A stretch of 64,000 bases of DNA, taken from Lepidodermella squamata (Eukaryota > Animalia > Gastrotricha). The stretch spans positions 2,480,001 through 2,544,000 of the forward strand of contig JBLDXI010000009.1 of assembly GCA_047495785.1 (NCBI GenBank). The letters are read 5' to 3'. Below are positions 1-64,000 of the stretch, one piece after another; the first letter of the stretch is position 1, and every line of letters starts with the position of its first letter. The notes beneath the pieces were generated by a model. The model saw only the letters and a list, made by a program, of their open reading frames with translations, had not been told where the DNA came from and did not search any database. The translations under genes and the position numbers were made by a program.

Positions 1-2054
1 ATCCATTCGGGTGCAATGTAATTGCTAAGGTCCAGGTCTTGAATGACGTTGGCAATGTTGTGCATAGATTCTGTCGCCGTTTTCGAGCAGCACCAGTTGT
101 TTTGAGAGCTTAAGCTTGAGAGGCGGCGTTTGATGGATTGAGTTGAGCGTCGCTTTCGAATTCGCCCAGAAAACCGCCGGATTGAGGACGCTGAACCAAG
201 GGACATTCGCTCCCAAAAAGTATGGCCTCTGGAATCAACGGACGCTCCTTTTCGACTGCGTGCATTGTTGTACAACGGTTTCACGGTTACACCGGGTTTT
301 CGAGAGTCTCTTTCAAAAATAAAAAACGAGCACATCATTGTGTACTTTCGGTTTTGCCATCTTAATTTTAACTAAATCTGAAAAACCCAATTCTAAACCC
401 GTTGGTGTTTTCTCATATCTATTTCGGGAGAGTTCCTTAGTATTTAGGGATCAGGTGCCATTTATTGGTACTCGGCATGACCCGGGGGAGGATGAAACAA
501 AATGATATTTTAATCGATAGTAACCTTAGGGGGACTTCCTGAAGGTACGAAATTAGGAAATTGAAGTTCCGGATAGGATGTGATCCTAAGTTTATGCTTA
601 TCTAACCGCCGGGATAGCCATGATCTCAATTGTGGGAAACATCTGAGGTCAGCCTGAATATAATAGGCCGCGGGCCCATCGGGTTGAAAAGCAAGATTGT
701 AGTGATACAACTTACAGTAAGATGTGTATGGCTGCCAGTTGAGCAGCTTCATCCAAACTACACGGCAGCTCGCCGTCTAGAATCATACGCTGATGACGGC
801 GATACTCACGATCCATGGTCGAATTCTGCCGCTCACAGAACAGCTGTTTTTCGCGTAGTAGATACTCACATTGTTCGATCTCACTGGATTTCCGCTCGTT
901 GAGCACCAGGCCCGTCCTAACCGTGTCATCAGAGAAGGCAACAGTCAACTGCTTGTGGCTCGCCTCCGTCAGCTCGAAAGCGCCGCCACTAGCCTGCTCC
1001 AGCCTGCCACATGACGACGCGGTGAGCAGATCGCCTGGCTTGAGCAAACCCACCGGGTTGGATGAACGCGCGCTACGGCTCTTCGAGTCACTGCTTATTC
1101 GGAAGACAGTTCGCGGGGCAGATTTCAGAAACTCGAAAGCCAACTGAGTCGCAACTGCCGCCTTATTGCTGTATGAAGACGTAGTAACGAGATCTGGCGC
1201 GGAGGACATTTCTTTCACGTCGGTAGCGTTGTTTTTCTTTGAAGAAGACATCGTGCAGTCCTAAACAATGATAACAAGATGCGGTGAAAAAAATTACGCT
1301 AAGCCGCAGGTAATATACATTTTAATTTCCCGCATTTTCCGTACTAAATTTTTCGTCCTTCCGTAAGCTAACTTCCAGGTCGATACGACGTCCTATGCAA
1401 TAATCGGGGACATTGTTGAATATTAAGATTGATTACTTATAACTACAAAAATCCCTGATTTAGGATTACTTCTAATTGCTACAAATAACGTACTTTTTCA
1501 TCGAAGAACTCTTGATCCGGAGTCTCTAGCCTTGTAATTTCGGCCGCCATTTGTAGCTGATGAAAGCTGAATGCCATAGTTGCGCGTGCCCCCAGTTCCG
1601 AATCGCTCGCATTCTTCTTCCTCGATTGCCACTCAGGTTTGCTCTTCGAACTGCCCAGCCAAGTCGGTAACCCCCAAAGACTGCTTCTGAGAGACTGGCC
1701 TTTCCCCTCAGATTCGCTCTCCTTACTCCTGAATATTCGGAAATAGCGTCGTCGGAGCCGCTTCGGGATTCGAAATGAACAGGGTGGAGCATCGACCGAG
1801 GAAGAAATTGTGCCGATCGACTTCGAGTTCCTTTCCACGATACCGCTAGTTTTGTTTAGCCGCTCGACACGACTCTGATGTGGCATCATGGCCGTCTTCC
1901 TATGCCGAGAACGAGACCCGGTCTGACTTCTCCTGATATTACCTAGGTCTTCGATACTTGCCATGCCGATATCAGCATTTGATATATCAATGCTCTGCTG
2001 TTTAACCACGCACCGTTTGGTTTTCTTAGGTTTACTGCCAGGGTCGGGCTCCAT
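1..2054 (-). CDS. FERM-domain protein, 5' portion (runs off the window start)
   Basis: Spliced model with consistent phases: 2054-1494, 1260-716, 309-<1. It gives ...YRRHQRMILDGELPCSLDEAAQLAAIHILL...DLDLSNYIAPEW, resembling the FERM central (B) lobe. Confidence 0.6.
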
Positions 2055-3502
2055 CGATTTCGAAGATAGTAGATAAACAATTAGAAACAATTAGTATAGT
2101 CTAGATAAACCCAAGAGAATTTAATTCGGGGGTTGTATTCAAATATTGGCCCTTGATGGTAAATATTCATGACAATGAGTGCATTGACAGCAATAAATTG
2201 ACCTAAAAAATCTGAGAATTAAATCAAAGACTATGATTAAAATTGAATCAAATTTCATATTTTTCACGCATCGCTCTATTATGAACTTGACCTAAGCCGT
2301 GGATAGGTTATATCCATCCTAAAGGTCACTCTGGGTGTAAACCATGCCATCCTAATTGGTGTTGGCTCACCATATGAGCGATGCGTGAATAATCGAACAT
2401 TCAATTTATTGAGATTTTAAACCCACTGACCAACCTAGTGCATATAAAGTGCATTTAGAGTACGATGATCTTTGACTTGCGGTTAATACTAAAATTGCAT
2501 AGATAACTATCGAAAATGCTAGATAGGTATATGAATATACGCATCGAGAGGTCTTCTATCGCCAATAATTATAGTCAATGCGAAGCAATTTTTTAGCTAA
2601 ATACGAAAAAAATTCAGCCGAATACCTACTGCGACATAGCTGTCAAGTCGATTTATCTCTATTTCGCGCGCTTTCCTATCACTCTCCGGAGCATGCATCC
2701 CCCGATTCGTGTATCGCTCAACTATTATCGCATATTATTTGAGTATTATTTCCCTCAGGTTTTTTTCACGCCTATCTATTGTAATACTTCCTGATTCGCT
2801 GAATACACTCGTCCTCGCAATCGATAATAAGGGCTCATCTTAATATCTCATAGCTGTATATTTTTCTGATAGAGCTACCTATTAAAATTGAGAGACGGAC
2901 TTCAGTACACTTCGCATTATCAAAAAGGCGTGAGTTTTTTTTCGCTTGGCCCACTTGAGCGGCTTCCGGCTTTTAAAATTACGCGCGACAAGATAATTCA
3001 CTTTAAAAACGAATGTTGAATGGAAATAAAACTGAAAATATATTATTTAAGGTAGAATTCCTGAAAAAAACCATCATTACTTTAAACTGAGAACAATTGA
3101 TTTCAGGTTATATGCCTATATTATATTGATTGCGCGATCCCGCACCTAATATATGATTGAAAGCGTAATAAAATTGTGCCGAGTTTCATGATCAGCAAAC
3201 CTTTTCCTTTGCCAGCAGAGAAATCAATAGGAACAGCTAAATCCATATCAGCGGGGAGTAATGCCACAATTACTTAACCTCGTTTTTCCATTCACACTTT
3301 GGAGAATATTGATCCTCCTTATAATACGCCGATTTCACAATTCTAAACACCTCTCAGTTTCAAATTTTATTTGGCATAAAGAATCATTTAGAGATTGAAA
3401 GCTGATGACGTTGGAAGCTTGGTGCTATTGATAAGACAATCTCATCAGATGAGTCACGTGATAACTGTCGAGCATGATGCGAAAAAGCTGAGTTGTCGAG
3501 CT

Positions 3503-3727
3503 TTATTTAGCAGCGCAGTTGCACGGATTGCATGTGCATGGGTTGCAGCAAGCGCACGATGACGGCTTGTTGGCGGCAGTCGAGCAATTGCAAGGATTGC
3601 AAGAGCATGGGTTGCAGGCACAGGCGGCCGTCTTATTGGCCGTGCTGCAGCATCCGCCAGCTGCTACCTTCGACGCACACTGGCACGGGTTGCAGGAACA
3701 CTTGTCACAGGCACAGCAGGAAGGCAT
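3503..3727 (-). CDS. Metallothionein, 74 aa, 22 Cys
   Basis: No aromatic residues, CxC/CC clusters, five CNPC motifs. Splice-acceptor-like tttccag 5 nt before the ATG; AATAAA downstream (~3367-3372). Confidence 0.88.
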   Translation of the reverse strand: MPSCCACDKCSCNPCQCASKVAAGGCCSTANKTAACACNPCSCNPCNCSTAANKPSSCACCNPCTCNPCNCAAK

Positions 3728-4355
3728 TTTGGCTGGAAATTAAGAAATATCGAGCAAAAAATCTATAATAAAAAAGACACCAATTAGTAAGTATAACTGG
3801 CCCCAGAAAGGATTGAAGCATTGGTAATTGAGAATTTTCCAACATTTAAATACAAAAGAAGCTTCTAGAATGAAGCCGTGAGTAGTGTTGTTGTCGACTA
3901 TAAGACGGTAAATGTTGAGAGTAATGAGAGAAGCATTAGAAAACAAATGCCTAGTACACACCGAGCTGGTGTTTAAATAAGCTTGAACTTGACGTAAACA
4001 TACACGAGCGAAATTCGCGCTGTTTACTCAGATCTCTCGACAACAGAAGTTGGAATAAGACAGAACAAAGTTAAGAAAACGCGGGACTCGTCCTCTCTAG
4101 CGAAAAGCCTGTAGCGTCCATCTTTAAAATGTTATTAAAATTCAAATTTTGATAAAGATTGTAATAAATTGTTATGACCAGCTTGAAAACGTGGGGCGAT
4201 CGCGTGTGGTATGAGGTGGCGCGTGCTCAGAAATTTGTGGAGCATCTGATAATCGAACAATAAGGCGCATGAACTATTATTTTTTTGTTAACCCCGCTAT
4301 TGTCCGAAACAAACACTCATGCGTAAAATTTTCGAAAAATTCCAGAAAAAGTATA

Positions 4356-4921
4356 CCGTATTTGCCCGAAAATAAGCCGGGTCCCAAATACAAGCCCGTG
4401 GGCTTCTATTATGGGGCGGGCCTTTATTCGGGTACCAAAATTGAAATCAAAACCTGCGGCCAACTCGCATAAGTAATTCACTGAATTGCAATATTTTTCT
4501 TTGTTCAACAATAAATTCTACTGAAATTGATCGAATTTTTCAAATTGAAATGACTCAGATTCTCCGTTATTGCAAATGCTAATTCGTTATGAAAACTGGC
4601 AGCATTCGTTATGAAATCGCAAATTTTATTATTCATACCTGTGAGGGTTGCATGCCAGCTGATATTGTTTGATGTTTTCCAACGTGATTTTATCCTGCTA
4701 GCGTCAGGTTTAAATGGTTGAAATGACGAATAAAGGTGTAAGTATTAAATCTTGTTTTTTTTAACATTGTTGGTCGTTTTCGCTGCCAAAACTCAAAAGT
4801 ACTTTCATATAAGCCCGGGGCCCTAATAGAAGCCCGGGCTTTTATATTTTTTTTGTTGAAAACGCTATAATTTCGAAATAGTACCCTAATATAAGCCGGG
4901 CTTTTATTCGGGCAAATACGG
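4356..4921. mobile_element. Non-autonomous Tc1/mariner-type (pogo/Tigger-like) MITE, 566 bp
   Basis: TA|CCGTATTTGCCCGAAAATAAGCC at the left end and GGCTTTTATTCGGGCAAATACGG|TA at the right end: terminal inverted repeats with a TA target duplication. Subterminal AAGCCCG repeats; no transposase. Confidence 0.8.
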
Positions 4922-6506
4922 TAGTATAGTAAAACACCCTATGATCGTGAATCACTGCATGCCTAAAGTGAACAAAATTTGTGTAACGGGATGCTGCTAA
5001 TGCTGAGTAATGGAAAAAAAACTCTGGCGACGAGAACTCTGTGAACTTTGAACCGTGAACGATTTTTTCGTGAACATCGGGTCGAATTCGCGTGTTTTTT
5101 ACTCAATCCGATGTATGTGAACGGAGTCAAAATTTCACAGACCACATTTTTACTCAACGAAAGAAAATCATTTTCATAAGCGATCAATTCACAAAAATTG
5201 TTTCTCCCGGTTTTCCAAATACGTACTACATCAAATTTGAAATTTATCGATTTATCGATTTTTGGTGATTTTTCCACGACTTCGTTAGAGAGGTCCATTT
5301 GGGGCCCCTTTCTAGATTTTGGTGGTGAAAGAAAATTGCATGAAAATCGGTTGATGTTGACAAGTCGTCCACCTGAAAAACAGGAAAAACAGATATTGGA
5401 TAATTTTGGAAAGTATAAAATTGCGGCTACGCAAATTTGTTTCCGAAATTGGGCCCGAAGGGTCGATAAAAGCTAAAAACTCACAATGCCATTTCGTATG
5501 CAAATGAGTGTGCAAAATTACCCGTCCAACTTTATGCAAAAATCAGAAAATTGATATAAAATCCCTAAAAAATCAGAAAATCACCAGAAATTGTCCACTA
5601 ATCAGAAAGCGCCCTAATATACCAATTCATACCAATTCTCAGAATACTTTGAGCAGAAATAAATTCTCTGGAATTAAAAAAGTTTATTTCCACGGTATTG
5701 ACTGGACTCCAGAAAAAAATCCATGCTTTTGGTAGATGAATTTCGTTGTTTGTAGATGAATTAGTGTGAATTTGGCATGAATTCAGATTGAAAATGGAAA
5801 TTGGTGAATTAGGATACTCCCAGGGCCCCAATTGAGGGGAATTCACAAGCTCAAAGCACACCCAATTATGGTGATTCTTTTCTGGTGAGTGAAAATGGCA
5901 TCATGGCATCGAATATTTTTTTATGAATAATTTTTTGCATTTTTCAATATAACGGTATGAAGAAAGCATAATTAACGGTAACATAGTTGCGATGACGCGA
6001 ATAAAATGGTGTCGCGTACTTTCTTTCACCTGTCCCTATCGGTTGCTGATCCGAAAAATCAATGAAATTATGTTTTTTCACGCCTTATATGAGCTTTCTA
6101 TGGCTGGGCTCTACGGCACACACCGCGGCGTAAAAATTGGGTCAATCGAGTGGCAATCAAGCCCTCTAATTATGTGATATTCATTAGCATCAAAGTACTT
6201 TCAAGGACGTCGAATAATCGATATTAGAACCTCATGTCTTCCTGATATATCCTGAACGAGCAAACAATCCGAATGTTGAATAATTATGCTAATAAACTGT
6301 CTCAAGTTGTCTTGCCGTAGTATGGAAATAAATATTAATCGAAAATACAACTGCGTTTTTTTGAGACCTTCCAATGTCATCACCACCAGCAAAAAATATT
6401 GCCGAAACCACTGATCCGTTGCATTAATGCTAAGTAAGTGGCTATCTTCTGGTATCGGCAACATGCTAAAATTCCAATACCATTGTTATCACATCGTCAT
6501 TTTGAG

Positions 6507-6831
6507 ATGTTTCCTTTTATTTTGCACTCAGCTCTCGCCGAGCAGATGATACTGGCCACACTGGCCGGCGGCTTGTTTTTCGTCATGGTCATCGTGCTTG
6601 GCTTGTTCTGGCAGAGATACGAGAAAGTTCGCCGCATGCGATCGTCCATCATCATTCCGACAAAGGGCCAGCCTAAACATGTTCGTATCTATGTGAAACC
6701 GTTCGGTAAAAGCCGGCGTTTGTGCTCTCCTAACCAAGACAAATTTAATTAATCCGCCTTATATTTCAGAATTCAAAATAGGCGCTCCTCTCTTCTCGAC
6801 TCCTCAAACAACCGGCTCGAATCAAAATTGA
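6507..6831 (+). CDS. Hypothetical small single-pass membrane protein (2 exons: 6507-6705, 6770-6831)
   Basis: Hydrophobic helix ILATLAGGLFFVMVIVLGLFW followed by basic residues. A phase-compatible gtaaaa...tttcag intron; AATAAA at ~6876. Confidence 0.4.
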
Positions 6832-7070
6832 AAATCTCATTTTTCCTATTCATTCCTTTTGAATCATTGATGTGGAATAAAATATTGTCCTATAGGCCTA
6901 CACACTTTTCGAATTACGTCACTTGGTGAGGTTCATCGCGAACATTTCATGGACGGATGGAGGATATTAAGAGGGGGACATGCACATGCAGGAAATTAGA
7001 TTACAACGCGACAGGGAGCGTCTAAAAGCCTCGCATCGGTTCATTTTCTCGAAGAACGCCAACTTTTGAA

Positions 7071-7442
7071 ATGACCAATTTTGCTTGTCTGGCTGCGATA
7101 CTTTTCGTCGTGATCGCTTCACTCTGGAGCGGTTCAGATGCGTTCAAGCACACGTGTCCCCATCCTAACCCAACTGGTCCGAAATTGGGCATTTGCGGGC
7201 GAGCACTTCTGACAAAGCTGAAGAGCACTTGCGAGGCATTTGGCAGGAACGTTCATTTCGCATCGCCGAAAAATGAAGGCAATGCCAACCAAGCGCCCGA
7301 GTTCAAGCGCCACGTTCGAGATGTTGAATTCAATAAACAATCTGGGGCTAATAGCAACGTCAACTGGACGCCGCAGAACATCATCTGCGAGTGCTGCTAT
7401 AACCAGTGCACAACGCGCGATTTGCTGGCTTTCTGCATCTAA
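7071..7442 (+). CDS. Insulin-like peptide 1, 8-Cys (MIP/octinsulin-type), intronless
   Basis: Signal peptide; B-chain HTC...ICGRALLTKLKSTC; KRHVR processing site; A-chain NIICECCYNQCTTRDLLAFC; AATAAA at ~7499. Confidence 0.92.
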   Translation: MTNFACLAAILFVVIASLWSGSDAFKHTCPHPNPTGPKLGICGRALLTKLKSTCEAFGRNVHFASPKNEGNANQAPEFKRHVRDVEFNKQSGANSNVNWTPQNIICECCYNQCTTRDLLAFCI

Positions 7443-7801
7443 ACCTGATGTTTTGCATATTGTGAGCATGACGAAATTACCTGTCGTGTATCAGTTGTAA
7501 TAAAAACATTGGTCATTTTTGAGCCGCGTTTTTTTTACATTCATCCTTTGACCTTTTGGCAGGATGTTTTCTGAACAGGTATGAGCCAAAACAGGTTTCT
7601 CGCCACGCCAGAGTGAGAACGCGAAGGTCAGATAAAATGTTAATTCAAGTTAAATTTAAATTTTTCAAGTCAAGTTGTAAACATCATCGCCGTCAATTCG
7701 ATCCAGAATTAGCGTTCGAGCTCAGCTATAAATATGATGGAGCAAGCAGTTAAAACTTTATTTATGGTTTTTATAAAATAAGTAAAATTTTTGGATCAAG
7801 C

Positions 7802-8155
7802 ATGCGTTCACGTTTTTCGAGCATTTTTCATTTTGTTTTTCTGGGCGTCTTACTTCTCATTATCTGCGACAACGCTGAAGCTGCGTGGAAACATTACTGC
7901 CCGAGGCCGGTTTGGAATAAAGCTGAATGGAAAGGCGTCTGTGGCAACAAATTGGCGGCATTGGTGAAAAAATCGTGCATCAGTTATTACAGCGCCAATC
8001 CTTCAGCCAAAAGGCATCTTGCGTTCGAGAAAAATGTCTCACGGCTCGTTCGTAGCACCAAAGATTCCTTAACGAGCAACTGGACCCCTTACAACATTGT
8101 ATGCGAATGCTGCTACAACGCGTGTACGATGAAGGATATTTTGGAGTTCTGCTGA
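7802..8155 (+). CDS. Insulin-like peptide 2, 8-Cys, intronless
   Basis: Signal peptide; HYC...VCGNKLAALVKKSC; KR and RLVR sites; NIVCECCYNACTMKDILEFC; TATAAATA at ~7727. Confidence 0.92.
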   Translation: MRSRFSSIFHFVFLGVLLLIICDNAEAAWKHYCPRPVWNKAEWKGVCGNKLAALVKKSCISYYSANPSAKRHLAFEKNVSRLVRSTKDSLTSNWTPYNIVCECCYNACTMKDILEFC

Positions 8156-8958
8156 ATCCTGATAATAATAATTTCGAAAACTTTGTTTCAATTTTACAGA
8201 GCCTATAACTTTTTGCCACAAATCAGTCAACCTCCTTTGTCTCTAAGTATTTCCTTTTCAATCCTCTTTCGATTCAACCAATTATCTACCGTAAATGTCG
8301 GATTTTGTAGATGGACATTTCTGGAGGAATAAAATGCTATCTCAGTCCAATAGATGACCTTGAATGTTTGGAAGGATTCCAACGTCTATTCATGCTACCC
8401 TTATAGTTCGGTATTTAGGGTAAATTTCAAAGAAAAAGAAGCTATGTAGTATGGCCATGATGCTGTCGTACAGATGGTCGCCACTTGAATTTCAATAAAA
8501 TAGTTCACAATAAAAATGGCATTGGGTCATTGTTATTCAAAACGTCTGATGAATCATCTGTTGAACCCGCTAGTTTTTTGACGATTACTTATCCGTCATC
8601 TCTATTCTTTATCCGATGGAGTTCCTATCTTTCTTATCTTCAAGCTCGGTTGTTCCAAGATGAATTTATGGTAACTAACTTCATTATAAATTTTAACGAA
8701 CGTACTTTTATATCGCTAACACCTTTCTGAATTATCAGTAAAAAGAATAAGGTGGACGCATTGAATTGGCTAAATAAATGATGAAATGTGTGCTCATGAT
8801 GATGATTCATTTACAAACGCTGGTGGGTCTCATTTGCGATTCAGAGCATCGGATGCTATGCGGAATAAAATGCGGGGTGTATACGTTGGTTCCAGTATAT
8901 CAGTTGTTTCAGATGAGAGCAGATATTAGCTAATTTTTCTAAACCACCAACATCATCA

Positions 8959-9306
8959 ATGAACGAAATACAGTTTAACAATACGTTGGATCCGTTCAAT
9001 GAAACGGATCCTGATGCTAAGGGAGTCGACACTCAAACCATCCAGCAGGAGCCGATTCATATTCGAATTCAACAAAGGAAAGGCCGCAAAACGCTGACGA
9101 CAGTTCAGGGAATCAACCCTGCGTACGATCTGAAGAAAATTGCCAAGTACTGCAAGCGAGAATTCTGCTGCAACGGAACGGTGGTCGAGCATCCAGAATT
9201 CGGCGATGTCATTCAATTTTCTGGCGACCAGCGCGATAACATCAAAGACTTTCTTATTAAAATAAAATTAGCATCCGGCAGCCAAATAAAGGTTCACGGC
9301 TTCTAG
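8959..9306 (+). CDS. EIF1: Translation initiation factor eIF1 (SUI1), divergent, intronless
   Basis: DPF...IHIRIQQRKGRKTLTTVQG...CNGTVVEHPEFGDVIQFSGDQR...KVHGF is the SUI1 signature. Confidence 0.93.
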   Translation: MNEIQFNNTLDPFNETDPDAKGVDTQTIQQEPIHIRIQQRKGRKTLTTVQGINPAYDLKKIAKYCKREFCCNGTVVEHPEFGDVIQFSGDQRDNIKDFLIKIKLASGSQIKVHGF

Positions 9307-9595
9307 ACATTTTCACTATCAAAAAGATGCCATATGTTCACTTTTGGCAATAATAAAACGTTATCGCGATGAACTCGGTGAGTGTGCTAACGACTTCATG
9401 AGAATTGAGTCTATAGCGAATATATATAAGCTGAATCATTTTCAATTTTTTAGTATCTGGTAACAGGATCTGACGTGGGAATTTTTTTATCATACGTAGT
9501 TTTTTTGTCAGTAAACAAGCGATAATATGAGTAACGAGAGGGCGGCATATAAACTGCTTCTATAAACGGAAACATCCCAGTCCGAAATTCTGCAA

Positions 9596-9892
9596 ATGGT
9601 ACCTATTAAATCATTCATTTTCTTCGCAATTCTGATCGCGATTCCAGTTGCGGAAACATATCGCCACTACTGCCCCCATCCGAGGAGGCCACCGTACTAC
9701 GGCATCTGCGGTAATCATTTGATGAAACAGATCAGCGATATATGCCGAGTGTACCGAGGTCCTGGCTACACGTTGCCACCGAACTTTCTGCGCACTTCAA
9801 CTGGCAAGAAAAAAGTCTGGAAGCCGCAGAATTTGCTGTGCGAGTGCTGCTACAACGCCTGCTCTGCCACTGACATCATGCCTCATTGCTGA
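9596..9892 (+). CDS. Insulin-like peptide 3, 8-Cys, short C-region
   Basis: Signal peptide; HYCPHP...ICGNHLMKQISDIC; NLLCECCYNACSATDIMPHC; TATAAA at ~9548 and 9561. Confidence 0.92.
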   Translation: MVPIKSFIFFAILIAIPVAETYRHYCPHPRRPPYYGICGNHLMKQISDICRVYRGPGYTLPPNFLRTSTGKKKVWKPQNLLCECCYNACSATDIMPHC

Positions 9893-10198
9893 CATGAATA
9901 TTAACCCGGGTTAATCAGAACTCAGAACTATTCCTTGTTGTTTTGCACTTAGTGTAATTAATGATTATTTTTCGACTCAAAATAAACAGCATGAAATGTC
10001 TGAATTAGAGGGTTATAATGTCATTTTTTGTCAGTATATCTTGACAAATTGTGATTTAATTCGCCCCCTGCGCCTACTTCGAGGTGTGGGCTAGTATTAT
10101 CAATTAACTCACTAAGCCACTGTCATCCCTTGTTGCTGCTGTCTCAATGCGCATATAAATATCGACACAGGGCTGATTTTTTTTCGAAAAACAAATCA

Positions 10199-10516
10199 AT
10201 GTCAAAACGCCAGCTTAATTTACTCTCTTCTTTTTGGCTTTTCCTGTTCGCGTTGCTGCTGTTTTTGCCAGAACACGCCAGTTCTTATCGCCACACGTGC
10301 CCACACCCGCGCCGGCCCCCCTACGACGGCATCTGCTCGCTGCGACTGCTGACCTGGATCAAGGAGATATGCCGAACTCACCGCCCGAACGCGAGGCGAA
10401 ATCACCTATTCCCGCGCTCAGCTCAAATTAACGCCGATGTTTGGCAACCTCAAAATGTCGTTTGCGAGTGCTGCTATAATAAATGCTCGGCAAGAGACAT
10501 TTTAGAAATTTGTTAA
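10199..10516 (+). CDS. Insulin-like peptide 4, 8-Cys, close paralog of ILP3
   Basis: ATG at 10199 downstream of TATAAATA (~10154); signal peptide; HTCPHPRRPPYDGICS...EIC; NVVCECCYNKCSARDILEIC. Confidence 0.9.
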   Translation: MSKRQLNLLSSFWLFLFALLLFLPEHASSYRHTCPHPRRPPYDGICSLRLLTWIKEICRTHRPNARRNHLFPRSAQINADVWQPQNVVCECCYNKCSARDILEIC

Positions 10517-11309
10517 CACTTTCTTCACTATTTACCTCACCATTACTGAATGGCGAAATTTGATCTCTTGTATAAACAAAATAAAAGTTCGAATTTACGG
10601 GTATTTACCCTTAAAAAAATTAAAACGGAAGACTTATTTTAGCTGCTGCTTTCAAAACAGAAATAGGAAGCGCCGACATTCTATTTATAACCAGCAGCCC
10701 TATAATGGAGTGTCCACGTGAATAATTTACTCGTAATATACTGAGGATTAGGCCTTTGCCTGGTAAAGTTTGCCATTTGGGTCAAAAAGGTAATAAAAAT
10801 AGATGGCAAAGCGTGAGTCATTTCCAGGTTTTAGAACGAATTTATCGCAAATTTCCGTCGCATTTTTATATAACCCATTCAGGGATGCGCTTTGATGAAC
10901 GGCATCAAGGTGTATATATCGGACAAAGTTCACTCGGAAACGGATGCCGGAAAGTCTCCTGAAGCTTCTTCGACCTCGCTCAGCCTCGATAGTTAAAGCG
11001 CGCAGTTTTAGCGCTCATCGCTCATTGCGTCAACTTTGATGTCATCATAAAACCCTGAATTAAAACTCATTTCTTGATATAACGTAATTTTTTAATTTTA
11101 AATAGTGAACATTGGGTATTCATTTATAAGGATTCTATTGACACGCGTGTTTTTTCCAAGGGATGTGGGCTAATCCAGTTTCTACGAATTAGAACACGGT
11201 GAATCATAGCGCCGGATTACTCCGAATCCTTTTTCATTATTGGCAAGACTGATATCATTCATTTAATTTTTCATTTTACGAATATAGACAATTTTGCTAT
11301 ATATCAAAG

Positions 11310-11705
11310 ATGTTGACATCTACTCGATCTGCTTTATTCCTCGCTTTCATGTTCGTGATTTTCGTCAATTTTCGCCGCGTGGCTGGCGAAGTAAATTGCG
11401 AAAATCAGCTGCCTTATTCTTCTTCTTCGTCAAGCAATCAGCAATCAGCCGAAATGTGCAGTAAACGGTTGGCAATGACGCTGCGGCACGTTTGCAGGCT
11501 CTTCGCGCCTGCCAAGGCTATGATCGAGTCGAAACTCGCTTCGTCACTTCCTGGTTCAAGTCGAAAAAGTTCGACCGTCGTGAAAATGACACGGAGCGAA
11601 CGGCGGAAGGCGCGAAATCAAGCCGTGAAGGAAAAGCACGAGCGGCTTAAGTGCGAATGCTGTTCTAGGGCCTGCGACACTGCTACCCTGATCAAGTATT
11701 GCTGA
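11310..11705 (+). CDS. Insulin-like peptide 5, 8-Cys, most divergent member
   Basis: Signal peptide; VNC...MCSKRLAMTLRHVC; basic C-region; LKCECCSRACDTATLIKYC. Confidence 0.85.
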   Translation: MLTSTRSALFLAFMFVIFVNFRRVAGEVNCENQLPYSSSSSSNQQSAEMCSKRLAMTLRHVCRLFAPAKAMIESKLASSLPGSSRKSSTVVKMTRSERRKARNQAVKEKHERLKCECCSRACDTATLIKYC

Positions 11706-14678
11706 ATGATCATCACTTTGAAAAAAGCTCTTTATCCAGATTTTTCGCCTCATTTTCGCCTTTTTAAAAGGCGGAATAACTGTGTTTTAACGGGATATGA
11801 AAATAAATCTGAACTATTTGAAGATGAAATCGTAAAGCTTCAAAGTCATCCATATATATTTTTAATACAGAAAATGATAATTCGGCCAGCTAAAATTTGG
11901 TGAAGGCGACTTCGAAATCGAAAACTATCTTTAATTGCCAAGATCCCGAATAATCAAAGCCTAGTAAAAAACGATTGGCTCTCCAACAGAGCGGGAAATT
12001 ATTATGGAGTAAAACCTGCTTACGGTCGCTTACTATAGGACCAAAAACCGGCATTTCGTCACTCGAATGCTTTGGTGATTCATCTTTTGCTCGCACACCA
12101 GTGTAATTAATCATGTTATAATTAACTCTCCTAAAATTTTGATAATTTTTGGCGCAGCAAAATCGATGTAACTGGTAATTTCGACCCAGGCCTATAATTT
12201 TCATTCATTATCAGGACATCGCGCTTAGGCGTATCCGTGTTCGAGGGTGCCCACCCAGGCGTATTGCGAGATACGTCCGCTGACGCGGCATAATTTCCCC
12301 TGACGCCCACCGCATCATGACAATTATTGGATGTATATTAATAAGGCGAAACTAGAAGATGATCGAGTATCAAGTAACGCTGACTGACATAAGGCGGCAC
12401 TTCTGTAATCCGTCACCCTGGTATTTCATCATGTTCCATAAATATGTGACAAACGTGATATAAGATGACGTGATAAAGACAAATGATGATTCAGGTTCAG
12501 GTTTAGAGCAGTAGACTGTGACAGACAAAAATTTAAAAGCTCGGAAGTCTAAAGGGTTTGTCCTGCGCTGACAGCAATTGTCGAAACTGAACTGAAGAAC
12601 TCATTTTGGACCCGAGAACCAAGAACAGATTAGGCTTTCAGAAGCTTTTCGCGGAAAAAACTAAATCGCCCAGAAATTTTTGAAGAAATATTCGGCAATT
12701 TCGCAGCTAATTTTATTAGAAATTATGATAGAATTCTGTGTGATTTTCGGTACTGCAACTCACCTTCACTCTCAGAACAAAGCCAGGGCTTGATAAAATA
12801 AATGATTACAAGGTTCCGCTAACGTCAATAATTTCGGATCTGCATCAGGCGAATTCGGTCCGGCTACTCCTTAAACCTTTTGACAAACCTCAATTCAGTG
12901 CCAATCGATAAAGCGTCATTGAATAAAGTTCGAGAAAGAATTGAATTTGTCATTCCATGGTTGAAAAAATCACCAGTGTCTGTTTGCATACTCTGAAGTT
13001 ACCGAATAGGTGCGCTAATTGCCAAGCTCGAGCAATTATAATCTGAGACAATGAGCGTCCGCTGATAAAGGAAAAATGTAGGTAAACAGACGCAAGGTAA
13101 ATACGTGCTACCGAACATGAATAGACTAATATAGTATAAAGCCTTGAAAAATGTTGCCATGTTCCACCTTAATTTTATCTTGGCGAGGTGCACTTGACAC
13201 TGCCTCTGCAAAGATTTTCCCCCAGATTTGTCACTTTTGCAGCAGCTTCATAGTTCACAGAGCAATATTTGTTATGATGTTATAAATGTAGCAGGGCATA
13301 GAGGAGATGCGCCAAGAGTGGAGCATTCGCGCTCGTTTATTACCCGAGTTTCAACCCATTACCATGTTTCAGCCATTATATGCGCATTTTCCACGACGTG
13401 AGCGCATAATCATAAGGCGAAAAAAGCACGCAACACAAAAAAATGCGTAGTGATGCACGCCGTAATTTTTTATGTCTTAATTAACCTTTGTCGGCGCAGT
13501 TGTACCTACCGATCGTAGACTCGACGAGCCGAAGATAATAAAATCAGCCTTCGCAATTTACTTCTGGTTCAATTTCACCTCTGCGGTGTGAAGTGCTTCG
13601 CACTATAAAGCCAACCATTTAAACTCTTCTTTTTCTGCGAACTCTAACGAGATCAGTTCTTTTGAGTAATTGCTATCTTCGAAAAAACAAGGCACTTTAT
13701 TTGATAACCAAAACAGGGCAAAATCGTCTCGCGCGGACTTTGGTTCAACCAAGTTCAAATAAAGAGCACCTGGGCAAAATTGCAAAGATAGCGTAAGCTG
13801 AGGGGGTGGCTCTTTTCTGTTACACTTTCTTTTGACAGGTCGAAATACGCGGGGTATCTGGTCGCCTTTCAGCCCGTTATCTATTTAATGCGCAAAAAAT
13901 GCCCTGCCAGGCAACGTTAAATAATTACGGTTTTTTTTTATGGATGCCTCGACATTTTTTTCGCCTTTCACCTTTCAAGAAGCCCCATTCAAATGGGCTA
14001 GTCGAGATTTTTTCTCGTAAATTTACGATAGGAAACAAGTTTTCAAAAAGAAGAGCTTGGCAGGAGTTCCGAATTCAACTATGTAAAATTGCGTCATGAG
14101 TATTTTGAAGAATTAATCATCGGAATTTTTCTCAACTATGAAATAACTTGTCTGCAGATCTGCGAGGCTCGCCAGATCGGCGCCATGCTATATTCCAGTC
14201 CTTTTTATTAGGCTTTGGTTGCGTGCCACGAAATTGGCGCTCTTGTTATTTTGGGCGCACTCGAGTGCTGTTAATTCCTAGAATTATCGCGCCCAGATAA
14301 CTCGCCGTCTAATTTTTTTTATCGCAGCATAGCCACGCAAACACATTATTCGCCAGCCAAGCTCGCAAAACCGCGCTTTTTGTGTCGCCAACATAAGGAC
14401 GAGATAACGTTTTTGCGCAAGTTTGCTGACCTTATCGCAGCGCAATAATCGTGACCTCTCTCCGGCCATATTTCCTCGGAAATTATCGCTGGATTCAGCA
14501 TAATCTTTTGCATTTATGAAGAACTTTCCATGCTCTTAATGTACGAAAACAACAAGAAGTCCTGGGAAAATTGATTGAATTTATTTTTGGCACTGAACCT
14601 AATTTAGATTGAAGCACTTTACGCAACTTGCACGATGATTCTGCTGTTCCTATTACTAAAAAGAAGCGGTCAACGGCG

Positions 14679-18462
<3,784 letters not shown>

Positions 18463-18864
18463 GCATCATGTTTTCTCTCATAATATTTGTGGCCTAAACG
18501 TCACATATTTCTCGTACTTTCATTTCGTATTTCTCGAGGTATATTATAACTGCATTTTTTAACAATTATATTTGACATATAAAACTGTTGTTTTAAAAGA
18601 TATTGAAATCATTGTTGATTGAGAGAATCATGTTCTTCGCTTTAAATTAATTGAATCGGATCGTTCGCTTTGATTGAAAAAAAAATATTTTGCTGATCTC
18701 TAAACCCGGTTATTCATTATTTGTTAATAATTTTTTTGAACTGCTGCTGCGCCTAAGAAGCGATAAAATAATAAAATTTTTGTGCTCATGAATTGATTTA
18801 ACGAATTTTGACCATCAATATTCTGAGTACCGTACATGCGTGAATATGGAGAAGGCGAAAGGAG

Positions 18865-19348
18865 ATGTTATTTAAATGGTGTTACAATTTTGATGAGCCT
18901 CGAAAAAATCCGACCGCCTCAATCGAGTGTTACCCGGTGTTACAAAGAGACGTGTATACGGAACTTCTGGAGGCACATTGCAATTTTATTTCGCCAATTG
19001 GATCGATGGTCAAATACATGGTTGGCTTTTGTTCGTGCTTCGGATTGCTGAAACTAAACATCTTTTATTTTCCAGGGCAACCATCGAGCACTCAAAGCGA
19101 TTGACTATAACTATTGCGATATCTCGCCCAGAAGTTCCAATATACTTAGCCCGCTGTGGCATATTGGAACAGGATTAATTCGAGAAGCCCACTCTGCAAC
19201 GAACTTCACTGCAATTTTCAGCGACTTGAATGTTTTTAAACCCACCGTGATGGAATGGAAGCCTGAGTATATAACAAGGAAGCGGCCCGATTTTTTCTTG
19301 GACTTTTTGCTTTCGATAGTCATGTTTAAAATCATTCCCTGTAACTGA
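18865..19348 (+). CDS. Hypothetical two-exon protein (18865-19020, 19076-19348)
   Basis: A phase-0 gttggc...ttccag intron joins two open frames into ~140 aa. No recognisable domain; the start is uncertain. Confidence 0.3.
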
Positions 19349-19495
19349 AAAACTGGTTGGAAATTAATTTTCACTACTTCAGTCAGCTCTGCATTTTATT
19401 TTCTATACATTCAATATAATTCCGAAAGAAAAGGGACAGAAAAGATTATTAATTAATTAATTAATTAAAAATGTCAGGTCTTTATATTTGAGCGC

Positions 19496-21659
19496 TCAAA
19501 AATCGCGTCGAACCAGCTGGATGGGAACTCCACCAATCGGCCTGAGAGGACCATTCTTCGATCCGACTCGAATCTCACCAGCTGGGTAAGCTCCATCGGG
19601 CAGCTCAATCTTGAAACGCAGAAGCACATTCACGATAGTTTGCTTCAGCTCGAGAAGCGCAAGACGACGGCCGATGCAGAGGCGAGGTCCGAAGCCAAAT
19701 GACAAAAAAGCAACATCACGCCTGTTATCGGCTTGCTCACCTAGGAATCGTTCCGGGTAGAATCGATTGACGTCAACAGGCCCCCACAATGACTCATTGT
19801 GATGAATCGACCAAGTATCGACGTGGACGAGTTTGACACTTGTAGGGACTTGGACGCCGCAAATCGAAGTATCAGACATGACAAATCGATTCAAGACATT
19901 CAGCCCAACCGGGTAGAGTCGAAGAGTTTCGAGGCAGACAGCTTCAAGGTACGGCATTTGCGAGACCAAAACGTCGTAGTCGAGTTTCAATTCATTTTTC
20001 ATCGGGAATTTAGCCGAAATTTCTTCGAGCAATTTCAGTTGAACGTCTTGATTTGCGGCGAGTTCGTAGCTCAGGAAGCCGAGAGATGTACTGGTTGTTT
20101 CGTAGCCGGCCGCGATCAGTTGAACGCATTGGGTCAGCATTTCGATTTCAGACATTTTCTTCGACTTCTCATCACCGGTATTTTCGCAGGCGTCGATCAT
20201 CATTTGCAGGATATCATTTCGCCTCGTTCCGCAACTCCGTCGCTGTTCAACAATTGTCTTCGCAGCACCGAGCACGTACTTGAGCGGCGCGAAAAAACCT
20301 GTGAATAACTTGAGCCGAAATTCGGCGATTGCTCGGAAAATTGGCCCTAGTTCGGGTAGAATGTAGGCCGCGTAGATACCTGCAGGTGGGTCTGTTGCCT
20401 GAACGAGAAATTGGCGAATTTTTTCGAGAATCAAGTTGTCTTTGCCTCGCGATTGAACGGCTTTCAAATCGAGGCCGAATGCGGTTTCGGTTATCGCATC
20501 CATGGTGAAGAGTTGGAAGCATTGCCGAATGTCGAAAGGCTCTCCAGACCTGTCATTCAGAAACTTGATTTCACCTCGAAAAAAATTGAAAAAAAATCTC
20601 ACTTTGTTTTTTCTGTAAGAAGCTCCATCAAATCTGCCTGGCTCTGCTCGAGAATAGGCATATAGGACTTGAGCTTTCCTGAAGAGAATGCTGGGTTTAG
20701 AATCGTTCGGGTGCGCTTCCATGAATCGCCGCGTTGAATAAGAAGCGAATGTGCCAAGAAGAACGAAGCATTTTCAGTTGGTTCGGGCTGAACCGGCAAT
20801 AGCTGTAATGAGAAATCATAGAATCAACGGTTTTTTCTAAAAATTGAAATTTTATAATGGAATAAATTCAATTTAATGGATCTGAAGTTTATACTGTAAC
20901 GAGGGGTATCTTCTCGAAAATTAAAAATCAGTCATTGCTCCTAAATTTCTGATATTTTCACGAAAGGTGGGCAGTGTGATTCTTGAATTTACAGCAAATT
21001 CTGAGCATTCTTATATTTTTACCTGATTTTTGGCAAATTTAAATGTGATTGGCTAACTTTGGATATTTTTTACGCTCATTTGCATATGCGTAATATTTTC
21101 CCAATTTTGTTCTCACATCTTTTTACAAACAATTTCTTAATTCCACAGCAAAATGCAGGTTTTCTTTAATTTTCCCAAATTTTATTGATGCAAAATGGGT
21201 GAAAAACTAGAAAATTGAAGAAGTTAAATTGCGTCAAAAACGCTAAAAACGAAGAAAATTATAGGTTATTACGATGCTTACCAAGTGACCTTGGAATTCT
21301 GAGAATTGCTTCACGCAGATTTGTTCAACAGCTTCGGGACTGCTAACGACAAGCACTGGCATTGAGCCGTAGTAGATGCCGTAAAAATCGCCGTATTTCT
21401 TGGACCACTCCGCAATGACCAAATGTCGGTTCTGCGTGAATAGCTCGTGAACATTGCCGTGGAGCCAATGCGGTTGGGGTCCCGGAATTCCGAGCTTGCG
21501 GAAAACGCGGTGGCAAAAGAATTTGCGATAAATGTAGAACGCAACGATTGGAAAAATGAGCACAACGGCAGCTATGAGATAGCTGGAATAGCCGCCAGCA
21601 GCTGATTTCGGCACAGTGTCACCAATCACTGAGCGGATAGTTTCAGTTTTAGAACTCAT
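19496..21659 (-). CDS. Cytochrome P450, CYP3-clan-like
   Basis: Exons ~21659-21282, ~20802-20603, 20549-19496. N-terminal TM, LGIPGP, WKRTR, AAGYETT, ETLR, PERF and heme motif FGFGPRLCIG; TATAAAA ~50 nt upstream. Confidence 0.93.
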
Positions 21660-22995
21660 TCTTTAGTAGTTCTTTAGTAAGTGAAGCTTTACACAATTAT
21701 CAGCCTTTTATACGCATGCGGAGCATAATTGTTCATAAGCGAAAGACAGCTTAAGATATGACCTACTGGGAAGACACTGATCTTATTCAGTGTTTACGTC
21801 AGGCCGATGAGCCATGTGGTAAGCGCTTTTCATTGTGCGCGTCTCTTTTAAAATGAAGTTCCATAATCGGTCAAAATTGTAGACCTTTTTGAGAGAAAAA
21901 CATATTTTCTTTACAAAAGTTTAAATCATCAAACGCCAAAGCATTGTGAGGGGACTCGGTAAGACAAACCGTCCACAAAACTTCCTGTTTTCGATAGTTC
22001 TCACCCCTTCAAATTTTGGCCAAACTACCAGGTAGAACGGAGTGGCGTAGCCCGAGGTGAATTTTCTTGCGCAAATCCACTAATTCTCGGCAAAATTTTT
22101 CTCCAGCTGTCCTGCTTCGAATCGAACTCCCATTTTTATGGTATAAATAGATCTGGTCTTGAACTTGAAAAATCCAGAAGGGCCGCTCAAAATATATGCA
22201 ACTTCCAAGCTCCAAGTCCCTTGGCGCCATATCCTGAAGCTGAAAAAAATCAGCGAAAAATTTCGCAAAAATAGCGAATTTTGACGCCAAACAGTGAGTC
22301 GCCGGTTAACGCCTATTTGCAGGAAAGTAGAGGATGTCTCTCAGTAATTCGGGTCCTCCTTTTATCAGAACCAAATTTTGGAATTTTCTAGCGGCCTGAA
22401 ATCGCTGTTCGAATATTTACTGCGGGTCATTGGCCACAATAATTCTAGAAAATTCACCAGTAAATTCAGCGTAACATTCTCTATAAGACGCAGAGTGTTC
22501 AATTCAGAATCCATCCTTCGCCTACAATTCGTAGAATTATTCAAAAATGACTCTTGGCATATTTCGACTTTGGTTCTGCAAAAAGCAAATTTGGTTCCAC
22601 CAAAACATATGCTGATATATTATTACAGGGCGTTATTGAGAGAATTTAAAATATTCAGCCATAAAGATTTTCCATCCATTTCAGTCATCGAATTTTCAGG
22701 AAATAATCGGGTAACTTTGGACAAAAAAAATTCGGTTGCGCGGAAATGTTGTTTTATTCAATTTATAATTTATATATTTTTTAAATCGGAAGAAAAAGTA
22801 AGCTTGAAATTAAAACAATGCAATTAATACACTTAGTACAATTAGTAGTAAAAAATAAAGCTTCGCTACCAAAGTTTTCAAGTTCCATATCAGAAAAGAA
22901 TAATGCCGAGTTGCGATTGATATTATCTCGTTTTCTATTCACGCGAATATTATCGCCAAATAATCAACCATAATATTATGGCGTAGTAGTTACAT

Positions 22996-23682
22996 TTAGT
23001 AACGACGATTATATTGGTTTTGATAGTTTGTCAAAATGACCATGAAGACTCCGACCCAGATGCAACAAGTGACGATAGCGATCGAGGAGAGAATGATCGA
23101 TATGATATAAGTCTTCCGCGTTGCATTAGCGCGGCAGGCAAAAATCATCGCCGGAATGAAGAAGAAAAAACTTCCCGTAAAAATGGACATAATACCCAGC
23201 GTCAGAGCCGCTGCCCGCCAGCCGTCCAGTTTCGGGTCTGGTGCTGTTACCGGCGCCTGGACATTGACAGTAGGTGCAGGGGGTGCAGCATTAGCACCTG
23301 TATTCTGATTTGCAATGACTATGTTCGGCTGAGAAGTCGGAGCAGCGGGCGGCATCATCATCATCATCATCGACGGCTGGTACATCGGTGATGGCTGTAA
23401 TGGGTGGGAATACATCATTGGCATTCCATATGGGTAAGGCTGCTGCGAACTGGGTGTTACAGCTAGATTGCCAGCATTCATGTTAGGTGATGCTACCACC
23501 ATTCCATTCGGCGAATTCTGAGCTTGCCATGGCGCCGGGTAGGAAACAGTAGCTTGTTGCGAAGTGGTGTCGCTAGGCGTTTGGTTAGTTTGACTTGCTG
23601 GCATTTGGCCTGCGTAAGGGCTTGTCTGCTCATGATAGGGAGGCGGCAGTGGCAATCCTGCTTCTCCTTTACTTTCTTCCAT
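22996..23682 (-). CDS. Proline-rich CD225/dispanin-like membrane protein (no C-terminal Cys domain)
   Basis: N-terminal PPPY and Pro/Gln/Met-rich region, then two hydrophobic segments (SIFTGSFFFFIPAMIFA / YIISIILSSIAIVTCC) matching the other family members in the window. Confidence 0.65.
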   Translation of the reverse strand: MEESKGEAGLPLPPPYHEQTSPYAGQMPASQTNQTPSDTTSQQATVSYPAPWQAQNSPNGMVVASPNMNAGNLAVTPSSQQPYPYGMPMMYSHPLQPSPMYQPSMMMMMMPPAAPTSQPNIVIANQNTGANAAPPAPTVNVQAPVTAPDPKLDGWRAAALTLGIMSIFTGSFFFFIPAMIFACRANATRKTYIISIILSSIAIVTCCIWVGVFMVILTNYQNQYNRRY

Positions 23683-24363
23683 CTAATTGGAATAAGCAAT
23701 TATTCTAAAAGAAATCTGGAATGTAATTCAGCTGTAAATGTTTATCCTAACTTTATTTTTTACTACCTTCCCCAAGTTTTCAGGCGAAAGATTTCAGATA
23801 AATCTACAGTTTCGAGTTACCTCAACCACTACGCTAAGATATTGTGGAGTCTATATTTCTGCCTACAGCAACGCCATTATGAGAGGCCCGCCTCTCCGTG
23901 ATGTTACTTATATAGGTTTGTTCTTGTCCACAATTGATTGCCCCGAGCTTACTGATTCATTTAACACTTTGTATCATTTTTCTGTGTATCCTTTTCTGTA
24001 TTTTAAAGTTTAAGCTTCGAGGCAACATTAATCACCGTCACGACACGAAATACTGAAGCGCTAAAACTTGGCAAAAAATTGTCGCTTTTAGTGTTTTGAA
24101 TCATGGCCATGAAATAATGAAAATTATGTTATTTATAAACTCTGAAATTTACGCAAAAATTACTCTGCTGAGACCGGAAGCGTTTCTCACAAATTGGTTC
24201 TCACAAACCATTCCAACAAATATTTGAAATCGCGGATATATCGTTATGTATCCCTCTAGCCAAGGCGATAACAATGAGGCAAAAAAGAATTGGCGCGTGG
24301 CTCTATTTAAATCGCGTGCATCATCTGTTTGTCGCATTATTTGTAAACACATATGGTGACCGA

Positions 24364-24459
24364 GGCGATATCTAGTTACTAAAAATAGCTGAGGTCAGGG
24401 CGATATCTAGTTACTAAAAATAGCTGAGGCCAGGGTGATATCTAGTTACTAAAAATAGG
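24364..24459. repeat. Tandem repeat, 35-bp unit, ~2.7 copies
   Basis: GGCGATATCTAGTTACTAAAAATAGCTGAGG.CAG repeated. Confidence 0.85.
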
Positions 24460-26124
24460 TCATATTAAGAAGATGGTCACAACATTGAAAAAAATGGTTT
24501 TACTGTAAAAAATCGCTTTGAGATATCGCCCTGGTGAGCTAATAAGAAACTTCAACGAAAATAAAGGGCATAAATGTGAGGGGGACTATGGGTTCCCCGG
24601 ATGGGCAGATAGAATTGGGTAAACACGATAAAGTAATTAAAAGTTGGACCTTAGATTTTCACGATAGGACCTTATTAATTAAACCTCAGAGTGATAACTT
24701 TTTCACTTTTTAGACAGGACTCCCCGTAAAATGAGATGATGATAACTTTTTCATTTTCCAGTCAGGAATCGCATTTTTCTGTGGCTTTCACTTTGTCAAA
24801 AAAAATTGAAGATAACTTTTTCCATTTTAAGCCGGAAAACTCATTCTTTGACTTGCTTTAGTTTATGTATGTATGTCTGATTTCACTCAATTTTTCAATC
24901 AATTCCATGGTCTCGGCAGGCTACTTTTATGAAATCAGGGCTCACGTGATAAGCACACATCAGTCATGAGAATAGAGATTCCACAAGGCTATGCGAGCGG
25001 AGCGAGCATGCCCAACTTGACCTCTATAGTTCGTCTGGAAACTAGCTGATTTTTGAAAAATGATACTAGGTCACGTTGGCCATGCTCACTCCGTTCGCAT
25101 TGGCATGGTGCATAAGGATTGTCATCGTGTATGTGGGTGTTTGCTTATCCAAAATCATCTATGAACGCGGTCTCTGAGTTGTGGTATCAGGTGTTGCCCC
25201 ATGTTAAGCAAACAATGGCTGGAATAGTTGCGGAAAAATTATGGTGGAATCGAAGACACTATTAGTGCGGCAATAAAGTAATAAAGTAATTTAATAATGT
25301 AATTACTTTTCTCATGGATTTAAGCACACGCTCATATTTAGAAAATGAGAGCATAGTTGAATCCAAACTAAGTGCCTTCTAAACTTCTTCCTTGATTTTA
25401 AAATTGCACACAAATGATTTATCAGTGTGTTTTTTTACTACTTGAACGCGTGCCAGAAATCGAATATCCACTGCGCAGTGGTGATTCATAATCTAAAAAT
25501 AGACTGGCCGAGGCGATAAAATATGATAGCGTCGCTGAATAACTCGGATTTAAGCTTGTTTACAGCCGTTTCAAAATGATAGGTGACAAGTGAACATTAT
25601 TTTGTTTTTGCCTCTACATTCACGTTTAAAAGCCGCTTTTAACTTGTCACCTACCGTCAAATGGGGTGACTTTTCCAGTCGTGGTCACTTTGCCACAGCT
25701 TAATTTTGCTGATCTTTGCCATGATCACGTGACTGAAAAATAAACACCGTATTAACTAATACTACATAGGTAAATTGGAGAAATTTTTCTATTTCTTCTA
25801 TACCTACACAAATTCACTAAAATCACATCGCACTTGGTTCACTCGTGCCGGGCACGGGGGTTTACAAAAGCGATCGAACAGCATCATGTGTTTCTAGAGC
25901 GTGTGACACGAAGAACTGAAAACGCTACAACTTTGATAAAAAAAAAATTGTCAGTTTTTGTATACAGGAAGCATGACCATGTAATAATGACAGTACCTAA
26001 TGCTATTTTCTATTTTTACTTCTGAAATTTTCGCACAAATAGCGGCTGAGACCGGAAGCGTTTCTCAAAAATTGGCTGGTTGACACGAAAAACCGTAGCA
26101 TTCCAACAAAACGCCGAATATAAG

Positions 26125-26490
26125 GGGTCAGTAGTTAGGAGGGGAGGGGGGTTCCCCGGGGCCAAGAGCGAAGTGAAGTTTAGAGCCGTTCGGGGGAAGA
26201 TTTGCTCATCCGGGTCTAGCTGGGGTAGGTTTGAATTTGAATTCACCCCCCATTGGTGAAATGTCCCAACGCTGTATGGTGGGGCTGAAATGTCCCACGG
26301 TGCCTAACGGGGTGGAATCTTTCTATATTGCTTAATGCTTGCACCAGACAGTGTGGTGACATTTCAACGCCCCCAACTTCAGTTCTACCCCCGCTTGACC
26401 CGGAGGGGGAAATCTTCCCCAAACGTCTCCTACCGTCACTTCGCTCCTGTCTCCGGGGAATCTCCTTTCCCCTCCTAACTATTGGGGTCC
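26125..26490. mobile_element. Degenerate GC-rich fold-back (palindromic) element
   Basis: 26130-26160 pairs with 26452-26482, and 26193-26228 (GGGGAAGATTTGCTCATCCGGGTCTAGCTGGGGTAG) pairs with 26385-26420, as imperfect inverted repeats. Confidence 0.55.
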
Positions 26491-26778
26491 TAAATGTTGC
26501 TGAACCCAATGTTGAAACTCACCGAGGGTGAGGGTAATATGACTAGAATTATCCAAAAATCCTCACAAAAAAATTGGCAGAAATTGAAATCTCGATTGGA
26601 GAAGATTGCTCACAATTCTGAACTGTGGCACGCGCATCATTGGAAGCATTTATGCTTGGATGGTTTCGGCAAATAAAACTTTATTCGACCAGAAAAATCT
26701 TAAAATTAAAGCTAAATGATCAAAATTTCTCAGACTAGATTTTTTCGCAATCCGGGTGACTTTGAGTTATTCAACATC

Positions 26779-27911
26779 TTATTCGTCATCCTCGTTGGTG
26801 TTTATTTCCGCAAGCTCTGTTGACGTGGTGCTGGCCGATTCAGCATCGCCTTCTCCAGCCATATCATCTTCACTATCACTCGGCTTATACTCTGGGTCGT
26901 CGGGCACCGAGTTATCCGTATGAGAGCCTTGTTGATCCGTTGAAACTTCACTATCACTATCATCCTCATCACTTTCAAAGCCATAGTCAATTTTTCGGCC
27001 CCGAGTTTTCCGCTTATTGTCGCTTGAAGACGGAGGTTTTGCCGAAGACGGGTGAGAATATTCAAGCCAATGCTGAGGATTTTTCCTGTAACATTTCGCC
27101 CCGTATTGACAGGCTGGTAGATCAGTGGACAGTGTGGATGCCACAGTCCCAGGGTCGCAACTAACGTTATTAGGCGAGTAATCTCCATAACCAGGATGCG
27201 AGAATTGTTCGAAATGATTTGGATTTTTGCGTTTGCAATAGTTCCCGTACATACAGCTCGGTCGTTTTGGGGTGATATCGGCGGGTTTCGGAGTTGGTGC
27301 TGAAGAGGTGGCTTGGCTAGGTGATGGCGGGTTAGGTGCCGCTTTGGGCGAAGGGACTTTCTCGTCATTTTTTGAGCTATCTTTCTCAACTTTCTTAGGA
27401 CTTGGGCGGGGCTTAGAGGTCGAGGGAGGCTTTGCTTTTGTCACTGGTTCGTCCTTTTTATCAGCAGTCGATGTCATCCAAGACGGCAATTTTCTTTTAG
27501 GAGCTTCGGGCGACTGGATGTTTTTATCGACTCTAACCAATTGAAAATGAAATGAGTCTGGCAGTAATTTGAAGGAGTCATTATCGCCAAGTTCCTCACT
27601 CTCGCCATTGTGAAGGACCATCATGCGTCCTAATTTCGTTAAATAAGTCGGATTTTTATGAGTCTGAAAATTTGAGAATAATTGAAAAAAATGGGACATT
27701 GCTTGAGAATTTTTACCGATTTTAAGGTGATTTTATCTCCTGCAGAAGTTATTTCGCAGTGATTTCTAGAAATTCGCTTGTCGTCAATAATAATGTCGCC
27801 GATTTTGCCTCGGCCAAGGCTGAAAACTGAATTATCCTCGATTTTTATAGTAACAGCATCATCGGTTTTCGAGGCTCTGAATTTCAATTCGTAAACCGGC
27901 TGACTTGCCAT
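26779..27911 (-). CDS. APLF: Aprataxin and PNK-like factor (FHA, Ku-binding motif, 2 PBZ zinc fingers, acidic tail)
   Basis: Exons 27911-27717 and 27663-26779. FHA motif LGRG..DKRISRNH; KRKLPSWM Ku-binding motif; CMYGNYCKRKNPNHFEQFSHP and CQYGAKCYRKNPQHWLEYSHP PBZ fingers; D/E-rich C-terminus. Confidence 0.9.
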
Positions 27912-28681
27912 GTTTAAAAAACCTTGCAAACTTGGGCTTAAGCTATCGCAAAATTCGCCTATATTGATAATGTTGTAGTCGCATTTTTTACGTTCCCTCC
28001 AGTTTTAATAATTGATAAAAAAATGAATGGAACGTATGCGTGTCGCGTTTTAAGCACTTTTTCCTTTATTATACGCGAGTGAAAATACGAGCCTTATATA
28101 CGAGCTACAGGCTTGATATATGGATTACAAATTATAATATGGAAAGTACTACGACATATGTAGTTAACCGGCATGTCCGAAAATTTTCTGACCGATTTCC
28201 TGACCACTTGATTTCTGTGAAAATTACTCGGTATTCAGGCTTGGTTGAAGAGATAATTCATAGAAAATTCTCTCTGTATTATAATATACTTACTACAAGC
28301 CACGTTTTCCTGCTCTCGGTAAATTTAGTAATTTCGGTGAGATTTCTCTTTTTTTATCAGAAAATTCGCAATTTAAAGACTTCGGCGATCCTGATTGAAA
28401 TGCCGAAAATCCTAGTTATCCTATCGAAACTTTCTAGTGAGCAAAACAGACGTTGCAAAACAGACGTGCCTGGGCGAAATTTTTTAACCCGCCAATCAAA
28501 TGCAGTATCCTATCAAAACTGAATTAAGCGCCAATTTTAGCAAGAAAAGCAGACGTTGAACCCACATGGCCGGCAGAAAAATTGACCTACAAATCGGATG
28601 CACATTTAAAATGATCTCAGCTGCGTTCTTCATTCAGTACCTGTCAAATCTTCTCTTAGAAAATTTTTTAAAAGCTAAAAT

Positions 28682-30074
28682 ATGGAATCATTAGTTGGCC
28701 TGAGGGTTCTGGGCAACTTCAGAAAGGATGCTGAGAAGGAAAATTCGGCTATTTTGGTTCAACCAGCCCTTAGCGAAGCTGTCGTAAAGGCGATGCCGAT
28801 TTCGTTCCAATTCGGCGGCGACATAGCAGCGAATGTCCTGTTATCTGCCTCTTCCCGATTGCTCGAACCATCCAAGCAACAGCCAATGTCTGTTAACATT
28901 GAATACGTTAACCCGGGCAGCTATGCCGAAGATCGCCGTTATCACGTGAAAAAGCTGCGCGAATCGAACAATTTCACGCATTCGTCGGTGAAATTGAAGC
29001 AGGGCGACCGTGTCGTGGCTGCTGCTAACTTGCAATTTCACGCCTATGAACATCAACCTGCCTCGCTTCAGTACGAATCGGCCTATCCTGAAGATTGCCC
29101 GCTTCCAACCGAGCTTGATGACGACTATGTCGCGTTTAAGAAGCTTGTTGCTAATCTGTGAGTCATAATTATTTGATTGATATATTTTTATATTTTTTTC
29201 GCAAAATTAGGCCAGAAATTAGCAGCGAGTCGACGGGATATGGCAAGCGCCAAATGATGATACTACAGGCTCTGGGACTGCAATGTCGACCATGTGATCC
29301 AACGACGTATTTCCGACTGAATAAGGAGCCAAAGACTCGCTTGTTTTTTTGGATGCGTTTCCGTGACAACGGTTTTTTATATTTTAATCTCATTTGCGAT
29401 AATAACTACTTACTTTGGCGGAATAATATTTTGATTACCGTAAATTCCGAAATACAAGCCGAGGCGGCGCTCTTTGTCGGCACTTTGATGTTCTTTGTAA
29501 TGCCGCCTGGGCTTATATTTGAATATTTACGGTAGTTAATTCGCCCAAATTATGCAAAATATTTAATTGAATTTAGTCGGAAATTTTTCCAACATTACAT
29601 TTTGCGGGATTTTCTGAAAAACCAGGATTTAGTATATTATTTAAAATTAATTAAAAAATAACAAAATAGCTGAATTAATTATGCAAAATTGCACGATTTA
29701 TTGGTTGGAGTTTGTTGCCAATTTTTGCTAATTTAATTTTCCTAATTACAGAAATCGCCAAGTTTCATCCTGATATTGAAAACACGACTTGGTCCGCTGC
29801 CATGTTGGCTTACATGTCCGACTACCGAATTCTCGGCTCAGCCCTGCGCCAAAATCCTGAATTTCGCGACGGGAAAACGACAACGTTGTCTCACTCGATG
29901 TGGTTTTCGCCTGATCCTGAGCACCAACTGAAGTCGCCCACTGATTGGGTCCTCTACGACACCCATACTATCATGTCTGGCAACAACACATGCCTATGCA
30001 CAGGTTACATGTGGAACGACAAAAAACAGTTGATTTGTGTTACTAAACAGCTCGGACTTGTACGCCCTAAATAA
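28682..30074 (+). CDS. Acyl-CoA thioesterase II (ACOT8/TesB family)
   Basis: Approximate exons 28682-29157, 29211-29371, 29752-30074. Motifs FGGDIAA, FFWMR, LAYMSDY, LSHSMWF, WVLY fit a double-hotdog TesB fold. Confidence 0.8.
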
Positions 30075-30202
30075 TGAGGAGCCGTGCTAATTTAATTTCC
30101 GAAATAAACAAGTATTAGAATAAAATCAATCTGGGGGAAGGTGGAGAGACATTTATTTACAAATAAATCAAATGGGATGAACGAGCAGGTTTTTAACAAA
30201 GA

Positions 30203-30478
30203 TTATCGGCGTAACAATTGGTACCATGGTGCTTTTCTGCCCTTTGGTTTGCTGGCCTCCTTACAGTCGGAATCTTCACCAGGCGCTAGGCACATAAAGC
30301 ACCACAGGTTGATTTTAGAAATCCATGGTATCGGCGTTTGAGTAGCCACATGCCTGACCTGCTTGCCACCAGTCGATGCCGGAGCGACAACTGGGCAGAA
30401 AGTTTCAACCTCGTCGAAACTTAGCTGCGATTTAGGATGCTCATGCGATAGAGCATTTCGCCTAGTCTTGACAGACAT
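30203..30478 (-). CDS. Hypothetical 91-aa protein with a TQT (LC8-binding-like) motif
   Basis: Single ORF with an A-rich start context; AATAAA ~45 nt after the stop; contains RHVATQTP. Confidence 0.35.
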   Translation of the reverse strand: MSVKTRRNALSHEHPKSQLSFDEVETFCPVVAPASTGGKQVRHVATQTPIPWISKINLWCFMCLAPGEDSDCKEASKPKGRKAPWYQLLRR

Positions 30479-31160
30479 TTAAAAAAAATTGAATGGGCAG
30501 ATTATTTTTCCCCGGTCTTGAGCATTTTCCTATATCTCTTGAGATTTCGAAGATTTAATTCCTGTGGGGCGATATTTTAAATAAATTAGATAAATCTTTT
30601 GGCTCACTGACGTCTTTGCGGAATCCTATCCTCGATTTTCTAACTTAATTTAATGCGTGGTTTTTTATGTTATTTTTTTTATTTTTAAAATAAAAAATTG
30701 AATTATGTTCTAGTTTAACGAAAATCCGGGGCAATAGCCGGGTTCAAATTCCATTGTTTTCTTATTATAAATTTTTGATTATAAAAGAACGCACACTCGT
30801 TGCGTCACGAAAATAGCGATTAATCGCATCCTTGACGGAACTCATCTTGAATGGTAAATAATTAACGATCAACGTTCGCCGCAGACGTATGATATCAATT
30901 TATCCAGATACCCGAAATTGTGGGTCAACACGTGCGCGGAACTGTTGATCTATGGGCCTAGCACCCATCACATGGCGACGGCTATATCCATCCTCATCAA
31001 CACTTTAATAATTTAACATCGTCTGAGTACGAATAAAAAAACGGTATAAAAGGCGGGATTTCTTCCGGTAGAATCTCAGGTGAAGTGCAAGCATGCAATT
31101 CATGTTGCTAGACGTTTTTTGACGAAGGCCCCACGCCGGTCTCTCTGAGGCTGAGATACA

Positions 31161-31976
31161 ATGCTTTCTCGTTCAAGAATTGCCGCAAGAATTACGCCGA
31201 TGGCGACGGACGGCGGACCGCCACCACCTTACGAATCGCTTCTGCCGATAAGGCTAGTCATGCCTTACCCCGAGTCCCCTACAACTGTGACTCGTTTTTC
31301 CAAGTAAGAACTTGTTTTTCAATAACGGGAAATTTCTCAAATTCCTTTAGCCCACCTCTTGATGTAGCAATCCCGTCGTCATCAAAGCCGGTCGACCACC
31401 AACGCCGACCGCCAGCCCTCAAAACCGGCTGCGAAATTGTGCCAGAACTGCTGCGATAATGTCTGTTTTCTCCGGAATGCCATGCGCGATTCCTGCGATG
31501 ATTTTCGCCTGGGGACGGCCGAATGCAACAGCGGCTGAGGTGGACGATCTGCCACCGACTCCGCCGGGTTACCAGTGCCAGGAACTCAACGAGCGACTCG
31601 ACACGGCTAGGAAGAGATACCGCATTTCTATCCTATGCAGCTGTCTTTGCCTGATCAGCATCATAGCAGTTGCCATCATTGCTGTCAACAAAACTGGTAA
31701 TTACTTCGGCAGCTTGAGTGTGGAAGACCGCCTTCAAGCCTCATGTCCCTACCCTCCGAGTAATGACCTTAAAAGGTAAGGCTGGAAATTGAATTTGAAA
31801 TTGAAAATCACCGCTGTTTTTTTAATAGGAATCTGCGAGATGGCCCGGGGTCGACATGGATTGGCCGATTTCCGAGAGCTTGCCCCAATTCGAAAGCGGA
31901 GAGCTATTGTAATTGCGTCGATTTGAAGTACGAAACAGTGTCCTACGTCAACTGCTGTGACAATTTCAACAACTAA
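31161..31976 (+). CDS. CD225/dispanin-like membrane protein with C-terminal 6-Cys domain
   Basis: Exons 31161-31303, 31368-31775, 31829-31976 (both introns phase 2). PPPPY; SVFSGMPCAIPAMIFAW; RYRISIL TM; CPYPPS...CPNSKAESYCNC...NCCD; TATAAAA at ~31045. Confidence 0.75.
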
Positions 31977-32132
31977 ATAGGCTTATCTCAGTGATTAATT
32001 TTTAGCTTATACCCTGAGTATTTATTGATCAATAAACATGTTTGGAGTGTGCAATTATTGCTCGAGAGTTGACATCGATTTTAGATTGTACAGTACAGGC
32101 AAGCAAAAAAGCGACAGAGCTAAATTTATCTG

Positions 32133-34430
32133 ATGTTGAAAATGTTGGAATTTCGTCAGATTTTCGCTTACACTTTATTCATCGTAGCTTTGACCGTGAA
32201 TTCCTTACTCACCTCGGCTATTGGCGATTCAGAAAATGTGACAAAATTAACGATAGGAACCGGTGAAAATTCTACGGAAGAAACTGAAATCATAGGTTTG
32301 TTGTTTGTTGTTGTTTGTACGTTACCGATATTATCGAAAGAAATTCCTTATTCTCATATTAGCTTCGACCGTCAATTCCTCAACCATCGACGATTCAAAG
32401 GGCAATGTTGATTCGGAAAATGTGACAGAATTAATTGGACCGGGTGAAAATTCTACGGAGGAAACCGAAATCATAGGTTTTTTCTTACCGATTTTTCAAA
32501 AACTCCTTGATTTTCAGGAATTTTATCCAGTTTCAGAACAAGACCTCACAAGAATAATTTTCGCAAATTATTCAAAAAGTCGACGGCCTTTAAAAGATGC
32601 CACGAAAGTTATTGTTGTCGAGGTCCAGCTAAGCGTTTTTGCTATCGATGAAGCTGTAAAATTAAGAAAAACTCACGTTTAATTCGTTTAATTTTTGAAT
32701 TTTTCAGGAAATTAAAAAATCAGAATTGTTAACAACGAGTTCTTTGACAGTCGCCTGGTATGACGAATTCCTGAAATGGGACGAGTTATATCCTCACAAT
32801 GAATCGATACCCGTTCTAACAGTCGATTTAGATGAGATTTGGATACCAAATTTACTTCTTGTTGATGCGTAATTTTTTAAATAATTTTTTAAATTTTCAA
32901 TGGAATTTTTAAAACTTTAGCGAGGAAAGGTACGCTCTAACCAAGCCGAAAGGTTTTATGATGTCAGTCTTCGCGAACGGTTATACTCAATTTTACCCCG
33001 AGGCCACAGTGAGCACATTCTGCGAGATGGATCCAACTTATTTCCCGTTCGACGAACACAACTGTAGTATGACTTTTGTTATGAACGGCGACACAGTGGA
33101 TCAAGTGATGATAAGGCTGGACAACAAGTCTGGCGCGTTCAACTTTTTCCGCCTTGAAGACAGCGAGGAATGGGCGTTGGTTGGTACATGGGCTGATATT
33201 TTCAACAGCTGCATACCCAATGGGGCTGATCAGCCTCCAAATTGTTACTCTGGGGCAGTTTTTTACATGTTGCTTCAAAGGAAAAATCTTTACTCGCTGG
33301 TTTCAATACTCGTGCCTGCTTTGATTCTTTCCTTAGTCGGCAGTTTCACCTTCATTATACCGGTCAGTTTTATCAGAAAACTTGTACCGGAACCAAATTT
33401 GCGGTGAATGGAACCTAATTTGATGTAGCGGAGCCAAACTCGAAATATTAAAAGATACACTTTTCGAATAATTTTAGGAATTCGAGGCAAAGCATGATTT
33501 CAGGATGGAACACTTGGCCCATGCAGAAGTTTGATTCAATGGCTATTTATTTGTAGCTATTTTGGCCAGGCTTGGTTCCCTTGAAAGAAGTCCAAAAGAA
33601 GTCCCAAGATTTAGCTCCGCTCACCTTAAATTTGGTTCCAGTAAAAGGAGGATCCCAGTTTTATTACCAATAATTTTTCGAAAAATCGTGTTTTTTAAGG
33701 TGGAGGATGTTGTGAAGTTGCGAATTACGGTTACTTGCTTGTTGGCTGTGGTCATTTTCCAGGCGACTGTTAACCATTACGAGATGCCAACGTCCTCAGA
33801 ACACCTGCCTCTTCTTTGCGTGTATCTGGATCTAATAAGTATGTACATCGCCTGGGCCATGGGATGCCAAGGCCTAGCTGTCTATTGCTACGAAAAATCC
33901 CGAATTCCTGGAAATGTACATTTTCCAACATTCCAGATTTCCAATTTAATATGAGATTTTTTCAGACTATGAATCCCTGCCTACGAGCAATCGGCGGATT
34001 TTTCAAATTTTCCCTGAGATTTTCGGCGATTAAAAGCTTTTTCCTGGAGATATTTCCCGGGCCTAATACCGGTGAAGGGCAAACTGATCAACCTAAGGAC
34101 GAACTGCTGTCGCGATATCGTGATTTTGAAACGACGAAATACAGCTCAGATCTATGCGTTTCCCGCGAAGAACGACTGACGGCTATTTTCGGCGAAGATG
34201 ATTTTAAAGCCCGAAAATTGAGTAAGAAAAAGCTGGCATCAGACCTCGACCCAACATACTGGCTGACATTCAGCGGATTGGTTGAAAAATTCGGTTTCAT
34301 CACGTATTTGCTGATGGTTTTAATAACTCCGATCGTCATATTTTACCGACTCCCGCCCAGAACGACTGGTCTAATTACCAGACCGCCGGCTTATTTATGG
34401 AAAGAAGGCAATGCTACTACGAGTCTATAA
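32133..34430 (+). CDS. Cys-loop ligand-gated ion channel subunit (divergent nAChR-like, non-alpha)
   Basis: Multi-exon. YSKSRRP, WYDEFLKW, IWIPN, Cys-loop CEMDPTYFPFDEHNC, LQRKNLY, M1-M4 hydrophobic segments, MPTSSEHLPLL; no vicinal loop-C cysteines. Confidence 0.85.
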
Positions 34431-36105
34431 TGGTTGCATTCGGAAATATTGTTGTTAGTAACGTCATCTTTGCGGCAGTAGACAATACAGCTTCGACTGA
34501 TCGCCGCTCCGTCGCTGAAAGTTCGACTAGAATAAGGAAATAGGTCATCAGCGCCCCAGCTAACTGTAATAAAAAAATGATGTAATTATAAAAATTAAGG
34601 TGGATTATTTATAAATTACAGCCATAATTGATTCGTTTCGCAAATAAAGCAGATTAAAGAAGGTCAGTGAAACAGGTTCGGAACCGCATTGGCCAAGCAA
34701 TACTAAGAACTGGAAATCATTTTTCAAAAAAATTAAATAAAAATCAAAAAATTAAAAATGCCCAAAATAAATTAAATTTTAATAAATTTCAATTTTTTTT
34801 AAATTTACCTCTACACCATTAGCTGCATCATCGCCTTGAAAAACGTGGTGAGTTTGAACTTGATATAGCGCATCTCGAACGCTCTGAGCTTTGAAGTTGA
34901 GAAAAGCCGACACAAATAAGTGGCAGATGAGGAATAGGAAGCAAGCACTCGACCATGCGGCGAATGTGAGTCGCATCAAAAAATCATCACCACCCCACCC
35001 CAACTGATAGGCCATCGCTAGAAATCCATAGAAGCCGAAAGCCATTGAAGCAGCGATGCAGAATCGAGCGACACTATCTAGTTGTTTCACGCTGTTGGCT
35101 AAAAATCGATAGGCCCGACGAATATTGTCGATTTCTAGGCGAAAAAACTGGAGAGTTGGCCGATCTGGTTGCAGCGGCATCCCGTCGATTGTTTCTATAA
35201 CTGGTGTTATCGCATTTTCATAGGTACTTTTCGCATCGTCTTCCTCCTGTTCCTCAGCTTCACTAGCATTTTCCTCCAGTTCTGCTTGACATTCCGCCAA
35301 TTCAATTTGCTCGTGGATAAAATTTTTCATGTGCCAAAATCGGCTGGCGAATTCGAAGGTGAGGCAGCAGATAAATAAATTGACGAAAATTGTAGCTGAG
35401 TCGGAGACAAATGAGAGAAATGCGACGAAGCCAACGCTTGTTAGGTAATAGGACTCATATTCCGGGGCTCCGAAAATTTGGTAGAAAGGCGCAACCATCG
35501 GCCCGAAAAGCTCCTTCCTCACGGTAGCCGCCACCGTGATCAGTGTATTATTCGTGAAAATGAAACCCCAACAAAATGCGTGAATAACTGGTCGAAAAAA
35601 ATTCAAAATTAATTTTGAAAAATTAAATAAACTCACAATAAAAAAGGCGGCACCTTTGTTTTGTGAAGAGTTTGCTATTGTCAAGCCAAAACGAGTTCCA
35701 CGATGTCACTCGATTTTCATCTCGGCCTGTCTTATTCTTCGCTATAAAGTTTTCGGTGTCTAATAGGTCAAATGTCTCGAGCCATCTATCCACGCCGTTC
35801 GAGCAGGTTTTAAGGAGGAAGGCCGTCCGAAGCAAGGCGCTGGTCAAATAGTAACCGGCGATCATTCCGGCGTACGAAACGCTCGAAACTCGTTTCGGGA
35901 CGTAGTAGAAGAGCAGCATTTCCCGGCAACAGTTGAGCCAGCCGAAGAAGCATAAACTGATCGGGTAGATGTAGTGCCAAAGCGTGTATTTCGGCTTGCA
36001 TTCATCGCTAGTTTTATGTCGCCAGCCTTTGAGCGACACTGTCGGATATAGGCCACATAATTGGAGGGAAATCAGCATTGGGTAGATGTTTTCCCTGTGT
36101 GTCAT
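34417..36105 (-). CDS. Gustatory receptor-like (GRL, 7tm_7-type) chemoreceptor/ion channel
   Basis: Exons 36105-35637, 35587-34809, 34709-34620, 34563-34417. N-terminal LQLCGLYP, multiple TMs, C-terminal TYFLILVE (TYxxxLxQF-like) motif, and phase-0 3' introns as in Gr/Grl genes. Confidence 0.8.
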
Positions 36106-38435
36106 GATTTTTCAGCTTTGAGATATTATTGAACATCCATCGCAGACGGAATTTTTAAAAATACTATTGATTAAAGTACTAAATAAAATGCTGAGAAGCT
36201 GAGATATAGACAATTTTGCAATTTGCATAAATTATTATTATTATTATCGATTCGTCAAAGAAAATTTGGCAAACATATATCGCAGGATATTTGAAATCAA
36301 GAAAAAATGCGGCAACGCGGTATATTTGGTGATTTTTTTAGATATATTACAGGTGTTTCGTGATTGATCAACCATGCACGCAGGGCAAAAAACCCGCATT
36401 GGATGTTGATAGTCCTCAGAGAGCCATTTATACAACTGAAAATCGATTTAATGTGTTGTAATTTCTCTGGGATAAAATGCGAAGGCTGGTCAACTTTATT
36501 GATATCGATTGTAAGCGATGAATATCGCCAGAATGACCGAATCAAGTTCGGAAAAAGAAACGCTAAATTTTTTGTTTCCGGCGAGTGATTATTAATCGCG
36601 AATTGGGTTATTTCCTGCCTACTTGTTCACGGCTGACTAGGTAATGAGATCACGTTATCACGGTATACTGAAACGGCGGTTAAATTTGGACCCGGTAAAT
36701 TTGATAAATCTTTTGACTGTTTTCGTACTCTACTATACAGGTAGTTCGAAAAATGTTGGTGCAATCACGTGAAGTGTGGAAGATCAGTTGTCCAGCGTAC
36801 CAAGTACCAAATGTAGAGCATTTTCAATCTAATTTCCCACAAAATTGAACAATAAACTTTAATCCGATTTCTGAGATTTTTTCCACCTCAAGCTAAAGGT
36901 GTCCACGCATACCATTCTACAATATTTACCTGCGTTTTACATTATAGATGTTCTTTGCTATTCGCGTAAACAGAATTCAGAATTCAGAAATGGCAAAGAA
37001 ATTAGAGCGAGGACTTCAGAGCAAAACGACAAAAGAGCAAATTAATTAATTGTAATGGCTTGTTTCAGTCAAGGGAAGGAGGCGAAACTGGATTAATAAA
37101 CAATGGTTTTTAATCCGTGTCCAAGCACACAGAAGCGAGAAAAAGACATCGAAAAGTGTGTTTTACGAAAGTGCAAAAAATTGAAATTGAAAAAATCGCC
37201 CTGCATCTTTCCATGCAAAAGTATCGTAGGGGATAACTCATAACATAGGCCTCCGATTTTCGATCTGAAAATATATTCTTACTCGTCACAACGAGTAGAC
37301 CACGATGGGCTATTTATTTTTGAAAATTACCCTAAAACTTTATTTTTTTAAATTGTCAAAGTTTCCGTTATTTTTCGTTTTTCATTTCATTTTATGGCTA
37401 AATATAAAGAAGATCGCATGTTTGGACCTCTCGCCACAGAACTCGGATTAATTTCCAGTTACTATAGCATGTGTTAGTTTTATTTATAGTATGCCCGGGC
37501 GGCGCTATAGGCACGAGTTATTTCAATGAAAAACATTGGCTCGTCAAAAGAAGAAAGATTTGATATTAAATATAATAATTTTGAGGAATTTTGATTTTGG
37601 TGTCTATTTTTTCAATGTAAAGAGCCCAGATTTGTTGGTTCTTGAGTTACCCAATATGTAATGCGAAATAAGCTGCGAAATAAGTAACGCCGAGTGAAAC
37701 GTGTTGTGCTTACAATGAATCATGCAAAAAAAAGATAAACAACTCTGCTTTGTAGGCAAAATGACTATAAAATTTTAAATTTCGCGCCAAAATAACATGT
37801 GTCAAGGTCGAATTTTCAAAAAATAGCCTATCGTTATGAGAAACACGTGTTTAGGTAAACTGGAAATTATCAAGTCGTGGAAATTCGTATTTCAATAGTT
37901 ATCCCCTAATAATCGATCAAAAAAATCGATGAAATTTCGGCACACACTTTTGAGGTCTTTTTCAAAAAATTTCTGAACGCCAGATGGTGCAAAAATAATC
38001 CAGTTTCGCCTCCTTCCCTTGGTTTCAGTGTGTTTTCTTGAAGTAGCCAACGCGAGAGCTATCGTTAGACAGCAAACGCGACAAAACGCCAAATTTTTTA
38101 TTTCGCGACAAAACAGCAAAAAATAGCGAAAAGATTGTGTTTTTGCTGTCATGTCGCAAATAATGCAATCCGCTGTTTTGCAGCTTTTGCTGTTTTCGCG
38201 CCATGCCGAGCCGAGCTATCATTGAATTGCGTAATTTGCGTAATATTTTTCCTTAATTTTCTCTTTTTCGTTGATCTGATTCAAGTTTGCTCTAACTTTG
38301 CTGCTTCGATAAATTATTTATCTCAAATTGAATTGCTCTTTTGTCGTTTTTTTCTATTTTTCTCTTTCTTTTTTCGTTTTTTCAATTGCTCCAAGTCCTT
38401 GCTGTTTTCGGGCAAATAGCATATTGATCCTATCC

Positions 38436-39299
38436 TACACCTTTTTTCATTTGCAATTTCATTATTTTTATTAAAGAAAAACGCGTTTATTTTTTCATGA
38501 TCATCAGCGTATTCATTTAATTCATTTTCTTACTTTTTTCTACCTAAGAATTTACTCGATCTTCGAAGGTTCGCTGTATGCGAATACGAAACCCGAATGG
38601 GATGAATTATATATCAAATTGAAGCTAGATATATAATCTTTTCAAATATGCGATCAGATCGGCAAAATCATTATTTGTTTCGCAGAAACTAAGCAGTAAG
38701 TAGAATGAACTGCAAAGATGTTTTCCTTGGGTAGTTTTTATATTTTATAGGTATAAGGCCCCTCCCTCCTCCCCAAAAACGATTAGAACAATCAGGCGAA
38801 GGTGATATCTCGAGTAGAAGCGATAGAACCTCAAAAAATTTGGCTTTAGTAGCATTTTGGGCAATAGCTTACGCGGGTGCTGAGGTAGTTTTCACAAATA
38901 TTGCTTTGGTTTCATCATGAAATGATGAAATTAGCGAAGACTAAGTAATAGAATAGTTCCTTAGCAGTTATTTGTTGAAAAATAAACATAATTGTAGGTA
39001 AAATCAGAAGAAACTTTCCGAACAACCAGTCGGCTAAAACGTTGAATACCTTCAATAACAAAATGGCATCCAGTCTTTTAATATCACAGCTAGATAGATC
39101 AGATCTCTAGCTTCAATTTGATATATAGTTCACCCCATTCGGGTTTCGTATTCGCATACAGCGAACCTTCGAAGATCGAGTAAATTCTTAGGTAGAAAAA
39201 AGTAAGAAAATGAATTAAATGAATACGCTGATGATCATGAAAAAATAAACGCGTGTTTCTTTAATAAAAATAATGAAATTGCAAAGGAAAAAAGGTGTA
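38436..39299. mobile_element. MITE with ~190-bp near-perfect terminal inverted repeats
   Basis: 38436-38628 is the reverse complement of 39107-39299 (TACACCTTTTTTC.TTTGCAATTTC...GAAGCTAG) with only a few mismatches. No internal coding capacity. Confidence 0.9.
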
Positions 39300-39433
39300 T
39301 CCAATTTCACGGCTATATAATTAAAATAACTTTTTAATTGAAGTTCTCACATTTTATTGCTGAAAAATATACATAGGGAATCAGCAAAAATCAGGTTTCT
39401 GTTGCTTCAAGTCACTAGTTTTATAACTGTTAA

Positions 39434-40966
39434 TCAGCGGCTTTGAACGGCGATTTCATACGCTGGCGGTTTGTGGATCAAGCCATTCATGCCGTCTTCA
39501 TACTCAACCTGCGGCGTGGTCAGTTTGAAATTGAAAGGATGCAACATCGCCGTCAGGAAGACAAAATACTCGACGCGGGCCAACGCTTCACCTAAGCAAA
39601 TTCTTGGCCCGATGCCAAATGGCATAAAGTGCGAAGAGTGGCTCAACAACTGCCCATTCTCGCCAATCCACCGATCCGGATTGAAAACCTTCGGCCTATC
39701 CCAGTAATTTTCATCGAAATGAAGAGCGGCGGCGTTGTAGCAAATCAAGGTATTAGCCGGTATGTCGTACCCGGAAATTGTATCAGGCTCATCGAGGTTG
39801 GAATGGAACACAGCCGTCGGAGCTAGCGATGCGTGGCGAAGAACTTCATGCATCACCGCGTCAATGTAAACCAACTGGGGGCGATCGTTCGAGGTCGGCA
39901 AACGGTCTGTATCAATCACCCTATCAATAGCATCTTGACATTTCCGTTGAATTTCAGGGTATTTCGTTAGGTAGAACAACGTCCAGCATAACGCTGTAGC
40001 AGTTGTTTCAGTTCCAGCCAAAAACATTTCCGTCATTATTTCCGCGAACTCACGCAGATTCATGGCTTCATCCTTCTGGCTCTGCGATGCGAGGTACAAA
40101 TCGGGGAAATCGCGAATGTTCTCTGGGTCGAAATCAGCTTTGTGCTCTTCAATAGCTTTCCTCTCCAGCTTTTCAAGCAGATCAACACAGCCTATAGACG
40201 CTTGGATCTGGCTCGGAGTTTTAAAGTATTTCAAAAATGGCAATAGCATGAAAGCAGTGCTTTCGACGGTCGATTGTTTCGTCAGTTCAAAGACGAAATC
40301 TAGAACTTTCTGAAAACTCGGGTCGCTGTAGTGCATGCGTTTTCCGATTACCAATGAGCATATCACGTTGCAGACTGCATTAGTAACCACATTTGTTGGA
40401 TTGAATGACGTCTTATCTTTAGCTAATTTGCTGAAATCATCCAACAAAACAACGACTTCTTCCTGGATCTTGACAACCATCGCCTCCTTACCCATTCCTA
40501 TGTAGAAAGGAAATTCAGATTTTTTGAAAAATTCAAATTTTTTTATACCAAAATCTCGCATAGCTTTTAACCCGAACCGGCGGTGCTTTTTCCATCGGTC
40601 GTTGTTAGCAAACACAATGCCTTCCTGCATTTTTTCGTAGCCGGGAATTCGTTGTTCGAAACGGCCGCTGAACGTTCGACCATGCTCAACCAGGGCCTCG
40701 TGGATTACCTTTGAATCGTTCAAGCAAACCATGCGGATCGGACCCATGTAGAACGTGAAAATTGGGCCGTATTGCTTGGATAAATCACGGAAAAATTCCC
40801 ATAGGATAGGCTTCTTCCCAGCAAACATGAGTTTATTCAAATTTCCAAGCCATGGAACTGGGCTAGGGCCTGGGGGCAGGCGGTGCCTCTTATCCAAAAG
40901 ATACCGCCGATGAGTTAGAAGCAAAAGAAATGCCGGGACAAGAATAGCCAATGCGTAGAAAATCAT
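39434..40966 (-). CDS. Cytochrome P450, CYP2-clan-like
   Basis: N-terminal TM, LPPGP, WKKHRRF, AGTETT, EVLR, PDRW, heme motif FGIGPRICLG. One 51-nt intron at 40498-40548. Confidence 0.95.
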   Translation of the reverse strand: MIFYALAILVPAFLLLLTHRRYLLDKRHRLPPGPSPVPWLGNLNKLMFAGKKPILWEFFRDLSKQYGPIFTFYMGPIRMVCLNDSKVIHEALVEHGRTFSGRFEQRIPGYEKMQEGIVFANNDRWKKHRRFGLKAMRDFGIKKFEFFKKSEFPFYIGMGKEAMVVKIQEEVVVLLDDFSKLAKDKTSFNPTNVVTNAVCNVICSLVIGKRMHYSDPSFQKVLDFVFELTKQSTVESTAFMLLPFLKYFKTPSQIQASIGCVDLLEKLERKAIEEHKADFDPENIRDFPDLYLASQSQKDEAMNLREFAEIMTEMFLAGTETTATALCWTLFYLTKYPEIQRKCQDAIDRVIDTDRLPTSNDRPQLVYIDAVMHEVLRHASLAPTAVFHSNLDEPDTISGYDIPANTLICYNAAALHFDENYWDRPKVFNPDRWIGENGQLLSHSSHFMPFGIGPRICLGEALARVEYFVFLTAMLHPFNFKLTTPQVEYEDGMNGLIHKPPAYEIAVQSR

Positions 40967-41968
40967 TCTTCAATAAATTCTCAAAAATGCGGTTGTTCTG
41001 GAAAATTACTTCCTATATAAAGAGACTGATAAGACTTTACACGTTAAAGTTCGACGTAATCTTATGGTACAATGTTCTCACGTAGACAAGATAAGGACAA
41101 AAATAGTCATTACAGCAAGCTTTATACCAATGTCCACTTTTCTGTGAAATCTTTTGTGAATACCGTAAAAGCTCTTATTCAGGACAAAGCCTAGTCTTGT
41201 CACTTGTCGGGTCTTGAAAATAGGACAAATGGATTTTCCAGGGCTGTTTTGCCTCATTAGCATAGTTTTATTGAATCGTGCAAAAATTTGCCATAATTTA
41301 GTACTTGCACCTTCATCATCGAAAAATCCATGTGGAATAGTTTCAACCACTTTAGGGTGTAACTGCACGATTAATACAAGCATTGGCCAGCTTTTACTAT
41401 TAGTAAGGACGACCACATTGATTCACAGATTCACAGATTCACAGAGCTTCGGGTTGTTAAGGTGGAGGGGGTGCGGTGAATTCAGTAGAAGTGATAGAGA
41501 ATCTCATCATACTGAAGGTTCCATAATATTCATAACGTTTTTTTTGAAAAATGTTCGATGCATGAAGTTGAACGCCTTCCAAAACACGCGAAATGGATAG
41601 TTTCTGTTCTTTCCTTTATGCATTGGGGTCATTAATTTGTAAAATAGCCTATCGATTTCTAGATATTTTAGGTATAAACATGGCTGATTGTATATAGCAA
41701 GAACCATGATATAATCACGCTTGATGGTTGTTTCATCAATCCTTTACCACCACGTGCCAAAAAAGTGTTTGGGTAACACATTTTCATTATTTCAGAAATT
41801 ATCTCCCTTGCAATTTCTCTGACGCAATATAAGACATCTTTATTCATATAATTCATTCTCGAATTTGTAAAACATTCAAAGAATAGCAAGTTATTGCAAT
41901 AAGTACCCATAACTTCCGCGCATCAATCCTATATAGATGATGCTGCAGCTGAACTAAAATTCCGACGT

Positions 41969-42867
41969 TCAGAACATACTGTTCACCCTGTCGCAACAAA
42001 TTTGATGGCTAACACCATACTTTTGACTAGCACAATCACAATAGTTTGATGCTGATATCGATGGACAGAAAGGAAGGTGATTAGAAGTACCTCCACCCAT
42101 CGATCTGGAAAAAAGATTGAATGGATTTAGCTTAATAGAAACAAAAATGAAACCCACAATTTTTCTCGAAATGATGGCGGATATGAGTACATGCAGGATA
42201 CAAGCGATGATGTCGAAGTATAGGACGTTCCGTAAGATTGGTACATTTTAGTCAACTGAATCGCTCTAACCACCGGATAGATTGAGCAGCCAGCCAGAAG
42301 AAGCCCGAATAAGCAAGTTATGCTCAAAATTGCAGAGCATTGGTACCGCGAACGAATGCGAAACTCCCGAGTCATTTGCTCCCGATTTACATAGACCCCA
42401 ACTACTACAGGCGGGACGTTTTCTTCATTAGGATCGGATGCAGGCATTGATCCAATCATGTTCGGAGGCTTCCAAGCTAGGATTACAGCTGGAATGGCGC
42501 AGCATAACATTCCAGTAAGTAAGGATAGGGCGGATGTAATTCTGACGCAAGTCCTCATTTGAGATAAAGCACAGGTCCACATGGAATTGCCTCTATAACC
42601 ATACCCTGGGCCATAGCTCGCTCCCATTCTATAACCTGGCCCGTAACCTGGTCCAAAGCCTGAATCAGATGAATTGATGATGACTACATTATTGCCGGAT
42701 GGGACAGATATTTGAGTCGGACCGGATGCTGCATAGCCTGGGGTATGGTGAGGAACAGGCCCAGCTGAAGCAACTGGCTTGTAGGGTGGTGGTGGGGCGG
42801 ATGGAATTCTCAGTTGACGATCACTGACAACTTTTGATTCATCAGTATCCGTCTCAAGGTTTTCCAT
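41969..42867 (-). CDS. CD225/dispanin-like membrane protein with C-terminal 6-Cys domain
   Basis: Exons 42867-42158 and 42104-41969. PPPPY; SLLTGMLCCAIPAVILAWK; RYQCSAIL TM; CMYSYPPS..KL/SMGG..CPSISASNYCDC..ICCD. Confidence 0.8.
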
Positions 42868-43477
42868 GATTATTCTATAAGCAATGGCAAGCCAAACTAA
42901 AATAATCTTCTGGCATGCATTGATCAGCTTGTAGTCAGTGTAATTCTAAGCGCGAAATGTTTTTTCTATCAGCTTTTTTCTGTTTGGTGTGGGGTTCGCC
43001 TAGCAATTTCAAGGTAATGAATTATTTACCTATCGTGTGCAGTAGGTTTTCGATCGCGCCTTATAATAAAGAATAACTGATTATTGCAGCTGGCTGCCAA
43101 TTTACCATATTTATTGAATGAATGATTCATCAAATGACAGTTTAATTGAGAGACGAGAATAGAAGGGCACAGAAGGGTTTCTGTAACTCAATCACTAACT
43201 GGAAGATCAAAATAGCTTGCTAATGCAGGTTCCCATGTCAAATTCATTTGATTGATTGTTTGCTTTCTCAGCATGGCTAAGTCTCAGCCGCGGGCCAAGG
43301 CGAACAAGACTTGACTAAGGATTAAGACTAAGGACTAAGCGCAATCGTAATAATAAATTTCCATTCCCCACTGAGCATCATTATCAAAGGTATCAATCTG
43401 AAGAATGAAAGAATTATAGAGTCCTTTCATCTTCAGTGAGTGGATCTTGCCATTATCCTCCAATATTTGGTCGGTAA

Positions 43478-44086
43478 TCAATAGGGGAACGGTGTAGTTG
43501 TTGTTGCCGATAACTCCCTGTGTCTTGCAGAAAACTGGGCCGCTCGTATAATTGGATATATTGAGCATCCAAAAAATGCAACTAGAAAGATGGCGCATAA
43601 AGCTAGTATAATCGCCCGTTGATAGCGCATGCGAATCCTATACTCCCTAGCCATTTGATCGCGGTTCATTCGAGGGCCATTTGGAAGCATCGCAATTGGT
43701 GCAATGTTTTCTTCTTTGAGATCAGCTGCTGGGGTGTGATCAACAGATATCGGACGTTTGTAGGCGTAAATCACTGCTGGGATGGCACAGCAGAGCATTA
43801 GGCTAAACAGGGAGATAACCGATGAGACTTTGGCGCATCTCCTCATCCGCGATAAGGGACATGACCACATCAAGTTTCCATAACCTTGACCGCTCCGACT
43901 CCTCCGTCTTTGCGTATCAAACTGCGGATCAGGGTCTGTATCTATGATGAAGACATCGCCGCCAGATGGTGGCCGGTTTTGTGAAGCTGAACTGCCCGAT
44001 TCGTGCTGCTGTAAACCCAGCGCATGGAAAGGGGCCGAATGCCGTGGAGATGTGCGTGACTTTTTTCTCCCTTTTTCGGGTTCCAT
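43478..44086 (-). CDS. CD225/dispanin-like membrane protein, lacking PPxY and the Cys domain
   Basis: SLFSLMLCCAIPAVIYAYK; RYQRAIIL TM; stops at TTTTPFPY, where paralogs continue into the CxYPYPPS domain. Confidence 0.75.
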   Translation of the reverse strand: MEPEKGRKKSRTSPRHSAPFHALGLQQHESGSSASQNRPPSGGDVFIIDTDPDPQFDTQRRRSRSGQGYGNLMWSCPLSRMRRCAKVSSVISLFSLMLCCAIPAVIYAYKRPISVDHTPAADLKEENIAPIAMLPNGPRMNRDQMAREYRIRMRYQRAIILALCAIFLVAFFGCSIYPIIRAAQFSARHRELSATTTTPFPY

Positions 44087-44536
44087 ATTGCCGTTTGCGT
44101 AGATCCTTCTAAAAGCTCAACATTTCATGAAGAATGGTGTCTTCAATTGCTTAGTTTTGCTCGCAGTTAGCGTATTGTAGTGAAAGAGTAAATAATTAAT
44201 ACATGTTGATTGATTTTTCTTTCGATAAAGATTTCGACTGTTTTATACTCATACTAGGCCCCAGTCAGAACTAAGTTGGTTTGAAGGCCCAATTCGATAA
44301 AATGGCTTGAAAGTGTAACATGGTTGACCGTGTTACGTTGCTTCTTTGATTTTTCAGTGTTAGCTATGTGCAGCAGGAATTCTTCTTCCGGAGAAGCCAT
44401 CGTAACAATAATTTCTACCGCAGATGAAAATCATCATTAGGCATCAGGCATATAGGCATTAGGCATTAGGCTTGGATATAGTAAACTTGTCATCGTAAAA
44501 CTTTATTCCACTTGAAAAAATTCAGAAGAATGATGG

Positions 44537-45481
44537 TCAACTTTTAGTAGTGACCTCAATGCAGCATTCGTCGAAGGAATAATCATACAAGCGCGAACGA
44601 GAAACACAATCGCAATATGATCTAATCGATTGTACCCACCGAGCGACGCACACGTTGATAGCATCATAAATAGCTCCGCCCATTTGTCTGTAAGAAACGT
44701 TAATTTTTAGCCAATTAAATCAAAACTTATATTCTCACAATTTTTGTCCGTTTGACGGCGGGTAAGGATATTGACATATTAGCGGCGGAGAGGTTTTAGT
44801 CATTGACGTTGTCGCCTGTGTAGCAGCAGACAACTCGCTGTATCTTGCTGAAAACTGAATCACATTAACTATCGGATAGCATGCGATACCGAAGATAGAA
44901 ATGACCAGAAAGCAGCTCGTCGCCAAAATAATTGCCGTTCGGTAACGCGAACGAATGGCCAGCTGATCGTAGTTAACTACCCTGAATTCATTGGAGATGG
45001 GTGTCGTGACACCAGGCGGATTGACGTTAATGTTGTTGGAATCAGCTTGGCCACCATTACTTGCAACAGGATTCGGCTTTTTGTAAGCGTAAATCATAGC
45101 TGGTATCGCACAGCAAAGCAAGCCAGTGAATAGCGACATCACCGCTGTAACTTGAGCACATTGTTTAAGCTCTGACAAAGCACAGCACATGGCGTTGGTG
45201 TTGCCAAGGAAGAAACCCTGGGTTCTTCGCCGTGAGTGCCATGGGTCGAGCATCATAGTCGGAGCAATAGCAGTATTTATGATGACGACGTTGCCACCCG
45301 GTTGAATTTGGGCAGGGGCTGCAGTTTGAAATCCCTGATGATTCCCGGTATATGATGGAACAGCGACCGTAGGCGGCCTGTAAGGTGGCGGGGCTGCAGA
45401 ATATGGCGGCGGTGGGCGACTGTATTGTCTTTCCATTTCCGGTTCCATTTCCTTTGCTTCTTGTTGAAGCGTCCTGGCCAT
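44537..45481 (-). CDS. CD225/dispanin-like membrane protein with C-terminal 6-Cys domain
   Basis: Exons ~45481-44739 and ~44687-44537. Two PPPY; SLFTGLLCCAIPAMIYAYK; RYRTAIIL TM; CQYPYPPS..KL/QMGG..VC..SYCDC..ECC. Confidence 0.8.
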
Positions 45482-45860
45482 TGTATCTTCTATTAAGGGT
45501 AGCTCACTCGACCGTTTCCACTCATATGTATATTATCGTAGAAGAAACATGTGTTGTAGTATTCAATCAGTTATCGATTAAACGTTCAGGCTGGTAAATA
45601 ATTCACACAGGTTCAAAATAATCGAATACGAACTTCCCACGCATTCAAGTTGAACCTTTCTATTTCGCTGCATCACCTCCGACAATAAAACAGATTCGTG
45701 AGTCTGAGTCAACTGATTTTACAGGATTCGGAGCCGAAAAACCAAGGCAACAAAACAGCGAGATAAATTACGTTTTGAGTTATTTTCGGAATGTTATCAT
45801 GAGGAAATTCCATCCGAAATTTACGTTTTAGGATAAAAATCAGGTGAACAAACAGTTTAT

Positions 45861-48800
45861 TTACGACAGTTGTATCATATGGCACTTATCAATGATAAAA
45901 GAATAGAAAACAGCAAAATTCACTAAAATCAGCAGTTTCAGGTTGGCAACTATGAAACCAGCTGCATTTAGAGGATTCGCATCAATGCAAAGCCCTTTAG
46001 TTTCGCATACGCATCGCATGTGGGCGAAATCTGCCGGCGCCAAAACAGCCGCGTACAGCACAAAGCACCCCAACTGGTTGACTGAACCCGATTGGAGATT
46101 ACTGAATCCAACTTGCCAATCTTGCGTTTCCATAAACGCCCCTTCACCAAGGCCACTCAAATCTATCGAATCTAGTTTGGCCCCATTTTGGCTGAATGAT
46201 TCTAGTTTCATCGACGAGGGTGATAAGGTTAAACCAACAAAATTGATGCCCTCCACCATTTTAGAGGCCAATGTCATTGTTTCGGATGAGTTATAAGTGA
46301 CTGTCAAATTTCCGTCGTAACCAATTTGCCATGGTCCGATTTTCAATATTTCAAACAGACTCTTTGTAGCCATACGACAATAAATTGCAGCACTCCATTC
46401 CAAGGGCATTTTTTCGTAATCCGGAAATTCTCGAATTGCTTCAAATGGTTGAGTGGAATTTTCCGACATGTTAGAAACAATATCGACAAACGCATCTGGT
46501 GCTGGCCCAATGTAAGGCTTCCTTGTCGGACATTTGCCAAAATTTCGGCACATACATCGAGACATTGCAATTTCATCACCCCCCCAAGGCTGTATTAAAT
46601 AACGATAGACAAGTTACTGCTCCGTCGTAGCTAGGATCTGGAAACCCAATTGAGAGGTCAAAATTGTTGCTCCTCAAATTAATCTCCATAAATAGACTCG
46701 TAGAATTCACCCCGGCTTCGTCGTAGACAGTGATCACGCCGTTTTTATAGGTGAAGGCTACAAAAATCCAAGGTGCGTTATTTTCTCCATACATCCATCG
46801 CCTGGCTTTTCGAACGTACTTATCCCAAGCATGCTGAAGACCATTTTTCGCATCGTTAGGCCAGAAGTCCAACAACTCAATTTCATCATCGCTTATTTTG
46901 TTCTTCAGGCTGAGGTATTCCTCCGATATTATTAACGTGAAACCGAATTGACCGCCAATATCTAGAACTGACAGAGGAGTCGAAAAATCCCTCCAACCAC
47001 AGTATAGGTAGAACATGACGGTAAAATCTGGACTCATGGCGAAATCTTCGTAAGTAATATATAATATACGGAAGACAAGAAGGGTATATGGGTTTATAAT
47101 CGCCTGAAGGCGATTTTAAACCCATATAACCTGAATGGCTTCCGTATATGTGTGTTATCCGGGTCGTATCGTAAAATTTTCAGGGTTACTAGTATTGTAT
47201 GGTACGCTCTCGCTGAATTTCTATTTATATGGTTTGAAATTAAAAAATCCAACTTAAAAATAATCATGAAATTTGTTTCTTGCTCATTTTTTTCTCGCAT
47301 TCTTCATTTTGCGAGTTTTTGGTTCGTTTTTTACATCAAATTTCCCGCATTTCTCGCATGCTCAACAAATTGCTGTTACTGAATCACAAAATTGGGCTGT
47401 CGGACGCAAGGTGGTTCTGCTCGGTTGGCTTCGGATGGCTATCAATGCGAATTTCAAACGACCCTTCGACTTTCGAACGAAAGGCTGCTATTTGCCATGG
47501 TGTCAGGGATCACTCGATTTTCGAACCATGCCGTTCTGTATCTTCTTGCTTTCCATGTCGCAATCGATGCCCTGTTGCGATTTCTCGGATTCTGGGATCC
47601 AATGCTGCCTGAGCTGTCTTTGATTTCATCGAAAGCTGGCCGATTGTTGCTTGATCCCCGCGACATCCTGGACGAATTCTGCTCTTTCGTCGCGAATTTC
47701 CGGACGAATTCTTCTCTTTCGTCGCGAATTCCGGACGAATTCTGCTCTTTCGTCGCGAAATTCTGGACGAGTTCTGCCCGATTTTGCGAATCTCTGGACG
47801 AGTTCTGCCCGATTTTCACGAGCTCATGGCCAAGTGCTGTTCGATGGAGGTGAATGCTGCCCGATTTGATTTCAATAAAATCGTTTTGAAGTGTTGCTTG
47901 AACTTTTTTGGGTTTCTCTTGTGTGTTTGACAAGTGGGGATTTTGGTGATATTTTCTGGACAAGCGGGCATTTTTTGATATAAAAATATCAAAAAATCCC
48001 TGCCTGTTTAGAAAATATCAAAAAATCCCTGCTTGGAAGAAGGTTTTATGAGTTTATAATTCGGCCATTAAGAAGGCATATTTTACGATACGATCCGGAT
48101 AACTAACGGATATCCATCGCTAGGGCTATCAAATTTAGCGAATAATTGCATTCCAGCTGATTCGAATGGACCTTTAGTCGATGCAATCAATCGGCGGGTT
48201 GAAACTTGTCGCATTCCTTTACCGGTTACGAAATCGTGAGTCCATGATTGCATGTCGTCTAGCTCGACTAACGGCCAGTATCCGATCAGTTGATCCGACA
48301 AGGATAAGGTATTAATTGCTTTTTCACTTTCATCGCAAGGTCGACCAAAACGGCATGTACATGGTATTCGCGAGATGGAAGACCCACTTAGTACCCCATC
48401 AGTCAAAGTTAGACAAGTCATGGCATCTCCTTATAACGGAAGAATTGTTTTAATTAGTATAATTAATGCCTAGTGTGACTTACCGTGGTTCATTCCACCA
48501 AACCTGAAACCAGTAATATGTGAAGTTTTGCAATTCGAAGATATTTGTTCCAAGGAAGAATCGCCATTTAAACTTCCAATAAAAGATCCAGAAGATGAAA
48601 AGACATTCCAAAAGTTACTTTCAGAATCAAGAGTTAGAGCTCGGAAAATCCATTGATCAGAGGGCCAAATGTTATCATTTTTGCAGTAATTAATGGTAGA
48701 GACTATTCTAGTATCACTGAAAAATTCAGCCATGCTGCCTCTGCTGCCGGATGGCTTGCGTATGAAGAACGCCAATGAAAAATTTGAAATCGTATTTCTT

Positions 48801-51800
48801 GTACTCAGCCAGTGAGTTTAAATAGTGAAGATTCTCCCCAATTCCAATCGCGCTTCTCGGGTAAGAGTCGCGATCACCCATAACAATTTCAATGGATTTG
48901 GCCTGTGAAAGACCTGCCAGTCCGAATGTGAACTCCGGGCGCATAAGTTTCGTGAAGTTGAGATGCCAAAGCCCGAGCACACTTTTCGGCTTCTAAGCAT
49001 GGGAAATTTTCAAATTATTTAAAACTTTTCAAATTTGCCACCAAATATTTTAGAAATGAATACAAAGCACATAAATCTTGGATTTAAAGCATTTCTCGAT
49101 TTCTTTATTAATTTTTAATCTAAAATTTGAATTCACAAGTAAGTATTTTGCCTATTTTGCCTATTTTGCCCTCAGCATCTCCGAAATTCTGAGCTTTGAC
49201 GCAAAGATGAATCATAAATCATGCTCTTGCTCTTACCAAGAACTTAATTTTCAAAGTGAATTTGAACTTACATCACAGTTTTGCCCTGTCCAGCCTGGAT
49301 TACAGAGGCACCGATAGTTATCAGGACCATCAGGTTCGCACAAACCCATTTCGCAAGGGCTGTACTTCTCGCAGTCATACGACTCTATCACCGAACAAAT
49401 CCTACCAGGGTAAGATGGCTTACAAACACATCGACCTTCTTCAACGTAAGCAGTATTTTCAGTGATACACGATGGTGTAATAGGCGCATCGATATCCGGG
49501 CAATAACCCTTATTCTTGCAAACGCATTGAAGGCGGCTGATTTCTTCAGGGGACAATGCCACTCCATAGATCATCAAACAGCTCATAGCATAATTGACTG
49601 GCAATTGAATACGGCTTAGTTTCCAGACTCCATTTCCAGATGTCGAGTTCGACTCCTGGGCAGCTTGCGCTTTCTCTAATACCGAGCCGAATTCCGAAAT
49701 TAGTTTCAACACGATCGCTTCATTGTCCATTTCTACTGTAAAGGAAACGAAATTCCAGTCACTAGATCCCAAATAATTCGTTTCTACATAAATTGGTCGG
49801 TTAGATTGTCGAGTTGTTTGAACGATAATGTAGTGATCAATAACTTCCACGCTGACTTGCACAGCAGGGCTGGAAATCGAAAACAAGTTCACATTGCGTA
49901 GGAGTGGAGTTGAATGACTTGATCGATATATGTAGAAAGCGATGGTCATATTCATTAAAAGTGGCAGGGGGTCTTCAGTGAAGTGATCTGCGATGTGATC
50001 ATTGAAACGTTTTTGATTGTAGACAAACTCTGCATTGTTAAATGGGCCAGTCATGAATTTTACATCGTGACGTTTCCGCCCAGCTTTCTTCTGAAATGTT
50101 TTGTAACCTTTGATCACATTTGTTTCGCCAGCCGTATCCAGCGGGAAGTAAGCCATTAAGGCATTCGTGGAGCTACAACAGGTCGGGTCGGTCTGTATAG
50201 ATGACAAATTTGCAGCTTAGCACAGGCCCGATCGGCTATAGGCAAGCGGCACTCGCATGAGGAACCTCTAGCGCATTCCACTCGAATTGGTTCGACTGTC
50301 TTTTCTAAATCATCAGCTTTCGGGCAATAGCCTCTGTTCTTGCAAATGCAATGGAATAAACCGATCTGGCTGGGCGCTAGAGCAGCTTTGTAAATCAGAA
50401 GACAGCTCATAGCGCTAAGCTGTGGCAACTTTATGGGGTCCAACGTCCAAGTTGTGGTTTCGGGAGCGGGTGGAAAAGCTAATACTTCAAAATTCTTCGT
50501 AGCAATTACGGAACCAAATTCGGAAATCAAGTTAATGACAATCGATTTTCCAATCAGGACCGATACAGCGAAAAAGTTCCATTGACTTTCAACCATTTCG
50601 CGTTGAGATTCGACGGTCAAGCTCGACGAAGAACCGTTTGAAAATCTCGTAACGATGCTCGCAGTTAACTTGTTCCCTCGCGATTCGATAAGAATTCGGC
50701 AGAACGGACCTCGAAAGCTCAATACTGTATGTTTCCACGATTCTCTACTCGAACAGTTTCGATACAAATAGAAAGAAATCGTCATATTGATTATTGGTGG
50801 CAGGAATCCATTATCGAAGTATTCATGCAAGTGTTGGGAAGATGTTTGCTGTTTATAGACGAATCGTTCATATCCAAATGGATCGAAGTGATTCTCCAAG
50901 TTGACTTCGCTAGATCCAGTTTTTCGTACAATAGTACCGGGCCATTCAACTGTATTGGCCTCGTCCAATGCCTCAAGTGGTAGATACGCTATTAATTCAG
51001 TAACCTTAGGTCCAAAGAATTGTCGCGTGAGTTTCCTTCTCTTGCACAATGGATCAATTTTCTTAGCGCAAATTCGTCCCGTGTAACCCGGCCGGCATTC
51101 GCAGTCATGGGACATCAGGGCATTTTGGGAATGACATGCTAGCGGGATGCTCGTGGCCTCTGCTGCTTCGGGGCAGTTTCCGCCAGCTTTGCAAACGCAA
51201 TGTAGCTGAGCGATCTGCTCTAATGTCAGCTGGGCCTTGAAAAGCATAATGCAACTCAGAGCATCGCCAAGTGGAAGGCGAATAGGGCTTAACTTCCAGA
51301 TTCCCGATTGCAAATATTCGTTCTGCCAATCTAAACTAGCACTGCCCATCACCAATCCTCTTTCCGATACGAATTCCAAAGTGGTCGAAGCATGCCTTAT
51401 AGCGAAGAAATTCCAATCGCCATCTTCCATCTCGGTTGGATAATGCAGCGTCGTGTTTGATATTACACTCACAAACCTTGCTAGAATCGTGTTGCCCGTT
51501 TGTTCCACACTGATCGAATAAGCAGGTCCGATGAATTCGAACAGGACCCTGTGGTATTTAATATCGATCGAGGAGCAGTTCTGAAATAGGTAGAACGCGA
51601 TAGTCAATCCCGAAAGCGAGGTGATAATTCCGTCTGTAATGTGCTCAGGAATAGAGTCTTGAGCAGTGTTTTGCCGGAACACAAGTCTCGTATCGCCAAA
51701 AGCACTAACCATCTTCTCAAGATTCACTTCAGCAGGTACCTTCGCGCTAGCCAACATCTGATCTCCTGAAATCACGTTCAATTGTTCCGATGCATCTAGC

Positions 51801-54800
51801 GGAAAATAACCGATCAAGTCGTCAGCTTTAGGACTGATAACATGACGGCTTAATCGTCGTCGTTTACACTCCACTGAAGAGGATTTCATGCAAATCCTGC
51901 CGTAGTAGCCAGCTTTACAAATGCATTGCGCTGGGAGTGACTTTTCGGTGTTGTTTTGATCGCAACTCAGCGGAATTGAATCTTGAGGGGTGGGTGTAGC
52001 TTGAGGGCAATTACCGCGGTTTTTGCAGACGCAATGTAACGTACCAATCTCTTTAGGGGTCAAAGGAGCGTGGAAAACGATCAGGCAACTTAAGGAATCG
52101 TCTTTGGGGAGTTTGATTGGTCTCATTATCCAATCCCCTTTTACCGGTCGTCTTAAACGAAAATGTCTGGCTAGCAATAATCTCGCCTGTTTCCGAGAAA
52201 AGCCCCAGCCCCATGACTTTATCGGTAATGAAAACTGATGCAGCAATAAAATTCCAGTCGCCGTCAATAACATCAAACTGCGACTCGACATCAACGCTTG
52301 ATCTCTTATTCGGCGTGACAATAATCAATCGTGGTTTGGTGCCAACTGTTGTTACAACAACTTCAAAACCTTGCAGATCGAACCTAACAATTTCCCGTTC
52401 GAAGAGAACCTCGGAACTGGAGCAAGACCTGAAGTAATAGAACGATATTGTAAGCGCCATATTTAGCGGCATGGTACTGGTCGAAATATGCTCAGGTATT
52501 GAGGCCGTAAGACTTGTCTGTGAAAAAACTTCAGTGATAGAGCCGAAAGGTCCCGTGGTAGATGTTGTCTGCAGAAACTCAGAGCCGGGTCGCTTCACAA
52601 AAGTCCGAGCGCCCCTTACGCCGTTTTCAATCTTTTTCGAGTCCAACGGTAAGAAGGCCATCAAACTGTCTACGCGGGGACCGAAATAAGGCCAATTCAG
52701 TGATCTGAATTCGCAAGTTATGAGCGGCGGCTTTGAACAGATCCTACCGCTGTATCCATCCTTACATTCGCATCCTGCATCTGACGACATGGCCGTACCC
52801 ACCTCGGCGCATTTTAGAGCTGCTTTTGCCTCGTCACTTGCTTCGGGGCAGTTTCCTTTAGTTTTACAGACGCAATGAAGCTTCCCGACTTGATCTTTGG
52901 ATAAAACCGAGCTGAACACCGATAAGCAACTCATGGCATCGCCAACTGAAAGCTTGATTGGCTTTAGTCTCCACTCGGTCCCAAGCCCCGAGGGCAATTG
53001 CAACGAGTCGAAAGCTTGGCTGCCCAAAGTATCGCCTCTTTCCGACAAAATATTTAGATACATTTTGTCCGAGGATTCTGAAACAGTAGCTGCAACGAAA
53101 TTCCAGTCATCGATAACAAGTTCATCTAAAGAGTCAACATAGTAATTCACTTCCCCAGTAGTAACGCTTAGGCGAATTTTGTTTCCTGCTACGGCAATCT
53201 TAACATTGTATGCAGGTCCTTCCATGCGAATGATGTCACGGTAAAATACGATATTATTCCGAGGGCAGCTGCGGTAGAGGTAGAAAGAAACCGTCAAATT
53301 CATCAGCGCAGGTAAAATCCCCTCGGATATGTGCTCAGGAATGAAGTATGCCTGGTGGATTTGGAGGAAAACTTTGGTTTCCTCGTTGAAAGGTCCCAAC
53401 ATAGGTGCAAGAAACCTCGATATGTCAACTTGGGAACTCATTTGCAGCGTCGGAGTGCCTCTAATCACGTTCGTTGGATCCCGCGGGTCTAACTGAAGAT
53501 GAGCTAGCATAGTTGCAACTTGAACACCGTAGAATGGTCGACTGAAAGTTCGCCTTTCGCATTTTGTATCCAATGATTTCGAACACGTTCTGCCACCGTA
53601 GCCTGGCTTACAAATGCACTCATCTGCAGAGTAGTTCAGGGTGTTTTCGGCATGGCATTCCAAAGGAACCTTCACATCCGGGCAAACGCCCTTATTTTTG
53701 CAGACGCAATGAAGCCAAGAGATTTGTGTCGGGGTCAACGCAGTTCGAAAAATCATAAGGCAGCTCAAACCATCATCTACGGGCAGCTGAATGGGTCGCA
53801 TAGTCCATTTATCGGCCATGCCGATTGCAGCAGCGTTCCTAACCTTGACTGCTCCGAAGTACATGCCGGTTTCTGACATAATATTCATCTCAATCTGATT
53901 CGTCACAGTTACAGTTACAGCGAAGAAGTTCCAGTCGCCATCTACAAGTTTGAATGGCGATTTTATGGAGTAGGATTTCGACTCCCAATCAAAATTGGCC
54001 GTAAGAAAATGTCTCTTTGAGGAGACGTGAAAAGCGAATAAAGGTGCATCGATTCGCATGAGCTCTCGTTCGACTGTCACTTCCTCAGATGTGCAATTTC
54101 GAAACAAATAAAACACCAGGGTCAAATTGGCGATATCTGGTAAATTGCCTTCCTGATGAAATTGAAGGACAGCACCTTCCTTTTGCACGAAAACCAGGTT
54201 GCTTTTGCCGAATGGGTCGACCTTAGTAGTGAGCTCGATCGTCCCATCAGCTATTTGTAGGGTTCCGTTGCCAAGGATAATATTTCCAACGCCATTCGTG
54301 TCAAATGGAATATAGGCGACCAAACTGTCAGACCCCGGAGCATTAGTTTCTCTAAGGTAGATCCGCCGTTGTTTGCACTCCTTAGTTGTGATTTTCGCAC
54401 AAACCCTGCCGGCAAATGGCCACTGACATTTACAACCTGTGGTTGTAGCTGTCCCACTGTTGTAGCATTGCAAAGCGATTGGCTTTGGATCGCCATTTAA
54501 AGGATCTGCCGACGGGCATATACCATTATAGCGGCACACACAGTGTAATGTTGCTATTTCTTCCTTCGATAGTGCTGCTTGGTATACCAGAAGGCAGCTT
54601 AACGCATCTCCAACAGGTAAGCGAATCGGTTTAAGAGTCCAATTCGATAATTGCTTATTCGGAATGTTTAAATCAAAATCCGCTCTGCTCGAAATCTGGC
54701 CTGTTTCCGTAACCAACTGCACTGTCGCTCGTCTGCCTGAAATGCTCACCGTTGCAGCCACGAAATTCCAGTCGTCATCTTCCAGTTTATCACTCGATTT

Positions 54801-56818
54801 CGCCTCGTGAGTACCGCCATTTTTCAGATCAACTAAGAATTTTATTGCATCCGGTGTCTTGACAAGACGAAATGTCACGAAATTCCCATCGAATTGAATG
54901 ATCTCTTGCCAGAGCAGCTCTTCAGCTCCGCATTTGCGAAACCAATAAAAAGCGATTGTGAAATCTATTATGTTTGGCAGCTGTTCGTTAGTCGTGTGCT
55001 CAGGAAAAAAGTCAGTGTGGTGCATTCGGTGGAATACGTAAGACGGAAAATTGAATGGACCATACATTCGCGTGATCGTTGAGCCGCGTTGGCTCTTCAA
55101 AACAGGTGACCCATTTACGATGTTTGTGTCCTTATCAGAATCCAGTGGGAAGAAAGCAAGCAAACTTTCAGAACGTTTACTGAAAAATCCTCTCGGCACA
55201 GACTTCTTACCCCAGGTTTTGCAAGCAAATCGCATTGAGGCTATTTCTTGACTTGTTAGGATTGCTGAGTGAAATGTCAAACATGCCATCGTAACATCAG
55301 AAGTCGAGCTCAGCAATGAGATTTTGTTTGTAGGAAATTTGAGATTCTTAAATTTGCCAATAAATCCCTCGACAAATTTCATGTCGGACTCATAATACAT
55401 TGTGAGCCCAATTTTAGGTTCGTACGTGAGAGCAATAAAAGTCCATGGTGCCTCTCTATCACTGAGATAGCAGTCATCATCATAGCATATAGTTAAATTT
55501 TTGTCTCTGATGCGCAGATTTAAAGGACCCCATCGGAAAATTCTAATTGTTAGCAAATTCTGTCTCCTGTGAGCATACATCGTGATTGTGAAGCCATCAT
55601 TTTCAGGCGATTCGATTTCGTGAGTATTCGCTAGGAAATCAGAATCATCCATAGATTTACCTAGATAACATGAATCGGACCAATCGAGTCGGTTGATCGG
55701 GCCACTGGTCTTGGGCTTGTAACAGACTGACACAAAATCAAGGGATTCACCGCGACTCCATTCGAAAAGAGCCGGTATCAAGTGATTATCTCGCTCTACG
55801 ACAAGCGGCCAAAATCCACGTAGATCCGGCATTCGCGGCACCATTCGAGCCTTGTATTGATCATATTTACACTCGACGTAGTCCCGGCACAGGCAAGGAA
55901 TTCTGCCGATTTCTCCACGCCCTACCAAACCGTCGAATACGGCGATGCAAGCAATTTTCTCTTCTACAAATAAATGAAAATTGTTACAAACTTGAATCAG
56001 AGCAAACAAAAAACTTACGCGGATTCAGGTTACCGAAAACTATGCGGTCGATACCATCATACTTCCTACGGCTGAAATTAAAGAAAGAATGTCTGAAAGT
56101 AGCTGATTAGCAAATGCATCAAAAAATAATTGGCTGATAACTAGATTGTCTTGTTATGATTACTATGTCGCGAATAATAAGATAGGAATGAAACCCCTGT
56201 CGTATGGACTTATCATCAAATTAGCCTATACCTAAATCATAAATTTTACATTTCGCAATAAAATGCTGATCGTACAACACGTTTCACCTACAAGGTTCTA
56301 AATCGCTTGTGATAAACCAAACCAGAGGCAGTGAAAGTTAATGCTGACTCTACCGCGTCACGGCTGAGACGATCAGCGAAAAACATCCATTTATCCAGAT
56401 CGGACGCATCTATCTCGTAGGTGTAATTCGCGCCACCGGTTACTTCCATCAAATTAGGCTGCCATGGGTAATTGTTAAACTTAATCCTATAAATTTGATT
56501 CGCGGGGTATCTTGGTTGGTCGGTAGAACTGCGGTAAAGGAAGTACGCTATAGTAATGTTGTAAACAGTTTTCGGAAAAATCAGTTCAAGGATGCCTTCG
56601 GGTCTGAGATTTGATGTCATCCTTTCGAAGCTACCAAGACCAAACGGCCCGGGATTTTGGCTCAGATGATAATCGTCATAGATCTTCACCTTGATACCGC
56701 CTGGGTAAGGTTTCAGTGAACTCATTCCGTAATCTCTGTTCAACGGCCACATGCCGACAAGGTTCAGCTCGGCTTCGACGCCGCCTACAAGGACAAGGAG
56801 TGTTAATAAAATTATCAT
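45861..56818 (-). CDS. Giant secreted/anchored protein with ~12 LamG/concanavalin-A-like domains and ~8 EGF-like repeats; frameshifted (pseudogene or assembly errors)
   Basis: Signal peptide at 56818. Repeating ~270-aa units L(I/V)A(Y/F)xPLD...TIAFYLYR...WNFxAxT...LSCLxI(Y/F)xAAL..xI..LHCVCKxxGxCP followed by CxCxPGYxGRxC. Hydrophobic C-terminus. Introns near 56.3k, 56.0k, 49.1k, 48.45k and 47-48k; frameshifts near 52140, 50165, 48780 and 46580. Confidence 0.75.
47665..47815. repeat. Intronic minisatellite, ~30-32-bp unit, ~5 copies
   Basis: (C/T)GGACGA(A/G)TTCTGC(T/C)C...GCGAA repeated. Confidence 0.8.
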
Positions 56819-57174
56819 TGCGCTCAAATTCGCTAGCGTTCATCCCATGGAGAACAGAATACTTATGTTCTCTATGCGTTCGTCGATTTTTTTAATTTTA
56901 ATTTCTTGAATTTCAAAATTTAAGATAGATCTTTTAAATTTGACGAAATGACATCTATGTGCAAAATACTTCCAGGGCCTTTATTTCAGCAAATACGCGT
57001 AAAAAGCTTGTCAGCTTGTTTCTCGCCGCTCAATTGTGACAAGATTATTAATACCGTGACAGCTCTTATTTGACAAAACCACATTCTTCGGATCTAATAT
57101 CTCATAACAAATTAGAAACAAGTTATAAAAACTTCAAATTTTCTGGGGATTACTTAAAAGTTCACGATTACCGA

Positions 57175-57478
57175 TGCCGCTCTAAAAAACATCGGATTTT
57201 TCGGTGCGTTGCCAGGTACATGCTATGGTAGTTGCCGCCAGATGTGACTGATGTTTTAGATCTGGACTGCCCGCAATTCCGGCTGTATACCCGGCTCACG
57301 ATGGAAAGGGGCAGAATGCGGTGTGTGCGCGACTTTTTTCCATTTTCGTGATCAATCTTTGCCGTTTGTGTAGATCTTAGTAGATCGAAAAGCTCAGCAA
57401 TATCGCGAAGAATGGTGGCTTCAAGCTTCAATTGCTTATTTGTTCCTCACAGTCAACAGTTAGCGTATATTGTAGCCG
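57175..57478 (-). pseudogene. Relic 5' fragment of a dispanin-like paralog (copy of 43960-44180)
   Basis: 57299-57476 aligns by eye with 44022-44180 (ATGGAAAGGGGC.GAATGC...GACTTTTTT...TTGCCGTTTG.GTAGATC...AAAAGCTCA...GAAGAATGGTG...CTTCAATTGCTTA...CAGTTAGCGTAT). The ATG is lost and no membrane domain follows. Confidence 0.65.
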
Positions 57479-58537
57479 TTTTCCGTGGCACTACGGTAAT
57501 AAGTGACTACGGATAAAAAGAAATCAACAAAATATGTACGAAATGCCTTAAAATGAAGTTATCAAACTATTTCAATTAAAGACGTGACGGTCTCGTCGGG
57601 GATAAACGCCAAAACCTTACCGAAATGGCAGGGGCAGTTTGAGGTAAAATCTCACGGATAAGTCAGGGAGCTCTGTTAACTGTGGCACTCGGGGGGCTTG
57701 AAATCTATCAGGGGTATGGAACTGAGGGCGCTCTATTCGACTGTCATGGTTAGAACCCGGAGGAAAGGTTCCCTGTTATTGAAAAATGGCCGCAAAGCAC
57801 CCCTGAGAATACCGTACTTTTTCAGCCGTAGAGCCAAATTGGCGTTTTTGACGTGTCATAACTGCTAAACAGTCATAACAGTGGCGGGTTCAAATGGTTT
57901 CACCTGACATCCTGCCCTTTTCGATGCTTACCTTGATCCTGATAGGTATTCATTTCATATATCCCCAAGGAGGAGATCGTTAATCGCATTATACTTTGTG
58001 AAGTATAGTGGGTGGCATAATTCATTGGGGGATGTTTGATTTAATAAACAACTCAGTAATGGTGGTTCAATTCGCTGCGGCCGCTCACTGCATTTTTTTT
58101 GTTTTTTTCCTGCTTCTACGGTAGAATTTAGCTCTACGGAAAAACTTCGGAAAAACTACGGCAATTTCTACGGTAGAACTACGGAAAAAATTCCCTAAGT
58201 GCAGTTATCGATTTACCATTGCGGCTGGTTGATTATTCACACCGGCTGAAAAATAATCGATTAGGATCTTCCCATGCAAATAACTTCAACACTGGGGTCA
58301 AAGGCATCGACCTAATCTATCTAATCTACGTGGCATAAGTTACATACCGCCTAGAGCGCCACGAGGCGGAGGGTTGTTAAATAAAATCTGGATATGCCAA
58401 CATGAACAATTTTATTGCATTTCATAACCTAACAGAGTTTACAGGATTCGGAACCAAAAACCAAAGCAACAAAACAGCTAAATAAATTACTGATTTTCGA
58501 AAAGAGTATATAATAGTGTGGTAATTCTACTCGAAAC

Positions 58538-59236
58538 TCACATCATCTTATTATCACAGCAGTTCTTTGGGCCAAAGCTTTGTTGGTTTGGTGGACCGTT
58601 TTGCATATTCATCCCATTCCGAAGTGGAGCAGTTTGCTCAGGTAGCATTTTCACGTCCTTCTGTTGCGCTGCAGAAGGAACTTGTGTTCCCGATGACACT
58701 GAACCATAATTTATCGGCTCTGATTGCCGATTCGACAGAACGATGGCACATACTGCGCAGATGACAAGCAATGCCCCCAAATAGCTGATAATAGACAAAA
58801 TAATGGCGCGTCGGTAACGAACACGCATCGGATACTCGTTGGCACTGCTGTTGATGATGGCCCTTTCCGGTGCCACTTTATCACTGTTTGGTTGTTTCCA
58901 TGCGAAGTAGACGGCTGGAATTGCTGTGAAAAGAAATCCAGTGAAGATGGACGCAGCCGACATGGCCCTAGCGCAGTTCTGCATGTTAGCAAAGGAACAT
59001 AACCATAGTGTATTTCCGCAGCATGAATTAGTATCATGACCAGGATCCGCGGTTAACCCGCCCAGGTCGATTTGCAAATTCGAGGCCTCGCCAGAGCCGT
59101 CAGAATTATTGCCTAAATTTCGCGAGGAGCTAGGCGAAGCTGAAGCCACTTCTTTGTAAGGTGGTGGTGGTTGTGAAGGATAGGGAGGTGGGGAACCAAG
59201 CTCTTCGGCCATTCTCATTTTTTCGCTAGCCAGCAT
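58538..59236 (-). CDS. CD225/dispanin-like membrane protein, degenerate C-terminal domain
   Basis: Two PPPY; SIFTGFLFTAIPAVYFAWK; RYRRAIIL TM; only the terminal NCCDN of the Cys domain is retained. Confidence 0.78.
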   Translation of the reverse strand: MLASEKMRMAEELGSPPPYPSQPPPPYKEVASASPSSSRNLGNNSDGSGEASNLQIDLGGLTADPGHDTNSCCGNTLWLCSFANMQNCARAMSAASIFTGFLFTAIPAVYFAWKQPNSDKVAPERAIINSSANEYPMRVRYRRAIILSIISYLGALLVICAVCAIVLSNRQSEPINYGSVSSGTQVPSAAQQKDVKMLPEQTAPLRNGMNMQNGPPNQQSFGPKNCCDNKMM

Positions 59237-59681
59237 GTTTTCGGTAGACGCAAATTTGTTAGATCTAAGCCCAGACCTACAGCTGTATCCGTAATTTATT
59301 CTGGATGGGTCATTTGCCCATTTTAACGGATATTTATTATAGTTATTTACGTAGTAATATTGATTTTTTGATCAGTGCAATTGGTAGTTAATTTATTCAC
59401 GCCAGTTCAAAACTACATCGATCCGTCAACTAAAACTCCACCGTTCGATTACTTTCAGCTTTTTATTCCAATTTCCAGTCCATAAATTCTCAAGCCGCAC
59501 TCTTCTGGTTTTGCAGGATAAAAGGAACAGAATAGCGCAAATTGTTTGATACATTATGGCAAAATATTGAACAGTTTATGCCGAGGTTTCAGAGAGTAGG
59601 TAGCTGTCCCATGTTCGCCAGCGTTTCGTCGTAGCAATTCGTCAAGCCGAGACTGAAATGATTGTTGCTAGGCCGTTAGGT

Positions 59682-60011
59682 TCAATCATCATCATAATCT
59701 AAGGCGGAGCAGTTTACCCAAGCAGCGAAGACGAGCAATGCGGAAAAGGAAGACAAAGCCAGCGCTACTCGGGCACAGCTGTGCATATTTTCGAAGGGAC
59801 ACAGCCATAAGGAATTTTTGCGGCAGCAATTTCCACGCTCCACTTTGACGTCTCGCTGATGCCAAGTTTGACCACGGCTGCCAATACTGCTATTTCGATT
59901 CCGCGAGTTGAAAGCCGAAACTGAAGCCACTTTTATAATGTAATGTGGAGATGGTTGTGAGGGAAAATGAGGCAAAGTATTTAGCACTGTCGTTTTCTCA
60001 CCGGCCAACAT
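59682..60011 (-). pseudogene. Truncated dispanin-like paralog of 58538-59236
   Basis: MLAGEK...PSQPSPHY..VAS...CCRKNSLWLCPFENMHSCAR matches the neighbouring gene. The AIPA hydrophobic core and loop are deleted and PPxY is lost. Confidence 0.6.
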
Positions 60012-60533
60012 TTTATGGACTACGAAAATGCCTGATGTGCCTTATATTATTATTTGCCGGAAAGTGCAAAGTTAAAGTTTCAAACAGCTAGTTTAACGAC
60101 TCTCAGACTAAAACGTCTGGTATTGTAATATTGATCAAACGTCCACCAGGGTCTTGGCAGAATTGCCTGGAATAATTGATGAACATAGTCCAAAAATAGC
60201 TCAGCTGCGGCAACGCGCTAGTATATTACGGCGCATGTGGTCGAAACCGGGCTGTGCGGTATGTTTACCGAACCTTCCTATGCGATAGGTGCCTATAGAA
60301 TGGATAGCAACTGCTGTTACTTTCGGGCAGTGCATATTTATTTCAAGGTAAACTCATCATTCAGCTGCGTTTGAATTTGGCGAATTAATTACACCGCAAA
60401 CCGATTAGATTTGTTCCAAATTCAGCGAATTTCGAAAGAGAAAGGCTCTTTCAGTGTAACACTTTTACTGAATTGATGTTTTTCGGGACCTTTTAGGTTT
60501 CTTGAGCTTTCCAACCCTAAATTCAGGTTTTTA

Positions 60534-62126
60534 TTATAGGAAATCATTGTAGTTCGGCTGAAAATGAGGCACGAGTTGGAGCATGACGAGTGGTGTCATA
60601 ATAATCGCGAATACATATGCAATTAAAATAAATCTCTCGGTGCATCGGGCAAGGTATAGCCAACCTTCACTTGCAATTTTCTTGTTGTTTTTAATTTTAC
60701 GCCGATTCATTGGTCTCTTGAGTTCCGGATCGATCGATGCCGTAGGGTCCAGTGGGTTCAAATCAATGATAAATATCTTTGACATTACGCGAGTGGCCCT
60801 TACCAGCTCGAACGGCATATTTGCGGATTTTTCAGACTTTCGGATGAAATAAATGACTAAGCCCTCTCCCATTAGGGCTAGGGCGATGTAGATCATCTGC
60901 AGGATTATAAATAGGCTCAACAGTGGGACAACTTCGCTAGAACCAGGCATTTCGTCACTGATGCTTCCCTGTCGAAAGAATGAACAAAATCTGTAATTTT
61001 GCAATTTTTCTGTGAAATTTCATACCTCGAAAACAGTGTAGGCGAGAAGACACGTCAAGGATATTCGAACCCTCATAGGGCAATCGATCTAAAATTAGAG
61101 ATTTTTTTGAATAAATTCTAGAATAGGCCAAAACCAACTGGTAGAGTGAAGTTGACCAGCTCCACGATCGCTATCACAATGCTTGGAATTATCACCTTGA
61201 TCTGAAATTTTTTAATTGAAAAAAACGAATTTCAAGAATGAGAATCATTACGAAATAGAACAGCGGCTTCCTCTTTAAAATCAGCGAAAAAACTGCGCGA
61301 TCATAGGTCATATTTGAGCCCTTTGAATCAACCGCGAAAAATCGAGTTTTATTGCCGACGATGCTCCAAATTTTGTTCTCTAAATGGCGTGTAGATCGAG
61401 CGAGTTGAACGCCGCTATCTGGCCCATCCCTAGCGACTAGTTTTTGCCGACTGCTCGGGTAGGACCAACTCTCAAACTGCAACTCGCAGATTTGCCAATC
61501 GAAAGGGAAATACGTCAATTCGATGTCGCACCACGTTTGAATGGCGCTGATTGTTGTAAAATGAACCCGGCCGTCGCTTTTTACAATCAGTTTCATTTGC
61601 GATTCCTTCGCTGAAATGAGGAAGTTGGCACTTGTTGGCTCTGTGATTAGCGCAACGTCGGGCAGCCATAGCTGTTCGATGGGGAGCGAAATCTCGCGAA
61701 GGCAAAGATGCGGGTACGAATTGTCCCATCGAATGAACTCGTCCCGCCATTCCAAGTGAACGCGACCGTTTAAAATGAGAATGCTCCGCTTTTCTACCTG
61801 TACTAGTATATAGGACAATTAATTGACAATTTTGAGGGGAACTTGATTACGAAATCAGCAATTCCAGCCAGCTCAAGGGAGATTCCGACTTCGATAGGCC
61901 GAGATGCATCTTGAACAGGCCTGGAAACTTTCGAATAATTGCCATGTTTTTGAAATAAGTCCAAAATATCACGCTCGGAAACTAAACGTAATTTATTAGA
62001 AGCAATTATCTTTAAGAAATATCCAAAGAAATTGTCTCGTGTACCTGACGTATCTTCGCAAGGCAGATGGCTGGCTGATGAAATCGATAGTAGCAGAAGA
62101 ATGGCCCATACTATTATTTCAATCAT
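60534..62126 (-). CDS. Cys-loop ligand-gated ion channel subunit (divergent nAChR-like, non-alpha)
   Basis: Multi-exon. Signal peptide, YSKVSRPV, WRDEFIRW, LWLPD, Cys-loop CDIELTYFPFDWQIC, FESWSY, LKRKPLFY; M2 exon ~61089-61027; EMPGSSEVVPLL; M4 present; no vicinal CC. Confidence 0.87.
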
Positions 62127-64000
62127 ATTATAAGGTCTACTGCGCGATAGAAATGAAATGAAAGTCGTTTTTAGAGTGCGCAGGTAACGATTTTCTTCTT
62201 CATCTCAAAGGTTTTTTCTAGAGCTGGCTTGGGTAATGATTTCCGCCTCAGTTCTAAATAATAGATATAAAATGTAGTGCTGTTCTTTTTGCTTAAATTT
62301 GAAACCTAAAAAGGTTAAAAAATGTGACTTGGGGTCCCAAAACATGCCCAGCAATCAATTTGATTTAGCAGTATTCATTTTATTGCAAAGGCTGGGTACT
62401 TGCAGGTCCCAAGAGTTGACCTTGTAATCACCATACGTCATTTCTACCCATGATATCATGAGATCGCAGCTCTAAAAATGTCTCATTTAATAGGTTAATC
62501 ACGGTGAAGGTTGCTGCAGATGCGTGGAAGTTAAATGAAACCAGCGAACCTTTATTTTCTTTTCTCGAACTTAAAGCGTCTAAAGCGTAATTCTAACTTA
62601 AAGCGTCGGAACCATTGGAATATTTAATTTTCGTATTTTCAACAAAACCATCGGAAAATTCAAAGTTTTACTTAATATCAGTTTCCGTTGGGTTAAGACA
62701 CCTTATATTATTTCAAATGTACGATCAAATGAGTCAAGCATTATATTACACTTATTCATAAATGATCGGCATCGTCCTGGAAGATGACCCGCGCTACGGC
62801 CGCGAGTAACCACGGTTCTTCACAAAGCCTAAGCTCCCGACCTCGACCGTGACCTCGGCCTCGTGTCATATCATGCCGGACGCAGTGGTGCATCTTCAAC
62901 ATTCTTCAACATCGTAAATGTGTCATTTTTCCCGAGATGGAGAAGCTTCTTTTTTTTTGTTTTTGTTTCTTATTTCTTGTACCGTTATTCTCACGGTTCA
63001 AGGCATGAATGTATGCTTTCTGCGTGAAAAATTGAAGCTGAAAGTTTTTAAGCGCATCAATGAGGAGTTTTAAGAAATTGACAATTTCAAGCATTCTTTT
63101 CACGATAGAACTCCTCAGTTTCTTGAAACTCATCAAAATGACGCGCATCAATTTCGCCTTCTGCGGCTTTTTGGCCACCCTGTAGGCGTTAGCATGATCG
63201 CACTAATAATGGAATGTCTTAACAACGTCGGAATTAAATCAGGGCTTGACAATATGCGAACTGAACGATCAATGGTGTAGGTCATGCAACCTGCACCGTG
63301 CACAGAGGTAAATAAGATGTCTAACAACCGTCGGAATATCCAATACCTGTCCGCGCGTTAATCTTCGCATGAAAGCAAATCATGATAACAGCGCAAACAA
63401 TGTATTCGATAGCAATAAATTGAGACCCGTCTAGCGATTTCGGCCCTATCTCTAGCCGCAGCCACTCGAAAATAGGGTGTTGTTGGTACTAACTCATTGA
63501 TAAAGCGTCACGTGTAACACGCGCCATCTATCATAGCCGTCATCGGAGGATGGCAGCATCAACTTTCTCAAATTCCGAAAATCCATCTCACCCGTTTTCA
63601 TCGCATCGAATGAATTTGATTTCGTTCGCTATTAGACACAGCGGCAAAGCTTTTCTGTTTCACACATAGAAACAATGCTAGAAAGGCAAATTGTATGAAC
63701 TTCTCCTAGCTTCTAGAACTAGCTTCCTAGAATAATCAGCCCTCGTGAGTGAAGCCAGGTTTAGCTGACAGTTTTTCTATTGTTGCACGGGAAATGGTCT
63801 AAAGAGGCATCTCAATTTCCCGGTTTTGTTTCCCTCGTCTACAAGGTCAGATTCTACTCACGTTACTGCCATTAGAATGGAAGGGTGTTCCGACGTTTTA
63901 AGATAATGTTACGATGAAATAGTCGCGTGTTCCGATTAAATAAATCAAAATAAGTCATTCCGATGGAATAATTTACTTTCCTTGCAATTTTTGTATTTCC

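Follow-up and report, generated by a model that had tools for sequence, protein, structure and literature searches.

The closest described systems to the proteins reported here are the dispanins (IFITM1-3/5/10, PRRT1/SynDIG4, PRRT2, SynDIG1, TRARG1, TMEM233 and TMEM91), which combine a long, proline-rich N-terminus with two hydrophobic segments and a K/R-flanked loop and occur in tandem arrays. Their first helix carries a double Cys and a conserved Ala (PMC3282796). Furthermore, an Asp precedes this helix, the loop contains the motifs G-D and A-x6-A as well as an intron, and the C-terminus is shorter than 10 residues (PMC3282796). IFITMs, PRRT1/2, SynDIG1, TRARG1 and TMEM233 have been described as acting in the membrane and at its cytosolic face, with hardly anything exposed outside. 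A second group of comparable proteins comprises NDFIP1/2 and the herpesvirus UL42/UL56 type, which are likewise small membrane proteins with one or two PPxY motifs in the cytosolic end. However, they differ in topology and fold, as NDFIP has three transmembrane segments and UL42/UL56 are tail-anchored, and neither possesses a Cys ectodomain; their homology to the present family does not extend beyond the motif.

Here, we analysed a 64,000-nucleotide stretch of the genome of the gastrotrich Lepidodermella squamata (the window) that encodes several members of a family of small membrane proteins. In common with dispanins, these proteins have a long, proline-rich N-terminus, tandem gene arrays, two hydrophobic segments, the first with a double Cys and a conserved Ala, and a K/R-flanked loop; in common with IFITM3, a PPxY lies close to the N-terminus. 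Unlike dispanins, they carry the signature C-C-A-I-P-A...R-x-x-Y, have no loop intron, and in part end in a tail of 70-90 residues with a putative disulfide module. Our results support a real and spliced Cys module, formerly unrecognised, in proteins that have two hydrophobic segments and a PPxY at the N-terminus.

Gene structure and splicing

Three paralogs in the window, termed B, C and E, encode the module, and their positions (31161-31976, 41969-42867 and 44537-45481) and Cys spacing are those that an earlier note on this DNA had given. Gene B lies on the plus strand. Its first exon (31161..31303) encodes the N-terminus, where PPPPYESL combines a PPxY with an overlapping YxxL-type signal, and a phase-2 donor (GT at 31304) would place it in frame with 31368 to read ..TRFS-N-NPVVIK... 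The core exon (31368..31775; E 2e-47 against the core profile in a search of the own genome) encodes PCAIPAMIFAW as hydrophobic segment 1, then a loop that contributes the second motif, PPGY, and hydrophobic segment 2, and ends in SCPYPPSNDLK followed by a phase-2 donor. The last exon (31829..31976; E 3.5e-15 against the tail profile) encodes the Cys module ..ACPNSKAESYCNCVDLKYETVSYVNCCDNFNN and a stop. Splicing of gene B is predicted from its sequence rather than from reads.

Genes C and E are encoded on the minus strand. The first coding exon of gene C (42158..42867) comprises PPPPY and an NVVII motif, then LCCAIPAVILAWK and a long loop, and after hydrophobic segment 2 a Ser/Thr-rich stalk followed by SCMYSYPPSFREK, and the last exon (41969..42104; E 2.6e-15 against the tail profile) comprises the Cys module FCPSISASNYCDCASQKYGVSHQICCDRVNSMF and a stop. 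Gene E is built alike, with a first coding exon (44739..45481) that encodes two PPxY (PPPPYSAAPPPY), NVVII and LCCAIPAMIYAYK, followed by a loop and hydrophobic segment 2 and, beyond this segment, a stalk and ICQYPYPPSNGQK, and a last exon (44537..44687; E 2.6e-11) with the Cys module VCVARWVQSIRSYCDCVSRSRLYDYSFDECCIEVTTKS and a stop. Residues 22-49 of gene E, its PPxY stretch, gave a sub-cut-off match to Pfam UL42 (E 0.0025).

In all three genes the module reads C..YPPS..K, a phase-2 intron, and then C-x8-11-CxC-x11-13-CC. The individual spacings after the intron are C-x8-CNC-x12-CC (B), C-x8-CDC-x11-CC (C) and C-x11-CDC-x13-CC (E), and each gene has one extra Cys upstream, inside C..YPPS. 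The intron starts two bases past the codon of a K located four residues after YPPS, and is hence of phase 2. Because the module sits in a separate small exon, annotation based on open reading frames misses it; a six-frame pattern search of the whole window recovered only B, C, E and one unrelated Cys-rich reading frame (3506-3739).

Removal of the intron was observed for two of the three genes in a public run with RNA-like contigs (X1). The joint 42104|42158 of gene C is present in a 989-nt exon-only contig that covers the first coding exon; 53 nt are skipped, and the ends read CT..AC on the forward strand, i.e., GT..AG on the minus strand. For gene E, the joint 44687|44739 skips 51 nt, again GT..AG, with 20 letters on its shorter side. 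In a DNA run (X2), the intron sequence was kept and both joints were absent. Splicing and expression of C and E are shown by the X1 contigs. The proposed phase-2 introns at a shared position were confirmed in this way for C and E and are predicted from the sequence for B.

The window contains three further relatives, all on the minus strand. Paralog D (43478..44086), which X1 covers, has the core LCCAIPAVIYAYK and a long loop and ends in ..TTTTPFPY and a stop, with neither PPxY nor Cys tail; its tree position, nested alongside C and E, suggests that the tail was lost. Paralog F (58538..59236) is a single exon with two PPxY, FTAIPAVYFAWK and a distinct 66-residue tail ending in ..KNCCDNKMM; a close copy of it (L005) lies at C9:3.64 Mb. 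Paralog A (22996..23682) belongs to the short-loop part of the wider family, with PPPY and FFFFIPAMIFAC, and has no tail. PPxY motifs thus occur in B (PPPPY and the loop PPGY), C (PPPPY), E (PPPPY and PPPY), A and F, and are common in further relatives. For most genes of the C60 type, the 900 nt upstream contained none, and two of these genes have LPLY alone.

Family size and phylogeny within the genome

Searching the genome with the core profile yielded at least 55 matches, with CCAIPA as the family mark. The tail profile gave 16 matches, 12 intact tails and four fragments. Each intact tail, on one of five contigs, lies just downstream of a core exon on the same strand, and the phase-2 intron position is identical in the genes of C60, C25, C36 and C42. 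These 12 intact tails are demonstrably homologous. All 17 long-loop genes group in one clade (support 93/84), inside which tail-less genes are nested, and hhalign connected this clade to the short-loop family at 99.4%. Neither the core nor the tail had a relative among 1.84 billion protein representatives, 5.8 billion clusters or JGI metagenomes, and Pfam and PDB likewise gave none by sequence or fold; the searches with the fold of the core returned nothing informative. On these sequence searches, the family of small two-segment membrane proteins is known from this genome alone.

Predicted structure of the tail

In the tail alignment, a Y and three C are invariant, and the cysteine count is even in every tail subtype. 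The family-wide core consists of four cysteines, and the six that the earlier note had described hold for the window clade, which has a third pair. AF2 predicted the tail exon, without the upstream Cys, as a two-helix hairpin (pLDDT 71 overall, 83-86 in the hairpin). As the upstream Cys is outside this model, we infer the disulfide pairing rather than reading it from the prediction.

The domain was unrecognised as claimed. The last exons of B, C and E, which start after the first Cys, had no Pfam match at E<=10, and a profile of 11 tails found nothing among PDB sequences at E<=10. With the predicted fold of the tail exon, Foldseek found nothing at E<=0.001, and the best Z from VIA wide was 3.4. 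The shape of two short helices, predicted to be tied by cysteines, may resemble alpha-hairpinins and CS-alpha/alpha toxins. Unlike the CxxxC...CxxxC of such hairpins, however, the Cys pattern is C...YCxC...C(C), and no sequence or fold match to such disulfide domains was obtained (Pfam, PDB, Foldseek).

Possible relationship to CD225 proteins

The core had been proposed to be CD225/IFITM-like. Genes B, C and E gave no match to Pfam CD225 (PF04505) even at E<=10, and no family member reaches its gathering cut-off of 27.1 bits: the relatives scored 12-23 bits (tail-bearing ones 12-16.6), with a best value of 22.9 bits (E 1e-4). A canonical CD225 gene of this genome that does not belong to the family (L031) passes the cut-off with 28.9 bits. 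The full HMMER search returned no CD225 protein at E<=1e-3, and hhalign against the canonical CD225 genes of the genome reached 40% over 27 columns for the wider family and 46% over 20 columns for the long-loop clade. The dispanin loop motifs G-D and A-x6-A are unconserved in the family alignments, which instead show EQ-x-AR(D/E) and R-x-x-Y in the loop and Arg, not Asp, before helix 1. In all members read, a single exon spans from before segment 1 to past segment 2. Segment 2 and the stop are 74 (B), 80 (C) and 90 (E) residues apart, last exon included.

These data are what one would expect if the family were unrelated to CD225 and had converged independently on CC and a proline-rich N-terminus, in which case functional analogies based on IFITM or PRRT proteins would not apply. 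We regard such an origin as unlikely, though a serious contender, for the following reasons. PF04505 was the commonest family among the Pfam matches, with 12 of 27 family members compared to 4 of 27 for the next one, and several alignments run from profile position 6 to 66 (of 68) and keep both segments in register. In PDB, PRRT1 (9zks_M) was matched over its CD225 region (225-296), albeit only at E 0.5. Moreover, the Cys and Ala positions of helix 1 fit: L-C-C-A-I-P-A is present in C, D, E and most relatives, B has a single C, F and A have none, and the alanines are invariant. The family alignments also contain the two hydrophobic segments, the long N-terminus and the K/R-flanked loop, with AWK(K/R)P and R/K-x-x-Y-R/K as flanks; the loop length of 36-47 residues in the long-loop clade differs from dispanins. 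The missing loop intron carries little weight, since L031 lacks it as well. In the strict sense, the core of B, C and E does not match CD225, an outcome that the earlier note had named as a refutation. The link through their relatives is transitive and sub-threshold, and we therefore call the proteins dispanin-like rather than members of CD225.

Proposed topology and role

On balance, we lean towards a PPxY-bearing receptor or trafficking adaptor with a new small ectodomain and a dispanin-like build, and not a hypervariable immune sensor. The proline-rich N-terminus, mostly with one or two PPxY, would be cytosolic. The first hydrophobic segment, with its helix break and CC-A-I-P-A, is probably re-entrant and would be followed by the K/R-flanked loop and a membrane-spanning second helix. 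AF2 predicted for the core a helix at 16-33, a break, a helix at 36-47 and a long helix at 77-131. An ancestor of the clade would have gained the C-terminal extension of ~70-90 residues, consisting of a Thr/Ser-rich stalk, Cys and YPP, the phase-2 intron, and a predicted two-helix hairpin around the invariant Y-C-x-C...C. Together with the upstream Cys, this arrangement could accommodate two disulfides, or three in the window clade. Outside the cell or in the lumen, the tail might bind a partner, and the PPxY end may recruit ligases of the NEDD4 type, leading to ubiquitination and sorting of the protein and its cargo. The PPxY-NEDD4 interaction of IFITM3 provides a precedent (PMC4532365), and turnover of the present proteins could, judging by the motif, be controlled in the same way.

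An extracellular tail is plausible from several sequence features. Runs of 4-8 threonines directly follow segment 2, the cysteines are even in number, and a conserved N-D-T sequon occurs in five of five C60-type tails, which together support a location outside. If both segments were membrane-spanning, the tail would be cytosolic, where its C, CxC and C might bind zinc or be palmitoylated in an intracellular interaction knob. The four conserved cysteines could indeed form a Cys4 site, the charges flanking the segments do not settle the topology, the three window tails have no N-glycosylation sequon, and the topology of IFITMs has itself long been disputed. Nevertheless, we consider a cytosolic tail improbable. 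The N-terminal PPxY and the loop PPGY of B need the cytosol to meet WW domains, which would place the tail outside; poly-Thr stalks, like a conserved NDT sequon, typify exposed segments; the window clade gains cysteines pairwise; and segment 1 is predicted to contain a helix break, which would fit a re-entrant hairpin.

If the receptor or adaptor reading is correct and the family is a dispanin relative with a folded, disulfide-stapled outer domain, the dispanin scaffold would be convertible to a receptor or tethered ligand, and a mini-domain not formerly described would join the catalogue. The family illustrates genome-specific membrane-protein innovation, with several PPxY-bearing families, in a barely studied invertebrate group; its value is bounded by its occurrence in one genome and by the remote CD225 link.

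Selection on tail and core

The tail exon is under purifying selection in the informative pairs. Its dN/dS was 0.08-0.29 in eight of ten pairs of the C60/C25 type, with a maximum of 0.54, compared to 0.19-0.39 for the core. The one higher value, 0.9, belongs to a near-identical pair in which the changes are too few for it to be counted. Among the window trio, synonymous sites are saturated, which makes dN/dS uninformative, and the tails are 23-34% and the cores 28-38% identical. The cysteines are conserved as described earlier, but the residues between them are not specially divergent, because the core is equally so.

A surface family for recognition or antiviral defence that diversifies through an ectodomain evolving fast under positive selection, as the earlier note had envisaged, would agree with the tandem arrays, the large family limited to one genome and the low identity of the window tails. 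It is very doubtful given tail dN/dS values near or below those of the core and window cores that are as divergent as the tails, and we do not retain the term diversifying.

Neighbouring Cys-loop channel genes

Cys-loop channel genes at 32305-34430 and 60534-61845 adjoin B and F, respectively. The notion of a disulfide-rich mini-domain kept at the membrane recalls tethered prototoxins such as Lynx1/Ly6, although Ly6 has, unlike this tail, an all-beta three-finger fold and a GPI anchor. PRRT1 and SynDIG proteins have been described as channel auxiliaries, and with this precedent and the channel genes directly beside B and F one might regard the family as auxiliary subunits of the expanded Cys-loop channels, with a mini-domain tethered to their outer face in the manner of Lynx1; this is highly unlikely, since the adjacency is expected by chance with 2530 first-look channel candidates in the genome, no channel match is listed near the tail-bearing clusters of C60, C25, C36 and C42, and F has no proper tail.

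Similarly speculative is a broader proposal that the dispanin-like scaffold serves as a general carrier, in this animal lineage, of small disulfide-rich "tethered ligand" domains acting from outside on neighbouring membrane proteins, e.g., the hugely expanded Cys-loop channels, with the PPxY setting the residence time. If true, channel or receptor auxiliaries of a new class would result, Lynx1-like but on a CD225-type anchor. This proposal draws on the 4/6-Cys hairpin and on an 8-Cys module encoded elsewhere in the genome.

A spliced cysteine module in three genes of the window

The host is an animal with a 121-Mb genome and introns of about 50 nt, and the window covers C9:2480001-2544000. As read from the sequence, gene B (plus strand) has exons at 31161-31303, 31368-31775 and 31829-31976, gene C (minus strand) at 42867-42158 and 42104-41969, and gene E (minus strand) at 45481-44739 and 44687-44537. 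In all three genes, the penultimate exon closes on C..YPPS-x3-K and two further bases, and the rest of the C-terminal module is encoded by the last exon. The cysteine spacings are C-x8-CNC-x12-CC (gene B), C-x8-CDC-x11-CC (gene C) and C-x11-CDC-x13-CC (gene E). Apart from these genes, a six-frame regular-expression search of the whole window found the pattern in a single place, an unrelated cysteine-rich open frame at 3506-3739. That frame lies on the minus strand, spans 78 residues with dense CxC/CxxC repeats (..CCACDKCSCNPCQC..CNPCSCNPCNC..) and has no Pfam match at E<=0.01; it looks metallothionein-like.

Splicing was assessed in two public runs, one RNA-like (X1) and one of DNA (X2), which span the examined stretch, with gene B outside it. 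X1 covered exons only, with zero depth in intergenic bins, and X2 showed complete coverage with variants within the intron. A 989-nt X1 contig maps to 41890-42104 and 42158-42926, exactly removing the predicted 53-nt intron of gene C (GT..AG, minus strand). Another X1 joint, at 44687/44739, removes the predicted 51-nt intron of gene E, the shorter side of this joint being only 20 letters long. Since the X1 joints fall at the predicted introns and neither is present in X2, the cysteine exons of genes C and E are spliced in. The earlier note had assumed this of all three last exons, and for gene B it is inferred.

At 43391-43494, the 3' end of the window paralog D, X1 contains joints reported as "opposite strands", with loose ends at 43407/43494 and 43481. 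These may be an artefact of assembly or reflect a small inverted segment in that strain, and could change the end of the reading frame of D.

Distribution and history of the tail

The sharing of a spliced cysteine module by three genes, as first described, was confirmed and extended to other contigs of the same genome. Many family members on C60, C25, C36 and C42 end in ..TTTT-x-SPC-x5-YPPK-x3-K, and in the genes of these types that were read this is followed by the identical phase-2 intron and a 68-residue last exon containing ..LYSDNARFYCDC-x12-YCASYVNNIMFN... When these tails are aligned with those of the window, Y-C-x-C and one later cysteine are invariant, and an A and a V-N are nearly so. 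Because of this invariance across the aligned tails, the conserved module is best described as four cysteines, one of which lies upstream of the last exon. The window clade has one extra pair of cysteines, namely the one that comes first in the last exon and the second of the CC.

A tail profile gave 16 matches in the genome. Twelve are intact, every one directly downstream of a core exon (the exon with the two hydrophobic segments) on the same strand, and the remaining four, fragmentary or frameshifted, lack a core upstream. The same search found no intronless copy with the whole module in one open reading frame. Such orphan tail exons, shortened or frameshifted, were seen at L038:501-1363 (C60:259000-259862), L040:450-608 and L039:804-995, and look like debris of tandem duplication.

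In the tree, the 17 genes with a long loop between the hydrophobic segments form a single clade (support 93/84). As the tail-less genes D, L008a, L008b and L018 are nested within this long-loop clade, the topology suggests one gain of the tail followed by several losses. On contig C7 (~1.29 Mb), an open frame with eight cysteines (L030:2286-2438, plus strand; ..CWCSDYFASQCKCQ..CHCNGNVCDC..) follows a short-loop family member at a distance of 470 nt and may encode a second kind of cysteine tail.

A dispanin-like core

A profile built from the six window paralogs (A to F) had at least 55 matches in the genome. The core N-terminus is proline-rich and usually bears PPxY. About 40 residues ahead of the first hydrophobic segment lies a conserved motif, (N)VVII(N/D), found in the window at approximately 42672-42692, 45275-45295 and 43910-43930 and also in C60-type core exons, where the exon begins exactly at the motif. 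This stretch may resemble a SUMO-interaction or beta-addition motif. The first hydrophobic segment reads ..SLFTG-x-L-CC-A-I-P-A-x3-A-W-K; in the long-loop clade, it is followed by a loop of 36-47 residues ending in R/K-x-x-Y-R/K and then by the second segment. The long-loop clade matched the short-loop members of the same genome at 99.4% in hhalign.

The link of this family to CD225 (dispanins/IFITMs; Pfam PF04505, cut-off 27.1 bits) is weaker. Genes B, C and E had no match to PF04505 even at E<=10. Their tail-bearing relatives scored 12-16.6 bits and the top family member 22.9 bits (E 1e-4, profile positions 6-66 of 68). CD225 was listed for 12 of 27 members, and the next family for 4. A six-frame PF04505 scan placed a single gene above the cut-off, the canonical CD225 gene L031 at 28.9 bits; some members of the family also appeared, below it. 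Aligning the family with L031 and the second canonical gene, L032, by hhalign yielded only 40-46% over 20-27 columns, and this two-gene template was too thin (Neff 1.5) to settle homology. PRRT1, the one CD225 chain noticed in the PDB, aligned over its CD225 region at E 0.5.

Dispanins have been described as two-transmembrane proteins with a long N-terminus, CC and Ala in helix 1, a K/R-rich loop, G-D and A-x6-A motifs, an Asp ahead of helix 1, an intron in the loop and a short C-terminus (PMC3282796). The present family shares the two-transmembrane build, the long N-terminus, the CC and Ala of helix 1 and the K/R-rich loop. Its loop has no intron and neither the G-D nor the A-x6-A motif, no Asp precedes helix 1, and the C-terminus is not short. 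Given this mixture of features, we refer to the family as dispanin-like rather than filing it as a member; true remote homology to CD225 is likely, while membership is unproven.

Searches and predicted structure

All searches and folds were run exon by exon, the last exon being taken without its upstream cysteine. Word-based searches of proteins returned nothing for gene C, the 27-member alignment or L031. A full HMMER search with the 17-gene core profile against 1.84 billion representatives returned 0 matches at E<=1e-3, no relative turned up when JGI metagenomes were scanned with alignments of the core and of the tail, and a feature search of the ESM Atlas gave no usable match. Pfam matched nothing in the last exons of B, C and E, nor did an 11-tail profile match any PDB sequence. 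These blanks arise partly because the lineage seems absent from the databases, and for a module of only 45-70 residues such negative results are weak.

The core model was poor (pLDDT 62). In it, segment 1 forms two short helices with a break at G-x-x-CC, and a single long helix comes next, an arrangement consistent with a re-entrant hairpin and a membrane-spanning helix. Fold searches with this model returned generic helices only and were uninformative. The tail-exon model, based on the C25 copy (L014) and the 11-tail alignment, has helices at residues 23-36 and 40-52 (hairpin pLDDT 83-86), with CxC within the first and the later cysteine within the second. With this fold, Foldseek found nothing at E<=0.001 and the wide VIA search reached a maximum Z of 3.4. 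The original interpretation is supported in part: the exon-wise tail searches in Pfam, PDB sequences and PDB folds agree with its view of the module as unrecognised, and a small cysteine module on a dispanin-like scaffold is new.

Topology, proposed function and selection

Several features make it plausible that the tail is outside the cell or in the lumen: the N-terminal PPxY, a PPGY in the loop of gene B, positive charges flanking segment 1 on both sides, runs of 4-8 threonines directly after segment 2, an even cysteine count in every subtype and an NDT sequon in all five C60-type tails. A cytosolic tail acting as a zinc or palmitoyl knob is an unlikely alternative. By analogy with IFITM3 and NEDD4, the PPxY precedent (PMC4532365), and with NDFIP-type adaptors, the PPxY end would probably control ubiquitin-dependent sorting, and the tail would probably bind a partner.

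The tail had also been proposed as a diversifying, possibly antiviral ectodomain. Nei-Gojobori estimates point the other way: in ten C60/C25-type pairs, tail dN/dS was 0.08-0.54 (<=0.29 in eight), compared with 0.19-0.39 for the core, and C36/C42 pairs gave 0.44-0.49 for the tail. A near-identical pair at 0.9 carries no weight, and the window trio is saturated, its tail identity (23-34%) being judged no lower than that of the core (28-38%). From these substitution patterns the tail is judged to be constrained, not diversifying, and an antiviral role is unsupported.

Genomic neighbourhood

Genes for Cys-loop ligand-gated channels lie directly beside B (32305-34430, plus strand; PF02931 46 bits on 32958-33407) and F (60534-61845, minus strand; PF02931 108 bits at 61264-61845). 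This adjacency may be chance and carries little weight, because such channels are so numerous in the genome (~2530 first-look candidates for the domain). No listed channel match lies near the other tail clusters, and we rejected channel synteny as functional evidence on both grounds. Elsewhere in the window, an intronless cluster of insulin-like peptide genes occupies 7071-11705 (plus strand; PF00049 33 bits on 7071-7439). Very long intronless open frames of 318, 721 and 1318 residues at 49251-56009 (minus strand) are built of repeated units, each ending with a cysteine-rich EGF-like piece that Teneurin-type EGF models match under their cut-offs.
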